The notes beneath the pieces were generated by a model. It worked only from the letters and a program-made list of their open reading frames with translations. It had not been told where the DNA came from and did not search any database. Shown here in pieces: positions 1 through 64,000 of a stretch of 64,000 nucleotides of DNA; within the stretch, counting starts at the first letter, position 1, and every line of letters starts with the position of its first letter. The translations under genes were made by a program, and so were the position numbers. The DNA is from a bacterium (GTDB lineage: Bacteria > Zhuqueibacterota > Zhuqueibacteria > Oceanimicrobiales > Oceanimicrobiaceae), in the NCBI GenBank assembly GCA_046757165.1, contig JBHHXT010000005.1, positions 1,396 through 65,395 on the forward strand, written 5' to 3'.

Positions 1-136
1 CAACGCGCAGCCAAATTCCTTTCCCGCCTCTTGATTTTCACATTTCTATCCTCTATATTCGTGCCGAAAAATAATCTCGTAACTCACCACTGCTGTTTCG
101 CATTAGGTACCTCGAAAGAAGACAGGAGTCTAAGTT

Positions 137-826
137 ATGCAGGCTTTTTCCAAGGTGGTATGGAGCTCAGTCGGCAAAAAGTTCGTCATGGCGTTGACCG
201 GGCTGGCCATGGGGATTTTTTTACTCGAGCATGTGTCGGGCAATTTGCTTTTGTACAGCAACAACCCCACTCCGTACAACAAATACGCCCACTTCCTGAT
301 AAGCCTGGGCTGGCCGACGATTGCTGCAGAATTGGTTTTGGTTGCCTTCCTGCTGTTTCATGTGTTTTCTGGTATTTCCATCGCCATCGGCAAGCGAAAG
401 GCCCGTCCAGTCGACTATCACAAATCCGGCGATGCCGGCGGGCCGAGCAAAAAGACTTTTGCGTCCAGGAGCATGATTTTCACTGGCTTGCTAACCCTGG
501 TGTTCATTGTCATCCATCTGAAAACATTCAAGTTTGGTCCCACCGAGCCGCCCTATACGACCCGGGTTGGGGAGGTTGAGATGCGTAACTTGTACCGGCT
601 GGTCTGGGACGTGTTCAAGAACCCCTTCTATGTCGCATGGTATGTCGGTTCGATCGGCCTCCTGGGATTCCACCTGCGTCATGGATTCTGGAGCGCATTT
701 CAGTCTCTGGGGATAAGTCACCCCCGCTACTCGCCCCTCATCACCTCCGTCGGCATTTTATTAGCCATTGCTATTGCGGCGAGTTTCATCGGGATTCCCA
801 TTTGGGTCTATTTTACAGGAGCATAA
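137..826 (+). CDS. sdhC: Succinate dehydrogenase/fumarate reductase cytochrome b subunit, b558 family (single large membrane anchor, type-B enzyme)
   Basis: 229 aa, multi-TM with conserved His ligands. Directly precedes the flavoprotein and Fe-S subunits. N-terminus MQAFSKVVWSSVGKKFVMALTGLAMG is typical of the Bacteroides/Bacillus-type b558 anchor. Confidence 0.8.
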   Translation: MQAFSKVVWSSVGKKFVMALTGLAMGIFLLEHVSGNLLLYSNNPTPYNKYAHFLISLGWPTIAAELVLVAFLLFHVFSGISIAIGKRKARPVDYHKSGDAGGPSKKTFASRSMIFTGLLTLVFIVIHLKTFKFGPTEPPYTTRVGEVEMRNLYRLVWDVFKNPFYVAWYVGSIGLLGFHLRHGFWSAFQSLGISHPRYSPLITSVGILLAIAIAASFIGIPIWVYFTGA

Positions 827-829
827 GCC

Positions 830-2743
830 ATGATTCTCGATTCAAAGGTCCCGGATGGTTCACTGCAAGAAAAGTGGGACAAGCATAGATTCAACCTGAA
901 GCTGGTCAACCCGGCGAACAAGCGAAAATACACGGTCATTGTTGTGGGCACCGGGCTGGCCGGCGGGTCCGCAGCAGCGACGCTGGGAGAGCTGGGCTAC
1001 AACGTGCTGAACTTCTGCATCCAGGATTCTCCGCGCCGGGCGCACAGCATCGCAGCGCAGGGGGGCATCAACGCAGCCAAGAATTATCCCAACGACGGGG
1101 ACAGCATCTGGCGCCTCTTTTACGACACCGTCAAAGGGGGCGATTACCGCTCGCGTGAGGCGAATGTCTACCGGCTGGCGCAGATCAGCAACCATATCAT
1201 CGACCAGTGCGTGGCGCAAGGCGTGCCATTCGCGCGCGAGTACGGCGGTCTGCTGGACAACCGGTCGTTCGGCGGGGCACAGGTTTCGCGCACTTTCTAT
1301 GCTCGTGGGCAAACCGGCCAGCAGTTGCTGCTGGGCGCCTACAGCTCGCTCATGCGCCAGGTGGAGCAAGGAAGGGTGAAAATCTTCGCCCGCCATGAAA
1401 TGCTGGATCTGGTGGTGCAAAATGGCCATGCCCGCGGTATCGTGACCCGCAATCTTGTCAGCGGGGAAATCAGCTCTTTCGCCGCGGACGCCATCGTGCT
1501 GGCGACCGGCGGCTATGGCAACGTTTTTTACCTCTCCACCAACGCCAAAAACTCGAACGCGACTGCCGCCTGGCGCTGCCACAAACGCGGCGCGTTTTTC
1601 GCCAACCCTTGTTTCACGCAAATCCATCCGACCTGCATTCCGGTCTCCGGCGACTACCAGAGCAAGCTCACCTTGATGAGCGAAAGCTTGCGCAACGACG
1701 GCCGCGTCTGGGTGCCCAGGATGAAAGGCGACAAACGTGTGCCAGCGCAGGTTCCCGAAGAGGATCGGGATTACTACCTGGAAAGAAGATACCCGAGTTT
1801 CGGCAATCTCGTGCCGCGTGATGTGGCCTCCCGCAATGCCAAGGCGGTGTGTGACGAAGGGCGCGGCGTGGGCGAAACCGGGCTGGCGGTCTATCTGGAC
1901 TTCGCGGACGCCATCAAGCGTCTCGGCCAGCAGGCGATCAAAGACAAATATGGCAATCTGTTCGACATGTATGAGCGTATCACGGGCGAGAATCCCTACA
2001 AAGTGCCCATGCGCATCTATCCGGCCGTGCATTACACCATGGGCGGGCTCTGGGTCGACTACAACTTGATGAGTACCATACCGGGGCTGTTCGTGCTCGG
2101 CGAAGCCAACTTTTCCGACCACGGCGCGAATCGCCTCGGCGCGAGCGCGTTGATGCAGGGGCTGGCGGACGGCTATTTTGTCATTCCCTACACCATCGGC
2201 GACTACCTGGCCAACACCGGAGTCAATGGCACCGCGACAAGGGATAGCGAATTCAAGCAGGCAGAAGAGCAGGTGAAATCCGGAGTCGACAAATTCCTCG
2301 GCATCAGGGGCAAGAAAACCGTCACTGAATTCCACCGTGAGCTCGGGTTGCTCGTCTGGGAATATATCGGCATGGCGCGCAACAAAGCCAGCCTGAATAA
2401 GGCGCTAACGGAAATTCCAAAACTGAAGCAGCAATTCTGGAATGACCTGCTGATTCCAAATGACCCGAGTAATCTCAACAAGAATCTCGAATTCGCTGGC
2501 CGCGTGGCAGATTACTTTGAACTCGCTGAGCTGATGGCCAGAGATGCTTTGCAGCGCGAGGAATCATGTGGCGGCCACTTCCGGGAAGAGCACCAGACCG
2601 GCGAGGGCGAGGCCAGGCGTGACGACGACAACTTCTCCTGCGTTTCCGCCTGGGAGTACACGGGCGAAGGCAAGGACCCCACGCTCCACCAGGAGCCGCT
2701 GGTGTTCGAGAATGTGAAACTGACGCAGCGGAGTTACAAATAG
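830..2743 (+). CDS. sdhA: Succinate dehydrogenase/fumarate reductase flavoprotein subunit
   Basis: 637 aa. N-terminal FAD fold [27 protein letters not shown] motif carries the covalent-FAD His. C-terminal [11 protein letters not shown] matches the SdhA/FrdA active site. Confidence 0.95.
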
Positions 2744-2804
2744 ATGAGTTCAACTCAACTTTGAAATCTTGCAGAAGATCACGTCCCAGAGGAGAACTGT
2801 TTGA

Positions 2805-3563
2805 ATGGAAAGCATGACTTTGAACTTAGAAATCTGGCGTCAAAGAGATGCCAGCAGCTCTGGCAAGATGGTATCGTATAAACTCGAAAATGTTTCTCCA
2901 CACATGTCATTCCTGGAAATGCTCGATGTCTTGAACGAAAAACTGCTCAAAGAAAGGGCAGACCCGGTTGAATTTGACAACGACTGCCGCGAAGGCATTT
3001 GCGGCATGTGCAGCCTGGTCATCGACGGTGTGGCACACGGTCCCTGGAGAGGGACGGCCACCTGTCAACTGCACATGCGGCAATACAAAGATGGTGACAC
3101 CGTCGTCATCGAGCCGTGGCGCGCAAAAGCCTTCCCGGTGATCAAGGATCTGGTCGTGGACCGCACCGGGTTTGAACGTATCATTCAGGCCGGCGGCTAC
3201 ATTTCCATGAATGCCGGCGGGGCGCCGGACGCCAACGCGCTGCCGATTGCCAAAGAGATCGCTGACGAAGCGATGGACGCGGCCTCCTGCATCGGGTGCG
3301 GTGCGTGCGTCGCTGCCTGTCCCAACGCTTCCGCCTCGCTATTCACTGCCGCCAAGGTCTCACAATTCGCCCTTCTGCCGCAGGGGCAGCCGGAGCGCAA
3401 ACAGCGCGTTCTGCACATGGTCGAGCAGATGGACCGCGAGGGGTTTGGCGACTGCTCCAATCATGCGGAGTGCGAAGCAGTCTGCCCGAAGGAGATCTCG
3501 ATAGCGCACATTGCGCGCATGAAAAGGGAGTACCTCAAGGCCGCACTGACGGTAAGCGTTTGA
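2805..3563 (+). CDS. sdhB: Succinate dehydrogenase/fumarate reductase iron-sulfur subunit
   Basis: 252 aa with 2Fe-2S and 4Fe-4S/3Fe-4S cysteine clusters ([29 protein letters not shown]). True start may be the internal Met at about 2814. Confidence 0.9.
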
Positions 3564-3636
3564 ATCGATGATCGATAATCGATGATCGACGATTGAGGGG
3601 GGCGGCGCGGCGCTCTGTGCGTTGATTTTGGTTACA

Positions 3637-4485
3637 TTATTTGGTAAACAGCATCTTTCTTATCGCGACAAATCCGGCCGCTTTCAGACGGTACACATAG
3701 ATACCATTGGCAAGCACGATTCCGGCATTGTTTGTGCCGTCCCACCGAACGCTGTAGGTTCCGGCAGGCTGCCGGGCGTTCACCAGCGTTTTCGCCTCCT
3801 GGCCCAGCACGTTGAATATCTCCAGGCGTACGTCTGTCGAACTTACCGACTGCGGAATCGTATAGGTGATGACCGTGCTCGGGTTGAAGGGATTCGGATA
3901 ATTCTGCTCCAGACGAAAATCCGATGGTGTGCCGGCCGCCCCGCCCTCGACGCTGGTCAGGATGCCGTTTTCTGCACCAATGGTTGGGCTGGCCTGGTCA
4001 GCCCAATCGCTCGCTTCATTGCCCTCGCCGTCGTACTCGATGGAATGACCCTGGTCCACTGCGGGCACAAAAGCCCCGCGTGTCCAAAGACCGGCCCCAA
4101 CCGCCACACCTTCTCTTCCCTGCCCACCTGCTCCCCACTGGACGAAAGCCCTGATTGCTGAGGTGCTGGTAAAAACATCGGTGGCATACAATGCCAGATC
4201 GGCGCTGTTCAGAAGGCTCTTGCCCCTTAGCGCCAGAATACTCCCCGGTGCCATATTCGTCGAGCCGCTGACAATTGTCAATGCTCGTATCTGATCATAC
4301 TGGGAGGCAAGTGTACAAAGCCACCAGCCAGAAACGTCAACCGAGGTTGAACCAAAATTCTTCAATTCAATCCGGTCGTCTGAAGCGGATGCTGTATTGT
4401 AGAGAACTTCATTGATTCTCACCTGTGACATCAGCGCAGTAGGAATCAACAAAAACAGAGCGAGACACTGAATCAATTTATTCAT
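3637..4485 (-). CDS. Secreted protein with N-terminal lamin-tail-like domain and C-terminal T9SS sorting domain (Por_Secre_tail)
   Basis: Signal peptide MNKLIQCLALFLLIPTALMSQ. LTD-like segment INEVLYN...DRIELKN...VDVSGWWL. C-terminus LEQNYPNPFNPSTVITY...IFNVLGQEAKTL...GIYVYRL is the canonical T9SS CTD. Confidence 0.75.
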   Translation of the reverse strand: MNKLIQCLALFLLIPTALMSQVRINEVLYNTASASDDRIELKNFGSTSVDVSGWWLCTLASQYDQIRALTIVSGSTNMAPGSILALRGKSLLNSADLALYATDVFTSTSAIRAFVQWGAGGQGREGVAVGAGLWTRGAFVPAVDQGHSIEYDGEGNEASDWADQASPTIGAENGILTSVEGGAAGTPSDFRLEQNYPNPFNPSTVITYTIPQSVSSTDVRLEIFNVLGQEAKTLVNARQPAGTYSVRWDGTNNAGIVLANGIYVYRLKAAGFVAIRKMLFTK

Positions 4486-5142
4486 ACCAAAAGCCTCCTT
4501 TTGTTCGGTTTGTAGGATACAGATGACGCTGTTATCTATTTTACACCGACAGCTTTTTCTTGACTTTTCGACGGGTTCACGAATTCAGAATTAGGGTGTT
4601 CACGTTTTAGCGTGTTGTCCCCTCGCCCAGCAAGCTGAAGTTTGTGAACCGAACACGCCCTTTCAGGAATCGCTCAATTCAGAAAGAAACTCTTTTGGGT
4701 TCCGGCTCCTCGGCTCAGGAAGCAGAGACAAGCTTCTGAGGTCACTTGCTCTCAACTATAACTGACATTTTGCCCGAATAATTCCTGAGCCGGACAAGCC
4801 CCGCAGAAAGCGCGAGGGACTCACTCTATCAAGCGAAAAGATCCTTTTTTTCTGAATGAGTGCAATTTCGAAAACAACTGGGCTGGAATCAATCGAGTCC
4901 ACCGTAGGAGCATTGACATGTGTTGGCGCATACATATCCACAACGTCGCCTGCACAGAACCAGTAACGAATCTCGGCTTAAGCTCCATTTAACCGGTCCG
5001 AGTCGAAATGAAAGTTAGGCGTCTGGTTATTTTGTGGGGATCGAACCTACCAACATCCCGCAGACAAAAAACGAAAATACGCCTACCAATATTTTATGGT
5101 TCAGTTGTATAGCTCGGACAACGTCACAACACCAATTCCACG

Positions 5143-5338
5143 CTGCGCGGGGTTCGGTTGGTGGAATCGAATGGCCGCCACCAGCGTAGTTGCACGCACT
5201 GCTATAAACCCAGTTTTCCGGCATTTCGACAAAGCCTTCCCTGAGCGGGTCGTGGTGCAGGTAAACGCTGTCTGGCCATATCGAGTCCTGTCAAAAAGGT
5301 CTGACGCCTGGGGACTCATCTGTCCGGTTTGGGGGATG
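5143..5338. repeat. Direct repeat R0 copy 1 (about 196 bp), near-identical to 6454-6657
   Basis: Aligned by eye against copy 2: 1 SNP and 1 single-base indel over about 196 bp. Begins CTGCGCGGGGTTCGGTTGGTGGAATCGAATGGCCGCCACCA. Flanks differ on both sides. Confidence 0.9.
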
Positions 5339-5529
5339 CAATCGCCGATTCAAGTATGCGAAGGGGATTAGCGGGTGGGCTGAGCACGCGGGCGGAAATC
5401 CGCTTAGAGCATGACGTGTGTCGGGGTTCAATCCCGCGCTGTTTGCGGGACAGACGGACGCCCACTCCCCACACTGCGTCCACTGCCAACTCTTGAGTCG
5501 TTAGGTGCAGTTCTGACTATTTTCGTCAT

Positions 5530-6336
5530 CTACTCATTATTAATTATTGCCAAAGAATCTAACAAAGCTCTGCCGAATGGTACGATCTTGAATGTTTGAG
5601 GTTTTGAAATCGTGGTTTTTCCTAGCGTCTCGTCTCGGTATTCACACTCTACTACTCCAAATGTGTGCAGTATCGCGACAATCATCCGCTCAATCGAACC
5701 CTGTAATGCCATACCCGCAAATTGACTGTCTGGCGCACCCCATACTAACCCGGTTTTCTCGACCAATGCATCCGCGAATTCGTCTATTGGTATTTTCGTA
5801 CCTTGTCGTAATGAAAGCAATTCTTCAAGTGCATGGTAATTGAAGAACCGCGGCAATTCATCTCCCATTCCCGAATATGGATAGGCCACTATCCAATTCA
5901 CTTCATACCACCACACTGACAGCAAAAACGATACTTGATACAGTGGGTCAAGACTGAGAAATCTTTCTCCGTCTCGCGTTAGTCGCCAACGACGCGCTGG
6001 TGCGATGTCCACCAAAGCCCCCACTTCTGCTAAGATATGTAGAAAATACAACGACCATACATCTTCTTCACTTCGTAGTCGATATGTTCGACCTCCCAGT
6101 GTCCGATCTAATACTGGCGGTTCGATGAATCTTGCTGTTACCGCTCGTACCATTTTCAAAGGCATGTTCCCTGTGCTTTGAGTACCCACAACTTTGTTTT
6201 CTTTTACAAATTCCAGCAATGTGACCATATCTCGCCGCAAAGGTAAATCGCTGGCGGTTTTGATCATCTCGCCGGTGTGATAATGCTTCCTCCACACAGA
6301 TAATCGTTCTTCCAATTTCTCGCCTTTCTTTCTCAA
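5530..6336 (-). CDS. Hypothetical protein (orphan, no recognisable domain), sits between the R0 direct repeats
   Basis: 268-aa ORF in otherwise ORF-poor DNA with codon usage like its neighbours. I could recognise no integrase, transposase or reverse-transcriptase motifs. Confidence 0.5.
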   Translation of the reverse strand: MRKKGEKLEERLSVWRKHYHTGEMIKTASDLPLRRDMVTLLEFVKENKVVGTQSTGNMPLKMVRAVTARFIEPPVLDRTLGGRTYRLRSEEDVWSLYFLHILAEVGALVDIAPARRWRLTRDGERFLSLDPLYQVSFLLSVWWYEVNWIVAYPYSGMGDELPRFFNYHALEELLSLRQGTKIPIDEFADALVEKTGLVWGAPDSQFAGMALQGSIERMIVAILHTFGVVECEYRDETLGKTTISKPQTFKIVPFGRALLDSLAIINNE

Positions 6337-6453
6337 ATCTCAGTTTTTCCTGAGTTCAGTGCTGGACTAAGGCCCGCACCTAATCCGGATAGACGGGGCC
6401 TCGCGCCCCCGCTCCTGCAACACCATCGCTGAAAGCTTTCGGGAATCACATAC

Positions 6454-6657
6454 CCCTCGAACTGCGCGGGGTTCGGTTGGTGGAATCGAATGGCCGCCAC
6501 CAGCGTAGTTGCACGCACTGCTATAAACCCAGTTTTCCGGCATTTCGACAAAGCCTTCCCTGAGCGGGTCGTGGTGCAGGTAAACGCTGTCTGGCCATAT
6601 CGAGTCCTGTCAAAAAGGTCTGACGCCTGGGGACTCATCTGTCCCGTTTGGGGGGAT
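6454..6657. repeat. Direct repeat R0 copy 2
   Basis: Same sequence as 5143-5338. Similarity ends at GGGGGATG on the right. Confidence 0.9.
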
Positions 6658-6820
6658 GACCGGAGCTTTCGCACACGCCAGACGCCAGGGGACCGCACTT
6701 GTTTGCGACTGAAAATTGTTCTTTCGACTTTCCAACAAACTTTCTTTAGCCGCTTCACCATATTAAATTGTATGCACAATCTAGTTGACACTCGAGTTAT
6801 TTCTATGTATATTTAGGCCC

Positions 6821-7090
6821 ATGCAATATGAATGGGACGAAAACAAACGACTTGCCAATCTTGTCCGCCACAAGGTCGATTTTGCCGATACCATCGATTC
6901 CGAATGGGACACGGCTCTTGAAACTATTGACGATCGCTTTGATTACGGCGAAGAACGATGGGTAGCGCTTGGTTTTATCGGTAACAAGCTTCACGTGATG
7001 GTGTATATTTTTCGGGCCCCCAAAATCCGCATAATAAGTTTGCGTAAAGCGAATAAACGTGAGAGAATGTATTATGAAAAACAATCCTGA
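6821..7090 (+). CDS. brnT: BrnT-family ribonuclease toxin (DUF497) of a type II TA system
   Basis: MQYEWDENKRLANLVRHKVDFADT...WVALGFIGNKLHVMVYIFRAPKIRIISLRKANKRERMYY matches the BrnT signature (M.FEWD..K...N..KHGV.F...IRIISAR.A...E...Y). The tracked ORF starts at an upstream TTG; the ATG at 6821 is more likely. Confidence 0.8.
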   Translation: MQYEWDENKRLANLVRHKVDFADTIDSEWDTALETIDDRFDYGEERWVALGFIGNKLHVMVYIFRAPKIRIISLRKANKRERMYYEKQS

Positions 7091-7361
7091 ACATATTACA
7101 AAAGAAGATTGGGAGGGTGTTGAATCTCCACCGCTTTCCGACGAGATGCTGTCTCGGATGAAACCAGTAAAGGAAAGCCATCCTGACATTCCGAAGCGAG
7201 TTCGCGGACCCCAAAAAGATCCTCTGAAAGTGCCTGTTTCCATCCGACTAAGTCCAGATGTTGTAGAATATTTCAAGTCGCAGGGCAAGGGTTGGCAGAC
7301 CAAGATCAACAAAATCCTCCACGATTATATGAAAACTCATGGGGCTGATCTTAAGCGCTAA
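7074..7361 (+). CDS. brnA: BrnA-family antitoxin (RHH/CopG-like)
   Basis: Overlaps the brnT stop by 17 nt, the typical TA arrangement. C-terminal VPVSIRLSPDVVEYFKSQGKGWQTKINKILHDYM matches the BrnA motif (I.L..DV...FK..G.GYQTRIN..LR.Y). Confidence 0.75.
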   Translation: MKNNPEHITKEDWEGVESPPLSDEMLSRMKPVKESHPDIPKRVRGPQKDPLKVPVSIRLSPDVVEYFKSQGKGWQTKINKILHDYMKTHGADLKR

Positions 7362-7372
7362 CGTTACGGATT

Positions 7373-7609
7373 CTATGCATCGCTGAGCCGTGCTGTACCC
7401 TCTAGTTTCACGCGGAGAACGAAACTGGACCCTACAGAAAAATCAAGAACGTGACCGCTCCATGCTCGTGAGGATTTGCAGCCCGCGTGCTCGGCCTGCC
7501 CCTTAATCCGCCGCGCACCCTTCCCTTCCCCGAAGACCGGCACCCATTCAACAATCGTATGTGTAGTGAAATAGATGCCGTTGTCATCAACGATTCTGTA
7601 TCGAGCCAT
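7373..7609 (-). pseudogene. Possible truncated RAYT / IS200-like (Y1 HUH) transposase N-terminal fragment
   Basis: 78-aa ORF. MARYRIVDDNGIYFTTHTIVEWVPVF resembles the N-terminus of REP-associated tyrosine transposases (E. coli RayT: YRRYYIKGGTWFFTVNL), but the HUH and catalytic Tyr regions are absent. Confidence 0.3.
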
Positions 7610-7716
7610 CTGGAATCAAATCCAAGATAACAAGATGGCGCCGGATATAAAGTGTCCGATTGCTTTTATTCTCGATTTTGTTCTTTGATTTAATGGTTAA
7701 GACTGCTAGACTGACT

Positions 7717-7777
7717 GAATGAGAAGGCTCGTGTCGTGGGTTTCGAACCCGTCACGAAGTGTCTTCCTTCAGTCAGG
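7717..7777. repeat. REP-like compound palindrome: about 17-bp imperfect inverted arms enclosing a GGGTTTCGAACCC hairpin
   Basis: GACTGACTGAATGAGAAGG ... CGTGGGTTTCGAACCCGTCACG ... CTTCCTTCAGTCAGGTC, read directly from the sequence. Confidence 0.6.
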
Positions 7778-7828
7778 TCTAAAGTCCGTGAGAATAGTTA
7801 TAGAGATCCGACCTCATCTGTGAAGATA

Positions 7829-8866
7829 CTATCGCGCGCCTGATTGCTTGATCTTTCTGCTCACCTGCGCAAATCGAATCAGCAGGGTTTCAAGCTGTTT
7901 GCTGTACTCTTCGGGGGCAAGTTGGTCTTTTCTGGTCTTCAGCTCTTCGATTTGCTGCTGGAGCTGAAATTTTTCCAGTCTCAGTTTGTCCAGCGGAGAT
8001 TGGTCGCCGGTGCTCATTTTCTGCAAAGCAGCCTCCAGCTCTGGCGCCGCCGGACCCAGGTAGACACGGCTGGCCCACAGGCCATCTTTCGAGTCGTCGA
8101 ACTCCTGGCTGCCGACGCCATCACCGTTGTCGTCCAGCAGGGGGTGCTCAGCGCGCAAGCGCCGGTTTTCCTCGAACCAATCGTCCTGGCTGGTGCGCGC
8201 ATACGTGAACGCCTCGAGCAGACTGATGCGCTTGTCCTTGTTGCTATCGGCTGCCTCGTTGGCCAGCGCATCGAGGAAGAAATCTGCGAAGTTGGTCTCG
8301 AAGTACTGGGCGCCGCTTTTGGTGGCGGTCACCACCACCCGCTCTTTGGTACTGAGTCTCTTGATGAACGGCCCGCTGGCACTGCTGGTGTTGACGACGA
8401 TGATGCGCCGCGTGGGCAGGGTCGCCAGCATCTCTGCATAGTCGATATCCTTCAAGTCCGGGCCGACCAGGTTGAACTTGGCCCATTCGCCGTCAAAGGT
8501 GCCGTGGCCAATCAGGACCACCAGAAGCTGGTCCTCAGGGTGCATCTTCTTGCTGAGCTGTTCCATCGAGTTTCGAACATTTGCGCTGTTGGCCACGGCT
8601 GTGATTTTCAAGGAATCGTAAGCGAGATCCTCGAAAAGATAGATCAGATTCTGCTCTTTGTACCCGAGGCTGTCTGCCAGGAGATCGTACAACCGACGGG
8701 TTTGCTCGAAATATTTATCTGAGAATTCCTTCTGTCCGCCTGCGCCGCCAATGATCAGGGCATACCGTTCCCCCATCGCCTGAGACGATTGCGCAAATGC
8801 CGCAGAGACGACGAGCAGAAGCACATGCATTTTGATGAGCAACCCTGTCGATTTCATTCGCTCCAT
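7829..8866 (-). CDS. Secreted protein with legumain/caspase-like (C13-like) fold; Ser at predicted catalytic Cys position; C-terminal coiled coil
   Basis: Signal peptide. YALIIGGAGG ... LIGHGTFDG ... about 40 aa ... IIVVNTSSASG mirrors the C13 His-Gly ... hhhDAC.SG spacing with Cys replaced by Ser. Last gene of the Bat-like operon. Confidence 0.35.
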   Translation of the reverse strand: MERMKSTGLLIKMHVLLLVVSAAFAQSSQAMGERYALIIGGAGGQKEFSDKYFEQTRRLYDLLADSLGYKEQNLIYLFEDLAYDSLKITAVANSANVRNSMEQLSKKMHPEDQLLVVLIGHGTFDGEWAKFNLVGPDLKDIDYAEMLATLPTRRIIVVNTSSASGPFIKRLSTKERVVVTATKSGAQYFETNFADFFLDALANEAADSNKDKRISLLEAFTYARTSQDDWFEENRRLRAEHPLLDDNGDGVGSQEFDDSKDGLWASRVYLGPAAPELEAALQKMSTGDQSPLDKLRLEKFQLQQQIEELKTRKDQLAPEEYSKQLETLLIRFAQVSRKIKQSGAR

Positions 8867-8927
8867 TTCTCCCTTTCGCGGTTGTCAAATCCCGTGTTTT
8901 ATGCGGGACTCCGCCGCGCTAGCTAAG

Positions 8928-11213
8928 CTAGGACAATCCTTTGCTCCGCCGCACATACCACTCGACGCACAAAATCACAATCACGAGCAGGAACCAGACT
9001 GGCATATCCCACAAATCGTACTCGACCAGTTTGGAATAGCTGCTCTGCATCACGGCGATTTCCGAGGGCAGATTTTGCGCCTCCTCCTGGTAGTAGTATT
9101 TGCCGCCACTGACTTCGGCAATCCTGCTCAAAAAAGCGGATTGCAGGTGGGCGTTGGAGAACTCTACTTTCGATTTTTCGACGAAAAATGCTGTCTCGCT
9201 CTTCCCCAGGAATTGTCCGCGTGCGGAAAAGGCGCTGATCTCGACGAGGTACATCCCCTCTTCGTCAGGGTGGTAGGTGCCCAGATGTTCCACTGTGCCA
9301 TTCGACGACCACCGGAAGGGGACCTCGACCTTCTCTCCGGACGGTTTGGTAATCCGCGCTTTGATGGTGGCATCAGGGATGGTGGTAAACGAGCTATCGC
9401 GCACATCGGCCTTTATGGTCACCTGCTCGTTCGGAATGTAGGTCGCATTGTCGGTGTGGGACTCGATCGGCTCCGGCGAAGAAAGGGCGAGCCAGCGCAG
9501 TACCTGCCGCCAGAAGCGCTCATGGCTCATATCCTGGTGCGGCATGCCCATTTGCCACAGCCACGAGCTGGAGGTGGCAAAAATCATCGAGCGTCCGCGC
9601 CCAAACCGTTGCTGGGCCAGAATAATTTTGGGATTGTCCGGTTCGCTCAGCGGATGGACCGCCAGGATGGTGGCCCCCGGCTTGGCCCGGCCGAGGGGAT
9701 TGTACCCTTCCAGCTCGGTCAATTCATCCCAGATGGCATGGTTCTGTGACTCGTCGGCGGAAAGCCGCAAGATGGGATTGCGATATCCTTCCGAGGTCAG
9801 CAGCAGCCTGTACTTATCGTGGAAGGTCGCCGGCGCCAGTGCGGTGCTGCCGTTTTGATAGGGCAGCTCCACGGGCAGCAGCTTCTCGATGACGGAATTC
9901 GTATAACCGCCCTGGGCAAAGGACTGGCTGCCGCCCAGCATCAGGAAGCCTCCGCCACGCTGAGAAACAAACGCCACCGTATTCTCGAGCTGTTCATCCT
10001 TGAAAAACTCTCGTTCCATACTGCCGAAAATGATGGCATCATACTCGAACAGCTCTGCCTTGGACAGGGGATAGCCGTCTTTCAGTTCTTGCTGGTTCTT
10101 GACTCCTTGCCGGTAGAATTTGTCCGGCCGTCCCGTTCGCAACAGCGACACGAGCTCAATACTTTCATCGCCGTCAAGTGCACGCCGGATGAACTTGAAC
10201 TCCGCGCGCGGATGGCCCTCGAGGTAAAGCACGCGCGCTTTCCTGCTGCGGTTATCGATGATAAAACTCTTGCTGTTGTTGTCTGTAATGAACTCATTTT
10301 CCCGTGCCACGACCTCGAGCGAGTACCGAACAAACCCCTGCTTTTGCGGCGAAAATTTGAGCGAAACGTGCGTCGCCGAGCCTTTCAACCGAACCGTTTG
10401 CTTTTTGAGCAGTCGGCCATCCTCCAGCAGCTCCAGCTCGACTTCCTGCTCAGCAAAGCTCTTGTTTTTGATCAGGGCCGACACCTCGACCACCGAATTC
10501 TCGATGACGGAATGGTTGGCTGCGACTTTCGCCAGCTCGATATCCCGTGTCTTCTCGCTGCCGACGCCGACCACAAACACGGGCAGATTCTTGTTCTTCA
10601 TCAACGCGGCAATTTCCAGGGGATCCTGGTCGCTGTGATTGACGCCGTCGGTCACCAGCACCACGCCAGACACAGCATTGTGCTTGCCGATTTCCGTGGC
10701 CAAATTCAAACTCTTCGCCAGGTCCGTGGCCTCCCCTTGCGCGGCAAGCTCACCGGTCTTTTGCAGGTGGTCCACCTCAGAAGCGAACCGGTATACCTGG
10801 AGCTTGAAATTCTTCTCGAGCTCATCCATCAAGCCAGGGCGTGCCTGCTCTCCGAGCAGATTCTGCACAAAGTCCTTGCGGCTGCGATTCCCCTTCACGT
10901 CTTTGATGGACATGCTCTTGGAGTCATCGACCAGCACGACCAGAGAACTCTTGCGAGGCATGACTTTGGACACGGTAACAATTGGCTCCAGAACGAGCAA
11001 GAGCAGCACCGCGATGGCCGTAAACTTCAGAGTGATCAACACCCATTTGAGAACCTGGCTGACCTCCAGAGTCGTCCTGCGGTACACCACCCACAAGCAC
11101 GTCGCAAACGCGCAGACCACAAAGGTCATGAACGCAGCAGAGGGCGTGAAGTTGAACGATATCGTGCCCTCAGAAAAAACAACCGGACTGTATTTGAACA
11201 AGAATTCAAACAT
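8928..11213 (-). CDS. Membrane protein with VWA domain and C-terminal class-I glutamine-amidotransferase-like domain (Bat-operon type)
   Basis: 761 aa with N-terminal TM helices. VWA MIDAS-like region LVVLVDDSKSMS. C-terminal region AIIFGSMEREFF...VSQRGGGFLMLGG is GATase1/ThuA-like. Ends in a TM anchor. Confidence 0.6.
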   Translation of the reverse strand: MFEFLFKYSPVVFSEGTISFNFTPSAAFMTFVVCAFATCLWVVYRRTTLEVSQVLKWVLITLKFTAIAVLLLLVLEPIVTVSKVMPRKSSLVVLVDDSKSMSIKDVKGNRSRKDFVQNLLGEQARPGLMDELEKNFKLQVYRFASEVDHLQKTGELAAQGEATDLAKSLNLATEIGKHNAVSGVVLVTDGVNHSDQDPLEIAALMKNKNLPVFVVGVGSEKTRDIELAKVAANHSVIENSVVEVSALIKNKSFAEQEVELELLEDGRLLKKQTVRLKGSATHVSLKFSPQKQGFVRYSLEVVARENEFITDNNSKSFIIDNRSRKARVLYLEGHPRAEFKFIRRALDGDESIELVSLLRTGRPDKFYRQGVKNQQELKDGYPLSKAELFEYDAIIFGSMEREFFKDEQLENTVAFVSQRGGGFLMLGGSQSFAQGGYTNSVIEKLLPVELPYQNGSTALAPATFHDKYRLLLTSEGYRNPILRLSADESQNHAIWDELTELEGYNPLGRAKPGATILAVHPLSEPDNPKIILAQQRFGRGRSMIFATSSSWLWQMGMPHQDMSHERFWRQVLRWLALSSPEPIESHTDNATYIPNEQVTIKADVRDSSFTTIPDATIKARITKPSGEKVEVPFRWSSNGTVEHLGTYHPDEEGMYLVEISAFSARGQFLGKSETAFFVEKSKVEFSNAHLQSAFLSRIAEVSGGKYYYQEEAQNLPSEIAVMQSSYSKLVEYDLWDMPVWFLLVIVILCVEWYVRRSKGLS

Positions 11214-11301
11214 TTCGTTATCAATCCGTGTGAATCAGTGGCTTATTTATTTCCAAAATGTTTACACACAAAACGTTCATCTGCCCAATTCTGCGTCCAT
11301 T

Positions 11302-14300
11302 CTACTTCTCCGTGGTGGACAATACTTCGTAATATTTCTCCACCAATTCCTTATATCCAGGTGGAATTTTCTGCTCGCGGGCCAAAAAGAGCTTCTCCTT
11401 GTTTCTGACCAGCTCGAGTTTTTGGGCCAGCTCAGCCTCCAGTCCCCGCAGAGGAATGAGAACTTGCTTCTCGATCACCTGAAATCTCTCGGTCAGCCCG
11501 CCGGAAAACGTGCGCAAAACGGTTTGCAGGCTTTGATTCAGGTTGCCCGCCGTGCGGGTCAGCGTGGTATCGGTATGCAGAGATTGTTGAATGAATTCCA
11601 ACTCGTTCAGGCTACGTACGAGCTCGTCATTCATCCAATCGAGTTTTTGCGGATCGAGCACTTCGCGTGGGGTGCGGGTTTCCCCCGGCCCGGCCTGCCG
11701 GTTCTCAGCCGCGCGGCTGCTGGCTTGTTGCTGGCCCTCCCGGCTCTGCTCAGACTGTGGCGGACTGAGTTTTTGCGCCTGTCTCTGCAATGCCTCCAGG
11801 TCCTGGCGCAGTTTTCTGGTTTGATCGAGGGCCAGGTCGAGCTTCTCCTCCTCTGACTCGGCCAGGGCAGCTCTCAACCGGGTCAGATCTTCGCCGGTGT
11901 CCTCCAACTTGGAGAGAATGTCTTTTTCCGCTTGCAGTGCGGAATTGAGCTGCTTTTCATCGAGCAGTTTTTGGGCAGTGGTCATTTTCTTCACGAGCGC
12001 ACGCTTTTCAATATCCTGCGTCAACTTCCTGAGTTGACGGTTGAGAGTATTCTTCGTCGCGGGCGCTTGTCGCGACAGGTCTCGCAACTGTTTTTGCACG
12101 GCGCCCAGCTCCTGGCGCAAGGTCTCTTGTTTTTGCTGCGCGCTCGCAATACCGGCCTCCGCTTCTTTCCCTTGCTTGCGGGTCGCTGCCAGGTTCTCGA
12201 CCTCGCTGGTCAGCTCACGTTGCGCTTCAGTCATTTGCTGAAATTGTTTTTTGAGATCGTCAATTTGGCGGCGCAAGGACTCTTTCTGGTTTCGGTGCAA
12301 CAGTTTTTCCAGACGGGTCAGTCGGTTGAACGCGCGTGAGCCTTTGGCGGCGGCCAGATCCGTGTTGTCTTTGCGTAGATTGTGTGAGGCGTTGTTCATT
12401 TCCGAGGCGGCCTGCCTCAAACTCTGCTGTACCGCCCTAGGAAGATTGGGGTTGTTGCGCCGCACTTGCTGCATCTGGCGCATCAACTGCTGCGTTTCTC
12501 GCCGGATCTGCTCTTGCTGCCGGCGAAGCTCTTCGATTTTGCGCTTTCTTTCCTCACGTGTCAGCTCTTGCCGCGCCAGGTCCTGCATCTGGCGATTGAA
12601 CTGCTGCTGCCGCTTTGCCAGCTCCTTCACTTTCTCGAGTGCATCATTGAGCTCGTCATCCGATTGTTGCTGCGGGCTTTCCTGCAGCGTCTCATATTTG
12701 TTGTTGAGCTTGTCCATCTCATCTTCGAAAAGCTGGGCGAGCTCTTCCAGGCTGGCGTTGTTGCCTTGCCCCTGTGCGCGCGAGCGCTGGATTTGCACTT
12801 CACGAACCTGGGCTTCCGCAAGCAGCAGCCGCTGCAACGCCTCTCTTTGCGGCGTCTGTGCCGCCTTCAGCTTCTTGTCCTTCAGCTCCTCGAGCGCGCG
12901 CGCCATCGCCTCCACTGCCTCGGAGTAGTATTTCTTCACATCCGTGCCGACATCGCGTGTGAAGACCGAACGCTGCTCCATTTGAAACAGCGTACTCTGC
13001 GTGACTTCCTGAAGATTCTCCTGGCTCGCCACCAGCACATCGATATCATCCGTCAACTTCTTCGGCATGAGCTGGCGAGCTCTTTGCTCTGTTTTCCAGG
13101 TCGCAACGATAATTTCCTTCTGGGTTTGCGAAAGGCGTCCCCCCATGCTGCCTGCTCCCCCCATCTGTCCCTGCGATACCGGACGCGTGAACTCCTTTTC
13201 AAAGGGGCGGACTTCTATGAAAAAGATGTCCGAATGGACGTGGTTGCCCTTGCCTTCACCAGCGTCCGCGGCTGCCACGTAGTAGTTCAAGAAGTCACCC
13301 GGTAGCACGTTCAGGTCTTCCAGGTAGAACACATGCTCTGCGGCAAACTCCTTGTGCCCCTCGACGCCAATCTCCAGTTTGCTTTTCGCCCGCTCCTTGA
13401 CTTCCAGAGCGATTTCCTTCTCATCCGAGCTGTTGACGACGTACCTCAGTTTCAAGTTTGGCCTGCCGTAGTCATCCTCGACGCGCATTCTCAGCCGCAC
13501 CTCCTCCAGCATCGAGGCCTTGATGTCTCGTCCCGGCCACTCGATGCTCAGGTCCGGAGGTTCGTTAGAGAGGGCGTGCACGTAATATTCAGGCGGCGGA
13601 TCATTAGACAAATTGTCGATATCGGTAATCGAGATTCTGTAGTAATCATCATGGCGAATGGTAAACGCAGCCGTCAAGATCGAATCCTCGCGGATGGTGG
13701 TGCGCAACTCCTGCCCTTGTCCCAGGAGAATGGTCGCGTCGCGCAGGGCCTTGTCCGCGACAGCCGTGACGGTCACGACCGTCCCTTCCGGCGCCCACAG
13801 GTCTCCGCTGTCGCGTTCGGTCTTGTTTTTCAAGCCCGTATAGCGCGGGTATTTGAACGCCAAATCGACTCGCTTGATCTTAGGCGCATCGTACACGGAA
13901 AACGTGTAAATATCAGAAAGCCGTTCATCGGCCTTGACGTAGTATTTCGTATCCAACTGCAAATCAAAAAAGTTGTACACATACATATTGGCATCGAACG
14001 TCGGGTCCATCTCCACCTTGTGCCAGGAGGAGTCGCTGTCGGAATAGTACAGGGTGATCTCCTCCGCTTCAAAGGCGGTCAACTCCGCCTTGATTTCCAG
14101 CGCCGAACCTCTTAACACGCGCAGGTCGCCGGGTGTCACCTGCAGAGCCGGTTTGGGCTTGATGGTCGGAAACTTCCACGGTGTCAAAATGCGATTCGAC
14201 TTCAAGGCAAAAAAGTCCCGGTTCGAAAAGACAAATCCGGTGAGCAGCACGCACGCCGCCAACGCTGCACCGCTCCAGACGACAGCGGTTCGCACCTTCA

Positions 14301-14724
14301 TCGATTTGGTCAGGTTGAGCGGCTCGACATGGAAACGCGTGTCATCCAGGAGCTTCTCGAGAATGCGATGCGAGGTGTTTGGATCGCCAGCCGCCCCCAG
14401 CTCGATTGCGGTCACCAGTCTGTCTTCGAGGTGCGGGTGTTTTTCTTCCAGGTAGCGCGCAAGCTGGGCCTCTCCCGGCACCCTGAGCAGCGGACGGATA
14501 ACCTCGAGATACGCCGTGACAGAAAATACGACAGCCATCACCAGCAAGAGCAGCAGGCGCAATGCGGTGTCCAATTGCACGAATGAATCGAGCGCAAACG
14601 CCAGCACGAACACGGTGATGGTGGCGAGCAGCACCTGTGAGCCGCCTTTCAACAAAATCAGCTTTTTCCAGCGCCGGCAAACTTCGTCGATCCTTTGTTT
14701 CAATCTTCTATGTTGATAGCTCAT
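11302..14724 (-). CDS. DUF4175-like membrane protein with very long Gln/Glu/Arg-rich coiled-coil
   Basis: 1140 aa. N-terminal TM segments, then a beta-rich region, then about 500 aa of coiled coil (QQQFNRQMQDLARQELTREERKRKIEELRRQQEQIRR...). This is the position DUF4175 proteins take in MoxR/BatA operons. Confidence 0.6.
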   Translation of the reverse strand: MSYQHRRLKQRIDEVCRRWKKLILLKGGSQVLLATITVFVLAFALDSFVQLDTALRLLLLLVMAVVFSVTAYLEVIRPLLRVPGEAQLARYLEEKHPHLEDRLVTAIELGAAGDPNTSHRILEKLLDDTRFHVEPLNLTKSMKVRTAVVWSGAALAACVLLTGFVFSNRDFFALKSNRILTPWKFPTIKPKPALQVTPGDLRVLRGSALEIKAELTAFEAEEITLYYSDSDSSWHKVEMDPTFDANMYVYNFFDLQLDTKYYVKADERLSDIYTFSVYDAPKIKRVDLAFKYPRYTGLKNKTERDSGDLWAPEGTVVTVTAVADKALRDATILLGQGQELRTTIREDSILTAAFTIRHDDYYRISITDIDNLSNDPPPEYYVHALSNEPPDLSIEWPGRDIKASMLEEVRLRMRVEDDYGRPNLKLRYVVNSSDEKEIALEVKERAKSKLEIGVEGHKEFAAEHVFYLEDLNVLPGDFLNYYVAAADAGEGKGNHVHSDIFFIEVRPFEKEFTRPVSQGQMGGAGSMGGRLSQTQKEIIVATWKTEQRARQLMPKKLTDDIDVLVASQENLQEVTQSTLFQMEQRSVFTRDVGTDVKKYYSEAVEAMARALEELKDKKLKAAQTPQREALQRLLLAEAQVREVQIQRSRAQGQGNNASLEELAQLFEDEMDKLNNKYETLQESPQQQSDDELNDALEKVKELAKRQQQFNRQMQDLARQELTREERKRKIEELRRQQEQIRRETQQLMRQMQQVRRNNPNLPRAVQQSLRQAASEMNNASHNLRKDNTDLAAAKGSRAFNRLTRLEKLLHRNQKESLRRQIDDLKKQFQQMTEAQRELTSEVENLAATRKQGKEAEAGIASAQQKQETLRQELGAVQKQLRDLSRQAPATKNTLNRQLRKLTQDIEKRALVKKMTTAQKLLDEKQLNSALQAEKDILSKLEDTGEDLTRLRAALAESEEEKLDLALDQTRKLRQDLEALQRQAQKLSPPQSEQSREGQQQASSRAAENRQAGPGETRTPREVLDPQKLDWMNDELVRSLNELEFIQQSLHTDTTLTRTAGNLNQSLQTVLRTFSGGLTERFQVIEKQVLIPLRGLEAELAQKLELVRNKEKLFLAREQKIPPGYKELVEKYYEVLSTTEK

Positions 14725-14745
14725 CTCTACTCCGTCTCGGTTTTG

Positions 14746-16818
14746 CTACCGGTAGGTCCGGTTCGCCAACCAGGTCTCGGCAACCAGCATCAGCAGCACC
14801 AGCAAGATGCCGAATCGCCAGAGTTTTTGGTTTTTTTCCACCTGGTCCATAAAGCGCCCGTCAGCGACTGCGGCGCTCTGCACCTCGGTTGCGACTTGTG
14901 TCATTTTGGCCTGCAACTCAATCTCGGTCGCAGAGCTGAGATCCGACTCTCGTGCAGCGACGTTGACGGCAAAATACGCCAGGGGCCGTCTGCCCCCCTC
15001 TCTGCGCAGCTCGTAAATCCCCGGCTCTTCTGTGCCATCGAACATGCTGCCGTCATCGGTCACGCTTTCTCCGGAAGGGCGCGTGATCACTGCTTTGTCG
15101 TTGCTTTCCGGCCCAAAGCCGTAGCCTCTCAAGGCAACCGGATTTCCCACCAGCAGCGACTCCTGCCCCTTGTTCTCGGAAGCCACGTATTGCAGCGTTT
15201 GGTAAAGCAGGGGCAAATAGAGTGCCTTGACCGGCAGATTGTTCCATTCTGTGTCAATCGTCGAGGTAAACAACACCACCTTGCCGGCGCCCACTTTGCG
15301 CTCCAGAATCGCGGGACTGCCGTCGTCGAAATAGGCCAGAACGGCTCGGTCTTCCATGGGCCTGGCGTAAAAATACTGGTAGAACTCCGCCATGCTCGGG
15401 TCGCTCTGACCTGGATCGGCAAAGAGCCTGAAGATGGGGTGCTGGTAATCCACTTCAGCAAGAATCACGCCGTTGTCGTGCTCGACAGACTTGAATGCCC
15501 GATTGCTCAGAGTCGCCGGAACGAGATCCTGGAGCTGCCGGTTGAAAATCTTGGGACTCACGCGGTCGCCCAGTGTTACAATCAACCCTCCACCACCACG
15601 CACGTAGTACTTGAGCCGTTCGACCGCTGACCGGCTCAAGTCTTTGACGTTGGCCAGGATAATGGCTCGATAGTCTTTGAAATCGTGTTTCTCTAATTCC
15701 TTCGGCAGCGCTTTGACCAGAGCGTATTTGGCGAGACCCGGCAAGTTAATCGCGCGTTCCATGAAAAACAACTCGTCAGTTGCAGCATCTCGCCTGGGCT
15801 CGCCGTTGACGGCCAGGATTTTGGATTGGGCCTGGCTTTGCACAACAAAATAGTAACGATTGTCCAGCTCGAGGGCATCATCCTCGGAGTTCAACTCGAT
15901 GAAGCCGGTCACGAACGCACCGGAAAGCCTGACCCGTTTAAATCTGATTGTCTTTTCCTCACCAGCCAGGAACGTCAACACACGCTGTGATATTTTCTTG
16001 CGATTCAGATACAACCTGGTGGTAATTTTTCTCTTCTCTTTGCCAAAATTTTTGACTCGTGCCAACACATCGGCACGTTTGCGCTTGCGTTCGTCTTTGG
16101 CAATGTGCAGATCTTGCACAGCCACGTTTACGACCTCCCGGTCTCCTACCGCCAGGAAATTCACTTCGATACCTTCCAGAACACTCCAGTGCGGGTTCAG
16201 CTCATCCCAGCCTGACCTTTGAAAATCGGAAATCAAGGTGATCGATTTCAAGTTGTAAGGAAACTCGAGCAACGCGGATTCAGCCGCCTGCAGGGCTTGC
16301 ATATAGTTGGTGCTTCGCCGAGAAAGACGAACTCTACCCCCCAATTGGTCTGCCAACGCTGCGAAATTGGCGCTTGTTTCACCTAGCACCTCGGAAGATT
16401 CCGAGAATTGCATCACCGTCACCTGGTCGCGCGGGCGTAACCCTTTCACAACTTCTTTCGCCTTGTTGACGGCCTGCTCGAAACGGTTGCCAGCGGCCAT
16501 GCTAAATGAGTTGTCGACCAGGATGACGACGGCTTTGGGTTCATTTCCCCAGAAGGGAGCGGTTTGATGGTTTGCCAGAAATGGTCGTGCAAACGCTCCG
16601 GCGAGAATCATCAGCGCCGTAATGCGCAGCAGCAAGAGCAAAATCTGCTTGAGCCGCTGCGACTTATAGCGTTCGTTCGGCTCGAGCCGCAGAAACCGCA
16701 TGGCCGCAAAGTGGAGTCTGATGGCACGGTTGCGTTTTATCAAATGAATAATGATCGGCAACGACGCGGCCGCCACACCCCAGAGAAAAAGCGAATTCAA
16801 GAACGAAAGCCCAAACAT
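14746..16818 (-). CDS. batA: BatA-like protein: N-terminal double-transmembrane domain plus VWA domain
   Basis: MFGLSFLNSLFLWGVAAASLPIIIHLIKR is the aerotolerance BatA N-terminal double-TM signature. VWA region VVILVDNSFSMAAG follows. Confidence 0.75.
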   Translation of the reverse strand: MFGLSFLNSLFLWGVAAASLPIIIHLIKRNRAIRLHFAAMRFLRLEPNERYKSQRLKQILLLLLRITALMILAGAFARPFLANHQTAPFWGNEPKAVVILVDNSFSMAAGNRFEQAVNKAKEVVKGLRPRDQVTVMQFSESSEVLGETSANFAALADQLGGRVRLSRRSTNYMQALQAAESALLEFPYNLKSITLISDFQRSGWDELNPHWSVLEGIEVNFLAVGDREVVNVAVQDLHIAKDERKRKRADVLARVKNFGKEKRKITTRLYLNRKKISQRVLTFLAGEEKTIRFKRVRLSGAFVTGFIELNSEDDALELDNRYYFVVQSQAQSKILAVNGEPRRDAATDELFFMERAINLPGLAKYALVKALPKELEKHDFKDYRAIILANVKDLSRSAVERLKYYVRGGGGLIVTLGDRVSPKIFNRQLQDLVPATLSNRAFKSVEHDNGVILAEVDYQHPIFRLFADPGQSDPSMAEFYQYFYARPMEDRAVLAYFDDGSPAILERKVGAGKVVLFTSTIDTEWNNLPVKALYLPLLYQTLQYVASENKGQESLLVGNPVALRGYGFGPESNDKAVITRPSGESVTDDGSMFDGTEEPGIYELRREGGRRPLAYFAVNVAARESDLSSATEIELQAKMTQVATEVQSAAVADGRFMDQVEKNQKLWRFGILLVLLMLVAETWLANRTYR

Positions 16819-16820
16819 GT

Positions 16821-17714
16821 CTATCCCTTTCCACTCCGGTGTGTGAGGTAGCGAAAGAGCGCAAAATCAAGCGGTTTGGCCGTATTCAACAAGTGATAGT
16901 CGATCTGCATCTGGCCGCAGCCCTTTTTGAACGCCTCGATATGCTGGTTCAGTTTTCGCAGGTACGTGTCCCGCACAATGGTTGGGATCGCCATCATTTC
17001 CGACTCCGCCTCCATGTCGATAAATCGGGTCGCATTTTGAAACGGAAAATTGAGCTCGGTATCATCCATGACATGAAACACGATGACATCGTGGCCTTTA
17101 AAGCGAATATGTTGCAACCCTGCCAGCACGCTCTCCGGATCATCGAGCAAATCCGAAATCAGGATGGTCAAGCCTTTCCTGCTGATCGTCTCTGCGACCT
17201 GGTGCAGCGGCAGGGAGAGGTCAGTCTGAGTCCCGTGCTCAATCTTCTCCAAATAGCGCAGGATGGACAGCAGGTGACCGCGCCGATTGCGCGACGGAAT
17301 GAACTGCCTGATTTCGTTGTCCATCGTCATCAAGCCAACCCCGTCGCGCTGCTGAAAAATCAGATAGCCAAGCGAGGCGGCGAGATACGAGCTGTACTCC
17401 AACTTGGAAACGGTGTCGCTGCCATAGCCCATCGAGGCGCTGCAGTCCAGCAGGAGGTGGCAGCTCAGATTCGTTTCCTCTTCAAACTCCTTGAGGTAGT
17501 AGCGGTCCGAGCGCGCAAAGACCTTCCAGTCGATAAAGCGAATATCATCGCCCGGCGTATACTCCCGGTACTCCGCAAATTCCACGCTGAAGCCGCGGTA
17601 CGGACTGCGGTGCAGGCCGTAGATAAACCCCTCCACCACGGTTCGGGCACGCAGCTCCATCCCGGATATCTTCGACAAAATCTTCGGGTCCAAGAATCGT
17701 ATCTGGTTTGCCAT
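16821..17714 (-). CDS. DUF58 domain protein (MoxR partner)
   Basis: 297 aa. YRGFSVEFAEYREYTPGDDIRFIDWKVFARSDRYYLKEFEEE and LLLDCSASMGYG are typical DUF58 motifs. Confidence 0.8.
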   Translation of the reverse strand: MANQIRFLDPKILSKISGMELRARTVVEGFIYGLHRSPYRGFSVEFAEYREYTPGDDIRFIDWKVFARSDRYYLKEFEEETNLSCHLLLDCSASMGYGSDTVSKLEYSSYLAASLGYLIFQQRDGVGLMTMDNEIRQFIPSRNRRGHLLSILRYLEKIEHGTQTDLSLPLHQVAETISRKGLTILISDLLDDPESVLAGLQHIRFKGHDVIVFHVMDDTELNFPFQNATRFIDMEAESEMMAIPTIVRDTYLRKLNQHIEAFKKGCGQMQIDYHLLNTAKPLDFALFRYLTHRSGKG

Positions 17715-17734
17715 GGTCTCTGACAGGATTTGTC

Positions 17735-18763
17735 CTACATTCCCGACTTCGGCTCTGGCACAGTTTCCAAAAGGCGCCGGATAATATCCTCAGAAGTCAC
17801 TTTCTCAGATTCAGCGAAAAAGTTGGTCAAGATTCGGTGGCGCAAAACCGGCAGCGCCAGCTCTTTGATGTCGCGAATAGAAACGTTGTACCGACCTTCT
17901 ATGATAGCCCGAGCTTTGCCGCCAAGGATCAGGTACTGTGAAGCGCGCAAGCCGGCGCCCCAGCTCACCCAATTCTTGACAAAGTCTGGCGCGTTGCGGT
18001 TGCCAGGCCGGCTGGCGGCCACCAGACGAACAGCATACTGCGCCACTTGCACAGACAGCGGGACCTTTCTGACAACTTTCTGAAATTCAATCACCTCTGT
18101 GCCGGTGATGACGCGTTGCAGGTCGGGCACGTAATTCGAGGTGGTCGAGGTCACCACTCTTACCTCATCGTCCTCGTCGAGATAGTCGAGCACGATGTTG
18201 AACATGAAGCGGTCCAACTGCGCCTCGGGCAGCGGATAGGTGCCCTCGAGCTCGATCGGGTTCTGCGTCGCCAGAACAAAAAACGGCTCTTCGAGCTCAT
18301 ACGTGTTGCCGCCGGCGGTGACGCTGTGCTCCTGCATGGCCTCCAGCAGAGCGGCTTGCGTCTTCGGCGGCGTGCGGTTGATTTCATCGGCAAGAATAAT
18401 GTTGGCGAACACAGGCCCCTTCACGAACTTCAGCGTGCGCCGGCCTGTGGTGCGATCCTCTTCGATGACGTCCGTGCCGATGATGTCAGACGGCATCAAA
18501 TCCGGCGTAAATTGAATCCGTTTGAATTTCAAATCCAGTATCTGAGCGATGGTGCGAATCAGGAGCGTTTTCGCCAGTCCCGGCACACCGGTCAACAAGC
18601 AGTGTCCGCCGGTGACCAACGCCAACATAACTTGACCGATGGCGCGATCTTGCCCGACAATGATTTTTCTGAGCTCTTTGTAGATCTTCCGGCTGCCATC
18701 CCGCAACTTTTCAATATACGCCAGGTCTTCCGGCTGCTCACCTCGTGTGGTGCTTTCTAACAT
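17735..18763 (-). CDS. moxR: MoxR-family AAA+ ATPase
   Basis: Walker A GHCLLTGVPGLAKT, then LADEINRTPPKTQAALLEAMQE (Walker B / sensor region of MoxR). Confidence 0.9.
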   Translation of the reverse strand: MLESTTRGEQPEDLAYIEKLRDGSRKIYKELRKIIVGQDRAIGQVMLALVTGGHCLLTGVPGLAKTLLIRTIAQILDLKFKRIQFTPDLMPSDIIGTDVIEEDRTTGRRTLKFVKGPVFANIILADEINRTPPKTQAALLEAMQEHSVTAGGNTYELEEPFFVLATQNPIELEGTYPLPEAQLDRFMFNIVLDYLDEDDEVRVVTSTTSNYVPDLQRVITGTEVIEFQKVVRKVPLSVQVAQYAVRLVAASRPGNRNAPDFVKNWVSWGAGLRASQYLILGGKARAIIEGRYNVSIRDIKELALPVLRHRILTNFFAESEKVTSEDIIRRLLETVPEPKSGM

Positions 18764-18785
18764 CGTCTCTCCGTTCTTCTAATTA

Positions 18786-18972
18786 AAGTATTGTCGGTAA
18801 TTTCTTTGGATCACTCGTTTGCTGAAAAAACCGTCATTTGAGCTTCGCTCGTCATTTGTTGTCATTTGCCTTGCGGGCGTCATTGAGCAAGCAAGGACCA
18901 AATGACGCCCGCAAGGCAAATGACGGCGCGAAGCGCTAAATGACTTTTTTCGCAGCGAAGTCTGCGAAAAAA
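18786..18972. repeat. MITE-like palindromic dispersed repeat family R1, copy A (about 188 bp)
   Basis: Near-identical to 55099-55287. Internal perfect hairpin TTGCCTTGCGGGCGTCATT...AATGACGCCCGCAAGGCAA and terminal hairpin TTTCGCAGCGAAGTCTGCGAAAAAAA. Lies 22 nt upstream of the moxR start. Confidence 0.85.
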
Positions 18973-18981
18973 AATCGCCGC

Positions 18982-19764
18982 CTAATGCGTCAACGCATAA
19001 ATCACAAAATTGATCCCTAACTTGTACGCCTCCGCCGCATAGTGCGCCGGGTAGCGCGGGTCCCCGGTGTGCTCCCAGGCGTCGCCAATGTCCATGTTGC
19101 GAATGACCAGGACCATCAAGCGGTCGTTGTCGTCGAAGATTCCCATGCATCTCTGGTGGATGCCTCCCTTTTCATGCGTGCGGCCGTTCAAAACCGACCC
19201 AAGGCCGGGAATTTGTATCAGCTCATCAAAGTCATAGAAACAGTGGAAAATCGGATGGTCGAGCGCAATGTCGACGATATGACGGTCCGGAAAAACCATC
19301 CGCATTTGCTCAACGAAATTCTGCCATTCGAACGGGCCGTGGAAATCATCGACCATCAGAAACCCGCCACGCAGGAGCCACTCTGCAAGGGTGTCGGCTT
19401 CGGTCTGCGAGAGGGACATATATCCGACTTCCACCATGTAGGCGAAGGGATACTGAAAGAAATCCGTATCGAGCAAAGTCAAAGAGACCGCTTTTTCAGC
19501 CACATTGAGAGCGGTCCAGTTGCGCAACCCCTTCATGAAGTTCTCCTCGGCGGTAGGATAGTCGACAGTCCAGCTCTGCCAGCGTGGCCCAAAGTAGTTG
19601 CGAATCCGAAAGTTGACCCCGCCCGAGGTATACTCGACGCGCACAAAGGTAAATTCATCGCCGTGACTTCCCTGTGCCCTCGCCTGCTGTTGTAACATCG
19701 AGATAATCAAAGCAAGCAGCAAGAAAAAAATCGTGTGATACCGTCCGGGTTTCATAGCTGTCAA
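18982..19764 (-). CDS. DUF4159 domain protein (secreted), paralog 1
   Basis: GGFLMVDDFHGPFEWQNF...HPIFHCFYDFDEL...NMDIGDAWEH...KLGINFVIYALTH matches DUF4159. Confidence 0.75.
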   Translation of the reverse strand: MTAMKPGRYHTIFFLLLALIISMLQQQARAQGSHGDEFTFVRVEYTSGGVNFRIRNYFGPRWQSWTVDYPTAEENFMKGLRNWTALNVAEKAVSLTLLDTDFFQYPFAYMVEVGYMSLSQTEADTLAEWLLRGGFLMVDDFHGPFEWQNFVEQMRMVFPDRHIVDIALDHPIFHCFYDFDELIQIPGLGSVLNGRTHEKGGIHQRCMGIFDDNDRLMVLVIRNMDIGDAWEHTGDPRYPAHYAAEAYKLGINFVIYALTH

Positions 19765-19770
19765 AGAGGC

Positions 19771-20496
19771 TTAGTGCGTGTAAGAGTAGATCAAATAGTT
19801 GATGCCTAGTTTGAAAGACATGGTAGAAAAATCCGGTGTCGACTCCGGGAGCTCCCAACCATCACCGACGTCGTTATTAAAATTGATCAGAACCATCATG
19901 CGTCCGTTTTCATCGAAAATACCCCAGTACTCCGGCAGCACTTGCAGGTAGGGCGTCGGTGCATGGATATCGCGCAAATCAAAAAAGCAGTGGAAAATGG
20001 GGTGATCATCCTCGAGCTTCCTGAGCGTGCCGTCCGGCAGCACTTTGTGAATTTCGCTGAGCCAATTTTGCCATTCAAACGGCCAGCGGAAATCATCCAC
20101 CATCAAAAATCCGCCGCGGAGCAAATATTCTCTGAGATTGCTCACCTCCTTCTCAGATAACGTCAAATACCCGATTTCGCAGGCATAGATGAAGGGGTAT
20201 TCGAAGATTTCATCGTCATCGAAGTGCAGGACTTTGTATTCTTCCGAAATCTTAATATTGGTGGCGGCCTGAATGGCGACGTAGAGATTCTCCTCTGCTT
20301 GCGGGTAGTCGTGTGCCCACAGCGGCGCGTTGGTGGAAAAGCCGTAGCCGTACCGCCGGTTGTTGTCCGTCCAGCGGATGCGAACAAAAGTAAAGTCATC
20401 GCCCTTGGCAGGCTGCGCCATCAAGCCCTCCGCCACCTGGCCGAAAAGCAGGAAAGCAAGCCAGAAAATCAACATATTTTGTTCTGAACGCCTCAT
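19771..20496 (-). CDS. DUF4159 domain protein (secreted), paralog 2
   Basis: Tandem paralog with the same motifs (GGFLMVDDFRWPFEWQNW, HPIFHCFFDL, KLGINYLIYSYTH). The two copies are roughly half identical. Confidence 0.75.
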   Translation of the reverse strand: MRRSEQNMLIFWLAFLLFGQVAEGLMAQPAKGDDFTFVRIRWTDNNRRYGYGFSTNAPLWAHDYPQAEENLYVAIQAATNIKISEEYKVLHFDDDEIFEYPFIYACEIGYLTLSEKEVSNLREYLLRGGFLMVDDFRWPFEWQNWLSEIHKVLPDGTLRKLEDDHPIFHCFFDLRDIHAPTPYLQVLPEYWGIFDENGRMMVLINFNNDVGDGWELPESTPDFSTMSFKLGINYLIYSYTH

Positions 20497-23141
20497 CTTG
20501 CATTTGGCTCCAGGCTTGCCAATAGAATCTCCTGTGCGCGTTCGTAATCTGGCGCAATTTCCAGCGCTGCCAGGGCAGACTTTTTTGCCTCGTGTTTGCG
20601 ACCGGCTTTCAGCAGCGCGAGGGCCAGATCACAGTGCGCGCCAGCCATGTCTTGCGGTTGTGTCCGGAGATTGATTTCCAGCTCGCGGATGGCAGCTTCA
20701 TACTCACCTTTTGCCTCATAAACGCGGCCCAAACGGCGGTGAATGTCCGATTCAAACGGTGCGATGTAGAGCGCCTTGCGCAACGCTGCGATTGCGCAGT
20801 CATAATCTTTGCCCTGCTGGCACAACTCTGACAGGAATTGCAGCGTCTCGAGGTTTTTGCCGTTCAAGGAGGTCAGCACCTCGAGCTCCGCTATCGCTTT
20901 GCGGCGTTCGCCCAGCTCGACGTAAATATCTGCAAGCACCCGGTAGGGATTGTTCTTGTCAACATAGGCGGGAAAAAGCTGCTTCGCTTTCTGAAGGTAG
21001 GCAATGGCCTTTTTGTAGTCTTTCTTTTCCTTCTGATAAAGACCAGCCTTGAAATTCAAGAAGGGGTTGTTCGGTTTCTTGCTCACCTTCTTTTCCAGTG
21101 CTTCGGGGCCGATGTTAAGCTCATGTGGATCATAGGAATAGTCGACCCTGTCCAGTTTGTATTTGGTTGTCACGTAGCGTCTGAATTCCTTGTCGAACCC
21201 ATCGATATCTTTGCCAAACACCGCCTCGATGACTGCGGGGGTCTTCAAACCTGATTTGAACACCGGGAACATCTTCACCAGCTTATCATGGCCATATTGG
21301 GCCACGATGAACTCCACCAGCAGCGAGGCCTGAAAGTAAGATAACGTCACCTGCCCGGGACTGGTTGGACGATTGAAACCAGAGTCCAGATCCTTCAAAG
21401 GCAGGGTCCGGTTGTGGGTGAAGGCCATGATAAACGGCCAGTCCATATTCATGCTCCAGTATGGACGCGCTAACGAGGTTTCATAAACCGCAATCCCCTC
21501 TGCCAGCCATCTGGGAATGCGGTTGGCCGTCAACCGCAAATGCGTGACGTGCACCAGCTCGTGCCATAGCGTTTCTCCCCAGACGAAGTCTCCCTGTGAC
21601 CGCGCACGCGGTGAATCCATGGCCACAACGTTGCCAAAACAGATTCCGAGAAATGCCTGGGCACCCGGCAAGCCAAAGCAGCGCACCGCGAAATCATCGT
21701 GCGAGGGGAATATCTCCAGGATCACTTCCTCGTCTGTCTCGATGGGATATTTCTCGAGCAGCGCTCCAAAGCTCTCGTCAGCAAGCTCTGTCGCATAGGG
21801 TGCCAGCACCGGATCATCCCGCTCATGGATGCGAAGCGTCAAGTGCTTTGTCTGGTGGTTTTTGTATTGAGAAAACTCATCGAACAAGGTGAGCAGATTT
21901 CCAACATATTTGTTGTACGGATCGCGGGCAAATGATTTTTCCAGCTCTTGTCTGGCCTCAGTCTCTCGACCCAAACGACTCAAGCTGGTACCGAGGCCGG
22001 CATGAGCAGACCAGTGCTCCGGATCGAGCAAGAGAGCCTTGCGGTAATACTCGACCGATTCCTCGAACAAATACCGTTTGGCCAGAACCTCCGCAATTTG
22101 GTAGTACAGCTCGCCGTATTTCGGCGAGATCTCCAGCAAGGCGACTTCTTCTTCTTTGAACTTTTTGTCGTTGTTCAGGAAATAATAGGCCACGGCGCGC
22201 AGGGTGCGAGTCGTCAGCGAAGCGGGATTGATTTGCAGGGGTTTTTCCAGCTTCTGCAGCCCCTCCTCGAACCGCCCCAGAGTGATTTGAAGTTCGGCCA
22301 GGAAATCGTGCGCCGGCACCAGATTCGGATTGATCCGCAGCGCTTGTTCGGCTGCCTGCGTCGCCCGTTCAAAGCTCGCAGCCCGGAACGCTTTGGCCAG
22401 GCCGAGATGGGCCTCGGCGATGTGTGGATTGATCTTCAGGGCATCTTCAAAAATGGACTGTGCATCGGCGGTGTTGTACTTGGACAACATCAACTCACCC
22501 CAGGCCACAAACGCCTGCCACAAATTGGGGTCCGCTTTGGTGGCCTCGAAAAAAAGCGTGTTGGCGTCGCGGAAGCGTTCCAGGTAAACGCATGCTTGTG
22601 CCGTCAGACCAATTTCATCCGGAGATAAGTTACGACGCATGCGGTAGGTGGTGATAAAGTATTGCAGCGTTGTTCGGGCCTGCTTTCTCTCCCCCTGTTG
22701 CCATTGCATGACACCCAGCTTCAAGCGCGCGGGCAGGTAAGCTGGGTCAGCAGCGATACCTTGTTCATATCGGATTCGCGCTTCATCATAACGACCCGTG
22801 TGCTTCAGAACATCTCCCAGCAGGGTGAGTCCTTCCGGGTGGTTCGCAGAGACCGCCAGCGCCTTTTGGCACACCTTCTCTGCTCTCTCATAGTTCCCGA
22901 CCTGCAGAAAGACTGTTGCCAATCCGACATTCGCTTCCGCAGCAACAGCCTCGTTGCTGGCGAGTCTTTCGTATTGGCTAATCGCCTGTTCATACTCACC
23001 CTTGTGGAAAAGCCTGCCGGCCTTTTGAAGCGCCTCCTGGTCTGACGGCGCAAAAGGAACCGCCACGCGTATTGACGTAAGGCAATATAAAACAAAAAAT
23101 AAAGCGGGCCTTTTCAACTCGTCTCTAACTCCGGTGATCAT
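20493..23141 (-). CDS. TPR-repeat protein with embedded HExxH zinc-metallopeptidase-like (peptidase MA-like) domain
   Basis: 882 aa with many TPR units on both sides of WHELVHVTH (HExxH) and a downstream EGIAVYE. Functional analog of the BatC/BatE TPR partners. Confidence 0.6.
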   Translation of the reverse strand: MITGVRDELKRPALFFVLYCLTSIRVAVPFAPSDQEALQKAGRLFHKGEYEQAISQYERLASNEAVAAEANVGLATVFLQVGNYERAEKVCQKALAVSANHPEGLTLLGDVLKHTGRYDEARIRYEQGIAADPAYLPARLKLGVMQWQQGERKQARTTLQYFITTYRMRRNLSPDEIGLTAQACVYLERFRDANTLFFEATKADPNLWQAFVAWGELMLSKYNTADAQSIFEDALKINPHIAEAHLGLAKAFRAASFERATQAAEQALRINPNLVPAHDFLAELQITLGRFEEGLQKLEKPLQINPASLTTRTLRAVAYYFLNNDKKFKEEEVALLEISPKYGELYYQIAEVLAKRYLFEESVEYYRKALLLDPEHWSAHAGLGTSLSRLGRETEARQELEKSFARDPYNKYVGNLLTLFDEFSQYKNHQTKHLTLRIHERDDPVLAPYATELADESFGALLEKYPIETDEEVILEIFPSHDDFAVRCFGLPGAQAFLGICFGNVVAMDSPRARSQGDFVWGETLWHELVHVTHLRLTANRIPRWLAEGIAVYETSLARPYWSMNMDWPFIMAFTHNRTLPLKDLDSGFNRPTSPGQVTLSYFQASLLVEFIVAQYGHDKLVKMFPVFKSGLKTPAVIEAVFGKDIDGFDKEFRRYVTTKYKLDRVDYSYDPHELNIGPEALEKKVSKKPNNPFLNFKAGLYQKEKKDYKKAIAYLQKAKQLFPAYVDKNNPYRVLADIYVELGERRKAIAELEVLTSLNGKNLETLQFLSELCQQGKDYDCAIAALRKALYIAPFESDIHRRLGRVYEAKGEYEAAIRELEINLRTQPQDMAGAHCDLALALLKAGRKHEAKKSALAALEIAPDYERAQEILLASLEPNAR

Positions 23142-23463
23142 CTAAGAAGAACATTGCCAAGATCGCAAAAATTCCGTCGAAATGAGCGGGAAGGGCTTTC
23201 TAAATACCTACATTTCTGGACAGCAATTTGAAGAAAGCGATACGGAGCATAATGATGATACGGCCTCACTTGTAACTTGTTCCTGAATTTGATGTTAAGA
23301 ATTTTGCACTCAAAGGCAAAGGCCCGGACGTACGAAAACGCTGTGAGAAAATGTGCAACCAATCTTGGCGCCGCGTCGTCCTACCTAATGAACAAGTGAA
23401 CGGCTGTTCAGGAATCAAGCCTCAAACAACGATCACAAAACAAACATACTCTGGAAGCAGATC

Positions 23464-24411
23464 ATGAACGGACCAGCACGAAAAACCCGGCACCCCCGTC
23501 TCTCGTCCCACGTCTCACGTTTTGCCATTATTTTTGCACTGCTCCCCGTTTTCTTCCTGAATTGTGGCCGGCAAGGCCCACGCGCCTACGGAAAAAGCGG
23601 TGACGGCTGGATTGGCGTCTACGTCCAGGACATCGACAAAGAGCTGCGGAGCTATTTGAACCTGAAATCGAGCCGTGGCGTCCTCGTCAACTCTGTCGTC
23701 GCGGACAGCCCGGCCGACGACGCAGGTCTGCAAGAGGAAGATGTGATCATCCGTTTTGACGGCAAACCCGTTCGAAACACCCGCAGGCTGACACGCGCAG
23801 TTAGAAAGGCGGCTCCCGGCGAAAAAGTAAAGATGGAGATCCTTCGCGATGAAAAGAAGAAGAAGCTGACCATCAGAATCGGTGAACGACCGCAGAATTA
23901 CACCAGGGAGCGTCATCGTTGGCCCGGGGCCCCGATACCGCCACGTTCCTTCTCCTTCCATCTCAGCCGGCCCTCTCTCGGCATACACACCGCCGACTTG
24001 AATGACGACCTGGCTGAATACTTTGACATGGACGAAAGCGAAGGCGTGCTCATCCTTTCGGTTGCCGAGGACAGCCCGGCCGAGGACGCCGGACTCAAAG
24101 CCGGCGACGTCATTCTGAAACTGGCGGACGAGCGCATTCGGGACCGCGAAGATTTGCTGGAGGCGCTGGCAGAGTTGGATGAAGATGAGAAAGTCGAAAT
24201 TGAAATCAAACGAAATGGGAAAAACAAGAAGCTCAGCGTGGAAATAGATGATGAACATTCCTACCACTTTGACAGAGAAAATCTGAAAGGCCTGAAAGAT
24301 GACCTACGAGAGTGGCGGCACGATCTGAATGAGTGGCGATTTCATTTTGACCGAGACGAAATCGAAGACGAAATACGTGCTCGTCTCGAGTTGGATCCTC
24401 CCCTGAAATGA
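23464..24411 (+). CDS. Tandem PDZ-domain protein (probable lipoprotein)
   Basis: Two PDZ units (GVLVNSVVADSPADDAGLQEEDVIIRFDGKPV and GVLILSVAEDSPAEDAGLKAGDVILKLADERI). Lipobox-like LNCG after the hydrophobic N-terminus. C-terminus is charged and repetitive. Confidence 0.65.
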   Translation: MNGPARKTRHPRLSSHVSRFAIIFALLPVFFLNCGRQGPRAYGKSGDGWIGVYVQDIDKELRSYLNLKSSRGVLVNSVVADSPADDAGLQEEDVIIRFDGKPVRNTRRLTRAVRKAAPGEKVKMEILRDEKKKKLTIRIGERPQNYTRERHRWPGAPIPPRSFSFHLSRPSLGIHTADLNDDLAEYFDMDESEGVLILSVAEDSPAEDAGLKAGDVILKLADERIRDREDLLEALAELDEDEKVEIEIKRNGKNKKLSVEIDDEHSYHFDRENLKGLKDDLREWRHDLNEWRFHFDRDEIEDEIRARLELDPPLK

Positions 24412-24548
24412 TCGATGCGGAAATAGAAAAAGAACTGGAGCACCAGTTCAAGTCTTTCGAAGATGACCTCGAGCGGGAGATGGACAGGTTGCACGAAGGG
24501 CTCAAAAGGTGAACAGTCTGATTCTGGCCCGGTGAAGAAGGCCGGCGC

Positions 24549-25312
24549 TCAGCCCTGGTTGCGCATCTTCAATTTCACAATCTCCTCTTCCGAAAGGCCC
24601 GTAAGGTCTGCAATAACAGAGATTTCCATGCCTCTGGCAAGCATGTTTTGGGCAACGTCACGAATCCCTTCTCTTTTGCCCTCATCTTTCCATCCTTTTC
24701 GTTCTCTCTCAATGGCGGCTTCTAACATAGATCTCACCTCCTCTTTTGATTTGTAGATTCTTTCAAGAGCCTCATAATCAATATCGTCCCTTCGACCGGA
24801 ATGGGCCAATTGCTTGAACCAGTTCAAAAAAAGTGAAACGGCTTGCTTGTCTTCTTGATTCTCAAATAGCCTTATCAACTCTTCCTTTAACAAACCGGTT
24901 TCGTAGAAAGATTCAGCCAAAAACAAGGACGATACAATATTTCTGATTTTGAGCAACTCATCTTTGTCATATTCATTGATAGCTATCTTGAAATATCTAA
25001 AGTTCAGAGCAAAATCACCCAACAGCTTCGGCTCGTCGAGCAACTCCAGGGTGGTAGCATGAGAATACAGATATATGAGTCCTTACCTCTCACTTGCACT
25101 TTGTAGATAACGTCGCTTTCTGTCTTCTTGTAATCCTTGTCTATGAACGATTTCTGCAGCCGTTCGCAGGTATCGAAATCTAAGTCGCCGACCCACGCCT
25201 CGTTGACAAAGCTTTGAATCAGTTGCTGAAAGATGACCTTGTTTGAGAATAGGCGTCCGTATCCTCTGTCGTAGATCTCCCGCATGTCTAAATTAATGAT
25301 ATTTTGGGTCAA
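24549..25312 (-). pseudogene. Rpn/YhgA-like PD-(D/E)XK recombination-promoting nuclease (transposase_31 family), disrupted by a frameshift
   Basis: Two adjacent ORFs (102 aa then 164 aa) in different frames. The upstream piece has ...FSNKVIFQQL...SDVIYKVQVRGKDSYICI. The downstream piece, read upstream of its TTG start, gives YSHATTLELLDEPK...FRYFKIAI and the C-terminal ...ISVIADLTGLSEEEIVKL typical of Rpn proteins. Confidence 0.5.
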
Positions 25313-25523
25313 ATTTCAAGGGCAAAATTCGAAGTTTGACCAAAACAAGCAACACGGTCGTGCTGTAGCGCGTGACTCTGAAGTGTGCTTTCTGAGGGAG
25401 TTAGCCCGAACCGATTCTCACGTCGTTGGCCTGATGAGCGGCAAACTGCAAGGAATGATGGTCTGCCGTTGCGGGTTCTGGATCGAAGGACACCTATCTC
25501 CGTCGGCCTCGCCACCGGTAGTG

Positions 25524-26201
25524 TTAGCTCAATTGCCTCAGATGTTCCGGAGTAAACTGTGAAAGTGATTTCAGTTTGAGGTCTGCGATGTCGTATTTTG
25601 TCTCATGCCAAACTGCCGGCGCCGGAATGACCACCGTCTTTAGACGGGCTGCTTTTGCTGCGAGCAGCCCGTTAAACGAATCCTCAAACGCCACTGCTTC
25701 CCACGGGGCGAGATCCAGCCTGGCGAGCGTGGTGAGATAGATGGCCGGATGCGGTTTGCCGTATTGCTCGAATTCGGCCGAATGAATCACTTCAAAAGCC
25801 CCCTCGAGCTCAAGCCTCTTCAAGACAACCTGAATGATCTCGAAGTGCGTAGAAGAGGCGAGGGCAAGCCGAATGTCCCGCTCCTTGAAGAAATCCAGAA
25901 TATAGCGCACCCCCGCAATCGGTTGCCCGCGTTCCAGAATCAGCTGCTGCAGCTCAGCGAGAATCTCGGCTTCCACCTCGTCTGGCGATTTGTTTTGCCA
26001 CTTGAACTGCTCAAATCTCTGCTTCACCACTTCGTCAACGCGCAGGCCGGTGGTCTCGAAACACATCTCCTTTGTCAGGTGAACGCCGACCCGGGCAAAG
26101 GCCGTTGTCTGCGCTTCCTGCCAGAGCGGCTCCGAATCGATGAGAATGCCGTCCATGTCAAAAATCGCTGCTTTGAGCATCATCGCTTCATGATCGGTCA
26201 T
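25524..26201 (-). CDS. HAD-superfamily hydrolase (beta-phosphoglucomutase-like subfamily IA)
   Basis: Motif I AAIFDMDGILIDSE. Typical HAD spacing with a C-terminal Asp-rich motif. Confidence 0.8.
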   Translation of the reverse strand: MTDHEAMMLKAAIFDMDGILIDSEPLWQEAQTTAFARVGVHLTKEMCFETTGLRVDEVVKQRFEQFKWQNKSPDEVEAEILAELQQLILERGQPIAGVRYILDFFKERDIRLALASSTHFEIIQVVLKRLELEGAFEVIHSAEFEQYGKPHPAIYLTTLARLDLAPWEAVAFEDSFNGLLAAKAARLKTVVIPAPAVWHETKYDIADLKLKSLSQFTPEHLRQLS

Positions 26202-26311
26202 CAGTTCTGCTTCTCGTTAGATGCGGAAGTCCAAAAGAGGGCGCTGGAAGCGTCGAGCTCAAAAGAAGTTGCTCCACGCAAAGCCGTGTCATCCGCGAGT
26301 TCGGCGTTCAA

Positions 26312-27682
26312 TCAATCCGAACCGCTCTGGCGTATTAACCCGGAAGCCACCTTCGGGGTCGCCAGCAGCTCTGCAAACAACTGCCACCGTTTCGCCGGAT
26401 TGTCCGAGGTGCCGCCGTTTGATTCGACATAGTTCTTTACGATGTCCTGACCAAGATTGTAATTGATGACGTAGCTGCGGTATTTTTCGATAAAACTCAC
26501 CCGTTGCTTCGCCCGATCGGGCGGCATGAGCGCATATTTCGTCAACCACTCTGCCGCCTGCTCGGCCGAAATCTTGCCATCCAGGTATTGCCGGGCGGCC
26601 TCGTTGCCGGCGTAGCTCAAACGAGTGACCATTTCATGAATCTCGTAGTATTTCTCTGTGTTCGCGGGATCGAGACCGGCTAACTTGAACAACACCTCGC
26701 GCTCGAATTCCACGCGCTCTTCGCCCGGGAAGGCGACCTCAATGCCATAGTTGGCGCTCCCTTCTGCAATCAAGGACTGTGGACTGAAGAGCGGGTAAAC
26801 AGAAAACTCCATCCACTGCCGGCTGCGTACCATTTGGTTCTCGAGCAAAACATTGAAAACGTGATGGCCGGGATAGCCCTCGTGGCACGCAAGGTCAATC
26901 GCCCGGTCGATGTAAATTGGCAAATCTGTGTTGACCTGAATCAGGCTGAAGTGGTTGCCTTTGTACCAGTTGTAGCCAGACCAGGGTTTATGGGTGACAT
27001 ATTCCACCGTGAAATTTTCATTCGCTGGCAAGTCAATGTGTAGTTGCGTGCGCTTGCGCGCCTCAGAGATGGCCGCCTGAAAAACGGCATCCAGCTTCTC
27101 TTTTGGAATGACGAACTCCTTCTTGAAGGTCTCCAGCCGCTCTGACACGCTTCCCGCTCCCGGTAGCGCGCCATCGAGGTCGAGCAGCAGCTTTTCAAAG
27201 TGCTCGACGGAATGGTGCGGCGCAACCGCATCATAGAGCACTTGCGACTCCTGGTCGAACGTCAACTGCTTGCCGGCCAGTATGTCGATTCGGGCAGCGA
27301 CTGCAATAAGCTGTTTCTCGAGAAAGGTCCGTCGCAACCGGTGGAGCGGGATGAGATCGTCCCGCTCGAGGTGATCGAGCTGCTTTTGCAGGTCCTCGAT
27401 TTCTTTCCGCAGTCGCGTGACCGGGAATTCTTGCAGTTTTTCGTTCTCATCCGGTCGCCATTCTTCCGGACCGTAGTAGGCATCCACGTAATCGGGGTCG
27501 TAGAGACCTATTTCAAGTACCAACTGAACATAGGCTTCGGCAATGGTGTCCATACTGACTTTCTCACTTTTCGTATCGTCGGTAAACAAGCTCGTGCTGG
27601 CGGATCCGGCATTGGGGTCGCGGGTGCATGAAAAAAGCCAGAGTCCGGCCAACAGCCCGCACAGATAGCGCTGCTTCGACAT
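26312..27682 (-). CDS. DUF885-family protein (putative secreted/lipoprotein metallohydrolase)
   Basis: ACHEGYPGHHVFN matches the DUF885 HE.PGHH motif. Probable start is at the lipoprotein-like MSKQRYLCGLLAGLWLFSC rather than the ORF-track start at 27721. Confidence 0.6.
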   Translation of the reverse strand: MSKQRYLCGLLAGLWLFSCTRDPNAGSASTSLFTDDTKSEKVSMDTIAEAYVQLVLEIGLYDPDYVDAYYGPEEWRPDENEKLQEFPVTRLRKEIEDLQKQLDHLERDDLIPLHRLRRTFLEKQLIAVAARIDILAGKQLTFDQESQVLYDAVAPHHSVEHFEKLLLDLDGALPGAGSVSERLETFKKEFVIPKEKLDAVFQAAISEARKRTQLHIDLPANENFTVEYVTHKPWSGYNWYKGNHFSLIQVNTDLPIYIDRAIDLACHEGYPGHHVFNVLLENQMVRSRQWMEFSVYPLFSPQSLIAEGSANYGIEVAFPGEERVEFEREVLFKLAGLDPANTEKYYEIHEMVTRLSYAGNEAARQYLDGKISAEQAAEWLTKYALMPPDRAKQRVSFIEKYRSYVINYNLGQDIVKNYVESNGGTSDNPAKRWQLFAELLATPKVASGLIRQSGSD

Positions 27683-27792
27683 GGTCAATTCCCTTATTTT
27701 CGTGACTTTATGACTGTTCAACCGAAGGCAACAGGGCCACCGATGTTGCTCCCTAACCTGGAGTATTCATCAATTCGTCTCAAAGGCGGCAT

Positions 27793-27990
27793 GAGTCTGG
27801 AGTGAAATGCTTTAGCATTTCATGCAACAGCGTTATCCCAAAAGTCAAAAGCAAGCCATGATTTGTCATTCCTGCGAAAGCAGGTATCCCTAAAAATCAA
27901 TGGGTTATAGATGCCCGCTTTCGCGGGAATAACAAGAAGAGCAGACCTTGTGGTCAGCCCCGTGCAACGCTGAAGCGTTGCACTCCGCCC
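27793..27990. repeat. MITE-like repeat family R2, disrupted copy (core interrupted by about 130-bp hairpin-rich insertion)
   Basis: GGAGTGAAATGCTTTAGCATTTCATGCAAC ... insertion ... GTGCAACGCTGAAGCGTTGCACTCC. Compare the intact core at 30541-30587. Confidence 0.7.
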
Positions 27991-28025
27991 CCCCATCCCG
28001 GTGACACTCGATGTCCTTGCAGTGT

Positions 28026-28445
28026 TCAACCCACAAGGACCTGCTCAACAAAATCCTGGCAATACCTCTTTATCAGCTCGCGCACGCGACGGAACTCCGC
28101 CATGATCTGCTCCTCGGTTCCAGTCGCCTTTGCCGGGTCGGGAAAATCATGATGAACCTTGCGCGCGCGCACTGGAAACACCGGACACCGTTCCCTGGCG
28201 TGGTCGCAAACGGTGATCACGTAGTCGAACTCGATCTGCCGGTACTCGTCAACATGGTTCGAGGTATGGTGTGAGATGTCGATGGTGTCCTCCTGCATCA
28301 CCTGAACCGCGCGCGGATTGACGCCATGGGTTTCCACGCCGGCGCTGTAAATCTCAGCCTTGCCGGCGCAGAAATGGCGCAGGTAGCCCTCGGCGATTTG
28401 GCTGCGACATGAATTACCCGTGCACAAAACGAGTACCTTTTTCAT
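28026..28445 (-). CDS. arsC: Arsenate reductase, LMW-PTP family
   Basis: MKKVLVLCTGNSCRSQIAEGY carries the CX5R P-loop. 139 aa. Last gene of the ars cluster. Confidence 0.85.
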   Translation of the reverse strand: MKKVLVLCTGNSCRSQIAEGYLRHFCAGKAEIYSAGVETHGVNPRAVQVMQEDTIDISHHTSNHVDEYRQIEFDYVITVCDHARERCPVFPVRARKVHHDFPDPAKATGTEEQIMAEFRRVRELIKRYCQDFVEQVLVG

Positions 28446-28894
28446 ATTTTCTTCTCCATGAAGATCGCTGATTCAGGACAGAGCCGGCTGAATTGCTCAT
28501 GGTGCTTGATCGGATCCGGAGCCTCATTCCTTGGCACGGTCACAAAGCCCCGCTTGGCAAAATAGCCTTCTGCGGTCGTGGTCAACAGGTACAGGTGGTG
28601 CACCCCTTGTCGGCGGGCGCACCTCAGGGCTTCCTGGTAAAGCTGGTCGCCAATCTGCCGGTTCCGGTAGGGTTCGGCCACTGCCAGCGAACGCAAAAGA
28701 GCCACCTCTCCATATCGTTCAACGCCAACGGTCCCGACGATTTGGTCCCCGTCAACCGCAACCAGAAATCCTTCCAACCCATGGTCGATGTCATCGACGG
28801 GTAATCCGGCACGTTTGATAAGAACTGCCACATCTGCGCAGTCACCGGGTGTGGCGAGACGCAGGGTAATGGATGGCTGAACCTCATGTTTCAT
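28442..28894 (-). CDS. arsN2: GNAT N-acetyltransferase, ArsN2-like
   Basis: GNAT core DQIVGTVGVERYGEVALLRSLAVAEPYRNRQIG sits between arsM and arsC. Start taken at MKHEV; the longer tracked ORF starts at an upstream TTG. Confidence 0.7.
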   Translation of the reverse strand: MKHEVQPSITLRLATPGDCADVAVLIKRAGLPVDDIDHGLEGFLVAVDGDQIVGTVGVERYGEVALLRSLAVAEPYRNRQIGDQLYQEALRCARRQGVHHLYLLTTTAEGYFAKRGFVTVPRNEAPDPIKHHEQFSRLCPESAIFMEKKI

Positions 28895-28992
28895 GCGGGT
28901 TCTCTCCCAGTAGTCCCTGACGAGTTCTTTTCTGTCACTTTTTGGCAAGACTTTTTTGTGGCACACTTTTTTTCGAGTTTCGAGTTTAGGCG

Positions 28993-29038
28993 CTGAGTTG
29001 TAAAGTCTTGACGTTTTTGGCAAGACTTTACAACTCAG
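28993..29038. promoter_or_regulatory. Perfect 18-bp inverted repeat (stem) with 10-nt loop in arsN2-arsM spacer
   Basis: CTGAGTTGTAAAGTCTTG acgtttttgg CAAGACTTTACAACTCAG. The motif TTTTTGGCAAGACTTT also recurs at 28931. Confidence 0.7.
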
Positions 29039-29140
29039 GGCTGCTGATGACGCTATTATGTAAGTTACAGCGACAATTTTTTTCTAGACTTTTCAAAAAA
29101 CCTTTTTGGTTCCGGCTTGTCCGGGTTAGGAGTTTGCCTG

Positions 29141-29950
29141 TCAATCCTGTCTCCTCTGTCCCGGCTTCTCCGCATAAACGGTGATACTATGAATGCCGGG
29201 ATTCAGTTCTCTGAATTCTGAGATTTCCTGTGGCGACAGGTATTTGGCCAGGAACTGTTCTGGCAGATCGATCTTGCGCTCCTGCTGAACCACCACGTTG
29301 ACAAACCCGGCGGCCTCGATAAGGGCCAAATACTCATGTTTTGGCAGGGCGCCGGCAACGCAGCCGGTGTAGACCGCAGCGGCCTGTTTCAACTTTTCCG
29401 GCAGCTCGCCGCCGGTAACGACGTCAGAGATACTGAAATGACCGCCCGGTTTCAGAATTCTAAATGTCTCCTCGAACGCCTTCTTCTTGTCCGGCACGAG
29501 GTTCAAAACACAGTTGCTCACCACCACATCGGCGCGATTATCCGTAACTGGCAGGTCCTCGATTTCGCCCAGGCGAAAATGGACGTTCTCGTAGCCGAGT
29601 TTTTCTGCATTCTTGCGAGCTTTGGCCACCATGGGTTCCGTCATGTCCACCCCGATCACCTCGCCTGCTTCGCCCACCTCGGCTCGCGCGACGAAGCAAT
29701 CATTGCCAGCGCCGGAACCGAGATCGACAACCGTGTCGCCTTCCTTGATGTGTGCGAACTCGGTGGGTAAGCCACATCCTAACCCCAGGTCAGCGTCTAC
29801 CACATAGCCCTGCACTCGAGAGTAATCATTAGAAAACACAGCGGCGTTCGCCGTTCTCCGGTCACAGCCGCACCCCGTTGTCTCCGCTGCCTGCGCAATC
29901 TCGCCGTACTTGTCCTTCACAACTTGCTTGATGGATTCAGAGGTTAACAT
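29141..29950 (-). CDS. arsM: Arsenite S-adenosylmethionine methyltransferase
   Basis: SAM-binding VVDLGSGAGNDCF. N-terminal GCGCD and downstream CV cysteines typical of ArsM. 269 aa. Confidence 0.85.
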   Translation of the reverse strand: MLTSESIKQVVKDKYGEIAQAAETTGCGCDRRTANAAVFSNDYSRVQGYVVDADLGLGCGLPTEFAHIKEGDTVVDLGSGAGNDCFVARAEVGEAGEVIGVDMTEPMVAKARKNAEKLGYENVHFRLGEIEDLPVTDNRADVVVSNCVLNLVPDKKKAFEETFRILKPGGHFSISDVVTGGELPEKLKQAAAVYTGCVAGALPKHEYLALIEAAGFVNVVVQQERKIDLPEQFLAKYLSPQEISEFRELNPGIHSITVYAEKPGQRRQD

Positions 29951-30013
29951 GGCACTTTCCTTTCTTTTAATCGGTAAAACGCAATATTACGATAATTTGG
30001 AGAAAAAAATTTT

Positions 30014-30331
30014 TCAGCAACAATCCATAGAGCCAAACAGGTCCTGCAACATCGCCTTTGCCTTCTCCCACGCCTCTTTGTCGATGCAGTAGCACACCCT
30101 CGGCCCCTCGACTTCTCCTTTGATGATCCCGATCCGTTTCAACTCTTTCAAATGTTGAGACACCGTCGACTGCGAAAGCGGCAGCACATCAACGAGATCG
30201 CCACAAATACAGGTCTGCTTTCTAACCAGCTGTTGGATGATAGCGACGCGGGCAGGATGAGCAAACGCCTTGGCGAATTCTGCGATTTGATTCTGAGTTT
30301 CGTTGAAGACCTGTGTTTTTGTCAAGCCCAT
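30014..30331 (-). CDS. arsR: ArsR/SmtB-family metalloregulator
   Basis: HTH region with metal-binding CICGDL motif (ELCVCDL-like). 105 aa. First gene of the ars cluster. Confidence 0.85.
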
Positions 30332-30486
30332 TTGGTTGATCAGAGGTTAAACATTAATCGTTATATCGCAATATAACGATAGTTGTTTCAAAACGCAAGT
30401 TTTTTTCTGCTAAAGAGATGTGGGAGAGTAAACTGTAAAAAAGATCCAGAAATGATCCAACACGGCCTGTGACCGTGTTTTTTTGA

Positions 30487-30660
30487 CTAGCCTGGATAAT
30501 TCATGAATTTCGCCCAACAAGGGGCAACAGGTAAGGAGTGAAATGCTTTAGCATTTCATGCAACGCTAAAGCGTTGCACTCCTCTTTGTCCCGTTAAGTT
30601 AGCCATAATCAAGCGCTTATATGAATACTTGCTAATCTCTTGTGAATAATCCAGACTAGG
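30487..30660. repeat. MITE-like repeat family R2, intact copy with terminal inverted repeats
   Basis: TIRs CTAGCCTGGATAATTCA ... TGAATAATCCAGACTAG. Core GGAGTG-[AAATGCTTTAGCATTT]-CA-[TGCAACGCTAAAGCGTTGCA]-CTCC can be drawn as a three-way junction. Confidence 0.8.
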
Positions 30661-30686
30661 AATCGTCCGCCGGAAAAACTGCCAAA

Positions 30687-31889
30687 TTACTTTTGCACAG
30701 ACGTTAAATACCGATGCCAAGAAGCTGGCTCAACGCTTTCCAGCACCACCCGGTCGCAACCGTTGAAGTGTGCCAGCTTCCGCAGCCTTTGCATCAGTGG
30801 CCCGGCAAGGTCCCCGACCTCCGTGAACTCCGGCTCGAAAACCAGCCGTTTCACCACCAGCGTCTGAGTAGCGCGGTCAGCTTTTGGGTCTAGGCGCCCG
30901 ACAAAAGTCCCCTGCCAGAGAATTGGCAGACAAAAATAGCCGTACTTTCGTTTCGGCGCTGGCACATAGCACTCAATCTGGTAATCGAAGTCAAATAGCT
31001 GCAGAACGCGCTTGCGCTGAATGATGGCGTTGTCAAACGGCGACAGCAACCGGAGCACACGCGACCGGCGCAGGTTCGGGATGGCGTTGAGTTTTTCCGC
31101 GGTCGTGTACCAGGTCACGTTGTCCCACCCGTGCACGCGCACCTGAACAACTTCCCTGGCGGCAAGCATGCGTTTCAGCTCAGACTTGATTCCTTTCCTG
31201 GCGCCCTTGCGGTGATAGCCGATTTCAGTTTCGGTCGCCAGCCCGTTCGCCTGGATCGCCCGCTGGATCAGAAAGCGGTAATATTCCTCCTTTGAAGGCA
31301 CCGTGGTGTCGATGCCGTCAGGCAGCACGCGCTCTGGTAGATCATAGACTTTGTGAAAATTGTTGCGCCGGGTCACCATGAGTTTGCCCTCGATGAAAAG
31401 CTGCTCGAGTGCCCTTTTCGCAGGCTTCCATGACCACCAGGCGCCCGGGGTGTGGTTTTCTGGCGCGGCGAAATCTTTGGCCATGAGCGGGCCTTCACTC
31501 TTAAAGCGGTCCAGGAGGTTCTGCATCAACTTTTTGTCCGGCTCGTACCAGTGTTTTTCTCCGGCGGCGATGGCCTGCATCCGAGGCAAGCAGAAGCGGT
31601 AGTCTTCCATCGGCAGATAGGCCGCAGCGTGACTCCAGTACTCGAAGATCTGCCGGTCTCTGACCTGCAGATCGTTCAACATCTCTGGTCGGTAACCCGG
31701 GACACGGGACCAGAGCGTATGATGGTGGGCACGCTCCACCACGGAAATGGTGTCGATTTGCACATACCCGAGGTGCCGGATGGCCGCGAGCGCGCCGGCT
31801 TTGCCGCTGCCAAACGGTTTTGCTCGCAACAGACCCTGGCTGGCCAGGGCGAGCTTTCTCGCTTCAGAAACGGAAAGGGTCGTTTTCAT
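30687..31889 (-). CDS. Winged-helix DNA-binding protein of the YcaQ/AlkZ (HTH_42) family (putative interstrand-crosslink DNA glycosylase)
   Basis: 400 aa. N-terminus MKTTLSVSEARKLALASQGL and overall size and composition match the YcaQ/AlkZ family. Confidence 0.6.
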   Translation of the reverse strand: MKTTLSVSEARKLALASQGLLRAKPFGSGKAGALAAIRHLGYVQIDTISVVERAHHHTLWSRVPGYRPEMLNDLQVRDRQIFEYWSHAAAYLPMEDYRFCLPRMQAIAAGEKHWYEPDKKLMQNLLDRFKSEGPLMAKDFAAPENHTPGAWWSWKPAKRALEQLFIEGKLMVTRRNNFHKVYDLPERVLPDGIDTTVPSKEEYYRFLIQRAIQANGLATETEIGYHRKGARKGIKSELKRMLAAREVVQVRVHGWDNVTWYTTAEKLNAIPNLRRSRVLRLLSPFDNAIIQRKRVLQLFDFDYQIECYVPAPKRKYGYFCLPILWQGTFVGRLDPKADRATQTLVVKRLVFEPEFTEVGDLAGPLMQRLRKLAHFNGCDRVVLESVEPASWHRYLTSVQK

Positions 31890-31902
31890 CTCAGCGACCT
31901 TC

Positions 31903-33456
31903 TCACTCCGCTAACCGTTTGCGCGGCAACAAGCCATCGCGATTGGCCACATGGTATGCAATCGAGGCCAGGATGACGGCACTCTGCTTCAGGTCATCTT
32001 CGATGACGTAGTCGTAAACGTCCAGGTTCGAGTGATGTGTCACGGTCATGTAGTTGAGCGGGTCCTGAATGAATTGGAACGCCGGCACGTTCAGGGCGTC
32101 GAACTGCTCGTGGTCGGTCCAACTGGCGTTTTGGATCGTCAGCGTGGTGGCGTCCAGGTAGTCGAACGGCTCCAGGTAGGCCTTAAAAACAGGGCGAACC
32201 GCTTCATTCCCCTGCAGGTAGATACCGCGTATTTTTCCGCTGCCGTTGTCAAAGTTGAAGTACGCAGAGAGGGTTGCTTGCTCAGCTTTCTTCTCGCCGG
32301 TGAGCCTATCCCCGACGTGTTGTTTGACGTAAGCCGATGAGCCACAGTAGCCTTGCTCTTCGCCACCCCAGAGGCCGACCCGAATCGTGCGCGCCGGGCG
32401 GACAGCGATCGCTTTCAAGATGCGCAACGCTTCCATGACCACCGCTGACCCGGCAGCGTTGTCCGTCGCGCCTGTTCCAGCATGCCAGGAATCAAAGTGT
32501 GCGCCCAGCATGACGATTTCCTTCCGCAGCCTGGCATCGCTGCCAGGAAAGTCCGCCAGGACGTTGACGTTGTACTGCGGCTCCTCGAAGAATTGCACTT
32601 GCAAATGCAGCTTGAGCTTCGGCCGTTCGCCCCGGTCCAACAGGCGCACAAGGCGGGAATAGTGTTCATTCGCCACCACAAAGTAGGGCGCTGGCTTGAT
32701 CTGGTCTTTTTTGATGAAGTAGGTGCCGCTGACATGCAGGATGCCGTGGTCATAACGACTGGGCTCGATGAGGGCGGCCACCCCCTCATCGAGAAAAAAC
32801 TGGTGCCAGCGGGTGGATTCCTGCTGCCTGGTGGCATTATCCCGTACACGTTCGCTAAGAGGCTTGCTGGCCATATGACCGATGTGCGTTTCGGGCACAG
32901 GCACGAGATTTTGCTCAGCCTCTGCCAGGGTTTCATCGCTGAACCGGGTCGTGAACGGCGTGAGCCACGGTTCCGAAGGTTCGTTGCGCCCGAGCAGGAC
33001 GATTTTGCCTCTTAACTGGCCAGCGTACTGCTGCAGCGAATCCAGATCGAGGTGCTCGAGCAACACCGGCACGCCAATCACCTCGCTATCCGTGCCCGCG
33101 ACCCACGCCTTCGGCCAGGCCAGCAGCGGCATGTAACGTGGCTCAACCATCTCGACGGAGAAGGACCGGGCTTCCCAGCCACGATAGTTCTCGTCAAAGG
33201 ACTCCAGCCGGGACGTCAGCCCCCACTTCGCGAGCTGGTCCCGGGCCCACTCGGCAGCTTGCCGGTAGCCGGGCGTGCCCAGCAGTCGCGGTCCATGGAC
33301 ATCAGTGAGGTAGCTCAACGTTTCCATGACCTGGGAATGCTGAAAGCCCTCCTCCTTGATGCGGCTGATAATGCGCTGGTCGACCTTTTCCTGGGTCAGA
33401 CCACTGCTTGATGCAAACAACAGGACGATCAAAAAATACCGGTGAAATGACCTCAT
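31903..33456 (-). CDS. M28-family secreted peptidase
   Basis: Signal peptide. HFDSWHAGTGATDNAAGSAVVMEALR and GGEEQGYCGS are M28 zinc-binding motifs. Confidence 0.85.
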   Translation of the reverse strand: MRSFHRYFLIVLLFASSSGLTQEKVDQRIISRIKEEGFQHSQVMETLSYLTDVHGPRLLGTPGYRQAAEWARDQLAKWGLTSRLESFDENYRGWEARSFSVEMVEPRYMPLLAWPKAWVAGTDSEVIGVPVLLEHLDLDSLQQYAGQLRGKIVLLGRNEPSEPWLTPFTTRFSDETLAEAEQNLVPVPETHIGHMASKPLSERVRDNATRQQESTRWHQFFLDEGVAALIEPSRYDHGILHVSGTYFIKKDQIKPAPYFVVANEHYSRLVRLLDRGERPKLKLHLQVQFFEEPQYNVNVLADFPGSDARLRKEIVMLGAHFDSWHAGTGATDNAAGSAVVMEALRILKAIAVRPARTIRVGLWGGEEQGYCGSSAYVKQHVGDRLTGEKKAEQATLSAYFNFDNGSGKIRGIYLQGNEAVRPVFKAYLEPFDYLDATTLTIQNASWTDHEQFDALNVPAFQFIQDPLNYMTVTHHSNLDVYDYVIEDDLKQSAVILASIAYHVANRDGLLPRKRLAE

Positions 33457-34041
33457 GGCAATCCTTTCATAAATTCACGTTTCGAGTCAGACTTAGTTAG
33501 ATACGCTTGTCCATGCAGTTTTATTTCACTCGCTTGACGGTTGTCAAACCTGTCACCACCATAGCAATTTACGGCCACCCCGTCACATTTTCAAGCATAA
33601 GTTCCCATCTGGATTGGAAATAACGCTTCATCTCAGCATCGCTTCTCAATCGAATTGGCCGGAGGAAATCAGTTATTTCATTGACAAAGATTTATTTTAG
33701 TGTATATTTGTCAGTTCAGTTTGCATTGTTCCGGTCGTCTCAGAATTGCAATATCAAGACATGTGTGGAAGGTTGGGCGTGGGGTGAATTGTTGGATGAG
33801 TGGAGATGACGGCGAACCGCCACCGAGTATATGAAATGACGCCAATTTCAACCTGAAACTGCTTAATTCAAACATGCAAAAACAATTCCCTGGGCATCTT
33901 TGTCACTCCAGGAAACCAGCGGAAGGTCAGGCCGTTAAGTGCCCTCCCCCTGGCGCAAGCGAAGGCGTGCTTGAACCTCGGCCGCGCGCCAGATCATTCG
34001 GGAAGAAGGCAGGGTTGTCATTCCTGCCACTTTCCGTCCAG

Positions 34042-35865
34042 ATGTCATGCATGCACTTATTGCGTGTGAGCATTGCCGCCCTTCTGCTGCTAGGCGGCGT
34101 TCTGTTCATCCCGCTCCATGCCCAGACCGTCACCCTGAAGATCATCGAGACCACCGATGTGCACGGAACCATTTTCCCCTACGATTTTATCAACGACAGG
34201 CCGGCGCGCGGCTCACTGGCGCAAGTGTTGACCTACGTCGAGCAAGAGCGCCGCAATGACGGGCAAGAGGTTGTTTTGCTGGACGCTGGCGATATTCTGC
34301 AGGGCCAGCCGGCGGTCTACTACTACAATTTTGAGAGAACAGACGTTCGCCATCTCTACGCCCGCGTGATGAACTACATGAGGTATGATGCCGCTGCCGT
34401 CGGCAACCACGACATCGAAACGGGACACGCTGTTTATGATAAATTCATCGCCGAGCTGGCGTGTCCCTGGTTGGCGGCCAATGCTGTGAGAACGGAACAG
34501 CCCCGAACCTCGTCTTTGGCAAAAAGAGGTGACGTTGGCCAACCTTATTTCGAGCCGTACACAGTCATCGAAAGAAAGGGCGTGAGAATCGCAGTGCTCG
34601 GCATGGTCACGCCCGGCATTCCAAACTGGCTGCCGCCGGGGATCTGGCAAGGGATGGAATTCCAAGACATGCTTGAAACCGCGCGGCTGTGGGTGCCAAT
34701 CATCGTGGAAAGGGAAAAGCCGGATTTGCTCGTCGGCCTGTTTCACGCCGGCGGCGATTACACCTCTGGGGGGGCCACGGCCGACACCCCGCGCAACGAA
34801 AACGCCTCCGGACTCGTGGCCGAACAAGTCCCGGGATTCGACATCGTTTTCGTTGGCCACGACCATAGCGGCTGGAATCTCACCGTCACAAATCTGCATG
34901 ACAAGGATGTCCACATTCTCGGCGCCAGCAGTTATGCTCGCGACCTCGCTGTTGCCACGGTCCGCATGAGGTTTGACAAAGAAAAACGGGTGTGGAACAA
35001 AACAATCGCAGGAGAGATCATCGATGTCTCCGGTTTCGAGCCGGACTCGATGCTCATGGCGAGGTTCGCCGCCGAGTTCGGGCAGATAAAAAAATACGTC
35101 TCCCGCCCGATCGGACGATTCACGAAGACTATCTCCACGCGCGACGCCATGTTTGGCAATTCCGCTTTTGTCGACCTCATTCATAGAATCCAGCTCGAAT
35201 TGACCAACGCCGACGTGTCCATCACAGCGCCCCTTTCTTTAGACGCGACGATTCACGAAGGGCAAGTCTATGTCCGGGATATGTTTCGGCTTTACAAATA
35301 TGAGAACCTGCTCTACACCATGCGGTTGACCGGCCAGGAGGTCAAGGACTTTCTCGAGTACTCCTGCGCCGGCTGGTTCAATCAGATGCGCAGCGCGGAT
35401 GATCACCTGCTCAATTTCGCGACAACAGCGGAGGGCGAGCTGGCGCCATCCACGCGCGGCCGCACCCGGCTCAACGTCCCGATGTTCAACTTTGATTCCA
35501 TGGCGGGCCTCGATTATACGGTGGACGTCTCCAGACCCGCCGGCAGCCGCGTGACGATTCACGCCATGTCAGATGGCTCCCCGTTCTTTCCGGACAAGAC
35601 TTACACGGTGGCCATCAACTCCTACCGCGGCAATGGTGGCGGCGGCCACCTCACGACTGGCGCCAGGATTCCGAAAGCAGAGTTGGCCAGCCGTATCCTC
35701 TTCTCGACGCAAAAGGACCTGCGCTACTTCATGATGAAGTGGATCGAAGGCAAACAGACGGTGACGCCGGAGTCGTATGGCAACTGGCGGGTGGTCCCCG
35801 AAGATTGGTGGCAAGCTGCGAAGACTCGGGATTTCAAATTGCTCTACGGGGAAAGACAGCCATGA
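34042..35865 (+). CDS. Bifunctional metallophosphatase / 5'-nucleotidase (UshA/CpdB-like)
   Basis: Signal peptide from the internal Met. DAGDILQG ... GNHD metallophosphatase motifs. C-terminal 5'-nucleotidase domain. Confidence 0.85.
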   Translation: MSCMHLLRVSIAALLLLGGVLFIPLHAQTVTLKIIETTDVHGTIFPYDFINDRPARGSLAQVLTYVEQERRNDGQEVVLLDAGDILQGQPAVYYYNFERTDVRHLYARVMNYMRYDAAAVGNHDIETGHAVYDKFIAELACPWLAANAVRTEQPRTSSLAKRGDVGQPYFEPYTVIERKGVRIAVLGMVTPGIPNWLPPGIWQGMEFQDMLETARLWVPIIVEREKPDLLVGLFHAGGDYTSGGATADTPRNENASGLVAEQVPGFDIVFVGHDHSGWNLTVTNLHDKDVHILGASSYARDLAVATVRMRFDKEKRVWNKTIAGEIIDVSGFEPDSMLMARFAAEFGQIKKYVSRPIGRFTKTISTRDAMFGNSAFVDLIHRIQLELTNADVSITAPLSLDATIHEGQVYVRDMFRLYKYENLLYTMRLTGQEVKDFLEYSCAGWFNQMRSADDHLLNFATTAEGELAPSTRGRTRLNVPMFNFDSMAGLDYTVDVSRPAGSRVTIHAMSDGSPFFPDKTYTVAINSYRGNGGGGHLTTGARIPKAELASRILFSTQKDLRYFMMKWIEGKQTVTPESYGNWRVVPEDWWQAAKTRDFKLLYGERQP

Positions 35866-35948
35866 TTCCATATTTTTCGAAAATTGAAACCGATCCGACA
35901 CAGTTTTTAACTGTGTCTCTTCAATCTGATGTAACATTATGATTATAA

Positions 35949-36120
35949 AGGGGCTGTCCAAAAAGGTTCCTCGTGCCTGTCATTTCGAGCGAAGCGAGAA
36001 ATCTGTTCGTGCAGGAACTTCGATGTAAGTAGTTGTTTTCGTGAGTCCTACGATTGGTGTCTTGTCAGATTCCTCCCTTCGGTCGGAATGACATTTCTGG
36101 TCTCTTGGGACAGCCCCAAG
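35949..36120. repeat. MITE-like repeat family R3 (TIR GGGGCTGTCCAAAAAG ... TTGGGACAGCCCC)
   Basis: Related short copy at 47195-47262. Internal TCATTTCGAGCGAAGCGAG is the reverse complement of the R1 core motif. Confidence 0.75.
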
Positions 36121-36194
36121 ATCTTTAACCGGACACTACTGGTCAGAGACCGTGGAGGTTCGGTGCCTGATCATAACAGACGCTGTTCACACAA

Positions 36195-37175
36195 TTGCAC
36201 AACGGCAACCAGGGCAGTATGCAGCTCAATGATCTGAAAGAAATCCTCGACCGGGGTCTGCTCGAACAAGACCAATTCGATTTTCTGCACAGAATCACCT
36301 CCCGGCAGATCATTTCACTCTTCTACGAAATCCGCACCGTGCTTTCTGTCGGCGTGCTGCTGTTCACCACCGGCGTGGGGATTTTGATCTATAAGCATAC
36401 CGGCAAGATTGGCCACACGGTCAATCTCGCGTTGCTCTCAGGTCTGATGGCCGCCTGCTTCTGGTACGCATCTAAGCACCACCGGCCTTTCTCCCGGGCT
36501 GAGGTGGCCAGCCCGACACCTTACTATGACTATGTCCTGCTGCTGGGCGCGCTTCTGTTTGTCACCATCGAAGGCTACCTGCAGACGCTCTATTCGATCT
36601 TCGGCCACCAGTGGGGACTGGCGGCGCTCATTCCGGCCGTCCTGTTCTTTATCCTGGCCTACCTGTACGACCACCGCGGCATTCTGGCGCTCGCAATCAC
36701 CGCCACAGCCTCTGCAATCGGACTGGAGCTCTCGGCGGCTAACTGGCTGAGAAACAATGTCTTTTCTCAAGAGGCGCTCATCGCTCCCGCCATCGCACTG
36801 GGTGCTGGTTTCATCGCACTGGGCTTTGCCCTGAATGGCATCCGTTTGAAAAAGCACTTCACCTTCATCTATCTGCTGTGGGGCATCACGCTGCTTTTGA
36901 CGGGTTTGCTTGCTGCGCTGATCGCATTTGAGCCAAAAGGCTTCTACAGTCTGGTCCTGGTGACTGCGAGCATCGCGGCGATCGCTTATGCGCTGCGAAC
37001 CCGAACCTTCGTGTTCTATCTCTACGGCGCAATCTTCGGCTATATTGGATTGACTGTGTTGATCGCCTTGCAGGTCGAGCTCAACGGGGGATTCTGGTAT
37101 CTTTATTTCCTGCTTTCCTGTGGCGGACTGCTCTATTTCATCCAGCGCTCACTGAGATCATTTCGAAAGGGATAA
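36195..37175 (+). CDS. Polytopic membrane protein (DUF2157-like)
   Basis: 326 aa, 8 or more predicted TM helices. Confidence 0.5.
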   Translation: MHNGNQGSMQLNDLKEILDRGLLEQDQFDFLHRITSRQIISLFYEIRTVLSVGVLLFTTGVGILIYKHTGKIGHTVNLALLSGLMAACFWYASKHHRPFSRAEVASPTPYYDYVLLLGALLFVTIEGYLQTLYSIFGHQWGLAALIPAVLFFILAYLYDHRGILALAITATASAIGLELSAANWLRNNVFSQEALIAPAIALGAGFIALGFALNGIRLKKHFTFIYLLWGITLLLTGLLAALIAFEPKGFYSLVLVTASIAAIAYALRTRTFVFYLYGAIFGYIGLTVLIALQVELNGGFWYLYFLLSCGGLLYFIQRSLRSFRKG

Positions 37176-37178
37176 ACC

Positions 37179-38363
37179 TTGCTGCTGTACGACCGGACTG
37201 CTTTGCGAAATCTGACCATTCAAAACGAAGCCACCCGCTGGCACGACAGCCAGGTGATCTCGCAAGAGCAGATCGAACAAATCCACGCCCAGTACCCTTG
37301 CGACTTGCACAGACCGAATTTCTTCATTCAGGTCACGTTATTCCTGGCGACTTTGGTGACGATGCTGGCGGGCTGGGGTCTGATTTCCTTGTTCTACTTC
37401 GATGTGAAAGGATTTGGCTATGGGCTACTCCTGATATCTTACGGGACCGCTGCTTACAAATTCCTGGAAGAAATCATCATCAAAAAGAAGGGGTTCTTTC
37501 GCGCCGGGCTGGACGATGCGCTGATCATTTTTTCCTGCGGTTTTATCGTGGCCGGACTGTTTTGGCTGCTGCATGCGAGGTTCTCCTCGCTGCCGGTGCC
37601 GGTTTATTTCCTGATTGCGCTGCCAGTCCTAGCCTGGTTTGCTGTCAGGTTTGCACACCCGGTCATGACCGCGGCCATTTTTTTCGCATTCTTCGCCACT
37701 GTTTTTTCGCAACTGCTGGAGCTGGGCTTCCGGGCCAGGAGCGTGCTGCCGTTTTTGATGATGCTTTTGTCTGTGCCGATCTACTGGTCTTCGAACCGCG
37801 CAGCGACCGAGCAAAGACTCGAACCGTGGCATCAAAATCTGCTGCTGCTGAAAGGCATGAGTTTGGTGATGTTCTATCTCGCCGGCAACTATCTGGTCGT
37901 GCGCGAGCTGAGCGCAGGGCTGCTGGCTATGCCTCTGGCCCCGGGCGAGGACATTCCGCTTGCCTTCATTTTCTATGGCTGCACGGCTTTGATTCCGCCT
38001 GCCTACATCGTTTATGGCCTGAAGACACGGGATGTGCTCTGCATCCGGATCGGACTCTTTGTTCTCGCCGCTTCTGTCCTGACGCTCGAGTTTTATGTCA
38101 GTCTGGGCCCGCCGGAATTGACGCTGACTGCGGCCGGCGCGCTCATGATCTTGCTTGCTGTCACCTGCCTCCGGCTGCTCGACAAACCGCTGAACGGGTA
38201 CACGCGCAAGCACTTGCTCAGACGAATGGCTGAAAGCCTGGACGCGGAAGCCTTCCTGATTGCGGAAACGATGGCCGCCACGCCGGAGACACACCCACCT
38301 GTCAAGGGGACGAAGTTTGGCGGCGGCGAATCAGGCGGTGCCGGAGCCGAAGGGGATTACTAG
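37179..38363 (+). CDS. Polytopic membrane protein (DUF4401-like), co-transcribed with the preceding gene
   Basis: 394 aa, multi-TM. 4-nt intergenic gap. Gly/Glu-rich C-terminal tail. Confidence 0.45.
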   Translation: MLLYDRTALRNLTIQNEATRWHDSQVISQEQIEQIHAQYPCDLHRPNFFIQVTLFLATLVTMLAGWGLISLFYFDVKGFGYGLLLISYGTAAYKFLEEIIIKKKGFFRAGLDDALIIFSCGFIVAGLFWLLHARFSSLPVPVYFLIALPVLAWFAVRFAHPVMTAAIFFAFFATVFSQLLELGFRARSVLPFLMMLLSVPIYWSSNRAATEQRLEPWHQNLLLLKGMSLVMFYLAGNYLVVRELSAGLLAMPLAPGEDIPLAFIFYGCTALIPPAYIVYGLKTRDVLCIRIGLFVLAASVLTLEFYVSLGPPELTLTAAGALMILLAVTCLRLLDKPLNGYTRKHLLRRMAESLDAEAFLIAETMAATPETHPPVKGTKFGGGESGGAGAEGDY

Positions 38364-38543
38364 GTGACAGTCCCCCATTTTTTGTCAACGACGTAGGGGC
38401 ACCCCTTGTGGGTGCCCGGGGTAGGGCGGTGGACAAACCCCCGGCGCGCGGCAAAGGGCAGGCACAAGGCCTGCCCCGACCTTACCATTCTTGAATCATC
38501 ATAAAATGATTGAGACATAAACCCAAACGAACAGGAGGTTACT

Positions 38544-39605
38544 TTGCAAGAGTTGTTCAGCAAAACATTCTACAGCAACACCGTCGGGGATTGGATCGTC
38601 GCCGCGCTCATCGTGCTGGCAGCCCTGGTTTTTGGCAAAGCGCTCTACTGGCTCGTGGGCAACGTCGTCAAGAGAATGGCTCGCAAAACCAGCACAAGAC
38701 TCGATGACATCATCCTCGACATGGTGGAAGAGCCCATCGTGTTCGCCATCACGCTTCTCGGCATCTGGAACGCGCTGCAGACGCTGACGATATCGGCGTC
38801 TCTTCAGGAATGGATCGGCCGGGCATACTATGTCCTCATCATCTTCAACGTCGCCTGGCTGCTCACCCGTCTGTTCGACGCCCTGGTCGATGAGTATCTC
38901 GTACCGCTGGTCAGCAAGACCGAGGGCGATCTCGACGATCAGCTCCTGCCCATTGTGCGCAAAGCCACCAAGATTGCCGTCTGGACCATTGCCGTCATCG
39001 TGGCGCTCAACAACGCCGGTTATGACGTAGGGGCGCTGCTCGCGGGGCTCGGCATCGGTGGTCTGGCGTTTGCGCTGGCGGCCCAGGATTCTGTTGCCAA
39101 TCTGTTCGGCGGCTTTACCATCTTTACCGACAAGCCCTTTAAAGTCCATGATCGCGTCGTCGTGAACGGATACGATGGCTACGTGCGTGAAATCGGCATC
39201 CGCAGTACACGCATTCAAACGCTGGATGGCAGGATGGTGACCATCCCAAACTCGGCCGTCGCCAACAATGCCATCACAAACATTTCTTCTGAGCCTTCAA
39301 GAAAGATCGTGCTCAACCTCGGCCTCACTTATGACACAGACCCCAATCGCATGCAGCAAGCGATCGACTTGTTGCGTCAGATCGCTCACGAGAACTCGGA
39401 TCTGATCGAAGACAAATTCATCATTTCGTTCAACGGCTTTGGAGACTTTGCGTTGAATATCATGTTTATCTACTACATCCGAAAAAGCGGCGACATCTTC
39501 GAAACGCAGACGAAAATCAACATGCAAATCTTGAGGAGGTTCAATGAAAACAAGCTCGAATTTGCTTTCCCGACGCAGACGATTTATACCCTTAGCGGTT
39601 CCTGA
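38544..39605 (+). CDS. mscS: Small-conductance mechanosensitive channel, MscS family
   Basis: LLAGLGIGGLAFALAAQDSVANLFGG ... RIQTLDGRMVTIPNS conserved MscS core. Confidence 0.9.
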   Translation: MQELFSKTFYSNTVGDWIVAALIVLAALVFGKALYWLVGNVVKRMARKTSTRLDDIILDMVEEPIVFAITLLGIWNALQTLTISASLQEWIGRAYYVLIIFNVAWLLTRLFDALVDEYLVPLVSKTEGDLDDQLLPIVRKATKIAVWTIAVIVALNNAGYDVGALLAGLGIGGLAFALAAQDSVANLFGGFTIFTDKPFKVHDRVVVNGYDGYVREIGIRSTRIQTLDGRMVTIPNSAVANNAITNISSEPSRKIVLNLGLTYDTDPNRMQQAIDLLRQIAHENSDLIEDKFIISFNGFGDFALNIMFIYYIRKSGDIFETQTKINMQILRRFNENKLEFAFPTQTIYTLSGS

Positions 39606-39759
39606 GCCCCATCTGAATCATGGCATCGCGGTCGAAAAATGGCGAACATGTCATTCTGGCCTTGCGCCGGAATTTTGTCGCGAGCAGGTCCAGTTCGAGG
39701 AGATCCGGGAATTTGGGGCAGGACCATCACGCTGGATTCCCAGAAAAACGAAGCGAACG

Positions 39760-40881
39760 ATGCCGGGACTCGCCTTGCTCCTCGCGACCTTCCTGCCTTT
39801 CCTGCTTTCTGCTCAGGAAATGTCCTTCGAAGAGTACGACCCCCCGTCGACGCTGGTCGTGCCGCAGCACAAGGTCACGCGGGCAAAGTATCCCATCATC
39901 GACGTCCACAGCCACCTTTGGCGCACAGACGAGAGCTACCTGGATTCCGTGGTCGTCGATATGGACAAGCTCAACATCGCAATTCTGGTCAACCTGAGCG
40001 GTCGCGGATTCGATTTGATACGCTATCCGGACAGGCGGGATAGCGAGGCAGAAACCCGATTTCTCGACACCTTTCTGCAGAACACAAAGAAACATGCCGG
40101 CCGTTTTATCACCTTCACCAATATCAGCTACGTCGGCATCGATGAGCCGGATTGGACGGCGCGCACCGTCGAACAGATCGAAGCGGATGTCGAGCTCGGC
40201 GCCAGGGGGCTCAAGATCTACAAAGACCTCGGTCTGACGGTCAAATACGCGGACGGCAGACGGGTGCCCGTCGACGACCCCAAACTCGATCCCATCTGGG
40301 AAAAATGCGGCGAGCTTGGCATTCCGGTCCTGATCCACTCCGGTGAACCCGCCAGTTTCTGGAAACCGAAGGACAAGTACAATGAGCGCTGGCTGGAGCT
40401 CAAGCAAAAGCCGCAACGATACCGGGACCCGAAGATCTATCCTCCCTGGGAGCAGGTGATGGCAGAGCACCACCACGTCTTCGAGAAACATCCCAACACC
40501 ATCTTCATCAGTGCGCACCTGGGCTGGCGGGGAAACGACCTGGCGAGTCTGGGAAAAAAGTTAGACGAGCACCCCAACATGTACACCGAAATCGGCGCGG
40601 TTCTGGCCGAACTCGGACGGCAGCCGCGGTTTGCGCGCCAGTGGTTCATCAAGTATCAGGACCGGGTGCTGTTTGGCAAGGATCTGTGGCGGCCGCAGGA
40701 ATATCATGTCTATTTCCGCACGCTGGAAACCGCCGATGAGTACTTCAAGTACTACCGCAGACGGCACGCCTTCTGGCGGCTGTACGGTCTGGATTTACCG
40801 GACGAGGTGCTCGAGAAGCTCTACTACAAAAACGCCTTGAAGATCATTCCCGGCATCGATGTGTCGCGATTCCCGGATTGA
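39760..40881 (+). CDS. Amidohydrolase-2 family metal-dependent hydrolase (TIM barrel), secreted
   Basis: Signal peptide MPGLALLLATFLPFLLSAQE. IIDVHSHLW metal-binding motif. Confidence 0.75.
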   Translation: MPGLALLLATFLPFLLSAQEMSFEEYDPPSTLVVPQHKVTRAKYPIIDVHSHLWRTDESYLDSVVVDMDKLNIAILVNLSGRGFDLIRYPDRRDSEAETRFLDTFLQNTKKHAGRFITFTNISYVGIDEPDWTARTVEQIEADVELGARGLKIYKDLGLTVKYADGRRVPVDDPKLDPIWEKCGELGIPVLIHSGEPASFWKPKDKYNERWLELKQKPQRYRDPKIYPPWEQVMAEHHHVFEKHPNTIFISAHLGWRGNDLASLGKKLDEHPNMYTEIGAVLAELGRQPRFARQWFIKYQDRVLFGKDLWRPQEYHVYFRTLETADEYFKYYRRRHAFWRLYGLDLPDEVLEKLYYKNALKIIPGIDVSRFPD

Positions 40882-40887
40882 TTCTTA

Positions 40888-42216
40888 TCACTTCAACATG
40901 CCCTCATGCCAATGGTCCGCCACGAGAGAATCGATGATCTGTTGTCCTCGATGTCCAAAGATCGGATGGGGCTGCAATGACAATTCGTCCGCCAATTCGA
41001 TGGCGACTTTCGCCGGGGGCTCTCCGCTGCTTTGAGATCGCCGCAAGACCCTGAGCGCCGTCTGGTAGACAGAGTTCTGCCACTCTTTGGAAAGCTGTCT
41101 TGCAATGACCGGATCGTTTGTCACGCTCCCGTACTGTTCGTTGGCACAGTTGACGATGCCCATTCGGTTGGTCAGGAAGTCAGGCACGTACAGGATGCCC
41201 TGCGCATGCAGCGACTTATCATCACGATCAGCGTCCTCGAGCTGGTTGTTAGCGGCGCCGCAGATGATTTTCGCTTTGATTTTCGGAATGGTCTGCGGGT
41301 TCAGAATCGCGCCGGTAGCACAGGGGGCGAGGATTTCACACTCTGTCGCAAGAATGGCAGAATCCTCACGCGCAACGAGCCGGGCGTCTAATCTGTCCGC
41401 AGGGAACTGCTGCTTGGCGCGTTCGACCACGTCCGCGCTGATGTCACAAGCGATGATCTTCTCGACGTGTCTTTCCAGCAAAAAACCGATGAGAGGCGCG
41501 CCGACGTTGCCCATCCCCTGCACCGCAACCGTCTTGCCGGCCAGAGTGCCGCGGCCGGTAAATTCGAGCGCCGCCTCCATGCCTCGCACCACGCCCAGAG
41601 CAGTCGGGACAGACGGATTGCCGCTGCCACCCAGCGCAGGCGGAATGCAGGTGGTAAATCTGGTGGTCGAAAAGATGTTTGCCATATCGTCGACGTGGGT
41701 GCCAACATCTTCCGCGGTCACGTAACAGCCGCGAATGGAGGTGACCAGCTCGCCGTACTCGCGATAGATCGAGGCACGGGCCTCCACGTCGTGTGGGTCG
41801 ATTTTCGGATTCCGTGCCATCACTCCTTTGCCGCCGCCCCACCAGATGCCGGCGAGGGCGTTTTTGCGCGTCATGCCTTTGGAGAGCCGCAAGCCGTCCC
41901 GCAGATAGGACTCCAGCGTTTCGTACTGCCAGTAGCGCACGCCGCCTGCGCCCTGGCCGCGCACGGTCCGGTGCACAAAGGCGCCTTGCAGCGTGTCATA
42001 CCTCCGGCTGATGTGAAAAAAAAGGCCCTCGTGCTGCATGAAATCACGCCGGTCCTCCTGCACAAAATCAGCTACTGGTTGCAGCAGCGCATGAGAAGCT
42101 GTGACTCTCCTGGCTTCCGGATCGTAAACAAAATAGAAACGTCGCAGCCCCTCTTTTTGCACCAACTCCACGAATTCCTGCGGATGAAGGTCGAGGAGAT
42201 CTCGAGATGAGCTCAT
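40888..42216 (-). CDS. gdh: Glu/Leu/Phe/Val-family amino-acid dehydrogenase (glutamate dehydrogenase-like)
   Basis: GIWWGGGKGV catalytic Lys region. NAD(P) Rossmann GMGNVG. Confidence 0.85.
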   Translation of the reverse strand: MSSSRDLLDLHPQEFVELVQKEGLRRFYFVYDPEARRVTASHALLQPVADFVQEDRRDFMQHEGLFFHISRRYDTLQGAFVHRTVRGQGAGGVRYWQYETLESYLRDGLRLSKGMTRKNALAGIWWGGGKGVMARNPKIDPHDVEARASIYREYGELVTSIRGCYVTAEDVGTHVDDMANIFSTTRFTTCIPPALGGSGNPSVPTALGVVRGMEAALEFTGRGTLAGKTVAVQGMGNVGAPLIGFLLERHVEKIIACDISADVVERAKQQFPADRLDARLVAREDSAILATECEILAPCATGAILNPQTIPKIKAKIICGAANNQLEDADRDDKSLHAQGILYVPDFLTNRMGIVNCANEQYGSVTNDPVIARQLSKEWQNSVYQTALRVLRRSQSSGEPPAKVAIELADELSLQPHPIFGHRGQQIIDSLVADHWHEGMLK

Positions 42217-42613
42217 GGTTCGATGGAGGCAACTCCTTCAGTTTTGTATTTAGTTCAGACTCGTTCACAGTCTGGACCAGCCGTGGGTCAACATGGCTAG
42301 CCGCCTTGGCCAGGTCAGAATTTCGAAGCAACATTCCCCTCACCATCTCCACGATCTCTGAACCGAAATCACAAGAAGACGCGCAGAACCAGCTCAGGCC
42401 AAACCCACCTCTGAAAACGAACAAGTTCGTTTTCGGTCTCCTCCCCGGAGGAGATTTACCCCGCTCCCCTCCCGGGAGAGGACAGGTTCAGACAGGTTCA
42501 GAGTCTGAACCAGGAGTGGGTCAACATGGCCAGGCTTTCTGATTGGTTTTGCTTTACCACGCTAATTGTATAGTAATCATTTCTAGTCAAAAAAACAAGC
42601 TCCGAGCCTCAGG

Positions 42614-43585
42614 CTAAAAGAAAGCCTCCTTTCCAAACCGTCTCAGCAAGAGCTGCGTGACCCTTCCCGGGTCAACCTCTGGCCGAATCAAGAGAAATGG
42701 CGTTGCCCTTTGCAGCAAGATGGTTCCAGCCGGGGCGGTCACGCTGACGGTCATTTGGTACGCGCCTTCGTCCAGATCGCCCGTGAAGAAGCCGGACGCT
42801 ACACTCACCTCTTGCGCCAGCTCATGGCACAAGGAAAAGGCCGACTTGACGACTCGGCCGTTGCGGTCCAGAATTGAATAGGTGACCACCAGACCAGGCT
42901 GTTGGCTCGAGGTGAACCCGTTCAAATGATAAAGCTCACAGTACGCAAACACACTGTCGCTTTCCAAACCCACGACATGTGCGATGTTCGGGACGATTTC
43001 GCGGCCAAATTTGACCAGCATATTCTCCTCACGTGCCACTTTGATGGAAGTCGCGAGTTGGATGTCACTCATGGTTGGCTGAACCCCGGCGTAATCAGGG
43101 ACGTGCATCTTCCTGCGCACAGTCAGGCGTCTGGAAGTTTCCTGATCTTCGACCTGCATCTGAATGTCATAGAGACCGGGCTCGAGTAGAAAAGTGAAGC
43201 GTACCACCCTAACGGGTCTGGGATCATCGATATCGTAGAAGCTGTCCACCCAGACCGAGTCGATGAATTGTCTGGACGCCACGACTTCCGCATTCACATC
43301 CCTCACACTCACCACAACTCGAAACGAGGCAAAGAAACGCGTTTTCGACTTCACGAATTGTAAGTTCCCGGTAGAAATATGGCAGAAAGCTTCAACAAAT
43401 GCGTGCTTACCGTCACCGGCGTTGAAGGTCAGGACATCAAACGTGGTCAAGTACGTCTCCTCGTCGAGCCAGGCGTTTTGGGCAGAAGAATAGTCCGGCA
43501 AGGCAAAGAGAATCAGACTCAGAAAAACGACAACGAACAGCGAATGCGTCTGCTGCGACAATTGTTGGGGAAAAAAGCGGGCCAT
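42614..43585 (-). CDS. Hypothetical secreted protein
   Basis: 323 aa, signal peptide, beta-rich. No recognised domain. Confidence 0.5.
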   Translation of the reverse strand: MARFFPQQLSQQTHSLFVVVFLSLILFALPDYSSAQNAWLDEETYLTTFDVLTFNAGDGKHAFVEAFCHISTGNLQFVKSKTRFFASFRVVVSVRDVNAEVVASRQFIDSVWVDSFYDIDDPRPVRVVRFTFLLEPGLYDIQMQVEDQETSRRLTVRRKMHVPDYAGVQPTMSDIQLATSIKVAREENMLVKFGREIVPNIAHVVGLESDSVFAYCELYHLNGFTSSQQPGLVVTYSILDRNGRVVKSAFSLCHELAQEVSVASGFFTGDLDEGAYQMTVSVTAPAGTILLQRATPFLLIRPEVDPGRVTQLLLRRFGKEAFF

Positions 43586-43747
43586 ATTGTTTCTCCTTCA
43601 GATTTTGTGAAAAAAGACACATGAATCCGTCGAGAAAATAGAACGGGGCGCATCCCCGAAGGTGTACCGCGCCGATAAGATCGGAATACGAGTTTATAGG
43701 GCAGGAAGGAGCAGGGAACAGGGAACAGGGAGGAATGGACGAGTTGC

Positions 43748-44905
43748 TCAGGTGGTGTTTTTCTGGCTAAGGTCGCTTATTGCCTCATTTCTGAATTGTG
43801 AGGGGGTCATGCCTGCGTGCTTCTTGAACGCTGCGTTGAATGAGGAAATCGAGTTGAAGCCGACTTCCAGTCCAATCTCGGCCAGATTGAGATGGTGGTT
43901 GCGCGGGGCAGCAATTCTCCTCTTTGCTTCTTCCACCCGGTGGCTGTTGATGAACTCAAAAAAATTACAGTGCAACTTGTCGTTGATGATCTGTGAAAGA
44001 TGGTGGCTCGGCATTCCCAGTCGCTTCGCAAGGGTCTGCAAATTGATCTCACTTTCCAGATACGGCTTTGCCTCGGCCATGAGCTGCTTCAGTCTGTGCA
44101 GATAGGCTTCCGCCTTTCCGGGCGTCAGGGAGGAGCGCTCATATTTTCTGTTCGGAACACGGGAGACCGTCCGGGTGCCAATGCCTGCGAAAACATCCGG
44201 ACACAACAACCCCATATATCCCACCAGATAAATATCAAGCGCTATCAAAAGCCAGGTCAAGGCTTCGGTTTCCCTGCTCGGAATGATCAAGTGCGTGAGA
44301 GCCGAGACCATCCAGATAACGAAGACCGAGGTCATCAGGATTCCCAGCCAGCTCAGGCCTCGCTTGTCGAGCGCGGTCATCGAGCGCCGGATTCCTTCCC
44401 GGCTTTGTTTCAGAAGTCTGAAGAGGAAGGTGAGATAAATGGCAATCTGCAGCATGGACAGCCAAAACATGACAAGGCAGCGGACGCACGCGTACGATTG
44501 ATGGTCGAGAATGTGTGCCTGCTTGATCTGGGCCGGACTCAAAAGATAAGGCAAATAATAAACCGCGCAGAGCAGGGCGGGCAGGAAATGGAGTAAATGT
44601 CTGGGCTCAAACTTGAAGTGAGCATCGGTGTACGCTTTCACGTAAAAGTAGAACAAAGGCGCAAAGAGGAAAATCACGGTCGGCATGACCTCATCGAAGT
44701 GAGGATATCGGTACAAATAGCCCGTGTCAGCCAGCGCCTGCAGGAAGGTGCCAAACGCCATCACAAGAAGCGTGGCAGCAAAAATCCGGTGCGCCACCCG
44801 GTTGCCCCGCTGAAGGCCCAGGAAAGCCAGGCCCAACAAAAAGCCATGCCCTGAGCCAACCAGAAGCAAAATCGACAACCAGTTGATCGAGAGTTCCATA
44901 CACAA
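43748..44905 (-). CDS. AraC-family transcriptional regulator with N-terminal polytopic membrane sensor domain
   Basis: C-terminal AraC HTH ...LNLAEIGLEVGFNSISSFNAAFKKHAGMTPSQFR. About 250 aa of TM helices at the N-terminus. Confidence 0.8.
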   Translation of the reverse strand: MCMELSINWLSILLLVGSGHGFLLGLAFLGLQRGNRVAHRIFAATLLVMAFGTFLQALADTGYLYRYPHFDEVMPTVIFLFAPLFYFYVKAYTDAHFKFEPRHLLHFLPALLCAVYYLPYLLSPAQIKQAHILDHQSYACVRCLVMFWLSMLQIAIYLTFLFRLLKQSREGIRRSMTALDKRGLSWLGILMTSVFVIWMVSALTHLIIPSRETEALTWLLIALDIYLVGYMGLLCPDVFAGIGTRTVSRVPNRKYERSSLTPGKAEAYLHRLKQLMAEAKPYLESEINLQTLAKRLGMPSHHLSQIINDKLHCNFFEFINSHRVEEAKRRIAAPRNHHLNLAEIGLEVGFNSISSFNAAFKKHAGMTPSQFRNEAISDLSQKNTT

Positions 44906-45159
44906 TGCGGCTGATTACATGATCGAGATTTCAGGAGTTCTTACAAAGATTAGATCATACGCAGACTTGTGTAAAAAGTTCATGGCAAGAAAATGGTCAA
45001 GAATGACCGCCGCGGGATTTGTTCCGCCGCGGAATGCATCCCATGGCTCGGGTGTATAAGGACGCTGAAGCGCCCTGTTGGTGGGGTCGAGAGAAATCAG
45101 CGAGCAGCATCGATGATGGTTGCTCGCCTGAGCCGGGCGATTCATCGCCAGGCGGGACT

Positions 45160-46668
45160 CTAATTCGACCCATGTTCCGCAGTCAGCAGGTCTCTGGCTT
45201 TGTCGATTTCAAGTTGGAGCTGCTCATCCTGAAACCTGGCGGCTTCTTGAAAGGCTGCGCTGGCTTTCTCTGATTCGCCACTCTCGAGGTAGCATTTGCC
45301 GATGTAGAAGTGCGCCCAGGGTTTGATCCAGTCCGCCTCGACCTCCTCCATCCGGACGATTCTTTGGAATCTCGCCAGGGCAGACTGATAGGCCCCTTTG
45401 TCAAACATGGCCGTGGCGATATTGTAATTCATCTCGGCCAACTTGCTGCGAGAAAAGGTTCCGTCCCCATTTTGGGATTTGGCCAGCGCTCCCTGGTAGA
45501 CCTCGATGATCTCATCGAAATTTCGATTTCGAGCCGCCTGTTTCAGCCGTGGCAGGGGTTTCTTAATCCGTTCCCGCGCCATCTTGTAGGCGTGTTTGTG
45601 GTCTGATCGCTTCACCCTTCGATAGTATTCAAGGGCGGTCTCTCGTCTGCCGAGCAGGTCGTAGCTCCGCCCCAGATTCAGGTTGGCGAGTGCAAAAACC
45701 CACTTCACGTTACCGGTGGATTGTGTGGCATATCTGAGGGAGTTCTGATAATGTGTAATCGCTTTCGGCAGGTCGCGCTGGTTGTAATAGAGATTGCCAA
45801 GCCGGAAGTGAGAGCTGATGACCAACACCGGGAACTGCGGCGCGCTGGTGTCTTCGACGAGGCGGCTGAGGGTTTTGGCCGCCTGGTCATTCATTCCCAG
45901 CTTCTGATAGGTCTCTCCAAGAAGCATCAAATAGGTGCCGTTTTCCGGATAAAGATCGGCAAGTTTTTCAAAATAGACCCGCGATTTTTGGTAGTCTTTT
46001 TCGATATAGAGGTGAATGCTGCCCAGAAATAACAACGCCTCCGCACGCGAATAGGTGCCATGCTCCGCCGCCAGCTCCAGCTCTGCCAGCCCCTTTTCCC
46101 GGTCTGCTTCGATTCCCAAAAGAAAGGTCACGGCTTTAGCAAATTTGGGGATCACGTCGGCATAGTAATGATAGAGACCCAGCCCAAGGTACGCATCATA
46201 ATATTCAGGCTCGAGGGCGACGACACGCTCGAGATATTCGATGCCGTCGCGGCCATACCAGTATGCTCTGAGCCAGTTGCTCTCCCAGCCATGGTAGGTG
46301 GCCAGATAGACGTTGGCTGTGCCGAGATAAAAAAGGGCATCGAGTTTTTCCTCTTTCTTGCCAAGTTTGCGCTTTGCGTGCTCGATGGCCTGCTGCGAGA
46401 ACTCGAGAAACTTCTTTGCAAATTTCTCATGGTGCTCTTCCAACTGGTAGCGGTAGTAATAGCTCACGGTCAACAGGAGGTACCCGTGGGGGTTGTCGGG
46501 TTCAAGCTCGATGAGGTCTTGAAAGGTTTCAGTCGCCTGGTCAAAGTGCAGGTTGTAGGCAAGCTCAATCCCCCGGGCCGTGAGCTCTTGATAATTGCGG
46601 TCAGAAGACAACGTTTGCGCAGGCAAAACCAAACCAACCACAAATAGGAATAAACTTTTTGCGCGCAA
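45160..46668 (-). CDS. Secreted TPR-repeat protein
   Basis: 502 aa with a signal peptide and numerous TPR units. Confidence 0.7.
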   Translation of the reverse strand: MRAKSLFLFVVGLVLPAQTLSSDRNYQELTARGIELAYNLHFDQATETFQDLIELEPDNPHGYLLLTVSYYYRYQLEEHHEKFAKKFLEFSQQAIEHAKRKLGKKEEKLDALFYLGTANVYLATYHGWESNWLRAYWYGRDGIEYLERVVALEPEYYDAYLGLGLYHYYADVIPKFAKAVTFLLGIEADREKGLAELELAAEHGTYSRAEALLFLGSIHLYIEKDYQKSRVYFEKLADLYPENGTYLMLLGETYQKLGMNDQAAKTLSRLVEDTSAPQFPVLVISSHFRLGNLYYNQRDLPKAITHYQNSLRYATQSTGNVKWVFALANLNLGRSYDLLGRRETALEYYRRVKRSDHKHAYKMARERIKKPLPRLKQAARNRNFDEIIEVYQGALAKSQNGDGTFSRSKLAEMNYNIATAMFDKGAYQSALARFQRIVRMEEVEADWIKPWAHFYIGKCYLESGESEKASAAFQEAARFQDEQLQLEIDKARDLLTAEHGSN

Positions 46669-46803
46669 TGGATGGATAACTGCGTTCCTTTCGACAAAGC
46701 GATGATGGGCAGTAATTTTGAATATAGTGAATCTTTGATTCTAATCAAATAGAATTCTTTGCAAAACAAAGGTGCCGGAACAGGAATCTTTCCCCGGGAT
46801 AAG

Positions 46804-47115
46804 ATGTTAAACTCAAAGAACCCATTTTCCTGGATAGAGACCATGTGCTGTTTTTACGAAGCCAAGACACTGAAGCTCAACAACAAAGACATCCCGACGG
46901 AGCCGACCGAGCAGCCGGACTTGATTCGCATCCGCACAAAGTTCGCGGGCCAGCGTTGTCCGGTATGCCTGGGATATGGCCGACTGAAGTGTCTCGACTG
47001 TGAAGGCGGGCGGGTTGCTTTTCTGGGCGGTTTCCAGCAATGCGGACGGTGCCTGGGGGCAGGGATCAGGGCGTGCGCGGTCTGTGAGGCCCATGGCTTC
47101 ATCAGGCCCGCTTAA
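46804..47115 (+). CDS. Small protein with DnaJ-CR-like zinc finger (4x CxxC)
   Basis: CPVCLGYGRLKCLDCEGG ... CGRCLGAGIRACAVCEAHG. Start uncertain among 46759, 46804 and 46843. Confidence 0.55.
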   Translation: MLNSKNPFSWIETMCCFYEAKTLKLNNKDIPTEPTEQPDLIRIRTKFAGQRCPVCLGYGRLKCLDCEGGRVAFLGGFQQCGRCLGAGIRACAVCEAHGFIRPA

Positions 47116-47162
47116 CCTCACGCGCTCTCCGCTGAAGAGCGGTCAAGCAAACACGCCGATGG

Positions 47163-47196
47163 CGATCCAACACGGTCTCTGACCGTGTTTTTTTTA
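47163..47196 (+). terminator. Rho-independent terminator-like hairpin + T-run (repeat family R5; second copy 30459-30488)
   Basis: GATCCAACACGGTCTCTGACCGTGTTTTTTTT follows the Zn-finger gene. A near-identical 31-nt copy at 30459 directly abuts the R2 MITE. Confidence 0.6.
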
Positions 47197-47262
47197 CGAA
47201 CGTGGGAGTGTCCAAAAAGTCCTGGCATGTCATTGCGAACTTTTTGGACAGCCCCACGGATC
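47195..47262. repeat. R3 family short copy
   Basis: GTGTCCAAAAAGTCCTGGCATGTCATTGCGAACTTTTTGGACAGCCCC. Confidence 0.65.
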
Positions 47263-47334
47263 TTTGGCTGACAACTTCGAAACAAAAAGGTCGGGCAAGA
47301 TCAGCGCGCAAACCGTATTGGGCCACGTTCGCGC

Positions 47335-48228
47335 TTATTTCTGTGTCATCTCCTCAGAGTAGCTTTTGTAAATCGTCGCGATCCAGCGTTCGGTCGAAAT
47401 GAAACTCCAGCTCCACGATTTCCACTCCTCCTGCAAGCCATCCGTTTTGATCTCGTCCAAACTTCGACCCTCTTTCATCTTCTGGGTCACCAGGCTGGTG
47501 GTCTCCTGGAGCATGCGGTAGTTGGTCTGCAAGTCATCCTTTGTCGCCAGCGGTCCGTGACCCGGGATGATTTTCACATCATCCGGCAGCTCGTCGAGCA
47601 CTTTCTTGACGTTGGCCATATACCCCTGCACCGAGCCGCCGCTATCGAGATCGACAAAGGGCAGGAGACCGGAGAAATAGTGGTCGCCCATGTGCACAAC
47701 GTTCGACCCGGTGAAGTAGACCACGGCGTCGCCGTCTGTGTGACCTCGCGGGAAATGCAGCGCCTTGATTTCCTCGCCATTGAAATGAATCGACACGGAC
47801 TGCTCGAAGGTCAGCACAGGCCAGGCGTCCTCAGGCTGGTCGCCCATGATGCGTTTGCGGACATTGGTGTGGGCGATGATCGTGCCATCCTTGCTGAACC
47901 CGATGTTGCCGCTGGTGTGGTCACCATGAACGTGCGTATTCAATATGTATTTGGGACTGTCGCCGCCCAGTTCCTTGATCGCTGTCTTGATCTTATCGCC
48001 GAGCGGCGCCATCTTGGAGTCGACCATGACCACGCCATCGTCGCCAACGGAAACGCCGATGTTGCCGCCGCTAAAGGCTTTCGAATCATCGCGGCCATGG
48101 ATCATGTAAACGTTGCCCGCGACTTTGGTGGCCACGATTTCAATCTTGGAGGCATCCTGTTGAACCACAGCAAAACTGGCGCTCAACGCGAACAACCCCA
48201 CAAAAATCATTAAATAAATCTTCCTCAT
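47335..48228 (-). CDS. MBL-fold metallo-hydrolase, secreted
   Basis: HVHGDHTSGN (HxHxDH) motif. Signal peptide. Confidence 0.85.
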   Translation of the reverse strand: MRKIYLMIFVGLFALSASFAVVQQDASKIEIVATKVAGNVYMIHGRDDSKAFSGGNIGVSVGDDGVVMVDSKMAPLGDKIKTAIKELGGDSPKYILNTHVHGDHTSGNIGFSKDGTIIAHTNVRKRIMGDQPEDAWPVLTFEQSVSIHFNGEEIKALHFPRGHTDGDAVVYFTGSNVVHMGDHYFSGLLPFVDLDSGGSVQGYMANVKKVLDELPDDVKIIPGHGPLATKDDLQTNYRMLQETTSLVTQKMKEGRSLDEIKTDGLQEEWKSWSWSFISTERWIATIYKSYSEEMTQK

Positions 48229-48336
48229 GTGCTCCTCCTTATTTTGTTAAACGTAGGGTCAAAAGTTTGTTTGACGGTGCACGACTCTGTTCTGCTGTCT
48301 TCGCTTGCATCCCGGCCTCAAGAGACACGGCTTTAG

Positions 48337-48455
48337 CATTTCATGCAACGCTAAAGCGTTGCACTCCTCTTTATCTCTTTAAGATATGCATAATCAAACA
48401 CTTATACGAATACTTGCTAATCTCTTGTGAATAATCCAGGCTAGTTTGTCTGTCG
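48337..48455. repeat. R2 family partial copy (lacks left TIR); its terminal CTAG supplies the stop codon of the adjacent VKOR gene
   Basis: GCTTTAGCATTTCATGCAACGCTAAAGCGTTGCACTCC ... GTGAATAATCCAGGCTAG. The minus-strand TAG stop of 48441-49748 is the CTA of CTAG. Confidence 0.75.
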
Positions 48456-49748
48456 CCTGATTTCCTCTCGAATGATCTCCTGCACGATCTCTGGGTGTCG
48501 CCAGTATTTCACACGCCGCCCGTTGATGACCAACGTCGGCGTCGATCGGATAATTCCCCCGGTGTACTCGATTTCCGAGCGCACCCGGACATAGGTCCTG
48601 ATGTCTTCCATCTCCCTCTCGAATTCGCGACGTGGCCAGCCATACTTTTCAGCCAGGTCCAGCATCAGGTCCCGGCTCAAGTTCTGCTGTTTCTGAAACA
48701 GGTCATCGTGGAACTGCCAAAACTTCCCGCGCCGCTGCGCACAAACCGCGGCCCGCGCAGCAAGTCCAGCGTACGGATGGATGTTGCCGCGGATGTAGCG
48801 GTTGATTTTTGGGTCCAGCGGGAAATTCGCAAAGACGAAGCGCACCTGGTCGCGAAACTCCCACAGCAGCCCGCGCAGGTGAAACGCAGCGTCGCGGCAG
48901 TGTGAACACTGGAAATCGCTGAACTCCACAATGGCCACCCGGGCCTGTGGATTCCCCCATACCGGTGCCTGCGGGTGCACCCGGACCGTCTTTTGTCCTT
49001 GTTGAAAATGGTTTTCGACCTCCGCCGCTACATCGAACTCGGGCAGTTTGAAGTAGCGCTTCTCGAGACGGTCAGCCAACACAACTCCGCCGGCGAACAC
49101 AGCCACTGCCAGGACACCACAAAAAGCAGCACCTCGCAGCAATCTGAGACGCGGCCCGCCCCCACCCTCGCTGGCAAACACTCCCCGAAGGAAGAGCGGC
49201 AACTCTCGCAGACGAAAGCCGAGCGCCCGCATGAACAGCCAGAAAAGCGCCAGATTCACCAGATACATCGAGACGCAGACCGGGCAGAGTAGTTTCAGAA
49301 CAAAGAACAAAGTGAACGCTTTATACCCGGTGAAGACAAGCGCCAACAAGGTGGCGAGCCCCCCAAACGCCAGCACGGTCCGGTCAGTGCGCCGGAAAAT
49401 CGCCCACAAACCGATGCCCAGGATCAAGACGTAATAGAGTAGCCCCCACCATGCGACCGGCAGGCCCCGAAAAAAGGCATAACTGGAAGCAAGAACTGCA
49501 TCGCAGTTGATCCAGGCATTCACCGAGCATGCGCTCGGGTCGACAAGCCCCCGCCAGCGAATGTAAATCGTTTGATAGGAGGCGTAGAGCGCCAGCGCCG
49601 CCCCTGCCAGGCTCACTGCCCCTAACGCCCAAGCAGGCCAACGTGCCGCCCGGGTGTCGAGTGCGGAAGGGGTCTCCCCCTCCCTGTCACGGCCTTCCGG
49701 GTTGCCAGAGGGGTCAAGATGTGGAACGGAATCCTGCTCTTTCTTCAT
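48441..49748 (-). CDS. Vitamin K epoxide reductase (VKOR) fused to a thioredoxin-like DsbA domain
   Basis: VKOR TM core with CSVNAWINC and CPVC. C-terminal Trx-fold FSDFQCSHC. Confidence 0.8.
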   Translation of the reverse strand: MKKEQDSVPHLDPSGNPEGRDREGETPSALDTRAARWPAWALGAVSLAGAALALYASYQTIYIRWRGLVDPSACSVNAWINCDAVLASSYAFFRGLPVAWWGLLYYVLILGIGLWAIFRRTDRTVLAFGGLATLLALVFTGYKAFTLFFVLKLLCPVCVSMYLVNLALFWLFMRALGFRLRELPLFLRGVFASEGGGGPRLRLLRGAAFCGVLAVAVFAGGVVLADRLEKRYFKLPEFDVAAEVENHFQQGQKTVRVHPQAPVWGNPQARVAIVEFSDFQCSHCRDAAFHLRGLLWEFRDQVRFVFANFPLDPKINRYIRGNIHPYAGLAARAAVCAQRRGKFWQFHDDLFQKQQNLSRDLMLDLAEKYGWPRREFEREMEDIRTYVRVRSEIEYTGGIIRSTPTLVINGRRVKYWRHPEIVQEIIREEIRRQTN

Positions 49749-50357
49749 TTTGAAATCGTATATGAGAAGTTAGACTGGATTATTCCTAGCGCGGCAAAGC
49801 CGCAATAAAATTATGAACCGCAAAGACGCAAAACTCGCAAAGGTTCCAATCTTAAGAGACGGGCTCTAACGATCAGTCAATAATCTATCGTATTTTGACC
49901 TTTGCGTTCATTGCGTCTTTGCGGTTTAGTTTTCTTGCAAGAAAATGCAAAAGTTCGGCGGTAATACTCTAATGCAGCAACGTTGCAAATGAATGGAACG
50001 CTGGATTTAACGGATTTGCACGGAACTGAATTTGGTCCGATCCGTGTTCCATCTTTTGCACTTTTAGACGGAGAACACGCAGCGTTCAGGTATTTTCAGC
50101 TATTTCCGCCGCCATCTGAAAAACAAACATTACGAAATATACAAGAAAGGATCAAATAAACAACATATTTTCCCGCGTTGTCGTGTGCCTATCTCGATTG
50201 CGTGAGACATAATCAAAAGGCCCCTGAAATCACAGGGGCCCTTTATGGGAGGAGGAAGAGTAATCAGAACATCGAATGAACTGGTCGTTTATGACGCCAA
50301 AATCAGTGCGATGTTTCATCGCCACCGGCTGATGAACGTCCGGCTGCTGGTTGGCTC

Positions 50358-52034
50358 TCAAAATGAATAGCTAATCTCAATATCGACAAGCGTATTTTGA
50401 GAATCCCCGCTGTTGTCCTTCTGGCTGCGGTCGTCATCCATGTTGGCGAGTACATTGAGCTGCCAGTGTTTCGACAACGGCCAGGTCAGAAACAGCAGCA
50501 ATGAGTTTGTGTTTCTATCGGAATACAAATTGAACTGGTTGATATTTCCAGTCGGCGTGTCGGGATAGCGCCGCAGCAAAAAAGACTCCCGCAGGCTAAA
50601 AAGAATGCCATTGATTTCAAAAAAATCGACGGTGACGACCGGGCCGTACTCACGGTAGTTCTCAAAAGAAACGCTCACAACCGAGGCGACATCGACGGCG
50701 GTCAGGCGGGCGGCGGCCGGAAACGGCTCGTGTGTTTGCCGGCCATAGTGAACCCCGACGCCCACTTTCCAGTTGTCCGCGATTTTCAGATAGACCTCTG
50801 GCTCGATCTCCCAGTAGAAATCATCCGGAAGGCTGTTGACGGTGTGAAATTGATATTCGCGTTTGATGAAAGAACCCTCGAGCTTCATCCCCATTTTGGG
50901 ACCGAAACCGATCTCCATTTCCCCAAGAAAGTAATTCTCCCAAAAATCCTGAAAGAAATGATCCACCGGCACGTTCTGATAATCACGCACGCGAAACTCG
51001 TTCTCGAGCGAATAATTGAACCAGCGACCGAGTGACTGCGACCAGCTCGCTTCCAACCGGTGCTCGCGGTAGTTGTTGATGTCGAACTCCGGGTGATTGC
51101 GCTGGACATTGCGATATCCCAGACTGAACAGAGAGCGGGCGCCGGGACTGACCCTGGCAAACCCACCGAGGGTGTTGTTGAAGTAGTTCGGGTAGGAGCT
51201 GTCGATTCTGGCGTAGCGGCGCAGCAAGAACTCCTCTTGCAACTCGATGGATAAGGGACCGAAGGAGTGGTTAAAAGACAGATAACTCTGATTTTGAATG
51301 TACTTGAGATCAAAATCCCGGTAGACGGCAGTGCCTTCGAAGCGATTCTCCACTTTCAGACGGGAGCGTGACGACAGATCGCCTGCATACCGCAAGGTTG
51401 CCTCGCCCAGAAGATAGTCGCGGCTGTACTTGAAAAATGTCATGCCTTGCAAGACATTGCGCCGTCCGGTTGCGTAATCGAAGTTGAGCCGGAGACCGGT
51501 GAATGGATTCCCTTCTCCTTCCAGGAAAGTACTGTCCGCCTCGAACACGGTGAAGTTGAATCTTTGCCGCCACAGGTCGATGCCGGTTATGATCTCCTTT
51601 CTCCATTGAAATCGCGCTGCACCGCTGGAGGCCGTCATCTCCTCATCCTTTGACGCGGCTTCTGAAAAACCATCGAGGGGGTCCAATGTATCTGTTTCCG
51701 ACAAGAGCAGGTCCCAGATCGCTTCCATCCACAGATTAGCCGCGTAATAATCGCCGGCTTTGGCAAAATTATCCGCTTCTTTCAGCAGGCGAACGATCTC
51801 TCTCTTCAAAAGTGGATCGGTCAACGTCTCCTTGTTGCCTTTCACATATCGTCGAAGCCTGATCAGGTTGATGCGGTAGTCGGTCTCTTCGCTCCACAGA
51901 TCCTCAGAAACCGTATCAACGCGGGCAGCGGTGCCGACCAGGCTCACATCCTGACCCAAAAGCAGGTCACCAGTTACAAACAATCCGCTCAGAAGGAGGA
52001 AGCAACAATTGACCTGTCCAGTCTTCAAATCCAC
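50358..52034 (-). CDS. Outer-membrane beta-barrel protein (function unknown)
   Basis: 558 aa with signal peptide. Alternating amphipathic beta strands. C-terminal ...IEISYSF with terminal Phe (OMP sorting signal). Confidence 0.6.
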   Translation of the reverse strand: MDLKTGQVNCCFLLLSGLFVTGDLLLGQDVSLVGTAARVDTVSEDLWSEETDYRINLIRLRRYVKGNKETLTDPLLKREIVRLLKEADNFAKAGDYYAANLWMEAIWDLLLSETDTLDPLDGFSEAASKDEEMTASSGAARFQWRKEIITGIDLWRQRFNFTVFEADSTFLEGEGNPFTGLRLNFDYATGRRNVLQGMTFFKYSRDYLLGEATLRYAGDLSSRSRLKVENRFEGTAVYRDFDLKYIQNQSYLSFNHSFGPLSIELQEEFLLRRYARIDSSYPNYFNNTLGGFARVSPGARSLFSLGYRNVQRNHPEFDINNYREHRLEASWSQSLGRWFNYSLENEFRVRDYQNVPVDHFFQDFWENYFLGEMEIGFGPKMGMKLEGSFIKREYQFHTVNSLPDDFYWEIEPEVYLKIADNWKVGVGVHYGRQTHEPFPAAARLTAVDVASVVSVSFENYREYGPVVTVDFFEINGILFSLRESFLLRRYPDTPTGNINQFNLYSDRNTNSLLLFLTWPLSKHWQLNVLANMDDDRSQKDNSGDSQNTLVDIEISYSF

Positions 52035-52159
52035 ACCCCAGATCTTAGAGCATTGGAGTGCGGGATTGCTGAGTTTGGGGTTTTGGAAAGTATGGGGCGC
52101 ACAACTTTTCGCCTCGCGTTCAATAACCGGTGTACGCGCTACTACACCATCGGTTCATT

Positions 52160-53431
52160 CTAAACAATCGCAATCTTCTCAAACCTACTTCCAAGAACAG
52201 CCTCCGCCTCGACACGCAACCAATCTTCCAGCACCGAGGCATAAACGGAACGGAAATCTGTGCCGAACTGCAAATCGCCATCCGAGAGTTTTTCCAGACT
52301 CGGGTGTTGACCGAGGAAACCAGCTCTCACCGGTTTCCCAAAAATGAACATCGGCGCAGCCTGGCCGTGGTCGGTGCCGCGACTGCCGTTTTCTGCCACG
52401 CGCCGCCCGAATTCCGAGAAGACCATTCCCAACACACGCTCCCCCTGCCCCAGGTTCTCCAGATCCTTCTGGAACGCGGCGATGCTGTCGCTCAGCATTT
52501 TGAGCAAACGCTGGTGCACCCCCGCCTGGCTGGCATGGGTATCGAATCCGGAAAGCGAGATATAGTAGACGCGCGTGTCCAGGCCACCCGCAATCATGCC
52601 TGCCATCAGCTTCAAACCCTGCGCAAAGGGGTTTTGTGGATAATCCGTGTGGGTTTGGACCTGACGCACGGAGCGGCGAATCCGGTCTGCACTGAGCTGG
52701 GCGTTCACGGCCGTTCGCCGCAGGAAATCGAGCGCGGTCGTTTCCTGCCTTTCCGGGTCTTTGGGGACCTCCAGCCCGGTCGCATGGGAAGCCGCAAACA
52801 GCCGCGTCATGCGGTAGAGCCGCTCCGGGTTGGCCACCGCCACGCCGACACCGTGCTCTGCCCGGAAGGCAGGATTCAACGTCTGCCCCACGCTGACACC
52901 GAGCGTTGGGCTGCACTCGTTCAAATGCGCATTATCGCACGTGTGGTCGAACAGGCGCCCGATCCAACCCGTGGTCTCAAACCCATCCACCACACCGCTT
53001 TGCCAGATCTCCATGGAACGAAAATGTGAGCGGTCCGGGTTTGGATATCCCACTCCCTGGATAATCGCCAGCCTGCCAGTTTCATACAATTCCTTGAAAG
53101 CAGACAAACCCGGATGCACGCCCAACTCTCCGTTCAAATCCAGCACCTCCTCCTTCGCAATCGCAAGGGTAGGACGGAGCTGGTAATAGATATCGTTGCG
53201 GTATGGAATGACGGTGTTCAGGCCATCGTTGCCGCCGCCGAGCTGAATCACCACCAATACACGCTCTTCCGGCACGCCAGGCCTGTAGCGAACTTCAGCC
53301 GCATGAGACGGATTCTGAATTGCAAACAGCGAGCGCGCCAGGAAGGTGGGCACCGTTGCGCTGGCTGCGGCCAGAGTCAGCCCCTGTTTCATGAATTCCC
53401 GCCGGGTGACCAGTTTGACTGTCTCGCTCAT
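52160..53431 (-). CDS. DUF1501 family protein with twin-arginine signal
   Basis: TAT motif TRREFMKQGLTLAAASA. Sulfatase-like DUF1501 core. Confidence 0.75.
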   Translation of the reverse strand: MSETVKLVTRREFMKQGLTLAAASATVPTFLARSLFAIQNPSHAAEVRYRPGVPEERVLVVIQLGGGNDGLNTVIPYRNDIYYQLRPTLAIAKEEVLDLNGELGVHPGLSAFKELYETGRLAIIQGVGYPNPDRSHFRSMEIWQSGVVDGFETTGWIGRLFDHTCDNAHLNECSPTLGVSVGQTLNPAFRAEHGVGVAVANPERLYRMTRLFAASHATGLEVPKDPERQETTALDFLRRTAVNAQLSADRIRRSVRQVQTHTDYPQNPFAQGLKLMAGMIAGGLDTRVYYISLSGFDTHASQAGVHQRLLKMLSDSIAAFQKDLENLGQGERVLGMVFSEFGRRVAENGSRGTDHGQAAPMFIFGKPVRAGFLGQHPSLEKLSDGDLQFGTDFRSVYASVLEDWLRVEAEAVLGSRFEKIAIV

Positions 53432-53566
53432 TCTCCTTCCTCAACTGCCTGCATTCGTAGCTGACAAGCTATTTCCATCATTTTTTTTCAAGAAATGAAA
53501 ATTACTTCCAAAAAGCCAAGATTTCTCGCGAAGACGCAAAGGGATCGCAAAAAAAATCTTTCGATC

Positions 53567-55093
53567 TCACACCAACTGATAAGCAGGCAAGGTCATGATG
53601 TCTCCAATCAAGTACCGCAGCGCCTGTCTCTTATTCGTTCGGCTCATGCTGGACTGATAGTTTGCCAGGATCATGGCCCGCTCTTGCGCCGTCATCTCCT
53701 GAGACAGCAAGATTCTTGCCACGCCGCCCAGGGTCTCGTCAGGAGAGCCCTGGGGGCTGGCCAGCGACTCGGGTTCAAAATCAAGTCGCAAGTGCCCCAT
53801 GCGCATCATCTTCCTGGCGGCCTTATCCCTGCGCGGCCTGGAGACCTTCCCCCTTTCCCGCCTGGCGTTCGGCTCTGAGCGCGGATCGATTTCCGCCGGA
53901 ATCTTCCCCTGGGTGACTATTTGAGCAAACGTAAATCGCGTCAACAGGCGGGAGGTATCGATCCAGGTCCGGCCGCCGGGCCAGCCTTTGACATTGGGGG
54001 GAACGTACGGCACCTGCCCCATCATATCGAGGGCGTGCAGGTAAAAGGTCTCGTTATCTGTGCGCAGGTCAAGGGTCCTGGCCGTTCCGACCACGAGCTG
54101 CACCGGGCTCTTTATCTGCGACCCCATGACCTGCGACGTGTAAAAGTCATCATGAGCAAACATCCTGCGGAGCAATGTTTTAATGTCGTAATCGCTGTTG
54201 CGAAACGCGTCCGCCAGGTCCCGCACCACCGTCCCGGAGACCGGCTCAAACCCGAAGTAACCGAGTATTTTTCGCGTCATGAATTCGGCGCAAGCCGGTT
54301 GGTCAAGAATGATGTTCACAACCTCCTGCCCATCGAAGTCGCCGGTCTGGCCGAGAAAGGTTTTCTGGCCAAAGTCGTGCTGGGCCGTGCGGAATTTGAA
54401 ATTGAACCGGTCATTTGACCAGCCGGTGAAGGCCCGCGCCGCCTCTTTGACATCCTGCTCGTTGTAGTGACCCGGGCCGAGCGAAAAAAGCTCCACCAGC
54501 TCGCGCGCAAAATTCTCGTTTGGCTTGCCTTTGCGGTTTTGATTGTTGTCGAGATAGCGCAGCATGGCCGGGTCCCGGGTGATGCTCAGCAGCAAATCAC
54601 GAAAACTGCCGGTAGCGTGCTCATGAAACAGGTGCAGTTGCTTGAACACAAACAGCGGATGCTTGACCTTCTGCACGCTGGTCGCAAAATGACCGTGCCA
54701 GAAAAAGGTCATTTTCTCGGCCAGCATCTCCGCCGGCGTCCGGGTCGCAATCATGCGATTGACCCACGCGAGTTGGAGTTCACGCATGCGCTTTCGGTTG
54801 CGGCGCTGCAGCTTTTTCCGTTCTGCTTGTGACATCGAGCGGAATTTTTGCGCCGAAAAATTTTCATCTTCCGCCAGCCAATCCGGCATCTCCTGTGGCT
54901 GGTTTTGCAGCTCGAACAGCGCCTCGACACTCCCGTCCCGGCCAACCTTTTCGAAGGCGGCAATTTCGGAGGGTTTGCCGCCAAAGCCGGCGCGGTTTAG
55001 AAGATGTCTGGCCGTCGCCCAGTTCCATTTATCTGCGGTCAATGGCTTCGTCCTCAAACTCTCTTGGTTTACACTGCAAGAGAATAATAGCAT
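53567..55093 (-). CDS. DUF1800 family protein (partner of DUF1501)
   Basis: FWHGHFATS ... NENFARELVELFSLGPGHYNEQDVKEAARAFTGW are signature DUF1800 motifs. Start chosen at MLLFSC so as not to run into the R1 repeat. Confidence 0.7.
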   Translation of the reverse strand: MLLFSCSVNQESLRTKPLTADKWNWATARHLLNRAGFGGKPSEIAAFEKVGRDGSVEALFELQNQPQEMPDWLAEDENFSAQKFRSMSQAERKKLQRRNRKRMRELQLAWVNRMIATRTPAEMLAEKMTFFWHGHFATSVQKVKHPLFVFKQLHLFHEHATGSFRDLLLSITRDPAMLRYLDNNQNRKGKPNENFARELVELFSLGPGHYNEQDVKEAARAFTGWSNDRFNFKFRTAQHDFGQKTFLGQTGDFDGQEVVNIILDQPACAEFMTRKILGYFGFEPVSGTVVRDLADAFRNSDYDIKTLLRRMFAHDDFYTSQVMGSQIKSPVQLVVGTARTLDLRTDNETFYLHALDMMGQVPYVPPNVKGWPGGRTWIDTSRLLTRFTFAQIVTQGKIPAEIDPRSEPNARRERGKVSRPRRDKAARKMMRMGHLRLDFEPESLASPQGSPDETLGGVARILLSQEMTAQERAMILANYQSSMSRTNKRQALRYLIGDIMTLPAYQLV

Positions 55094-55098
55094 CGACA

Positions 55099-55287
55099 AA
55101 GTATTGTCGATAATTTTTTGGGTCAACCGTTTGCTGAAAAAACGGCCATTTTGAGCTTCGCTCGTCATTTGCTGTCATTTGCCCTGCGGGCGTCATTGAG
55201 CAAGCAAGGACCGAATGACGCCGTTGGCAAGTGACGGCGCGAAGCGCTAGATGACTTCTTTCGCAGCGAAGTCTGCGAAAAAAATTA
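55099..55287. repeat. MITE-like repeat family R1, copy B
   Basis: About 90% identical by eye to 18786-18972 in the same orientation. Lies only a few nt upstream of the start chosen for the DUF1800 gene. Confidence 0.85.
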
Positions 55288-55848
55288 GATCTCTTTGAAT
55301 TGCGGCTTGCTTTCTCCAAACTCGAAATCAAAATCATCCAGACCCAGCTCATCATCTGCGCCGGGCAGGTCATCCAGCGGCGTTCCCGGCCGGAATCTAT
55401 CACCTCGATGAAACCGCTTTCGGCCAGGCCAGCTTTCAAGCTCTCTCAACTTCTGACGTTGCGTCTCGGTCAGCAGCTTGTTGATGGCCAGCCGTGTGAG
55501 CACTTGCTTCAAGCGTATGTCCGTCATGAACTGGCCTATTTCTTTGACTTTGGAAGTGACTTCGCCTTCGGTCACATCGGTGGCCTGCATCAGCTCTCGT
55601 AATTCCAGCTCAGCAATCTTTCGGCTGGCTTGCTTTTGGATCGTTTCTATTTCTGCGGACAATCGCAGCTTCCTTATCTTCCCTAACTGCTCTTCCGACA
55701 AATCCAGCTCCTGCGCAAACTGCTCAATTCTGAAGCTGACCTGCCGGCGGAGTTTGAACGGCTGTTGGGCAACCGCATCTGAGCCCAAACCCAGAGAGAA
55801 TGATATGACCATTATCAATGCCAGGAGACTTTTTCTGGTCTTCATCAT
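55285..55848 (-). CDS. Periplasmic Spy/CpxP-family (LTXXQ motif) protein
   Basis: Signal peptide MMKTRKSLLALIMVISFSLG. LTETQRQKL fits the LTxxQ motif. Helical. Confidence 0.6.
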   Translation of the reverse strand: MMKTRKSLLALIMVISFSLGLGSDAVAQQPFKLRRQVSFRIEQFAQELDLSEEQLGKIRKLRLSAEIETIQKQASRKIAELELRELMQATDVTEGEVTSKVKEIGQFMTDIRLKQVLTRLAINKLLTETQRQKLRELESWPGRKRFHRGDRFRPGTPLDDLPGADDELGLDDFDFEFGESKPQFKEI

Positions 55849-56001
55849 GTTCGCTCCGTTTGTTTTGATCGTTTCGCCATCCTTGTTGCGACTGGAGCCA
55901 CCAGCCAACCTCCCGAAGTGTCGAGTCCTTGCGTCCTTCGGGAGGTTTTTGCTGTTGCCCCAATCACTTCGCCAACTTTCGTTCGTCTTGAACCTTTTTC
56001 G

Positions 56002-59000
56002 CTACTTCAGAAGTAGCATGCGCTTCGACATGTCGAAGGTGTCTCCCGCTTCAATCCGGTAAATGTAAATTCCGGATGCCACAGGCCGCCCGAGATCACT
56101 CTTGCCGTCCCAGGTCACGGTATACGTCCCGGCTTGCTGGGGCTTGTTTACCAGGGTTCGGACCTGCTGGCCCAGGAGGTTGAAGATCTTCAACGTCACC
56201 TCGCCACTCTGCGGCAGGTGATACTTGATGGCCGTTGTCGGGTTGAATGGATTGGGATAATTCTGCAGCAAGTCGAACCGCTCAGGCACAGCCGCGCCGT
56301 CCGAATTGACGTTTGTGATATTATCGAAATCCAATTCCATGTCGATGCCGTCTGCATCCTGACCACTACCCACTGCGACCGGAACGGAGTTGGTCTCGTC
56401 GGTGCCACCGAAATGGCCGTTCACGTAACCAGCTCCTGTGGCTTCTATTTTGTATTCGCCCGCCGGCAGACCGATGATGACGTAATTGCCATCCGCATCC
56501 GTCATCGCGTTGACCTGAACGTTGTTGTCGAGAGTTGCCTGAACGAGGATTCCCTCGATCGAGCTGCCATCGGCTTTGGCGAGAATTCTACCACGAATGG
56601 CGTACAACCCGGGCTGTTCGGCTGGATGCAAGCCGAAACTGATGCCGTCGGTCACTTCATTGGCATGGACGAACACCGGGTCAGCATTCTCGAACCGTCG
56701 CGCGTCCTTGAAAAACTCACCGATGAATCCCTCAGCCCAGGCAAAGACAAAGTACTTGCCAGCAGGCAGGTCGGTCAAACGGTAGTGGCCGCGCGGTCCG
56801 GTGAAGGTAATGTGTGGAACGCGGCGTTTCGGCGAAACCGCCACCACGACAGCGCCAAAAAGGGGCGAATCATCCCGGTCCGAGAAAACCCGGCCAGCAA
56901 TAGTTCCCCGCCGGTCGACATGCTGCTCCAGGTAGACGTTGATGCCGGCGGTCAGCTCGGGCGCCGTCACCTCAATGCGTGTGGCGTCCCGGCGACGTCT
57001 GGCATTGTCGTAGAATTCCGGGAAAAAACCTTCCGCGATCACGCGCACAAGATACAGGCCGGTTGGCAACCCACCCACTTTGTAGTGACCCTCTTCGTTG
57101 GTAAAGGTGCGGATGAAGCGCCCGGATTCGGCATGAATCACCTTGACCAGCGCTCGTGGAATGGGGATGGAATCTCCTTCGGTCGCAACCAGACCGGCGA
57201 TGCTGCCACCGTGCTCGAGGGTGAAATCTATGCCTTCGACTTTCGTGCTGTCGCCGACCGGAACGATCTCAGCATCCCCCTTGTTGTTTGCCTCTCTAAA
57301 GAACTCCCGCAGGTATCCATGTGCCCATGCCAGCAGGATGTAATTGCCCGAAGGCACGTTCTCGATGAGATAGCTGCCGAGAGAATCGGTCTCGGCGCGG
57401 AACCCATCATGGGCCAGCGCCAGGTCCCGGTCTGGCCGTTCTTTGAACGCCTGCACAATCGCACCGGCAATCGGCTCGCCGGTTACCTGGTCGAGCACCG
57501 TTCCTGCGATGGAGCTGCGCTTCACCAGGTCGAAGTCGATATCGGTGGTGTGTGAGTCCGGCGCCACGACCACCGGAGTCGCAGAAGCCCGGTTACGGGC
57601 GTCGTCATAAAACTCGGCATTGTATCCGCGCGCGCCCGCTTTCACCAGGTACGTCCCCGGCCGAATCTGCACGATATATTCGCCCCGGTCATTGGTGCGG
57701 GTCTCGCGCACAAAATGACGGTCGACCACTGCGACAGCCGCCAATCTGAACACTTTCACGTGCGCCCCTGCGATCGGCGCGCCGTCTGCCGCGTCGGTCA
57801 CAACACCTGAAATGGCGCTCGCGGTTGCCAGACCAAAATCGATATCCGGGACCGTTTCGGGCTCCACAACCGGCACAAACTGCGCATCTTCGATCTTGCG
57901 GGCATCGTCAAAGAATTCGCCTTTATAGCCAGGCTTGTTCGCACGTACGGCATAGGTTCCGGTTGGCAATGCCTCGACAACATAGGAGCCGTCGTCGTTT
58001 GTCAGCACGTGCCTCGCGAACCGAGGTTTCACGACCAGAAAGGCAACGACATGGACACCGCCCAGCGGCAAGCTGTCGCTGTCCGCGATGACTGTCCCTG
58101 CTATCTTGCCGCCCTCACTCAGGCCGAAATCGATGCCGTCGGCCGTATCGTTCTCCGCCAGATTCAGCGGCGTCGCTTCCAGATAGTTTCTGGTATCATC
58201 ATAAAACTCGCCGATAAACCCTTTCGCCCGTGCGTGGACGACGTACACCCCGGGGATGAGCTCGCCAAGCCGATAATTGCCGTCGGCATCGCTGCGAGTT
58301 CGCCTGATCCATGGAATTCTGCCCAGACGAACCGCTCGTACCACTGCGTCTTCAATGGGCGCGTTGTCGGCATCATTGGTAATGTTGCCTTCAATGGCAG
58401 CGCTTGGCGGGGGACTGACCCAGACCTTGGCAGCCGCCCGCAAACGCAACCCGTCGATCTCCACATGTGCCACCACGTGACCATGGCCCAGCCTGTCGCC
58501 GGCGGTGAAGACGCCCTCGTCGTTCATGTCGCCCAGCCGTTCCGGCCGGACCTGCCAGCGTACGTGCTCGGGCGGCACCGGTTTGCTTTCGTTCTTGTTG
58601 AACAGCACTGCTTCGAACTGCTTGTGGCTCCCGATGGGGATGACCGCGTGGTTGGGGACCACCTCGAGCCTAATCCTTGGCTTCGGCAGCCTGCCGATTC
58701 GAATCACCACCTCTTTGACGATGGTATGGCCGCGCACTCTGATGACGACTTTGATCACAACGACCCCGACATTTCTGCCGGCGATGAAAAAGCCGTCGTC
58801 GGTGACCGTACCCAGAGTATCCGGCTCCACGCTCCAGGTGATTTCCTCGACATCCACAGGCCGGCGCGCATCATTGAGAAGCGAAAACGCAAACACTTCC
58901 AACTGCAGACCTTCACCAGGCTCGACGACCGCCTCTTCCGGTGTCACGAGCACATCGACATCTTGAGCCTGGACCGGGCCAATCACGAATGCGCTCAGTG

Positions 59001-59076
59001 CAACTCCCAACAGAGTTGCCAAACATGTTTTCCATTTGTCCTTCATGGTATTCTCCGTTGCTAATAACAATTTCAC
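56002..59076 (-). CDS. Giant secreted surface protein: Big_2-like domain plus about 9 carboxypeptidase-regulatory-like repeats, with T9SS C-terminal sorting domain
   Basis: 1024 aa with a signal peptide. Repeating units GxVxDxxxGxPIxGAxV...A...GYxxEFYDDA. C-terminus LLQNYPNPFNPTTAIKY...IFNLLGQQVRTLV...GIYIYRI is Por_Secre_tail. Confidence 0.8.
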   Translation of the reverse strand: MKLLLATENTMKDKWKTCLATLLGVALSAFVIGPVQAQDVDVLVTPEEAVVEPGEGLQLEVFAFSLLNDARRPVDVEEITWSVEPDTLGTVTDDGFFIAGRNVGVVVIKVVIRVRGHTIVKEVVIRIGRLPKPRIRLEVVPNHAVIPIGSHKQFEAVLFNKNESKPVPPEHVRWQVRPERLGDMNDEGVFTAGDRLGHGHVVAHVEIDGLRLRAAAKVWVSPPPSAAIEGNITNDADNAPIEDAVVRAVRLGRIPWIRRTRSDADGNYRLGELIPGVYVVHARAKGFIGEFYDDTRNYLEATPLNLAENDTADGIDFGLSEGGKIAGTVIADSDSLPLGGVHVVAFLVVKPRFARHVLTNDDGSYVVEALPTGTYAVRANKPGYKGEFFDDARKIEDAQFVPVVEPETVPDIDFGLATASAISGVVTDAADGAPIAGAHVKVFRLAAVAVVDRHFVRETRTNDRGEYIVQIRPGTYLVKAGARGYNAEFYDDARNRASATPVVVAPDSHTTDIDFDLVKRSSIAGTVLDQVTGEPIAGAIVQAFKERPDRDLALAHDGFRAETDSLGSYLIENVPSGNYILLAWAHGYLREFFREANNKGDAEIVPVGDSTKVEGIDFTLEHGGSIAGLVATEGDSIPIPRALVKVIHAESGRFIRTFTNEEGHYKVGGLPTGLYLVRVIAEGFFPEFYDNARRRRDATRIEVTAPELTAGINVYLEQHVDRRGTIAGRVFSDRDDSPLFGAVVVAVSPKRRVPHITFTGPRGHYRLTDLPAGKYFVFAWAEGFIGEFFKDARRFENADPVFVHANEVTDGISFGLHPAEQPGLYAIRGRILAKADGSSIEGILVQATLDNNVQVNAMTDADGNYVIIGLPAGEYKIEATGAGYVNGHFGGTDETNSVPVAVGSGQDADGIDMELDFDNITNVNSDGAAVPERFDLLQNYPNPFNPTTAIKYHLPQSGEVTLKIFNLLGQQVRTLVNKPQQAGTYTVTWDGKSDLGRPVASGIYIYRIEAGDTFDMSKRMLLLK

Positions 59077-59271
59077 TTGACATTTCCTCGAGAGAAAACT
59101 ACATTAACTCAACATCACGGCCCGGAAAGATCCAAAGTTTGTACCGTTGCCCCGTCTTGTTGGGAACGTTCTCTTGGGCCAATTAAAGAAGGTTTCCGCT
59201 ATGCTGGCGGGGCAGTTTTATATTGCGCCTCTGTCTGTCTTTCCGCTCACCTCCTTTCAAAAGTCTTGCTT

Positions 59272-60792
59272 TCAGTTTCTGGGGACATTTCTGACACTCT
59301 TTCTCAATAACTCAAAGGAGACCTGAATCCCGGTGTTTGCTGCTTTGAAATTGCCTTTTTGCAAAGACTCGTAAGCCATTTTCCGGATTTCTTTGGCGTT
59401 TTGCAAAAGACGCATATTCCAATCTTGCGCGGACTCCAGCACCCTGCTCTCCGAGTCGGAAATCGCAGCGTCCAACTGGCTGAGCCTGAGTTGAACCTGC
59501 TCGCGCGTGGCTGAATCTTTTTCCCTGGCCGTCAGGATTCGCTCAGCCCGTGCCAGAAATCTCTGGGACGCCAGCACGCCTTCCAGCGCCACTCTTTGGA
59601 AGCCGGCGTCTGCCGCTTGCTCGGCTTTGTTGAGAGCAAACTGGGCCATCCTGACCAAAACCTGCGCATCTCGAGAGGCATTGGGTGAAACTTGCGCTCT
59701 TATCTCGGCTAAATCGGAACGGGTGTTTTCAATTTGACGCACGACCCTGTTTTCCATTCGCCGGCCAGTTTTCCCCTGCGCAAACCGCTGCGCCTTTCGG
59801 AGCATGTTTTCTGCCAGGCCAATTTTCCACAGCGCCTCGTTTGAACGGCCTTCCTGAATCGCGGCTTCTGCTTCGCTGATGAACCGGTGCGCCCTCTCAA
59901 TCAAAAGTCTCGCTCTCGGGTTCTGGCTCTGTGCGTTGGCCTCGCGGGCGGTCTCCAACAACTCCCGCACACGGAAAAGAGCCACCTCAGCTTGTTTCAC
60001 CAGTCCCGGAGAGTTGCCGCAAGCCAGGTCCATCGCGCGCAGCAAAAGCAAAATGCTATGGTTGAACAGCCGTTTGGCAACCTCCTTCCTGCCCTGGTGC
60101 CACTTCTCTTCTGCATCTCTGACCGTCTCCAGGGCCTGCTGGTAGATTCTTCGCGCCGCCGGGTTCGGGCATTTCTCAAAAACATCCAGGGCGCGCTCTT
60201 TGAGGGTCTCGAATTTCCTTTTTGCCTCCTGAATCCTGTCCATCTCCGAATCCTGAGAGTCCTGGCATAACTCGATCACCCGCTGCGACAATTCTTTTGC
60301 GACCCGAAAATGTTCAACGGCGCTTTCAATTCTTTTAGCATCGAGATTGTGTTCGGCCTCATCACGGTTTCTCCTGGCTCTTTCCAACACACGAATTGCT
60401 TGCTTACTGTGACAATGCGCCACCAGGTCCTCGGCTCGTCTGAACAGTTCTTCAACCTGGCTGCGCAGTCTTCGTATCGGAACCGCGAGGATGAGTTTCG
60501 CTGCCGCTTCGAGATCTGAGAAGGCCGCATCAATCAAAACCAGTGCCCGACGACACTTCCCTGCCAGCCCCTGCTCGACGGCCCGGTCGCGCTTCTCGTG
60601 CGCCTGGCGAACCAGCTCGAGCGCCCGTTCGCTGTCGAAAGAATGGGCAAGCTCCGCCACACGCTGAAGGTCCCGATCCAATCTCTGAATCTTTCTCTTT
60701 GCGCGCTCACAATCCTGAGCCAGAACGGACTGCGCCGAAAGAAGGTTGACCGCCAAAAGAATCAGTGTGCCTTTACAGATGATGCGAAACAT
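59272..60792 (-). CDS. Secreted all-helical repeat protein, function unknown
   Basis: 506 aa with a signal peptide. Arg/Glu/Ala-rich helical repeats with regularly spaced Cys (DCERAK, AHCHSK, ELCQDS, EKCPN, LACGN). Confidence 0.5.
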   Translation of the reverse strand: MFRIICKGTLILLAVNLLSAQSVLAQDCERAKRKIQRLDRDLQRVAELAHSFDSERALELVRQAHEKRDRAVEQGLAGKCRRALVLIDAAFSDLEAAAKLILAVPIRRLRSQVEELFRRAEDLVAHCHSKQAIRVLERARRNRDEAEHNLDAKRIESAVEHFRVAKELSQRVIELCQDSQDSEMDRIQEAKRKFETLKERALDVFEKCPNPAARRIYQQALETVRDAEEKWHQGRKEVAKRLFNHSILLLLRAMDLACGNSPGLVKQAEVALFRVRELLETAREANAQSQNPRARLLIERAHRFISEAEAAIQEGRSNEALWKIGLAENMLRKAQRFAQGKTGRRMENRVVRQIENTRSDLAEIRAQVSPNASRDAQVLVRMAQFALNKAEQAADAGFQRVALEGVLASQRFLARAERILTAREKDSATREQVQLRLSQLDAAISDSESRVLESAQDWNMRLLQNAKEIRKMAYESLQKGNFKAANTGIQVSFELLRKSVRNVPRN

Positions 60793-60833
60793 AATTTATT
60801 CCTAAATAGCTAACGTTAGCGCCGTAAGTGAAC

Positions 60834-60848
60834 GCAAGGCGTATGCCA
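60834..60848 (-). promoter_or_regulatory. Candidate sigma-54 (-24/-12) promoter
   Basis: Minus strand reads TGGCAT-ACGCC-TTGC (consensus TGGCAC-N5-TTGC), about 45 nt upstream of the 60792 start. Upstream region 60900-61018 carries four GTACR half-sites. Confidence 0.5.
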
Positions 60849-61018
60849 GGCGCATTCAAGCAGGGCGACGAAGACACTCAAGTATTTTATCTTTTACGGC
60901 TTAGCGTGATCGCTTCAGGTTTTCCGGAGATCAGAGCAGGGTGAAGTATTTTCAGAGTGTACGGTTTGGTACGAGCACCGATGTACGTCAGGGTACAGAT
61001 CCATCCAATGAGTCGCGG

Positions 61019-62368
61019 CTACACAACGCCGAGCCGCTCCATCATGGAGTAAAGCTTGCGGCGCGTGATGCCCAGAAGCTTGGCCGCCTTGCTCTTGTTC
61101 CCGCCGGCCTTGTTGAGCGCATTCTGGAGCAAGTCCTTTTCAACTTGCACCAGGGACAGCCCTTCGTCTGGAAAGCTCAGGGTTGTGTTGCTTGAAGCCA
61201 TGGGCAAGTTCTTCACGTGCGGCGGCAAGTCTTCCTCATCGATCGTGTCTGTGCTGGACATGATCATGGAACGCTCGACAATATTCTCCAATTCGCGTAC
61301 GTTTCCCGGCCAGCCGTATTTCATCAATTGCTCCAGCGCCGCGCTCGAGATGGCGTTTTCATCCCGTCCGAGTTTCCTGAGACAATGGCAGACGAGATCG
61401 GGAATATCTTCTTTGCGCGTACGTAAGGGCGGCAGGGTGATGGGGAAAACATTGATGCGGTAGTACAAATCCTCGCGGAAGGTTTTTTCCTGCAGCATTT
61501 GCTCCAGGTCGCAATTGGTGGCTGCGATGGTTCGGGCTTTGGTTTGGATCGTTTTCGTCCCCCCCAGTCGCTCGATTTGGCGGTTCTGCAGCACACGCAG
61601 CAGCTTCACCTGCGTGGCCGGCGAAATCTCCCCAATTTCGTCCAGGAAAATGGTACCGCTCCCTGCCAGCTCGAAGCGGCCGATCTTCATCTTGTCTGCG
61701 CCGGTAAAGGCGCCTTTTTCGTGTCCGAACAGCTCGCTTTCCAGCAAACTCTCCGGCAGAGCACCGCAGTTGACGGCCACAAACGGCTCGTTGGCGCGCA
61801 GGCTCAAATGATGAATGGCCAGCGCCACCAACTCCTTGCCTGTCCCGCTTTCGCCGCGAATCAATACCGTCGCGTCGGTGGGCGCGACTTTTTCCACCAT
61901 TTTGTAGACCTGTTGCATGGCGCCGCTCATGCCCACCATATTTTCGAGAGAGTACTTGTCCTTCAGCTCACGCTTGAGCTGGCGATTCTCCTCAGCCAGC
62001 TTGCGTTTTTCCATGATATGCTTGACCTTCATCTTGAGCTCATCCATCTCGAAGGGCTTGATGATGTAGTCGTAGGCCCCCTTCTTCATCGCATCGACGG
62101 CATTCTGAGCTGTGGCGTAAGCGGTCATCAAAATGACCTCCGTGCCCGGCCGCCTCTTCTTGACGGTGTCGAGCACGAACAAGCCATCTTTACCCGGCAT
62201 CTTCAAATCCGTGACCACGAGGTCGAACTCACTTTGGTCGAACTTCTCGACCCCCTCTTCTGCCGTTTCAGCAGTCGTCACCTGGTATCCTTCCGGCTCC
62301 AGGGCAAATCGGAGGATCTTGCACATCTTGGGTTCATCGTCGATGATGAGGATGGTTCCGTTTTGCAT
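61019..62368 (-). CDS. Sigma-54-dependent Fis-family response regulator (NtrC-like)
   Basis: REC domain (ILIIDDE...DLVVTDLKMPG). AAA+ sigma54-activator domain (GESGTGKE, GAFTGA motif). C-terminal Fis HTH. Confidence 0.9.
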   Translation of the reverse strand: MQNGTILIIDDEPKMCKILRFALEPEGYQVTTAETAEEGVEKFDQSEFDLVVTDLKMPGKDGLFVLDTVKKRRPGTEVILMTAYATAQNAVDAMKKGAYDYIIKPFEMDELKMKVKHIMEKRKLAEENRQLKRELKDKYSLENMVGMSGAMQQVYKMVEKVAPTDATVLIRGESGTGKELVALAIHHLSLRANEPFVAVNCGALPESLLESELFGHEKGAFTGADKMKIGRFELAGSGTIFLDEIGEISPATQVKLLRVLQNRQIERLGGTKTIQTKARTIAATNCDLEQMLQEKTFREDLYYRINVFPITLPPLRTRKEDIPDLVCHCLRKLGRDENAISSAALEQLMKYGWPGNVRELENIVERSMIMSSTDTIDEEDLPPHVKNLPMASSNTTLSFPDEGLSLVQVEKDLLQNALNKAGGNKSKAAKLLGITRRKLYSMMERLGVV

Positions 62369-62693
62369 CAGCTCTCTTCCTTCGATGAGTGGGCTATCGG
62401 ATTCTCAGCAGTTGATTTTGATAATACACTTAAAGCCAAAATTTATTTTCCGGTTGAAGAAAGTGAAGAACAGGAGTGCAAAAATCAGCGAAGCGTATTT
62501 TTGCAATAATCAAGGCTAATGTATGTAAAAATACGTTCGCTGCGCTCACTGATTCTTACACTCCTGCTCAGGCGAAGTGACATGCCTTTAAGTCCAATCC
62601 GTCAGATTCGTTAAATCCGTGTCATCCGTGTTCTTTTTCATTTTGCACTTTTTTGCAAAGTTTGGCGGTGATGCCATAAACAAAGCAATCTGC

Positions 62694-63998
62694 CTAGCCG
62701 CTCGCCGGCAAATAAACTCGTATCTTCGTGCCCTTCCCTTTCTCACTCTCCACCTCAATCCAGCCCTCATGTTTCTCCACCAGTCTCTTGCAAATCGCCA
62801 GTCCGAGACCGCTGCCAGAGGTCTTGGTGGTGTAGAACGGCTCGAAGACTCTATCGCCCTCCACCTCAAAGCCACACCCCGTGTCCTCGATTTCGACTTT
62901 GACGTAGTGTCGCCCCTTCTTGCGCCGCTCGTTCTTGAGCCTGATGGCTATCGTGCCGCCGCCATTCATCGCCTGCACCGCGTTGAGGGCCAGATTCAAG
63001 ATGAGCTGATTGACGGCATCTTCATCATGCCGGACTTCTGGCAGCTCATCAAACTCCTTCTCCACCGTGACATTTGCCTGCCGGACTTCATCTTCAAGCG
63101 AGACCAAAGATTTTTCAACTGAGCTTTTCAAGTCAGTGGCGGTGCGCTCCAAATCGCGGTCGCGGGCAAAGGTCAAAAAATCGCTGACCAGTCGATTGAG
63201 CCGCCGCACTTCACTCGGGATATACTCGAACAGCTCGTCCGGCTCCTCGCTGCTATCATATTTTGATTTCAGGACATCGGCCGTGCCTTTGATGATTCCC
63301 AACGGGTTGCGAATTTCATGGGCAACGGTTGCAGCCATCTGTCCCATCGCCGCCAGCCGCTCAGCCTTTCGCAACGACTCGTGTGTCTTCATCAGAAGGG
63401 AGATGGCCCAAAAAAGAAACGTCGAAAAAACCACCACCACAGCCACACTCACAATCCCGCCCAGAATCAGTCCCCTCTGAAACCCTCGCAGCATATCAAA
63501 AAACCCCGCGCTTGCCTGCACCACAACCACCGCCACGACATCGTCAAAGGGATCGAACACCGGGGCATAAGCGCTTTTGAAACGGTTGCCCGCAACCACC
63601 TGCATCGCGGCGACGGCCGGAATTCCAGCGATGGCCTGGGTTACCGCCAGACTGTCCTCTTCCAGAAAGGACAACCGTTCTCCGTACGGGAACAGAGCTT
63701 GACTGCTGGCGATCACCCTGTAGGTTTCGTCCACGAGGTAAACCCCCTGCAGGCGATTCTCCAGGTGTATCGTGGTCAAGATTTCATTCATGGTGGGCAG
63801 CACCAGCGTCAGCCTGCCGGTCTCAATCTCCGCCGCATAGTCACCCGTTTCCATCACTTTGGCCGTGAGCGTCGCCACCGAAAGCAGGCGCGCTCCCAGG
63901 TCCTCCTCCAGGAATTTACCCATGTCTTGCAGGAACCGCCAGCTTCCAAAAGTAAAGCCCAGCAGCACCAACACAGTCAGCAGGACCATCCCGCTCAC
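62694..63998 (-). CDS. Sensor histidine kinase (possibly N-terminally truncated by window edge)
   Basis: H-box HEIRNPLGII. HATPase_c N/G boxes. N-terminal TM helix. ORF abuts the window end. Confidence 0.8.
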   Translation of the reverse strand: MSGMVLLTVLVLLGFTFGSWRFLQDMGKFLEEDLGARLLSVATLTAKVMETGDYAAEIETGRLTLVLPTMNEILTTIHLENRLQGVYLVDETYRVIASSQALFPYGERLSFLEEDSLAVTQAIAGIPAVAAMQVVAGNRFKSAYAPVFDPFDDVVAVVVVQASAGFFDMLRGFQRGLILGGIVSVAVVVVFSTFLFWAISLLMKTHESLRKAERLAAMGQMAATVAHEIRNPLGIIKGTADVLKSKYDSSEEPDELFEYIPSEVRRLNRLVSDFLTFARDRDLERTATDLKSSVEKSLVSLEDEVRQANVTVEKEFDELPEVRHDEDAVNQLILNLALNAVQAMNGGGTIAIRLKNERRKKGRHYVKVEIEDTGCGFEVEGDRVFEPFYTTKTSGSGLGLAICKRLVEKHEGWIEVESEKGKGTKIRVYLPASG

Positions 63999-64000
63999 CA

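Follow-up and report, generated by a model that had tools for sequence, protein, structure and literature searches.

A near-identical direct repeat pair around a predicted winged-helix gene appears to be duplicated DNA of a dead REP-associated transposase gene

Genes and features of the islet

The window (the whole stretch of DNA analysed here, 64 kb) contains an islet at 4486-7830 in which two copies of one segment, A1 and A2, lie in direct orientation around a gene for a 268-aa protein. Read along the minus strand, the islet consists of an N-terminal fragment of a RAYT (REP-associated tyrosine transposase) gene, a hairpin module (H2), the BrnA/BrnT genes in antisense with their own promoter, A2, 125 bp, the 268-aa gene, 90 bp, a second hairpin module (H1), and A1. 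The segment between the two copies is called X. RAYTs are domesticated tyrosine HUH transposases of the IS200-like type, with REP hairpins on either side; such REP/RAYT loci, with their flanking REP/REPIN hairpins, were reportedly described by Nunvar in 2010, Bertels and Rainey in 2011 and Ton-Hoang in 2012. The features are as follows.

5143-5338, minus strand: repeat copy A1, 196 bp; putative RAYT remnant, approximately residues 117-179 of 181; it starts with 'CATCCCCC', one half of the small hairpin that belongs to the upstream REP module
5339-5439, minus strand: H1, REP-like module consisting of a big hairpin and a small hairpin (GGCGATTG/CATCCCCC), in the orientation found upstream of a RAYT and continuous with A1
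5440-5529, minus strand: spacer of 90 bp from the stop codon of the 268-aa gene to H1
5530-6336, minus strand: 268-aa gene, intact, TTG start, GC 44.9%, predicted tandem winged-helix fold
6337-6461, minus strand: GC-rich spacer of 125 bp from A2 to the 268-aa gene
6462-6658, minus strand: repeat copy A2, 197 bp; the same putative RAYT remnant, severed from the REP module at 'CATCCCCCC' and adjoining the BrnT promoter region
6785-7361, plus strand: BrnTA type II toxin-antitoxin pair (BrnT 6821-7090, BrnA 7074-7361), GC 44.7%
7438-7517, plus strand: H2, second REP-like big hairpin, inverted with respect to H1 and directly next to codon 30 in the N-terminal fragment of the RAYT
7520-7609, minus strand: RAYT N-terminal fragment, residues 1-30 ('MARYRIVDDNGIYFTTHTIVEWVPVFGEGK'), 83% identical to the related protein P0121

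An earlier note, made from the sequence of this DNA, had described a direct pair of about 196 bp that differs by one SNP and one indel and has unrelated flanks. A repeat search, MAFFT and string matching all agree with this, and place the copies in direct orientation, 1319 bp apart from start to start. The coordinates given for the first copy were exact, while the second copy starts at 6462 and not at 6454. Identity is complete over the initial 183 bp (5143-5325 and 6462-6644); beyond this there is a single SNP (G at 5326, C at 6645) followed by a run of five versus six G, giving 195 identical columns out of 197. Both differences are therefore within the final 13 bp, beside the junction between A2 and the BrnT region. 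Similarity ends abruptly at either side, and the flanks are unrelated in the MAFFT alignment. A 71-mer of A occurs exactly twice in the 64-kb window, compared with no occurrences in 100 shuffles, in keeping with the proposal that this is a specific pair and not a multi-copy family. Folding found no significant structure in A, attC-like or other.

The adjacent toxin-antitoxin pair is clearly assigned. BrnT matches PF04365 (82.8 bits against a cutoff of 34.5, E=2e-23) and BrnA matches PF14384 (76.7 bits against 26.1, E=2e-21), so that two adjacent genes, overlapping by 17 bp, both score above their Pfam cutoffs; a putative sigma-70-like promoter at 6785-6813 has 11 of 12 matches. The GC contents of BrnTA (44.7%) and of the 268-aa gene (44.9%) are low compared with 54.2% for the window and 58% for the repeat, and both modules therefore look acquired. 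The suggestion that the islet is a mobile-DNA hotspot holding BrnTA and a transposase fragment is borne out, the fragment being the RAYT N-terminus. A tRNA or tmRNA integration target was also considered and set aside: ARAGORN identified none in the window, and Rfam none at E<=1 in 4000-8500. T-arm-like motifs seen by eye (around 5421-5437, 5034-5050 and 7735-7755) are unsupported by either program.

Junctions in independent read sets

Logan assemblies, which use k=31, contain matching contigs. Two of these, from other SRA runs (L001 and L002), are 1,196 bp long and identical to window positions 5296-6491, and a contig from a third assembly (L045) corresponds to 2994-5172. The contigs end either exactly 30 bp (k-1) inside the exact repeat or at the SNP. 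They confirm that the junctions of the left flank with A, of A (variant 1) with X, and of X with A are real in independent read sets, this being three of the four junctions. The k=31 graph is compatible with an integrated A-X-A, with a single-A chromosome plus a 1,319-bp circle, or with more tandem copies. Exact-protein look-ups retrieved no Logan contig that crosses an entire copy of A; those for BrnT, BrnA, a C13-like protein, junction-spanning ORFs and the SdhA of the source genome gave no entry at all. A tiny circular element was considered as the source of the 1,196-bp contigs and rejected, their length being explained by k-mer breaks at the repeat; similarly, the occurrence of homologs of the 268-aa protein on contigs of about 1 kb is matched by the median contig of that collection, which is also about 1 kb.

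The earlier note had recommended looking for an empty site by BLASTN. A degenerate-pattern scan of metagenomes, a check of this type, gave 0 matches to an empty or single-copy site, and none was seen in any collection; the source organism is itself absent from those collections.

Identity of the repeat

Translation of a repeat before it is interpreted can settle what it is, and this is the case here. The minus-strand translation of either copy is '...ESPGVRPF*QDSIWPDSVYLHHDPLREGFVEMPENWVYSSACNYAGGGHSIPPTEPRA'. A query made by joining the translation of A to the nearby fragment 7609-7505 retrieved the relatives P0121-P0123, and a metagenome scan retrieved 12 loci (L051-L062) that code for a 181-aa protein with the HUH motif HFHL and a C-terminus of the form 'YMHNNP..GFV.KPE.WLYSSARNY'. 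One of these intact relatives (L051, 181 aa) scores 101.3 bits (E=4e-29) against NF047646, the NCBIfam equivalog for REP-associated tyrosine transposases, which has a cutoff of 80 bits. The intact relative falls below the IS200 thresholds, at 22.2 versus 23 for Pfam Y1_Tnp (PF01797) and 14.6 versus 55 for NF033573. In tblastn, A matches P0121 and the L051 RAYT over residues 140-176 (E ~4e-8); as a C-terminal fragment it is 48% identical to the RAYT relatives. Against NF047646 itself the window C-terminal fragment gives a weak match of 16.9 bits (E=0.004). Repeat A thus reads as the C-terminal ~55 codons of a RAYT. Homology to RAYT extends to residue 176, which is 10 nt short of the left edge of A, and the 3' end of A lies within about 2 codons of the RAYT stop, where the right-end REP starts in intact elements.

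Both copies have a TGG to TGA stop ('RPF*QD') and a 6-codon gap compared with intact relatives. The N-terminal fragment is better preserved, being 80% identical to the L051 RAYT (E=4e-13). RAYT residues ~31-116, which include the HUH core with HFHL, are missing from the islet, and no intact RAYT is present within the 64-kb window. Judged from its sequence, the RAYT of the window is a non-functional pseudogene, which does not have the intact HUH motif and catalytic tyrosine expected of an active enzyme.

The lesions that A1 and A2 share are informative. Since the same stop and the same deletion occur in both, the duplication postdates the death of the RAYT. They also exclude that an active element was inserted twice independently, and that an att duplication restored the 3' end of the gene.

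REP-like hairpin modules

Upstream of their RAYT gene the relatives have a conserved module, 'CGCTCGCAGGGGATTT...AATCCCCTGCG', which a small hairpin, 'GGGATTGCATCCCC', follows; an inverted copy of the module is found 3' of the RAYT, beginning at the stop codon. Inverted flanking modules are present in four of the loci (L051-L054) and solitary modules in three (L055, L056 and L059). Profiles were built from L051-L062 and searched against the window with nhmmer. The profile for the RAYT-upstream module matches H1 on the minus strand from 5412 to 5320 (E=1.6e-13), and the right-end module profile matches H1 on the opposite strand at 5329-5439 (E=1.2e-6). H2 gives a match at 7438-7515 on the plus strand with E=2.6e-7 and is ~75% similar to H1 by alignment. 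The REP-module profiles match in two places only in the 64 kb, these being H1 and H2.

The sequence 'CATCCCCC', with which the repeat ends on the right, forms the latter half of H1's small hairpin, and the edge of A2 cuts through this small hairpin. On its 5' side A1 is in the canonical context of a RAYT, and A2 is not. The repeat had been held not to be a MITE or IS end, and as an internal RAYT fragment it is indeed neither; the accompanying statement that no inverted terminal structure is present, however, overlooked the REP-like hairpins at 5339-5439 and 7438-7517, which belong to the same decayed element. A degenerate right-end REP that could be seen by eye after A1 or A2 was rejected, having no nhmmer match at E<=100 when the islet alone was searched and p=0.51 and 0.10 in Smith-Waterman comparisons with shuffles.

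The 268-aa protein and its family

The enclosed ORF (5530-6336, minus) is intact and, as had been noted, carries no recombinase, transposase or RT motif. Structure prediction, which had been proposed as a check, gives a tandem winged helix and no recombinase fold. The protein has no match in Pfam, NCBIfam, PADLOC or PHROG and shows no domain typical of a recombinase, integrase or transposase; a comparison with PDB sequences gave nothing, and a fold search gave no Rep-like match. It was assigned to no defence system and no phage family.

The gene had been called an orphan, which it is not. It has at least 480 homologs at E<=1e-3, which are 40-74% identical and come from Chloroflexota, KSB1, Calditrichota and other phyla; the best 120 of these at least 480 homologs are 53-100% identical. 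There are 42 family loci in GTDB species representatives, mostly in Anaerolineae, with the others in KSB1, Calditrichota, Planctomycetota, Acidobacteriota and Gemmatimonadota. The family alignment has approximately 50 invariant positions. PF27146 is listed for some homologs.

No conserved neighbours were found across 43 loci, and DNA similarity between the window and homolog loci is limited to the coding sequence. The 6337-6461 spacer contains no detectable REP module and has no similarity to other loci. No member of the family turned up on sequenced plasmids, in phages or among IMG/VR contigs. Low GC, a patchy spread across phyla and variable neighbours together indicate that the 268-aa gene moves horizontally. 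Toxin-antitoxin modules are found near some homologs, these being PhdYefM-ParE at L006, and VapBC and HicB at L048. Among the 42 loci, flanking repeats are found only at L006 (direct) and L039 (inverted). At L006 there are three repeats around PhdYefM-ParE and the 268-aa homolog, which show no relation to either A or the REP module. The L006 arrangement prompted an integron/attC reading, which was rejected: when both strands of A and of the L006 repeats were folded as DNA, the z-scores ranged from -0.59 to +0.68.

The predicted tandem winged-helix family is large, conserved and uncharacterised, crosses phyla without a fixed partner, and tends toward toxin-antitoxin modules and dead mobile elements.

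Adjacency of the 268-aa gene, the REP module and RAYT

The REP module was found at one of 46 other family loci (441 kb in all), namely L037, from a divergent KSB1 genome. Its homolog is 42% identical to the window protein, and its REP module lies 15-36 bp past the homolog stop codon, with strand and orientation as in the window. Five bases after the module, 'ATGGGCCGGTACCGGATCGTGGAAGAAGGC' (MGRYRIVEEG) is the start of a RAYT, truncated after ~10 codons. As a rough estimate, the chance expectation of such a placement would be ~0.005. The SdhA of the window genome is ~86% identical to KSB1/Calditrichota proteins, which places the L037 and window genomes in the same broad lineage. In the other direction, none of the 12 RAYT loci (L051-L062) has a 268-aa homolog upstream of the RAYT. 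The adjacency is thus specific but rare. Because the order recurs in L037, X followed by A1 is plausibly the native arrangement, with A2 as the extra copy. We note also that a truncated transposase of the IS3 type lies immediately upstream of the L037 gene.

One might go further and propose that the 268-aa protein, the hairpin and RAYT form an undescribed composite unit, in which the winged-helix protein would be a hairpin-binding partner, RAYT 3' remnants would be homology landing pads, and the 1,319-bp A+X would be an excisable circle hopping between RAYT loci. We regard this as a long shot. If the adjacency proved general, the protein would be a candidate partner for RAYT/REP, a field in which the host function of RAYT is still open. 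The parts worth following are the winged-helix family and its occasional siting directly upstream of the REP hairpin of a RAYT, and only these.

Origin of the repeat pair

We favour, at a probability of about one half, the reading that A-X-A arose by local, enzyme-independent duplication of dead RAYT DNA in a REP/RAYT graveyard that also acquired BrnTA. The islet at 4486-7830 would then be the remains of a REP/RAYT locus whose RAYT is dead and in pieces, namely its first 30 codons, fused to an inverted REP, and a REP followed by the truncated C-terminal remnant A; low-GC acquired modules, BrnTA and the 268-aa gene, would lie among the pieces. After the stop and the internal deletion had arisen, A1 would have been copied ~1.3 kb away, across the 268-aa gene, to give A2. 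The copying would be a local replication or recombination error in which the repeat was passive. It may have gone by tandem duplication of the 1,319-bp [A+X], the distal X then being lost and one of the breakpoints falling in the small REP hairpin, or in one step as a templated insertion by template switching. The latter would explain why both mismatches are no more than 13 bp from one junction. The clustering of the mismatches fits error-prone repair synthesis, and could equally be a result of gene conversion of the interior. The earlier suggestion of a very recent partial duplication thus remains the best reading, in view of the shared lesions and of the native context of A1.

The anatomy of the islet, the lesions and the context of A1 are observed directly. 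We infer in what order the events took place, in which direction the duplication went and by what mechanism, since neither an ancestor with a single copy nor an empty site turned up in any collection. Several points can be held against a local duplication: integration of a circle by single crossover gives the same A-X-A; the tandem route requires a second event, and there is no clear microhomology at the junctions; the sharp, identical ends could suit a defined mobile unit; and a random breakpoint leaves unexplained why A ends within ~2 codons of the RAYT stop.

A Campbell-type origin would have a circle of 1,319 bp, with A, the 268-aa gene and the REP module on it, entering a chromosomal RAYT remnant beside BrnTA by RecA crossover, from which it could be excised again. 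A2-X-A1 is exactly what such a single crossover produces, the 183 identical bp give RecA ample homology, and the de Bruijn graph of the independent runs suits an integrated or a circular A+X. The low GC, patchy cross-phylum distribution and variable neighbours of the 268-aa gene are in keeping with it, as is the L006 homolog, which likewise lies between direct repeats beside a toxin-antitoxin cassette, although those repeats are of unrelated sequence. However, the donor and recipient copies of A need the same post-mortem lesions and hence a prior common dead ancestor, and for the circle to form there must already have been an A-X-A or a sister allele. The circle, the empty site and a second context were all absent from the collections searched. 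On balance we consider this origin unlikely. It is less likely still that the arrangement is an assembly ambiguity, in which a single-A chromosome and a separate 1.3-kb circular or tandem A+X, or a wrong copy number of X, were threaded as A-X-A. All of the k=31 Logan contigs do break at the repeat, the Eulerian paths are equal for both layouts, and an independent contig through a whole copy is not on record. Nevertheless the SNP and indel variants are tied to different flanks, with variant 1 joined to X in two runs; the 68-kb source contig crosses the 183-bp exact repeat, which implies that read pairs or longer k-mers or reads resolved it; and a 1.3-kb replicon with neither a replication gene nor a Rep-like fold match is implausible.

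The repeat could also have been moved by an enzyme. An intact RAYT elsewhere may have acted in trans, cutting near REP hairpins and moving A or the 268-aa segment as ssDNA. The ends of A are at REP landmarks, the small hairpin at 5' and a point within ~2 codons of the RAYT stop at 3'. The contigs of the relatives often end within the gene, and there are solitary modules, which suggests activity of the family. A, however, is without either big hairpin, neither copy is followed by a right-end module, and the 64-kb window has no intact RAYT. To our knowledge, duplication of hairpin-less internal segments is not part of IS200/RAYT chemistry, and we consider action in trans very doubtful. The proposal in the earlier note that the copies are attL/attR boundaries, here of an integrase-driven islet carrying the 268-aa gene, has the least to recommend it and is scarcely credible. 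Sharp direct repeats from the 3' end of a gene do superficially resemble 3'-end integration. But no integrase or recombinase is present in or beside the unit, whose neighbours are BrnTA and RAYT fragments; A1 is beside its own REP hairpin; the 'target gene' was already dead and is unrestored, both copies carrying the same stop; and such repeats are missing from 45 of the 46 other homolog loci, while the family as a whole has no conserved recombinase neighbour. The case shows that a lone gene between long, perfect direct repeats can look as if it had att sites when the repeats are duplicated pseudogene DNA. There is no sign that the 1,319-bp unit has a mobility function of its own. RecA recombination between A1 and A2 could, as a possible consequence, release a 1,319-bp circle bearing the 268-aa gene.

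Comparison with known systems

The locus is a new instance of known things, these being a REP/RAYT locus in decay, the duplication of a segment, a toxin-antitoxin module and a horizontally moving gene. The REP/RAYT layout of a gene with inverted hairpins has been reviewed (PMC5581495, PMC3337134), and RAYTs disperse REPINs (PMC5581495). The intact relatives pass the RAYT model and have inverted flanking modules, with solitary ones nearby, and the window keeps two modules beside its gene fragments. The locus differs in that the RAYT of the window appears to be dead and fragmented with its HUH core gone, and in that part of it is duplicated around a cargo gene. The modules are also larger, at ~80-100 nt (big plus small hairpin) compared with 20-40 nt for classic REPs, and there are two per 64 kb. 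With IS200/IS605 elements the locus shares the Y1 HUH superfamily, subterminal hairpins in place of terminal inverted repeats, and the lack of a target-site duplication, but the relatives are below the thresholds for these elements, and the 196-bp repeat is an internal fragment and not an element end.

The products of tandem duplication or Campbell integration are similar in their long near-perfect direct repeats, sharp ends, absence of a recombinase and potential for loop-out by RecA. They differ in that only 1.15 units are present here, which calls for a second event or a templated insertion, and in that one breakpoint is in a hairpin. Integron or CALIN-like arrays likewise have single-gene modules and toxin-antitoxin pairs between repeats, as do the window and L006; however, there is no attC-like folding, neither R''/R' boxes nor IntI were identified, and the repeat in the window is derived from coding sequence. 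Finally, the window protein has no PF07929 (pRiA4_Orf3-like) domain, whereas in at least five homologs this domain is fused to the 268-aa module, with E down to 1e-72; pRiA4_Orf3-like proteins are carried by Mutator-like transposons of the ISAzba1 group (PMC3942029).

The 268-aa gene beside REP-like hairpins and a RAYT start

The association of the 268-aa gene with a REP-like hairpin module is also seen in L037, a locus from the KSB1 MAG JAJDAF010000023.1. Here a homolog with 42% identity (6046-6880) is followed, within ~36 bp downstream, by the REP-like hairpin module also present in the window, and this in turn by the start codon and ~10 codons (MGRYRIVEEG) of a RAYT (REP-associated tyrosine transposase) gene. 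The order from homolog to module to RAYT start, and the orientation, match those in the window. On its upstream side, the L037 homolog is adjoined by a truncated IS3-type transposase, with HTH_Tnp_1 and HTH_21 domains and without the catalytic domain.

Possible multi-copy state or disruption of RAYT relatives

In the metagenome loci carrying relatives of the window RAYT, many contigs end within the gene (L055, L056, L059, L060 and L062), and N-terminal fragments cut at varying codons (~21, 45, 65) are found internally in L057, L058 and L061. These contig ends, together with the differing lengths of the fragments, suggest that the window-type RAYT family is multi-copy or often disrupted in those communities. 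RAYTs are described as single-copy, and either property would therefore be unusual for them.

A different RAYT-like ORF ('YIHFNPQKHGFVSDFREWPWSS', ~9330-9650) was noted in L019, ~2.5 kb away from the 268-aa homolog of that locus. It lies among three REP-like palindromes of 33-34 bp (9131-9839):
9131-9164, palindrome
9397-9429, palindrome
9806-9839, palindrome

Islet borders and promoters

The islet and its neighbours in the window are arranged as follows:
830-3563, SdhA and SdhB, just upstream
3637-4485, border gene, protein with a lamin-tail domain and, at the C terminus, a T9SS/FlgD-Ig type sorting domain
4486-5142, AT-rich, ORF-poor spacer (42-47% GC)
7610-7828, AT-rich, ORF-poor spacer (42-47% GC)
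7829-8866, border gene, peptidase-C13-like protein

SdhA places the organism near KSB1/Calditrichota. The two spacers, which flank the islet, share no similarity with the rest of the window or with the fetched loci. Close to both islet ends there is a weak inverted match of 16 nt (4563-4578 and 7745-7760), probably due to chance. Short motifs resembling a tRNA T-arm (e.g. GGGGTTCAATCCC), at 5421-5437, 5034-5050 and 7735-7755, were rejected, as ARAGORN and Rfam gave no tRNA or fragment.

At 6785-6813, brnT is preceded, at a distance of 8 bp, by a near-consensus sigma-70-type promoter (TTGACA-17-TATATT, 11/12). The 268-aa gene has no promoter-like site comparable to this one upstream on its own strand.

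Fusions and neighbours of the 268-aa family

In five Anaerolineae/Chloroflexota MAGs (L024, L031, L038, L040 and L044) the 268-aa module forms the C-terminal half of 466-617-aa proteins, the N-terminal half being a PRiA4_ORF3 (PF07929, MM3350-like) domain. The placement is reversed in the database protein P0098, where the PF07929 match is C-terminal. TPR repeats are fused to the module in L009 and P0093.

In the Calditrichota MAG JAADIP010000169.1 (L006:1-2010), a PhdYefM-ParE toxin-antitoxin pair and a 268-aa-family gene are set apart by three direct repeats of 100-170 bp (63-86% identity):
1-106, repeat copy
793-960, repeat copy
1854-2007, repeat copy

None of these repeats folds as an attC site, nor are they related to the window repeat or REP module. 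The layout resembles a cassette array.

VapBC and HicB modules lie <4 kb from the homolog in L048. In L047 (643-4506), a close homolog (74% identity) lies just downstream of two genes, one HATPase_c_3/HSP90-like (897 aa) and one unannotated (372 aa), and this pairing recalls defence-type operons.

Follow-up and report, generated by a model that had tools for sequence, protein, structure and literature searches.

Two copies of a gene-less repeat, R1, lie in front of protein-coding genes in the 64,000-nucleotide stretch of DNA analyzed here (the window). The locus raises the question of whether R1 is a regulatory element that rewires the expression of adjacent operons, as an earlier note proposed, or a mobile element with another history. 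R1 is a real insertion of ~190 bases that carries no gene, forms hairpins, and sits between neighboring genes at two places in this KSB1-like bacterium. The two copies described in the note were recovered (18786-18974 and 55099-55284), with ~90% identity across ~188 nt. The diagnostic 22-mers and 26-mers of R1 occur at these two sites only in the 64-kb window, and zero matches were found in window shuffles. The element is 189–193 nt long. A single accidental open frame runs across it, and a protein-database search with this frame returned no candidate. The copies and their neighboring genes are as follows.

18786-18974, minus strand: R1 copy A, entire element, missing at the orthologous junction of relative L052/L053.
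18982-19764, minus strand: DUF4159 gene upstream of copy A, with a TAG stop at 18982-18984, 7 nt from the element.
17735-18763, minus strand: moxR (AAA_3) downstream of copy A, with a GGAG ribosome-binding site that belongs to the native sequence separating R1 from the ATG.
55092-55284, minus strand: R1 copy B, entire element; homology to copy A covers 55099-55284, and the complete tail hairpin extends to 55092.
55285-55845, minus strand: gene upstream of copy B, whose product has a signal peptide and LxxxQ repeats but matches no family; the TAA stop of the gene adjoins R1.
53567-55042, minus strand: DUF1800 gene downstream of copy B, with a TTG start and a GAGGA Shine-Dalgarno sequence.
52160-53431: DUF1501 gene, after DUF1800.

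Each R1 copy fills the spacer between two co-directional minus-strand genes. The flanking operons are unrelated, as the note had stated, with DUF4159-DUF4159-MoxR-DUF58-BatA around copy A and DUF1800-DUF1501 at copy B. The distance of 22 nt from the end of copy A to the moxR ATG (18763) is confirmed, and the two copies point the same way with respect to the minus-strand genes. With two copies only, this shared orientation has a chance probability of 0.5 and is statistically meaningless. Copy B had been placed a few nucleotides before its downstream start. It does lie 5 nt from an in-frame ATG at 55093, but that ATG has no Shine-Dalgarno sequence and the best-supported start is the TTG at 55042. 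The TTG, with GAGGA before it, agrees with a 491-aa database protein and with a homologue alignment. Copy B therefore ends 56 nt upstream of the DUF1800 start (~49 nt if the tail hairpin at 55092-55111 is counted in full). R1 may mislead gene calling, as in the false ATG extension of DUF1800 that begins within the element. The upstream stop codon is as near to R1 as the downstream start: copy A begins 7 nt past the TAG, and copy B begins 0 nt past the TAA.

The orthologous DUF4159-moxR junction was compared in relatives. In an 81%-identical relative (L052/L053) only 9-24 nt separate the DUF4159 stop from the moxR start, compared to 218 nt here, and this empty site identifies copy A as an insertion. 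Removal of the insert and one ATTAG in silico restores a 15-nt spacer and keeps the GGAG ribosome-binding site. An 88% relative (L048) carries a different repeated element of 118 nt at the same junction, which therefore tolerates insertions. The relative without R1 at site B is only 57% identical and also lacks the upstream gene, so little can be read from it. The sequence of copy B is identical in two independent short-read assemblies, in which the contigs end within its palindrome, and Logan contigs checked for population polymorphism at site B contained an identical R1. Short-read contigs of the same organism break within R1 at both site A and site B. Such breaks are compatible with a repeat, and the copy number is not derivable from them. 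R1 was not found in plasmids and phages or in viral contigs, and a metagenome scan with the R1 loop 20-mer gave no match. A genome scan with the R1 stem pattern returned module arrays only, with neither R1 nor the source genome among the matches.

R1 folds far better than shuffled sequence (z = -7.5 and -6.5 for the two strands). The order of its parts on the gene (minus) strand of copy A is head hairpin, long palindrome, and tail, and a GC mini-hairpin comes after the head hairpin. The parts are listed below; a dot in place of the strand marks features given without one.

18945-18974, minus strand: head hairpin of copy A, reading T-run, CGCAG, ACTTCG loop, CTGCG, A-run on the gene strand; 28 nt are identical to the 5' end of a ~1.8-kb element from soil.
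55256-55284, minus strand: head hairpin of copy B, with one A-to-G change that retains a G-U pair in gene-strand RNA only; it adjoins the TAA stop at 55285-55287.
18833-18944, dot: long palindrome of copy A, in which GTCATT plus GC mini-hairpin modules form an inverted doublet with a 24-bp perfect core and a 16-nt loop.
55145-55255, dot: long palindrome of copy B, with substitutions and a 2-nt deletion in the right arm and no compensating changes.
18786-18824, minus strand: tail of copy A, non-palindromic, with the gene-strand end ...TTACCGACAATACTTT and the first arm of the tail hairpin only.
55092-55111, dot: tail hairpin of copy B, ATCGACAA-AGTA-TTGTCGAT.

The core of the copy A palindrome pairs 18861-18884 with 18901-18924 inside arms of ~55 nt each, and the palindrome is flanked by A6 (18825-18830) and T6 (18945-18950). 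A perfect 19-bp stem had been reported for R1; the stem is 24 bp in copy A, and it has decayed in copy B. The position of the L047 variant is the loop. The strong folding, with z about -7, raises the idea that the functional product of R1 is a folded RNA, either cis-acting or small. The loop position of the L047 variant and the retained G-U pair in the copy B head stem are consistent with this idea. However, as a DNA palindrome R1 folds to the same degree on either strand, the main stem of copy B is degrading without compensation, and R1 is missing from close relatives at the same junction. An Rfam 15 search at gathering scores found no match at R1. The best sub-threshold match in an E-value search was noise, at 22 bits against a cut-off of 50 for a plant miRNA model. 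A functional RNA product is thus very improbable.

The arms of copy A are perfectly complementary though both depart from the usual module (GCCTTGCGGGC pairs with GCCCGCAAGGC), which suggests templated homogenization within the palindrome. This feature is consistent with the idea that R1 is not mobile: its palindromes would have arisen from local template switching or slippage in replication, and ectopic recombination, or gene conversion affecting a small patch, would have made the second copy. Such an origin also agrees with the existence of only two known copies and with the long satellite-like arrays formed by related modules (L022, below). It does not agree with the sharp boundaries, the unrelated flanks, the 36 kb between the copies, or the clean stop-to-start junction at the empty site of the relative. 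The head and tail also match element ends in unrelated organisms, and we regard a non-mobile origin as quite unlikely.

The description of R1 as MITE-like holds in part. R1 is a small, non-coding, non-autonomous insertion, based on the empty junction in L052/L053 and the element-end matches described below, but the classical hallmarks of a MITE are largely lacking. Terminal inverted repeats were not detected when the first 30 nt were compared to the reverse complement of the last 30: 13/30 positions match in copy A and 9/30 in copy B, a level that shuffled ends also reach. Near both boundaries of copy A lies ATTAG (plus strand, CTAAT), which may be a 5-bp duplication, and none is found at copy B. 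An integron attC site was rejected as a candidate; the core sites (RYYYAAC ... GTTRRRY) are found on neither strand of copy A or copy B.

The note had read the terminal stem plus A/T run as a terminator in the other direction. On both strands the order is T-run, CGCAG, N6, CTGCG, A-run. Whichever strand is read, the terminal stem leads into an A-run, so the stem is not an intrinsic terminator either way. The A6 and T6 runs flank the long central hairpin, not the terminal stem. In the RNA of the long hairpin, U6 follows after 2 nt (GG), the base of the stem is AU-rich (AAAUGAC), the stem is unusually long, and the scan calls no terminator. The promoter test used sigma-70-type hexamers with 16-18 nt spacing, a consensus that may not be that of KSB1. 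This -35/-10 scan of the gene strand found no promoter-like site in or beside copy A. A single 9/12 gene-strand site, TCGACA-18-TATTCT, is present at copy B; its -35 lies within the R1 tail and its -10 in flanking sequence (shuffle mean 0.1 sites per region). The candidate -35 differs between the copies, GTGATC in A versus TTGACC in B. No match to the Bacteroidota-type -33/-7 motif was found on reading the sequence.

These results bear on the idea that R1 is a regulatory MITE with a promoter and/or terminator that is kept in one orientation upstream of moxR and DUF1800 for rewiring their expression. The shared orientation, the distance of 22-56 nt from the tail to the downstream starts, and the copy B promoter-like site are consistent with it. 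The long hairpin, which on both strands has A6 at one end and T6 at the opposite end, is shaped like a bidirectional terminator, and the downstream genes are intact despite a 190-nt hairpin in a formerly tight junction. The head-to-tail direction of R1 is also the ORF direction in its relatives (below), so that an inward-reading promoter would read out into the host gene. On the other side, an orientation p value of 0.5 at n = 2 carries no weight, and a position just after a stop codon fits the location equally well. The A-runs after the terminal stem on both strands do not fit a terminator, and the AU-rich base of the long stem beside U6 and the GG that separates that stem from the U-run weigh against one in the long hairpin. 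A built-in promoter does not fit the lack of a gene-strand promoter-like site at copy A, the varying -35, and the unmatched -33/-7 motif. The copy B palindrome decays without compensating changes, and relatives do without R1 at site A. A regulatory MITE is therefore improbable. The claim that R1 rewires adjacent operons is not supported by the terminator and promoter tests, its orientation argument rests on n = 2, and R1 control of neighboring genes is unproven.

The modules of the long palindrome were found well outside this genome. The GTCATT plus GC mini-hairpin module type occurs at 26 loci in several phyla. The modules form tandem or inverted arrays in MAGs of Bacteroidales, Prolixibacteraceae, Rikenellaceae, Ignavibacteriaceae, KSB1, and Desulfobacterales. 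Sorting 38 module clusters by gene context, with crude ORF calling, placed 25 between co-directional genes, 4 between convergent genes, and 9 between divergent genes, which shows no clear preference. One satellite-like module array (L022) has an 11-nt period over ~800 bp. A CRISPR identity of the periodic 56-84-nt arrays was rejected by reading, because the "spacers" are the repeated modules themselves. GTCATT arrays resembling the R1 arms surround a four-helix-bundle gene in L019, flank it on a single side in L016 and L024, and are ~380 nt away from it in L017. Literature searches using the module sequence, STRR, and S23p contexts returned no description of these arrays. In two CRISPR surveys, 23S_rRNA_IVP genes are associated with CRISPR-Cas loci, and one of the surveys describes such genes within cas loci, as in the case of cmr3 and cmr2, which have one between them. 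The 23S rRNA intervening sequences (IVS) are inserted in a 23S rRNA helix and often carry a four-helix-bundle S23p gene (PF05635/TIGR02436; PMC4990558). R1 itself is not such a sequence; it lies between protein genes, its 16-nt loop has no ORF, and the window contains no PF05635-like ORF.

REPINs are defined as REP doublets that form a hairpin (Bertels & Rainey 2011, PMC3116915). The center of R1 agrees with this definition: two inverted units, each a ~55-nt arm of GTCATT hexamer and short GC palindromes, share a 24-bp perfect core around a 16-nt spacer. R1 could thus be a REP doublet hairpin spread by a RAYT (REP-associated tyrosine transposase) encoded elsewhere in the genome, with the head and tail as further REP-like modules. 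The tandem and inverted intergenic clusters of the same modules in many genomes are consistent with this origin, and two Y1_Tnp (IS200/RAYT-like) proteins are encoded on the Bacteroidales contig where the arrays are largest. However, we did not detect a Y1 transposase (RAYT) gene within the window, and the hairpins beside the two Y1_Tnp genes that were found (L018 and L022) are of another, GTAG type rather than GTCATT modules, so these loci do not tie R1 to a RAYT. A REPIN/BIME origin also leaves the identity of the head to the 5' end of the ~1.8-kb element and the covariation of the head stem unexplained. We consider it unlikely.

The ends of R1 resemble those of a ~1.8-kb element family with a ~550-aa ORF. 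The family was found in soil metagenome contigs (L029-L046), on a plasmid of M. riyadhense (NZ_OY970457.1), and on R. jostii pRHL3. The same 26-29 nt stand directly 5' of the ~550-aa ORF in about 14 soil contigs, whose flanks differ past CTACGC. The soil matches came from a search with a 20-mer taken from R1, so their independent weight lies only in the extension of the match, the common layout, and the covariation. On the M. riyadhense and R. jostii plasmids, the 10-bp head stem is made of other bases that still pair. In the covariation analysis 97.3% of the cells are paired, 8/10 pairs are changed on both sides, and 0/500 shuffles are as good. CTACGC and the GC mini-hairpin that adjoin the head stem are retained in both plasmids. 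The ACTTCG loop is common to R1, the soil copies, and M. riyadhense, and is TCTGCG in R. jostii. A search of plasmids for the AT-stem head did not find it.

The 3' end is matched by the tail hairpin. The pattern CGACAA-N(2-8)-TTGTCG occurs once in the window compared to 0.03 expected. Among the 62 fetched loci it was found only at the 3' end of the L044 soil element, in the tail of the ORF-less unit L045, and in copies of site B, which places it at element ends only in the ~0.46 Mb of sequence examined. The similarity of the R1 tail to the 3' end of the family covers only ~8 nt plus the complement, and the second arm is missing in copy A. ORF-less units with an R1-like layout are present in soil: contig L045 has two of ~190 nt each, and L032 is similar. 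Head to tail is the direction of the ORF in the ORF-bearing relatives. No target duplication was seen by reading copies of the related soil element. The ~550-aa protein is labeled "hypothetical protein" in the RefSeq plasmids, and its ORF has no match in Pfam, NCBIfam, PHROGs, PADLOC, or PDB sequences. Its copy number and varying flanks suggest a transposase. A homologue was found neither in the window nor in the fetched KSB1 loci, which leaves this lineage without a known autonomous partner.

On balance, we think that R1 is probably a small, ORF-less, non-autonomous, and now decaying relative of this unclassified ~1.8-kb mobile element family that inserted into short spacers between co-transcribed genes; our confidence in this reading is modest. 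Along the gene strand, the head hairpin and GC mini-hairpin would correspond to the conserved 5'-end structure of the family, the long palindrome to a REPIN-like inverted doublet of GTCATT modules, and the tail with the CGACAA..TTGTCG hairpin to the 3'-end structure of the family. The ~550-aa family protein may formerly have mobilized R1 by recognizing the end hairpins, and R1 is presumably transcribed within the operon mRNA. Effects on neighboring genes would then be a by-product: the long hairpin with A6/U6 could pause or partly terminate transcription, stop 3' exonucleases, or serve as a cleavage site for RNase III. R1 would have no built-in promoter/terminator switch.

For this genome the meaning is modest; what appears to be a small selfish hairpin element has separated genes at two operon junctions that used to be tight. 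Two leads reach further. One is an unannotated, multicopy mobile element family with a covarying 5' hairpin, which may represent a transposase type absent from current family libraries. The other is the set of cross-phylum, GTCATT-punctuated hairpin arrays that sometimes enclose S23p-type four-helix-bundle genes; if true, these arrays would connect 23S rRNA intervening sequences to more general hairpin-bounded selfish DNA. A joint reading of both leads is possible, and we offer it as tentative. R1 might be the first recognized non-autonomous partner of a previously unclassified transposable-element family that has one ~550-aa protein, a covarying 5' hairpin, and a CGACAA..TTGTCG 3' hairpin, that is present on Actinomycetota plasmids, in soil bacteria, and in KSB1, and whose ORF-less derivatives with long palindromes lie just past stop codons in operons. 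The GTCATT modules might in turn be a cross-phylum, IVS-like class of hairpin DNA able to enclose four-helix-bundle (S23p/Avd-like) genes outside rRNA.

R1 can be compared to several known systems. Cyanobacterial STRR sequences are intergenic heptanucleotide repeats, for example TTGGTCA, which in tandem reads GGTCATT. Like R1, they are short GTCATT-type units repeated in intergenic DNA; in R1 the hexamer is interleaved with GC mini-hairpins in a palindromic arrangement, and the phylum is different. The 23S rRNA IVS also form a long stem from complementary flanks and are linked to R1 via the shared modules only. By analogy with the IVS, RNase III would be expected to act on an R1-type stem in RNA. 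REPINs/BIMEs share more with R1. Both are non-coding and intergenic and consist of two inverted short palindromic units and a short spacer that give a long hairpin in single-stranded DNA or RNA. Both lack terminal inverted repeats and, with the possible exception of R1 copy A, target duplications; both often lie near gene 3' ends and have related units in tandem clusters elsewhere. R1 differs in having no linked RAYT, in its GTCATT rather than GTAG punctuation, and in its extra asymmetric head and tail hairpins, which match those at the ends of a non-IS200/RAYT element that bears an ORF. Classical bacterial MITEs include the Correia elements of Neisseria, ERIC/IRU, and RUP. They resemble R1 in size (~100-250 bp), lack of coding capacity, and hairpin formation. 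They also insert beside or between genes and are co-transcribed, as R1 probably is, and can in principle supply promoter parts, terminators, and RNase III sites. Their ends relate to a larger ORF-bearing element, as those of R1 probably do. R1 differs from them in lacking above-chance terminal inverted repeats and a consistent target duplication, in having structured hairpins as ends, and in having a larger relative that belongs to no recognized IS family. That relative, the ~1.8-kb element, differs from R1 in carrying an ORF where R1 has the GTCATT-module palindrome, and in its outer termini, CTACGC and ..GCCTA(A)G, which are missing from R1. The two share the head hairpin with the ACTTCG loop, the GC mini-hairpin that follows it, and the CGACAA..TTGTCG tail hairpin.

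R1 occurs twice in the window, and its diagnostic 22- and 26-mers hit only these two sites there and nothing in shuffled windows. The copies and their adjacent genes are:

18786-18974, minus strand: R1 copy A, ~190-nt repeat
17735-18763, minus strand: moxR, downstream of copy A, first gene of a DUF58/BatA-type operon
18982-19764, minus strand: DUF4159 gene, upstream of copy A
55099-55284, minus strand: R1 copy B, ~190-nt repeat
55285-55845, minus strand: gene for a signal-peptide protein without a family match, upstream of copy B

Copy B lies upstream of DUF1800-DUF1501. The copies are ~90% identical with few indels. The earlier note described them as similarly oriented at unrelated operons, and this was confirmed: they occupy the same strand with respect to the minus-strand genes, and their flanking sequences are unrelated. 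The same orientation in two copies carries no statistical weight. The note also placed both immediately upstream of start codons. This holds for copy A, which ends the claimed 22 nt before the moxR ATG. The few nucleotides claimed for copy B apply only to an in-frame ATG at 55093 (5 nt), which has no Shine-Dalgarno sequence; the best-supported DUF1800 start is a TTG at 55042, 56 nt from copy B, based on a GAGGA site, a 491-aa database entry and homologue alignment. Both copies also directly follow the upstream stop codon, with gaps of 7 nt (copy A) and 0 nt (copy B), so the placement before start codons is only half of the picture. An in-frame ATG at 55168 inside copy B lengthens the DUF1800 ORF by 42 codons into R1 (window 55093-55168). 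This extension probably yields wrong start calls, as exemplified by the 535-residue partial gene called on the short-read Logan contigs L056 and L057.

The DUF4159 protein groups the host with candidate division KSB1-like MAGs. Relatives at the DUF4159-moxR junction were compared. In L052/L053 (GCA_029262055.1; 81% identical), only 9-24 nt separate the same DUF4159 stop and moxR start. ATTAG is found near both boundaries of the insert in the window, and deleting the insert plus one ATTAG leaves 15 nt between the stop and the ATG, and the native GGAG ribosome-binding site is retained. Judged from these sequences, copy A is an insertion at this junction. An 88% relative, L048, has a 193-nt spacer there that is unrelated to R1 and holds a different 118-nt repeat, also present 8 kb from there. 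The presence of R1 in the window and of another repeat in L048 indicates that the junction takes small insertions repeatedly. The L048 repeat copies are at 10797-10912 and 2468-2583, the second in the opposite orientation relative to genes, and window 4593-4682 is a weak (73%) match. At site B, the nearest available relative is only 57% identical and has neither R1 nor the upstream small gene. Logan short-read assemblies of the same organism (SRR29324606, SRR29324597) have contigs that break inside R1 at both sites; copy B is identical, and the covered part of copy A has one loop variant.

On the gene strand, R1 reads:

start: head hairpin (U-run, CGCAG, ACUUCG, CUGCG, A-run)
after the head, ~110 nt: long hairpin
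after the long hairpin: GG/CC, then U6
last ~40 nt: tail, ending ...CGACAAUACUUU

Folding of both strands is far more stable than that of shuffled controls (z = -7.5 and -6.5 as RNA, -8.5 as DNA). The long hairpin has the form of an inverted doublet, and its arms consist of GTCATT(T) hexamers with short GC palindromes between them (GCGCTTCGCGC, GCCTTGCGGGC); on the AATGAC strand these palindromes are C-GNA-G triloop hairpins. The perfect stem, reported earlier as 19 bp, has 24 bp and a 16-nt loop. In the right arm of copy B, substitutions and a 2-nt deletion disrupt this stem, and compensating changes are absent. The tail hairpin is complete in copy B (ATCGACAA-AGTA-TTGTCGAT, 55092-55111), and copy A has one arm only. 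Inverted repeats at the R1 ends do not exceed chance, no target duplication is consistent across the copies, R1 has no attC core sites, and an Rfam search gave no match to R1.

The regulatory roles proposed for R1 were examined. The small terminal stem, taken earlier for a terminator, reads T-run, CGCAG, N6, CTGCG, A-run on both strands, and a U-run follows in neither direction. A promoter in R1 is not supported: the scan found no site at copy A and one 9/12 hybrid site at copy B, which takes its -10 from the flank. The reading of R1 as a regulatory MITE is largely unsupported, and effects on adjacent genes are probably side effects. R1 would be co-transcribed with the operons, and a 24-bp perfect RNA duplex with A6/U6 flanks could attenuate transcription, shield the upstream transcript or serve as a putative RNase III site.

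When metagenomes were scanned with a 20-mer of the R1 head, ~14 soil contigs were retrieved that share 26-29 identical nt with the head, followed by a GC mini-hairpin as in R1. A ~550-aa ORF follows the head block at a distance of 50-110 nt. Copies that are 98-99.9% identical to each other differ in their flanks outside CTACGC at one end and ..GCCTA(A)G at the other, which defines a ~1.8-kb mobile unit. The unit is multicopy and was seen in soil contigs L029-L046 (e.g. L041:2276-4075) and actinobacterial plasmids L061 (NZ_OY970457.1 143332-144993) and L062, often directly downstream of a ~24-27% identical paralogue. The ORF has no match in Pfam, NCBIfam, PHROGs, PADLOC or PDB sequences. A tblastn search located it in 15 plasmids. 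Most of the matched stretches are labelled 'hypothetical protein', as in RefSeq plasmids, or carry no annotation; the plasmids come from Mycobacterium riyadhense (52% identity, at five places in its record), Rhodococcus, Burkholderia, Paraburkholderia and Caballeronia. The 10-bp head stem of the M. riyadhense and R. jostii copies has other bases with pairing kept, and the flanking CTACGC and mini-hairpin are conserved; the ACTTCG loop is present in M. riyadhense and is TCTGCG in R. jostii. Across the head stem, 97.3% of cells are paired, both sides changed in 8 of the 10 pairs, and none of 500 shuffles was as good. The ~1.8-kb elements end 3' in a CGACAA..TTGTCG hairpin. This motif occurs once in the window, in the copy B tail (0.03 expected), and among the 62 fetched loci only at the L044 3' end, in the tail of an L045 ORF-less unit and in site B copies. 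L045 carries two ~190-nt ORF-less units composed of head hairpin, mini-hairpin, long palindrome and tail, and L032 has a head and a palindrome with 24-bp arms. Thus, R1 has the same three-part layout with a different middle palindrome. In both copies the head-to-tail direction, in which the ORF runs in the ~1.8-kb relatives, agrees with host transcription.

The best reading of these data, and a somewhat probable one, is that R1 belongs to this hairpin-ended element family as a non-autonomous, partly decayed member and inserted into operon spacers. The observations behind this assignment are the repeat, the site A insertion, the folds, the head identity and covariation, the tail-motif specificity and the ORF-less analogues. 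Because the soil family was retrieved with R1's own 20-mer, independent support comes only from the extended identity, shared layout and covariation. The outer termini that bound the soil elements are missing from R1, and its tail match is short. The ~550-aa protein, which would mobilize R1 via its end hairpins, has no homologue in the fetched KSB1 sequence. Genome, metagenome, plasmid, phage and viral-contig scans, and a protein-database search with R1's open frame, gave no further R1 copies.

The window holds other repeats and small features. An Rfam whalefall-1 sRNA match at 42402-42457 on the minus strand (43.3 bits; gathering score 37) is flanked by 48-nt repeats at 42253-42300 and 42486-42533 that are 85% identical and also partly inverted. 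In a separate family at 27799-27828, 30535-30659 and 48320-48444, the 30-mer GGAGTGAAATGCTTTAGCATTTCATGCAAC precedes a GCAACGCTAAAGCGTTGC hairpin; two copies reach 115 nt and are 91% identical. Logan contig L047 has one of its ends mapped beside the 27799 copy. L047:2599-3335 locates two small ORFs at about 24550-25290 on the minus strand, with precomputed Pfam matches to Transposase_31 (weak) and HTH_Rpn_C; these point to the Rpn-type recombination-promoting nuclease family and may be one split gene. Positions 30454-30495 and 47164-47205 have in common a 42-nt terminator-like hairpin, CAACACGG(N7)CCGTGTTTTTTT, at 86% identity. Direct repeats of 193 nt (5143-5335 and 6462-6654) are 99% identical and 1.3 kb apart, and a 29-nt inverted repeat at 49816-49926 (AACCGCAAAGACGCAAAACTCGCAAAGGT and its complement) is 86% complementary with a 53-nt spacer.

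An exact-pattern scan with part of the R1 arm, using one genome per species, identified 26 loci. None is R1, and all have modules of GTCATT plus a GC mini-hairpin in tandem (periods 56, 64 or 84 nt) or inverted arrays. The hosts are Bacteroidales, Prolixibacteraceae, Rikenellaceae, Ignavibacteriaceae, KSB1 and Desulfobacterales MAGs. One Bacteroidales contig has an ~800-bp array of 11-nt period adjoining inverted modules of 43-nt period. Arrays across L001-L026 (e.g. L022:6257-7650, L018:1922-2971, L006:4213-4440) have periods of 11, 43, 56, 64 and 84 nt and could be confused with CRISPR arrays. Between co-directional genes the AATGAC (GNA-triloop) strand is apparently sense more often, roughly 10 versus 2 in cases that are not independent. 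A gene for a four-helix-bundle '23S rRNA IVS protein' (TIGR02436/PF05635) lies near arrays, outside rRNA, in four of the 26 loci, and abuts the array in all of these except L017, where they are ~380 nt apart:

L019:6774-7500: IVS-protein gene and array
L016:21-511: IVS-protein gene and array
L024:1552-2396: IVS-protein gene and array
L017:490-1274: IVS-protein gene and array

No RAYT tied to GTCATT modules could be established. Y1_Tnp (IS200/RAYT-like) genes at L018:1071-1553 and L022:97-543, carried by the Bacteroidales contig whose arrays are the largest, are both flanked by GTAG-type mini-hairpins (GCCCGTAGGGC, CCTCGTAGAGG), not GTCATT modules. Two leads follow from this analysis: a mobile element that lacks annotation and has a covarying end hairpin, and cross-phylum arrays of GTCATT modules around S23p-like genes.

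In L019 the IVS-protein gene has a GTCATT array on one side and an inverted AATGAC array on the other, which places it in the loop of a long hairpin. Such an arrangement resembles that of rRNA intervening sequences, in which RNase III cleaves the terminal stems (PMC4990558). The doublet architecture of the R1 centre fits the REPIN definition (PMC3116915). Intergenic insertions that are small and form hairpins are an established class (MITEs, REPINs, BIMEs, Correia, ERIC); among them R1 is a variant with no inverted repeats and no consistent target duplication, and its ends point to an unclassified element family.

Follow-up and report, generated by a model that had tools for sequence, protein, structure and literature searches.

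The window, i.e., the whole 64-kb stretch of DNA that was analyzed, contains a cluster of four arsenic resistance genes lying between two copies of a short repeat family, here termed R2. The genes and the operator-like sites associated with them are as follows.

30014..30331, minus strand: arsR, 105-aa ArsR/SmtB metalloregulator (Pfam HTH_5 and HTH_20; NCBIfam HTH_metalloreg 69.8 bits, cutoff 55)
29141..29950, minus strand: arsM, 269-aa arsenite S-adenosylmethionine methyltransferase (NCBIfam PRK11873 345.5 bits, cutoff 263)
28442..28894, minus strand: arsN2, GNAT N-acetyltransferase of 150 aa counted from ATG (NCBIfam resist_ArsN2 154.8 bits, cutoff 125)
28026..28445, minus strand: arsC, 139-aa thioredoxin-coupled LMWP-type arsenate reductase (Pfam LMWPc; NCBIfam arsC_pI258_fam, TIGR02691, 163.4 bits)
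30357..30380, no strand: putative ArsR operator palindrome, ATCGTTATAT-CGCA-ATATAACGAT, upstream of arsR
29970-29993: second site, related to the putative ArsR operator, upstream of arsM

The positions of the open reading frames and the matches to Pfam and NCBIfam profiles bear out the claim of the earlier note that four ars genes occupy 28026-30331 on the minus strand. ArsR, ArsM, and ArsN2 exceed their NCBIfam cutoffs, and ArsC scores 11 bits below the TIGR02691 equivalog cutoff of 174.3. The arsN2 and arsC genes overlap by 4 nt, and the same overlap occurs in both relatives in which the cluster was found (GCA_964629935.1 and GCA_029261995.1). Both operator-like sites were read from the sequence; palindromes resembling the putative operator also lie 5' of arsR in both relatives, and ArsR may bind at such sites. 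Within the ars cluster, an arsB or acr3 arsenite efflux gene is absent.

The R2 repeats of the window comprise three copies, one of them intact, and a lone end.

30487..30659, plus strand: R2 copy A, intact MITE of 173 bp; TIR-closed hairpin fold with a three-way-junction core, z = -4.6
30487-30490 and 30656-30659: CTAG target duplications of copy A
30491-30503 and 30643-30655: TIRs of copy A
30535-30582: 48-nt double-hairpin core of copy A
27753..27986, plus strand: R2 copy B, decayed and truncated MITE without the right arm
27753-27756: CTAA flank of copy B
27757-27798: diverged left TIR and arm of copy B
27799-27828: 5' part of the core of copy B
27829..27963, no strand: foreign palindromic insert in the core of copy B, 135 nt, with a ~30-bp palindromic stem; the core is split at 27828/27964
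27964-27986: 3' part of the core of copy B
48330..48444, plus strand: R2 copy C, consisting of the 3' part of the core, the right arm and the right TIR, with the left half missing
49770-49786: lone TIR-like end

Copy A, upstream of the ars genes, is the intact R2 element with TIRs that had been described there, and its TIR and CTAG ends place it at 30487-30659. Its terminal inverted repeats (CTAGCCTGGATAATTCA and TGAATAATCCAGACTAG) are complementary at 15 of 17 positions, and it has no coding capacity, the only open reading frames across the element being spurious. Inspection of the R2 ends for target-site duplications, as had been advised, showed copy A to be flanked by a matched CTAG/CTAG pair. 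The assignment of R2 to the MITEs stands, given its TIRs, its duplicated target site, the lack of coding capacity and the three copies in the window. Copy C shares 91% identity with copy A across 115 nt, and a VKOR-thioredoxin gene has its stop codon overlapping the CTAG flank of this copy. The R2 repeats in the window far exceed what chance would give (0 expected). Of the three copies, two are cut off at one side; a search of the window and of the relatives' loci with a covariance model of the core recovered no additional diverged copy. Exact-protein look-ups led to short Logan contigs that end inside R2 copy A, the 246-nt arsM-arsN2 spacer and the copy B insert; the AlkZ-like protein encoded next to the operon had no exact record in these look-ups.

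The terminal repeat CCTGGATWATTCA... is common to at least 90 unrelated elements of ~150-180 bp in metagenomes, and the same 12-mer TIR pair surrounds unrelated 125-155-nt interiors at 90 metagenome loci. Among 83 unique elements of this superfamily, the flanking 4-mers rank in the order CTAG > TTAG/CTAA > TTAA, and the 4-mers on both sides are identical in 41. We first considered a 2-bp TA duplication of the IS630/mariner type; however, the flanks that are not palindromic comprise 16 direct repeats and 1 inverted, which led to its rejection and indicates a 4-bp target-site duplication. R2 is thus a non-autonomous DNA transposon in a very widespread group with the TIR CCTGGATWATTCA(Y)GAA and a 4-bp YTAR duplication. 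The YTAR duplication of the superfamily agrees with the published pattern of IS5, which duplicates a YTAR target (PMC5009759). This target-duplication pattern, the one basis for the assignment, suggests an IS5-type DDE transposase as the mobilizer of R2. No IS5-family transposase was detected in the window or the fetched loci, and a search of the fetched loci for TIR pairs 0.7-2.5 kb apart with a transposase between them, as expected of a parent IS, yielded further MITEs only; BLAST searches of plasmids with a TIR palindrome and with a high-GC member of the superfamily found nothing. The R2 TIRs are presumably unlike the ends of IS5, and the tip CCTnGATT may resemble the ends of the IS1380 family, e.g., ISEcp1. 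A literature search on the IS1380 family combined with CTAG and MITE returned nothing relevant, and the TIR string CCTGGATWATTCA appeared in the searchable literature only within unrelated PCR primers. As far as we found, the superfamily defined by this TIR and YTAR is undescribed.

Copy B, downstream of the ars genes, is considerably more decayed. Its left repeat, CTAACCTGGAGTATTCA, is diverged, with 15 of 17 positions of the outer TIR matching. The left arm is homologous to that of copy A (score equalled or exceeded in 0 of 2000 shuffles), and the non-TIR left arms of the two copies match at 16 of 31 aligned positions (about 45% difference); the arm of copy B is visibly nearer to that of L028, an R2 relative from another metagenome, than to that of copy A. 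The arsC stop codon lies 39 nt past the core. A decayed right arm within the 3' end of arsC was considered and rejected, as the alignment was no better than shuffled (p = 0.8). A disrupted R2 with its core split by hairpin-rich DNA had been proposed at this position; the split by 135 nt is confirmed, and the extent is corrected from 27793-27990 to 27753-27986.

The 135-nt insert carries two REP-like hairpins in inverted arrangement, ATTCCTGCGAAAGCAGGTAT and ATGCCCGCTTTCGCGGGAAT. Its full length recurs at 100% identity in an independent Logan assembly, which rules out an assembly artefact and makes the split copy B real; a second assembly spans 109 nt. Because a 5-bp direct repeat, GCAAC, lies on both sides (27824-27828 and 27964-27968), the segment can plausibly be read as an insertion into the core of copy B. 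The further suggestion of a MITE inserted into a MITE agrees with this insertion-like structure and is unconfirmed in that no second copy of the insert was found in the window, the fetched loci or viral contigs, so that it is a singleton across all datasets searched. The spurious open reading frame spanning the insert, used as a protein query, had no match, and the sole nucleotide matches were weak, borderline similarities of 31-34 nt to hairpins of Neisseria repeats. A widespread "VIPAKAGI/FRRND" hairpin repeat was also considered as its identity and found no support, there being no second copy and the literature on those strings being irrelevant.

To place the ars cluster in a wider context, it was compared with the two relatives, in which arsR-arsM-arsN2-arsC occur in identical order at 56-83% amino acid identity. 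Neither the R2 TIR nor the core was found within 8 kb on either side of the ars operon in GCA_964629935.1 or GCA_029261995.1. On the arsR side, the contig of GCA_029261995.1 is collinear with the window across an MscS channel gene, a 394-aa gene, DUF2157, a 5'-nucleotidase and the ars operon; in GCA_964629935.1, the gene directly after arsC is orthologous to the HAD hydrolase gene of the window, and an AlkZ-like gene is 4 kb off. The ars proteins, 56-83% identical to those of the relatives (ArsR 80-83%), fall in the same range as the products of flanking housekeeping genes (62-76%). The closest homologues of ArsM elsewhere are 73% and 68% identical, with none near-identical, and no relative above ~83% amino acid identity was present in any collection searched. 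The GC content of the ars genes (0.55-0.58) equals that of the flanking genes, i.e., the atypical base composition of a genomic island is not seen. The genes neighboring the operon encode AlkZ-like, M28 peptidase, DUF885-like and HAD proteins, with neither a tRNA/tmRNA site nor an adjacent integrase to mark an island, and the 64-kb window contains no tRNA or tmRNA genes. Since the same cluster occurs in relatives and matches its flanks in both divergence and GC, we read the ars operon as vertically inherited: it is probably a long-resident chromosomal operon of an uncultured lineage that has candidate division KSB1 MAGs among its closest sampled relatives, with R2 as a bystander.

The earlier note had instead suggested that the flanking R2 copies mobilized the ars genes, or delimit them, as a unit. 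In the most explicit form of this idea, the 2.9-kb ars segment would have been brought to its present site as a MITE-flanked composite by a transposase that used the two outer TIRs, the left one of copy B and the right one of copy A. Copies A and B do lie in the same orientation, so that their outermost ends form the inverted TIR pair that a composite needs; the outer flanks (c-TA... and ...TA-g) read together give the preferred CTAG-like target, and contig 29 of GCA_029261995.1 has three other genes between the AlkZ-like and DUF885 genes, the slot taken by ars here. We nevertheless consider such a transfer very unlikely, and nothing indicates that the R2 copies ever moved the operon. The outer 4-bp flanks are unequal (CTAA at 27753-27756 versus CTAG at 30656-30659), and copy A has a matched CTAG pair of its own; where a composite calls for close flanking copies with intact outer TIRs, the outer TIR of copy B is degenerate, its inner arm is missing, and the arm match of 16/31 shows that A and B are not recent sister copies. 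The cargo is present without MITEs in the relatives, in a partly conserved neighborhood that is collinear on the arsR side in one of them, there is no compositional signal, and the ars proteins are as diverged as the flanking ones. When 3 or 4 copies were placed at random in the window's 33 intergenic regions, some copy pair bracketed a block of <=3.5 kb in 27% (3 copies) or 47-48% (4 copies) of simulations. R2 is thus dense enough in the window for chance bracketing and, with the same cluster R2-free in the relatives, the notion of an island mobilized or delimited by R2 is not supported. It is also unlikely that R2 is the scar or substrate of local rearrangements, in which breaks or recombination at MITEs shuffled genes around a stable ars operon. 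The genes directly next to the operon are not the same in the three genomes, with the AlkZ-like, DUF885, HAD and 5'-nucleotidase genes staying nearby; both junctions with changed neighbors, the two synteny breaks in the window, coincide with R2 copies, and rearrangement would account for the one-sided truncation of two of the three copies, copy B having lost its right arm exactly on the arsC side and copy C its left half. However, synteny breaks are necessarily intergenic, as are MITEs, which makes the coincidence weak; homologous recombination between copies would produce whole chimeric copies and not halves, and many unrelated rearrangements are expected at 56-83% amino acid identity.

A role for R2 could also reside in its 48-nt core, a three-way junction of the form GGAG / AAATGC-TTTA-GCATTT / GCAACGC-TAAA-GCGTTGC / CTCC. 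The core is conserved far above the arms, matching at 43/48 versus 40/92 positions between copy A and L028 (Fisher p = 7e-8), 30/30 versus 16/31 between A and B (Fisher p = 6e-6), and 38/38 versus 51/60 between A and C (Fisher p = 0.011); it is about as well conserved as the TIRs, in contrast to the decaying arms. A free-standing core matching at 45/48 positions occupies a 54-nt spacer between two genes in a KSB1 MAG, with all three changes in the loops or the junction. These observations would favor a functional structured RNA or DNA element that affects expression of the ars operon or its neighbors and whose position is selected; this is, all the same, very unlikely. Rfam searches of R2 and the insert at gathering and permissive thresholds returned only chance microRNA-like hairpin matches, and a pair count on four cores (helices 2 and 3) revealed no compensatory changes. 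Moreover, the hairpins lack a following U-tract on the strand that encodes the flanking genes, the core is absent from the ars operons of the relatives and disrupted in copy B, and the strand indicated by one of the two wobble-compatible changes in L028 is opposite to that indicated by the other. An exact core was not found in collections of genome and metagenome contigs. It is likewise unlikely that the core is a functional module, for instance a structured DNA/RNA signal or a site for protein binding, that one lineage of the MITE superfamily carries as cargo and that also occurs free-standing; if true, it would imply selection on the core for element propagation or for a host function.

Returning to the reading of the ars cluster as an inherited operon with R2 as a bystander, we propose that copy A inserted alone, its target being a CTAG in the interval from the AlkZ-like gene to the arsR promoter, and that copy B, located upstream of the DUF885-like gene, would be older and diverged and probably lost its right arm and gained the 135-nt palindromic insertion later. 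R2 would then lie on either side of the operon because MITEs build up in intergenic DNA and the window is rich in them, without having moved or defined the operon. For arsenic biology the locus carries little weight: its operon is an inherited detoxification cluster of standard type, and the idea of a mobile island can be dropped. The TIR CCTGGATWATTCA, together with the 4-bp YTAR duplication, provides a simple diagnostic of a very widespread MITE superfamily, which is of use in metagenome annotation and in accounting for contig breaks. The conserved double-hairpin module might merit attention given more KSB1-like genomes.

Correia elements of Neisseria, RUP of Streptococcus pneumoniae and Nezha of cyanobacteria are MITEs that are mobilized in trans by DDE transposases and duplicate TA. 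R2 resembles these families in its size of ~170 bp, the lack of an ORF, TIRs of 13-17 bp, a short target duplication, an intergenic site, diverged and truncated copies and a fold-back structure. In contrast, its TIR CCTGGATWATTCA and 4-bp YTAR duplication differ from theirs, its parent IS was not found, and it contains a strongly conserved 48-nt internal double hairpin that also occurs free-standing. The 4-bp YTAR target-site duplication is shared with IS5 (IS5 family, IS5 group). MITE-flanked resistance units, such as the integron mobilization unit around blaGES-5 and the Acinetobacter class 1 integrons flanked by 439-bp MITEs, are bounded by near-identical copies with a common target-site duplication at the outer ends and are missing from related backbones. 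The ars module of ~2.3 kb is likewise bracketed by two same-orientation copies of one MITE family; however, the R2 copies are diverged, one is truncated, the outer flanks differ, and the module of the relatives is MITE-free. With chromosomal ars operons containing arsM and arsN2, the cluster shares the ArsR repressor, the ArsM methyltransferase, the ArsN2 acetyltransferase and a thioredoxin-type ArsC, as well as operator-like palindromes 5' of arsR and arsM; it departs from them in being without an efflux gene and in a four-gene order that is kept in two distant relatives.

The ars operon in the window is an ordinary, inherited operon beside which the insertions of R2, a small non-coding MITE, are incidental. 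It comprises the four minus-strand genes named in an earlier note on this sequence, with which the family-model matches agree; the arsC score lies slightly below the TIGR02691 cutoff, and neither arsB nor acr3 is present in the cluster. The neighbouring genes, all on the same strand as the ars genes, encode an M28 peptidase and AlkZ-like glycosylase on the upstream side, and a DUF885-like protein and HAD hydrolase on the downstream side. Three copies of R2, each in the plus orientation, were found in the window.

Genes of the ars operon and R2 copies
30014-30331, minus strand: arsR, ArsR/SmtB regulator
29141-29950, minus strand: arsM, arsenite methyltransferase (PRK11873, 345 bits versus a cutoff of 263)
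28442-28894, minus strand: arsN2 (155 bits versus a cutoff of 125)
28026-28445, minus strand: arsC, thioredoxin-type LMWP arsenate reductase (Pfam LMWPc)
30487-30659, plus strand: R2 copy A, complete, with CTAG at both ends
27753 onwards, plus strand: R2 copy B, with CTAA flank, diverged TIR CCTGGAGTATTCA, left arm and split core
48330-48444, plus strand: R2 copy C, with 3' part of the core, right arm and right TIR, without the left half

Copy A is the intact upstream element of the earlier note. Its TIRs, CCTGGATAATTCA and TGAATAATCCAGA, enclose a left arm of 31 nt, a 48-nt core (30535-30582) and a right arm of 60 nt; the core is predicted to fold as a three-way junction in which GGAG/CTCC closes two perfect hairpins, AAATGC-TTTA-GCATTT and GCAACGC-TAAA-GCGTTGC. 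The disrupted downstream element indeed has a split core, interrupted between 27828 and 27964, and it extends to 27753 rather than starting at 27793; its left arm shows homology to the left arm of copy A (0/2000 shuffles reach its score). No resemblance to the right arm was detected 3' of the copy B core (p=0.8), which ends 39 nt from the arsC stop codon; copy C, lacking the left half, is the mirror case.

The nearest homologues are distant (68% for the flanking DUF885-like protein, 73% for ArsM), so a close relative is lacking, and the two best relatives, GCA_964629935.1 and GCA_029261995.1, are still informative. Both share the arsR-arsM-arsN2-arsC order and the 4-nt arsN2/arsC overlap, and the spacers flanking their ars genes, which measure 89 and 322 nt upstream and 46 and 121 nt downstream, are free of R2 TIRs, arms and cores. 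Synteny analysis by tblastn revealed that the GCA_029261995.1 contig follows the gene order of the window through an MscS channel, a 394-aa gene, DUF2157, a 5'-nucleotidase and the ars operon, the sole difference being the M28 peptidase, AlkZ-like gene and copy A that the window carries between the 5'-nucleotidase and arsR. In that genome, the DUF885-HAD pair is found downstream of the AlkZ-like gene at a distance of three genes; in GCA_964629935.1, the HAD orthologue directly follows arsC and an AlkZ-like gene is 4 kb away. From this shared order and neighbourhood, we infer that the operon has been resident among the same set of neighbours since before the three lineages split. The ars proteins are 56-83% identical to those of the relatives and the flanking genes 62-76%, GC content is equal in the ars genes and their flanks, and the window contains no tRNA genes.

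The features described in the earlier note are thus largely confirmed. Its proposal that flanking R2 copies mobilised the ars module is not supported: the relatives carry the operon without R2, and the outer flanks of the would-be composite are unequal (CTAA versus CTAG), while copy A has the matched CTAG/CTAG pair expected of a simple insertion. Bracketing is also readily obtained by chance; when three or four copies were placed randomly in the 33 intergenic regions of the window, a block of at most 3.5 kb was bracketed in 27% or 47-48% of trials, respectively. The R2-free relatives and the bracketing by chance are, in essence, the two outcomes that the earlier note named as refuting its proposal. 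Outside the TIRs, the arms of copies A and B agree at only 16 of 31 positions, and truncation has affected two of the three R2 copies; R2 is an old, decaying family and not a recently active pair. The MITE copies could have had a part in local rearrangement around the operon, as its immediate flanks differ in all three genomes and both ars junctions in the window bear R2 copies; this coincidence carries little weight, since breakpoints and MITEs are both confined to intergenic DNA.

Small intergenic repeats are abundant in the window overall. These include a 193-nt pair (5143-5335 and 6462-6654, 99% identity) bracketing one gene, and a hairpin-rich pair of about 190 nt (18785-18973 and 55098-55284, 84-96% identity) whose members are separated by 36 kb. 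The Rfam whalefall-1 RNA motif is matched over its full length at 42402-42457 (minus strand, 43.3 bits versus a gathering score of 37); the match sits in a spacer that separates two minus-strand genes, with 48-nt direct repeats, 85% identical, on either side (42253-42300 and 42486-42533). A terminator-like hairpin with a T-run occurs twice on the plus strand (30454-30486 and 47164-47196, 36/42 nt identical): the latter ends a small CxxC-rich plus-strand ORF (about 46844-47116), and the former abuts copy A and is preceded by no plus-strand gene, although a short transcript diverging from arsR is possible. A YhgA/Rpn-like gene (24549-25312, minus strand; Pfam Transposase_31), located 2.7 kb beyond the downstream end of the ars cluster, is broken into two overlapping ORFs and lies where GC drops to 0.40-0.45 (versus about 0.55); it is probably a decayed foreign gene.

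Upstream of arsR lies a 10+4+10 palindrome, ATCGTTATAT-CGCA-ATATAACGAT (30357-30380), and a site identical to it at 19/24 positions precedes arsM (29970-29993). Related palindromes occur in the arsR upstream spacers of both relatives, and these sites are probably ArsR operators, in which case arsR and arsM-N2-C would be under separate control. The arsM-arsN2 spacer (28895-29140) measures 246 nt, versus 108-120 nt in the relatives. It contains a perfect 18-bp hairpin (arms 28993-29010 and 29021-29038) and a repeated TTTTGGCAAGACTTT motif, and independent Logan contigs stop on either side of the hairpin (about 28941 and 29103), which together point to another small repeat or insertion, or to variation between strains.

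The insert in the copy B core is 135 nt long (27829-27963) and includes two inverted REP-like hairpins jointly forming a stem of about 30 bp. It is genuine, since independent Logan assemblies reproduce it, one over all 135 nt at 100% identity and a second over 109 nt. GCAAC at each side resembles a target duplication of 5 bp. Part of hairpin 2 recurs in the first 6 nt of the insert (AGCGTT), and an alternative register is possible; it is less economical, requiring a 16-nt duplication and a 5-nt deletion. With GCAAC as the flanking direct repeat, the palindromic insert makes the suggested MITE within a MITE reasonable; as no second copy was found in any data searched, it stays unconfirmed.

The core is conserved on a par with the TIRs while the arms, the segments between them, decay.

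Positions matching copy A (Fisher p for core versus arms)
L028, a metagenome relative of R2: core 43/48, non-TIR arms 40/92, TIRs 24/26 (7e-8)
Copy B: core 30/30, non-TIR arms 16/31, TIRs 11/13 (6e-6)
Copy C: core 38/38, non-TIR arms 51/60, TIRs 12/13 (0.011)

Scanning 185,579 species genomes with a two-anchor pattern identified one further core, free-standing without arms or TIRs, in candidate division KSB1 bacterium OFTM72 (JAJDAG010000100.1, positions 5085-5132 of the extracted locus). It matches at 45/48 positions, the three changes all falling in loops or the junction, and lies within a 54-nt spacer starting at the stop codon of a 776-aa gene; this stop codon is inside the core, and the next downstream ORF begins with an ATG at about 5144. 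Neither an Rfam match to the core nor compensatory changes in helices 2 and 3 of the four cores were found, nor further copies in the window or the relatives' loci. The core could represent a functional module or no more than a hairpin needed by the MITE.

To place R2 more broadly, metagenomes were searched with only the two TIR 12-mers, 125-155 nt apart, which matched 90 loci. Their interiors are unrelated, with compositions between AT-rich and very GC-rich; what these elements have in common is therefore the transposase-recognition end. Among metagenome elements, the R2 core is present in L028 alone, whose arms are closer to those of copy B than of copy A. No autonomous parent was found among the metagenome loci or by BLAST of plasmids, and the TIR string does not occur in the searchable literature. 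One member of this TIR superfamily lies between two large ORFs of a predicted viral contig (IMGVR_UViG_3300031452_000089, 1053-1243 of the locus), so the elements also reach phage genomes. In the window, a lone TIR-like end at 49770 (TTAGACTGGATTATTCC) precedes about 170 nt that contain inverted GAACCGCAAAGACGCAA motifs (49770-49940). This is probably a decayed superfamily member whose interior differs, and it and copy C bracket one gene, VKOR-thioredoxin.

Among 83 non-redundant TIR-pair elements, the base adjoining CTGG is C/G in 72, and CTAG is the commonest outer 4-mer (31 left, 34 right), followed by TTAG, CTAA and TTAA. Flanking 4-mers that are not self-complementary are directly repeated in 16 elements and inversely in one, which indicates a 4-bp target-site duplication with the consensus YTAR for the superfamily; the TA duplication of IS630/mariner is ruled out by these direct-repeat flanks. 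As YTAR targets include TAA or TAG, MITEs of this group may often land on stop codons, and the CTAG flank of copy C (48441-48444) overlaps that of the upstream VKOR-thioredoxin gene. R2 represents a MITE family that is new but of a known kind, and YTAR is the documented target signature of IS5 (PMC5009759, PMC10359306).

Follow-up and report, generated by a model that had tools for sequence, protein, structure and literature searches.

A predicted sigma-54-dependent two-component envelope module with a convergent small RNA in KSB1/Calditrichota-like bacteria

The window, a stretch of 64,000 nt analysed here on both strands (128 kb), carries on its minus strand a cluster in which genes for a two-component system precede genes for exported proteins. 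This arrangement raises the question of whether the regulator controls its neighbours and how such control would be distributed over them. The initial annotation had proposed an envelope or secretion-related regulon driven by the adjacent two-component system, with the gene order histidine kinase, sigma-54 enhancer-binding response regulator (EBP), gap, 506-aa gene, type IX secretion system (T9SS) cargo gene and Spy/CpxP-like gene. Gene and domain calls bore out this order. The regulon is supported by a conserved promoter with conserved dyads and by cluster products that are envelope proteins throughout; the partner of the 506-aa gene and the reading of the spacer behind it had to be corrected.

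Two-component system

62694-63998, minus strand: sensor histidine kinase (HisKA and HATPase_c, Pfam), N-terminus cut at the window end
62369-62693, minus strand: kinase-EBP spacer of 325 bp, not conserved
61019-62368, minus strand: NtrC-family sigma-54 EBP response regulator (REC, Sigma54_activat, AAA_lid_14 and HTH_8, Pfam)

The kinase consists of two transmembrane segments around a periplasmic domain of ~150 aa, followed by HisKA and HATPase_c. Its orthologues have 450-452 aa and are 65-70% identical. The kinase core is closest to AtoS/ZraS, yet scores under their NCBIfam cutoffs. The response regulator shows the architecture of the NtrC subfamily, with REC (E-value 1.6e-30), Sigma54_activat (7.3e-72) and Fis-type HTH (1.5e-13) domains and a GAFTGA motif at ~61714. 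Its closest solved structures are the Aquifex NtrC-family proteins 4L4U (E 1e-99) and 1NY5, NifA, and ZraR (1OJL), and its orthologues are 76-88% identical. A search of the 64-kb window for rpoN found none.

The combination of a REC, AAA+ (GAFTGA) and Fis-HTH activator with a neighbouring HisKA kinase is shared with NtrC, AtoSC, ZraSR and Aquifex NtrC1/NtrC4. Unlike NtrC, AtoSC and ZraSR, the system reaches no equivalog cutoff, its kinase has an uncharacterised periplasmic domain, and its predicted targets are envelope proteins and not nitrogen, acetoacetate or zinc genes.

The spacer between kinase and EBP genes contains an imperfect hairpin of ~100 nt (62468-62569) and ACGGAT repeats, and showed no similarity to any other locus. 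It measures 35-42 bp in L011 and L012 and 0.2-2 kb in other loci, where DUF433 or toxin-like genes or their fragments lie inside. This spacer is a hot-spot for insertions.

Sigma-54 promoter and enhancer dyads

60982-60997, minus strand: distal dyad TGTACCCTGACGTACA of the type TGTACC-N4-GGTACA, position and sequence kept in orthologous loci
60958-60973, minus strand: proximal dyad CGTACCAAACCGTACA, ~120 bp upstream of the -24 GG
60834-60848, minus strand: sigma-54 promoter TGGCAT-N5-TTGC (CTGGCATACGCCTTGCG), 56 nt before the ATG of the 506-aa gene

The gap of 226 bp between the EBP gene and the gene for the helical 506-aa protein (60793-61018) holds the promoter and both dyads. The -24 GG (60846-60847) and -12 GC (60834-60835) doublets are exactly 10 bp apart, as in sigma-54 promoters. 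Transcription is predicted to start near 60822-60824, giving a leader of ~30 nt with AGGA ahead of the ATG at 60792. The element had been described as the only good -24/-12 match, and this held in two ways. It is the sole TGGCAY-N5-TTGC in the 64 kb, with 0.37 expected over the 128 kb of both strands and ~7e-4 for the EBP-helical gap on one strand. In a scan of the whole window with a matrix derived exclusively from 12 orthologous loci, it scored 20.6 bits, and the runner-up of 127,956 positions reached 12.6 bits.

A -24/-12 element precedes the helical gene in 22 of 22 other loci, as TGGCAY-N5-TTGC in all but L146, which has TTGA at -12. There is one promoter per locus, always 5' of the helical gene, and no second sigma-54 site was found. 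Since the flanks of promoter and dyads are unconserved and the helical proteins are just 37-52% identical, the conservation of these elements represents a phylogenetic footprint. Promoter and dyads are kept also in L001 and L144, which have no two-component system next to them.

Four GTACR half-sites had been placed within 120 bp upstream of the promoter. The sites are real and are better described as two dyads of 16 bp each, with a centre-to-centre spacing of 24 bp, which occupy ~111-149 bp upstream of the -24 element and thus lie partly beyond 120 bp. The pattern GTAC-N6-GTAC occurs twice in the window (0.10 expected), both times in the EBP-helical gap. Recognisable dyads, some degraded to degenerate half-sites, accompany the promoter in nearly all 22 other loci; those of L142 and L141 were missed by the pattern scan and recognised by eye only. 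In most loci two dyads are ~24 bp apart; one of these loci is L144, where the helical protein is a far more remote member of the family. Their position falls within the 80-200 bp upstream range of EBP sites, and we regard them as putative binding sites of the response regulator.

A chance origin of the -24/-12 match and the GTAC sites in ordinary intergenic DNA is extremely improbable. Although 32 of 100 whole-window shuffles yielded at least one TGGCAY-N5-TTGC, chance does not account for a place, strand and ATG distance that are constant in 22 other loci despite unconserved flanks, for an 8-bit outlier in the matrix scan or for dyads that are unique in the window. The cross-species conservation effectively refutes this reading.

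The half-site consensus of NtrC is TGCACC, with N5 between the halves of a dyad. As in NtrB/NtrC-type systems, a pair of dyad sites is located 100-150 bp 5' of a TGGCAC-N5-TTGC promoter. A single base separates the half-site TGTACC from that of NtrC, and TGCACC itself is present in L010, L015 and L139; unlike NtrC, the dyad spacer is N4.

Products and extent of the cluster

59272-60792, minus strand: 506-aa exported protein with a signal peptide and six tandem three-helix-bundle repeats of ~80 aa each
56002-59046, minus strand: T9SS cargo of 1014 aa with an N-terminal Ig-like region, seven CarboxypepD_reg stretches and a type A C-terminal sorting domain
55285-55848, minus strand: LTXXQ-like (CpxP/Spy/ZraP-type) exported protein of 187 aa, variable cluster member
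53567-55168, minus strand: DUF1800 gene (Pfam), variable cluster member
52160-53431, minus strand: DUF1501 gene (Pfam), variable cluster member
50358-52034, minus strand: outer-membrane barrel protein of 558 aa (541 aa from the NCBI start), AlphaFold2 model
50214-50245, minus strand: first strong intrinsic terminator past the sigma-54 promoter, a 13-pair stem followed by a T-run

The 506-aa protein had been called cysteine-punctuated and without recognisable family. Searches of Pfam, NCBIfam and PDB sequences indeed assigned it to no family, but the protein is not an orphan: it belongs to a large unnamed family with 673 cluster representatives. The cysteines are true of this one sequence and are no family feature, as the 25 homologues compared share no conserved cysteine column. 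A weak match to DUF4398 (PF14346) at residues 260-320 remained below the Pfam threshold (16.8 vs 27.9). The DUF4398 protein PA2901 (PDB 4fm3) has one such unit where the present protein has six repeats, and no lipobox was detected in the latter. No structural match was found for the whole chain. A single long helix (residues 80-127) spans repeat 1 into repeat 2, and in this joining of repeats the protein resembles tandem three-helix-bundle rods of the EzrA/spectrin type.

The cargo protein is the T9SS protein with CarboxypepD_reg repeats of its first description; its true start is the ATG at 59046, which gives 1014 and not 1024 aa, and "giant" does not apply. Its C-terminus matched TIGR04183 (Por_Secre_tail) with 56.9 bits against a cutoff of 23, and PF18962 with 35.9 against 27. 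Together with a signal peptide read off the sequence, these matches assign the protein to the T9SS type A cargo. Orthologues are 52-67% identical. The gene is missing in three loci of one sub-clade and has been gained or lost independently of the helical gene. In Porphyromonas, PorXY/SigP controls type IX secretion; PorX is not a sigma-54 activator and targets genes of the secretion machinery. Both cases link a two-component system with T9SS output in the FCB group; unlike PorXY/SigP, the NtrC-type activator would here control a cargo gene and not the machinery.

The DUF1800/DUF1501 pair also lies 3' of the cargo gene in L003, L011 and L015. At the end of the cluster, the 558-aa protein has no Pfam family. 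Its AlphaFold2 model (pLDDT 75.7, pTM 0.65) consists of an N-terminal periplasmic three-helix bundle and a beta-barrel of ~20 strands, for which Foldseek returned generic outer-membrane barrels (~E 1e-8). In L140, L142 and L143 the barrel gene follows directly 3' of the helical gene at 9-100 nt, with 42-44% identity, and in most remaining loci it is located downstream of it. The constant partner of the 506-aa gene is the barrel, which the initial annotation did not mention; between them, the cargo and LTXXQ genes are inserted variably. The abutting of helical and barrel genes where the cargo is absent suggests one transcription unit that received the cargo as an insertion.

Gene order and strand are identical across all loci compared. 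The gaps separating the cluster genes are long (~100-225 nt) and may contain separate promoters of a type outside the model of our scan. No terminator-like sites were found on the minus strand in the intergenic gaps between 52000 and 60792. A 10-bp hairpin lies past the cargo stop codon, and weaker stems occur within the 558-aa gene and at 50308-50322, ahead of the strong terminator.

The protein described earlier as Spy/CpxP-like retains this label at reduced strength. It has a weak LTXXQ match (E = 0.047; 14.8 bits, cutoff 24.3) over positions 4-99 of the 100-position profile and two LTXXQ-type motifs (LSEEQ and LTETQ) read from the sequence; its orthologues in L001 and L002 have weak precomputed PF13801/PF07813 matches. 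The presence of an LTXXQ/Metal_resist-type gene close to a sigma-54 two-component system, with ZraS and ZraR among the best NCBIfam and PDB matches, resembles ZraPSR, a sigma-54-driven envelope-stress system (PMC4987338). The two have in common the control, predicted in the present case, of a neighbouring exported all-helical protein by a sigma-54 two-component system, and some loci possess an LTXXQ-family gene. It is nevertheless very unlikely that the system is a ZraSR/ZraP orthologue of zinc or envelope stress whose true output is the LTXXQ chaperone. ZraS scored 197 against a cutoff of 479 bits and ZraR 420 against 760, and the AtoS/AtoC and NtrC models outscored both. The LTXXQ gene is three genes away, was detected in 3 of the first 14 loci (tblastn) and never adjoins the promoter, which serves the helical gene every time. 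In place of the small ZraP, the neighbour here is a six-repeat protein of 506 aa. Further differences from ZraPSR are the lack of a divergent promoter pair and an LTXXQ gene that is distal and not part of every locus, and no metal-binding motif was identified.

Spacer between the helical and cargo genes

59247-59258, minus strand: orphan Shine-Dalgarno (SD) sequence GAAAGGAGGTGA, adjoining the sRNA gene, no start codon after it
59112-59224, plus strand: predicted antisense sRNA of ~110 nt (covariance model), U-run ending near 59224
59077-59105, plus strand: sigma-70-type promoter of the sRNA, -35 TTGACA (59077-59082), 17-bp spacer, -10 TACATT (59100-59105)

The spacer between helical and cargo genes, 200-340 nt long across the loci, is predicted to carry a new convergent antisense sRNA gene of ~110 nt on the plus strand (59077-59224). 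It combines the sequence features of a cis-antisense sRNA gene, namely an own promoter, a covarying structure, an intrinsic terminator and a position on the opposite strand. The promoter is the best promoter-like match of the region (10/12), its -35 box 30 nt from the cargo ATG on the opposite strand. TTGAC(A/T)-N17-TAnnTT, with a spacer of 17 bp each time, was found in ~13 of the 17 loci with enough sequence; in L014, L015 and L138 the promoter is poor or abuts the stem.

Stem P1 is formed by GCCCCGTC (59149-59156) and GGCGGGGC (59206-59213), and encloses an inner stem P2 with the loop GGGCC (59176-59180). This loop may form a pseudoknot with GGCCC in the 5' tail (59119-59123), for which one compensatory example exists. 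The terminator hairpin covaries and is followed by a U-run. In the alignment 90.5% of cells were paired, 9 pairs had compensatory changes, none of 500 shuffles reached the observed score, and slid controls gave 43-60% paired. The folding energy within the window was unexceptional (z = -0.8). Rfam contained no match for 58950-59350, neither at gathering thresholds nor at E <= 10. Of 18 close-clade loci possessing the cargo gene, 17 gave a match to the covariance model, as a single copy and antisense every time; with filters off, none was found in the 3 loci lacking this gene. As the distant L144 keeps the cargo gene and the orphan SD without the hairpin, the module can do without the sRNA.

The strand was called from the G-U bias and the promoter and terminator consensus, on an alignment fitted in plus-strand orientation. 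Counts of G-U vs A-C pairs were 28 vs 11, favouring the plus strand. We consider it rather unlikely, though worth weighing, that the element acts on the minus strand instead, as a structured intercistronic leader of the cargo gene with the orphan SD and a pseudoknotted hairpin and without an antisense sRNA; it might stabilise the mRNA, serve in its processing or act as a switch that binds a ligand or a protein. The stems are strand-symmetric, so that compensatory changes suit both strands, and in 3 of 12 loci the operon strand gives the hairpin of marginally higher stability. The orphan SD clearly reads like a functional motif of that strand, where it outlasts the hairpin in L144. In contrast, a U-G pair of P1 in 11 of 15 sequences becomes a C-A mismatch on the operon strand, and the summed hairpin energy is worse by 56 kcal/mol (-307 vs -363 on the sRNA strand). 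Nor does such a leader account for the plus-strand TTGACA-N17-TAnnTT with its invariant spacing or for the A-run ahead of the stem, which on the other strand is the U-run after it.

The motif ~25-60 nt ahead of the cargo ATG is conserved and readable on both strands. Read on the minus strand as TGTAAT-N17-GTCAA, it is a candidate ECF-like promoter, from which the cargo and downstream genes would be transcribed outside the sigma-54 regulon, the two-component system driving the 506-aa gene only. We judge this unlikely. The length of the spacers and the independent coming and going of the cargo gene are in favour of it, but the plus-strand reading is a near-perfect sigma-70 promoter, and the minus-strand motif fits no consensus known to us. 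Moreover, a terminator is lacking 3' of the helical gene, and the abutting of the barrel and helical genes where the cargo is missing argues for one transcription unit.

The orphan SD GAAAGGAGGTGA is complementary to 12 nt of the usual 3' tail of 16S rRNA. Among close-clade loci that possess the cargo gene, 17 of 18 have it at the corresponding place, as does the distant L144; none of 3 loci without cargo has it. Its central A/G variation would preserve the 16S pairing via G-U. In cryIIIA of Bacillus thuringiensis, an SD of this kind (STAB-SD) is an mRNA stabiliser. The two share a perfect SD (GAAAGGAGG) far from any start codon in an untranslated stretch, and we would guess from this analogy at a stabilising function; unlike STAB-SD, the orphan SD lies between two cistrons, ~200 nt ahead of the next ATG, and in a different phylum.

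For the sRNA gene, one near precedent is GadY, whose gene lies in the gadX-gadW spacer. Another is the intra-operon sRNA known from Streptomyces coelicolor (PMC3896431). All have an own promoter and an antisense position in an intercistronic spacer, which permits control of processing or relative expression. The present element, predicted from sequence, bears no sequence or structural relation to these two. Unlike them, it has a predicted promoter that faces the start of the downstream gene head-to-head, it is tied to a T9SS cargo gene and a putative sigma-54 operon, and an orphan SD lies alongside.

We infer activator binding, transcription, operon extent, the signal sensed and the expression and action of the sRNA in the following model, which as a whole we consider probable: a conserved sigma-54-dependent two-component envelope module with a convergent sRNA in KSB1/Calditrichota-like bacteria. 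The membrane kinase would sense a periplasmic signal and phosphorylate the NtrC-family activator, which would bind the two TGTACC-N4-GGTACA dyads ~120 and 144 bp upstream of the -24/-12 promoter and, through its GAFTGA loop and ATP hydrolysis, open the complex of the sigma-54 holoenzyme. Transcription would enter the gene for the Sec-exported rod of six three-helix bundles, most likely read through the cargo, LTXXQ, DUF1800 and DUF1501 genes into the outer-membrane barrel gene, and end at the terminator at 50214-50245. The sRNA, if transcribed from its sigma-70-type promoter, would be fully complementary to the intercistronic mRNA of the operon and probably sets the amount of cargo relative to the helical protein by transcriptional interference, duplex-directed processing or both, while the orphan perfect SD probably binds ribosomes on the operon mRNA. 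With the sRNA gene and the orphan SD in the spacer, co-transcription of the cargo and helical genes is probably gated and not simple. In uncultured KSB1/Calditrichota-like bacteria, the kinase and sigma-54 activator thus very probably switch on a set of conserved genes for the cell envelope.

Gene cluster and its conservation

The operon-strand gene set occupies 50.2-64.0 kb of the window on the minus strand and comprises, in order of transcription:

62694-63998, minus strand: histidine kinase gene, cut by the window end
61019-62368, minus strand: gene of an NtrC-family response regulator (the activator) with REC, Sigma54_activat, AAA_lid_14 and HTH_8 domains and a GAFTGA motif
59272-60792, minus strand: gene of the 506-aa helical protein
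56002-59046, minus strand: T9SS cargo gene (1014 aa, real start ATG at 59046) with seven CarboxypepD_reg stretches and a type A sorting domain
55285-55848, minus strand: LTXXQ-like gene
53567-55168, minus strand: DUF1800 gene
52160-53431, minus strand: DUF1501 gene
50358-52034, minus strand: gene of the 558-aa outer-membrane barrel

Gene and domain calls confirmed the order given in the initial annotation for the minus strand, namely kinase, activator, helical protein, cargo and Spy/CpxP-like protein. Its description of the cargo as a T9SS CarboxypepD_reg protein also stands (the sorting domain scores 56.9 bits against TIGR04183, cutoff 23), but the start at ATG 59046 shortens the product from the claimed 1024 to 1014 residues. 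The closest solved structures to the activator are the Aquifex NtrC-family regulators 4L4U and 1NY5, NifA and ZraR. For the activator no NCBIfam equivalog model exceeds its cutoff, and those of AtoC, NtrC, the PEP-CTERM regulator and ZraR score alike.

The cluster was compared with 22 other non-redundant loci encoding a homologue of the 506-aa protein (handles L001-L146), the homologues of L144 and L146 being more distant; L145 was not counted separately, its protein and gene order being the same as in L144. The locus records name candidate division KSB1, Calditrichaceae and 'Cytophagia' metagenome-assembled genomes. Identity across loci is far higher for the activator (76-88%) and the kinase (65-70%) than for the cargo (52-67%) and the helical protein (37-52% in the closer loci). 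The cargo gene is missing in three loci of one sub-clade (L140, L142 and L143), where a barrel homologue (42-44% identity) lies 9-100 nt 3' of the helical gene. Because a barrel homologue is found downstream in most remaining loci as well, the helical protein and the barrel are, by gene order, the constant pair, and the T9SS cargo, LTXXQ and DUF1800/DUF1501 genes are read as inserts between them. The LTXXQ gene was found in the window, L001 and L002 only, and a lipoprotein-like gene is a further insert restricted to L011 and L015. No intergenic terminator-like site was detected on the operon strand between the sigma-54 promoter and position 52000, and the first strong one (50214-50245) follows immediately after the barrel gene, a pattern that is compatible with a single long transcription unit without proving it. 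The gap between the cargo and LTXXQ genes contains a GC-rich 10-bp hairpin, CCTCCCGAAG ... CTTCGGGAGG (55915-55955, minus strand), with a 19-nt loop and no clear U-run, possibly a processing site or weak terminator within the putative operon.

Wherever a locus extends far enough upstream (L002, L003 and L139), genes for DUF488 and NYN/YacP-like proteins regularly lie before the kinase gene; the window stops short of this region. The spacer between kinase and activator genes measures 325 bp in the window (62369-62693), is non-coding and contains three ACGGAT repeats besides an imperfect hairpin (62468-62569, about 100 nt). Across loci its length ranges from 35 bp to 2 kb, and it has taken up foreign material more than once, with DUF433 and PIN-like toxin-antitoxin-type pairs in L010, L015 and L139 and a gene fragment in L002. 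As a candidate sRNA or promoter site this spacer was rejected, since in some loci it is 35-42 bp long, in others unrelated inserts fill it, and nothing similar was found elsewhere; it is treated here as an insertion hot-spot.

Predicted promoter and enhancer elements of the helical-protein gene

The sequence CTGGCATACGCCTTGCG at 60834-60848 is the sole TGGCAY-N5-TTGC within the window, as the initial annotation had claimed for a good -24/-12 match. In a scan of both window strands with a position matrix derived solely from the corresponding sites in 12 other loci, it scored 20.6 bits, against 12.6 bits for the runner-up among 127,956 positions. A candidate at 20501-20523 (plus strand, 11.4 bits) was discarded, as it lies inside a minus-strand gene without a plus-strand gene downstream. 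Each of the 22 other loci has exactly one -24/-12 element on the correct strand, typically beginning 53-64 nt 5' of the ATG within non-alignable flanks; in L146, the most distant locus, the -12 box reads TTGA. No second sigma-54 promoter was found 5' of the cargo or LTXXQ genes in any locus.

The four GTACR half-sites noticed earlier proved real and conserved, but are better described as two 16-bp dyads, TGTACCCTGACGTACA (60982-60997) and CGTACCAAACCGTACA (60958-60973), which are 24 bp apart. They precede the -24 GG by about 120 and 144 bp. The pattern GTAC-N6-GTAC occurs twice in the 64 kb, both times in the promoter gap, versus 0.10 expected, and in other loci almost exclusively at the equivalent position. 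The dyad consensus is TGTACC-N4-GGTACA (with TGCACC half-sites in some loci), which differs from the NtrC site by one base per half-site. Judged by these scores and counts, the promoter and enhancer elements are real, far beyond chance. Both are retained in L001 and in the distant L144, neither of which has an adjacent two-component system, and therefore the regulatory link is to the helical-protein gene and not to gene adjacency.

Between dyads and promoter the window has direct repeats of AAGTATTTT (60880-60888 and 60944-60952) and AGCAGGGYGA (60859-60868 and 60935-60944), which could form a bending or IHF-type region; other loci are merely AT-rich here. A perfect 12-bp palindrome, GCTAACGTTAGC (60811-60822, minus strand), falls within the 5' leader predicted for the 506-aa gene. 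L001 and L004 share it exactly and L012 nearly so, despite different flanks; farther loci have other small palindromes or none at this position. Its possible roles are those of an operator or a 5' stem-loop. A conserved 5'-UTR hairpin of the gene was rejected, because GCTAACGTTAGC does not extend beyond the nearest relatives and the hairpins predicted are weak and inconsistent.

By every sequence-level test of the class, the module would work like an NtrBC/ZraSR-type sigma-54 system. It is not orthologous to ZraSR: its scores fall far short of the cutoffs, and the LTXXQ gene here is an optional, distal member. The module is in line with the proposal that sigma-54 chiefly controls the cell exterior (PMC3162934).

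The exported helical protein and the barrel

The 506-aa protein has no match by sequence in Pfam, NCBIfam or PDB, and to this extent the initial finding of no recognisable family holds; it nonetheless belongs to a large unnamed one. A word-indexed search returned 27 relatives. A full profile search gave 673 cluster representatives at E <= 1e-3, of which 136 reached E <= 1e-30; almost all measure 480-520 aa and match over their full length. Searched in this way, the family is sizeable, unnamed and of fixed architecture. The structure prediction that had been proposed for the protein was carried out with AlphaFold2 and gave an all-helical model of 17 helices (mean pLDDT 85.6, pTM 0.38). The family alignment was divided into six segments, each about 80 aa long, for profile-to-profile comparison: repeats 1-4 and 6 matched in register, nearly all pairs with E values of 1e-5 to 3e-11; repeat 5 is divergent. 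The model and the in-register repeats together therefore describe the protein as a predicted Sec-exported rod or chain of six three-helix bundles. Cysteine punctuation is not a family trait, since no cysteine column is conserved in 25 sequences and the seven cysteines are peculiar to the window copy.

The model of the 558-aa protein combines an N-terminal three-helix bundle with a barrel of about 20 strands (pLDDT 75.7, pTM 0.65) that resembles generic outer-membrane barrels in structure comparison. The protein has no Pfam family, and the word-index search yielded 20 relatives. Homology of its N-terminal helices to a repeat of the 506-aa protein was considered and is not supported: hhalign placed them in the expected register, but with a probability of 0.3% and E = 0.19.

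In all four exported proteins of the cluster, a glutamine directly follows the likely signal-peptidase site (sites judged by eye). Gln26 of the 506-aa protein (codon 60715-60717) and Gln28 of the 558-aa protein are invariant in both family alignments; the cargo protein has VQA/QD and the LTXXQ protein AVA/QQ. This looks like the 'Q-rule' (N-terminal pyroglutamate), described for Bacteroidetes and not for the whole FCB group (PMC5837995).

The helical-to-cargo spacer and its implications

The spacer between the helical and cargo genes (59047-59271) is conserved blockwise across loci; among its elements are:

59077-59105, plus strand: predicted sRNA promoter TTGACA-N17-TACATT, the region's top sigma-70-like match
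59247-59258, minus (operon) strand: orphan Shine-Dalgarno (SD) sequence GAAAGGAGGTGA, followed by no start codon

The plus-strand promoter has its -35 box 30 nt away from the start codon of the cargo gene; about 13 of 17 loci share its 17-bp spacing. Downstream come a 5' tail of 25-70 nt, usually with GGCCC, and a hairpin with an outer stem GCCCCGUC/GRCGGGGC, a variable inner stem and GGGCC in the loop, then a U-run. A covariance model built on five sequences found exactly one copy per cargo-bearing locus of the close clade, always antisense, including the copies of L011 and L015 that a regular expression had missed; it gave no further match in the window, nor across some 240 kb of flanking DNA. 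With filters off, the covariance search found no element in the three cargo-less loci, and the element is also absent in the distant L144. In L011 an extra gene has been inserted, yet the element still adjoins the cargo gene; in L015 the insertion parts the two. The homologous insert genes (about 320 aa, lipoprotein-like N-terminus; L011 11452-12432, L015 8822-9769) lie on opposite sides of the hairpin, and in L015, where the insert divides hairpin from cargo gene, the hairpin loop and promoter look degraded.

In an alignment of 15 sequences, 90.5% of cells are paired, and compensatory changes occur at nine of 20 pairs; covariation reaches a score of 0.277, versus 0.169 for shuffles (0 of 500 reach 0.277) and 0.06-0.10 for slid controls. 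One pair of the outer stem is U-G in 11 of the 15 sequences and would read C-A on the operon strand. Counts of G-U versus A-C (28 vs 11) favour the plus strand, and summed hairpin energies are -363 kcal/mol for the plus and -307 kcal/mol for the operon strand. The spacer thus probably contains a convergently oriented sRNA gene, about 110 nt long, whose transcript would be complementary to the intercistronic operon mRNA. With no Rfam match even at E <= 10, it is a candidate for a new RNA family. A metagenome scan for copies beyond the operon, using the pattern GCCCCGTC-N(18-40)-GGGCC-N(18-42)-GRCGGGGC, gave no covariance-model match among the loci listed (0 of 80). The 5' GGCCC could form a pseudoknot with the loop GGGCC; there is one compensatory example only (L016/L137), and per-locus shuffle tests were not significant. 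On the model of GadY, and of an intra-operon sRNA of Streptomyces (PMC3896431), the spacer sRNA could steer duplex processing or bring about transcriptional interference and so uncouple cargo from helical-protein output. Elsewhere in the window, a whalefall-1 sRNA (RF01762) unrelated to the spacer sRNA was matched at Rfam gathering level (42402-42457, minus strand; 43.3 bits vs threshold 37) with both hairpins intact, between ORFs of 323 aa (42614-43585) and 442 aa (40888-42216) on the same strand.

The orphan SD occurs at the equivalent site in 17 of 18 cargo-bearing loci of the close clade and in L144, and is absent from loci without the cargo gene. GAAAGGAGGTGA matches, as its complement, 12 nt of the 3' tail that 16S rRNA usually has. 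Its sole common variation, a central A to G change (L011, L013, L138 and L141), would still pair with 16S rRNA through G-U, which argues for a function on the operon mRNA. A small ORF behind it was rejected, as most loci lack a suitably spaced start codon and the occasional ORFs of 5-40 codons are unconserved. Our best guess is a STAB-SD-like stabiliser or a ribosome landing pad.

The envelope-regulon interpretation offered initially was thus largely right, apart from the cysteine claim, and had missed the barrel partner and the content of the spacer. Sigma-54 two-component control is textbook matter; what appears new here is the placing of two uncharacterised envelope families on one activator family, and the candidate sRNA and orphan-SD gate before a T9SS cargo gene. 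A bolder reading, which we consider unlikely, is that the 506-aa rod and the barrel with its own periplasmic bundle would form a new inducible trans-periplasmic assembly, the signature output of one NtrC-type activator family in KSB1/Calditrichota-like lineages, and that one clade would have recruited a new sRNA class and an orphan super-SD as an intra-operon gate setting the T9SS cargo per unit assembly. If true, this would be the first sigma-54 plus antisense-RNA control of a type IX secretion substrate. Less expected are the sRNA and the orphan SD, which would offer a compact, conserved and experimentally tractable case of convergent transcription inside an operon, linked to a T9SS cargo. 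More broadly, a complete regulatory circuit of sensor, activator, enhancer dyads and promoter could be read from sequence alone in phyla with almost no genetics, and two sizeable uncharacterised envelope families, the six-repeat helical protein and the barrel, would gain a common regulator and a context.
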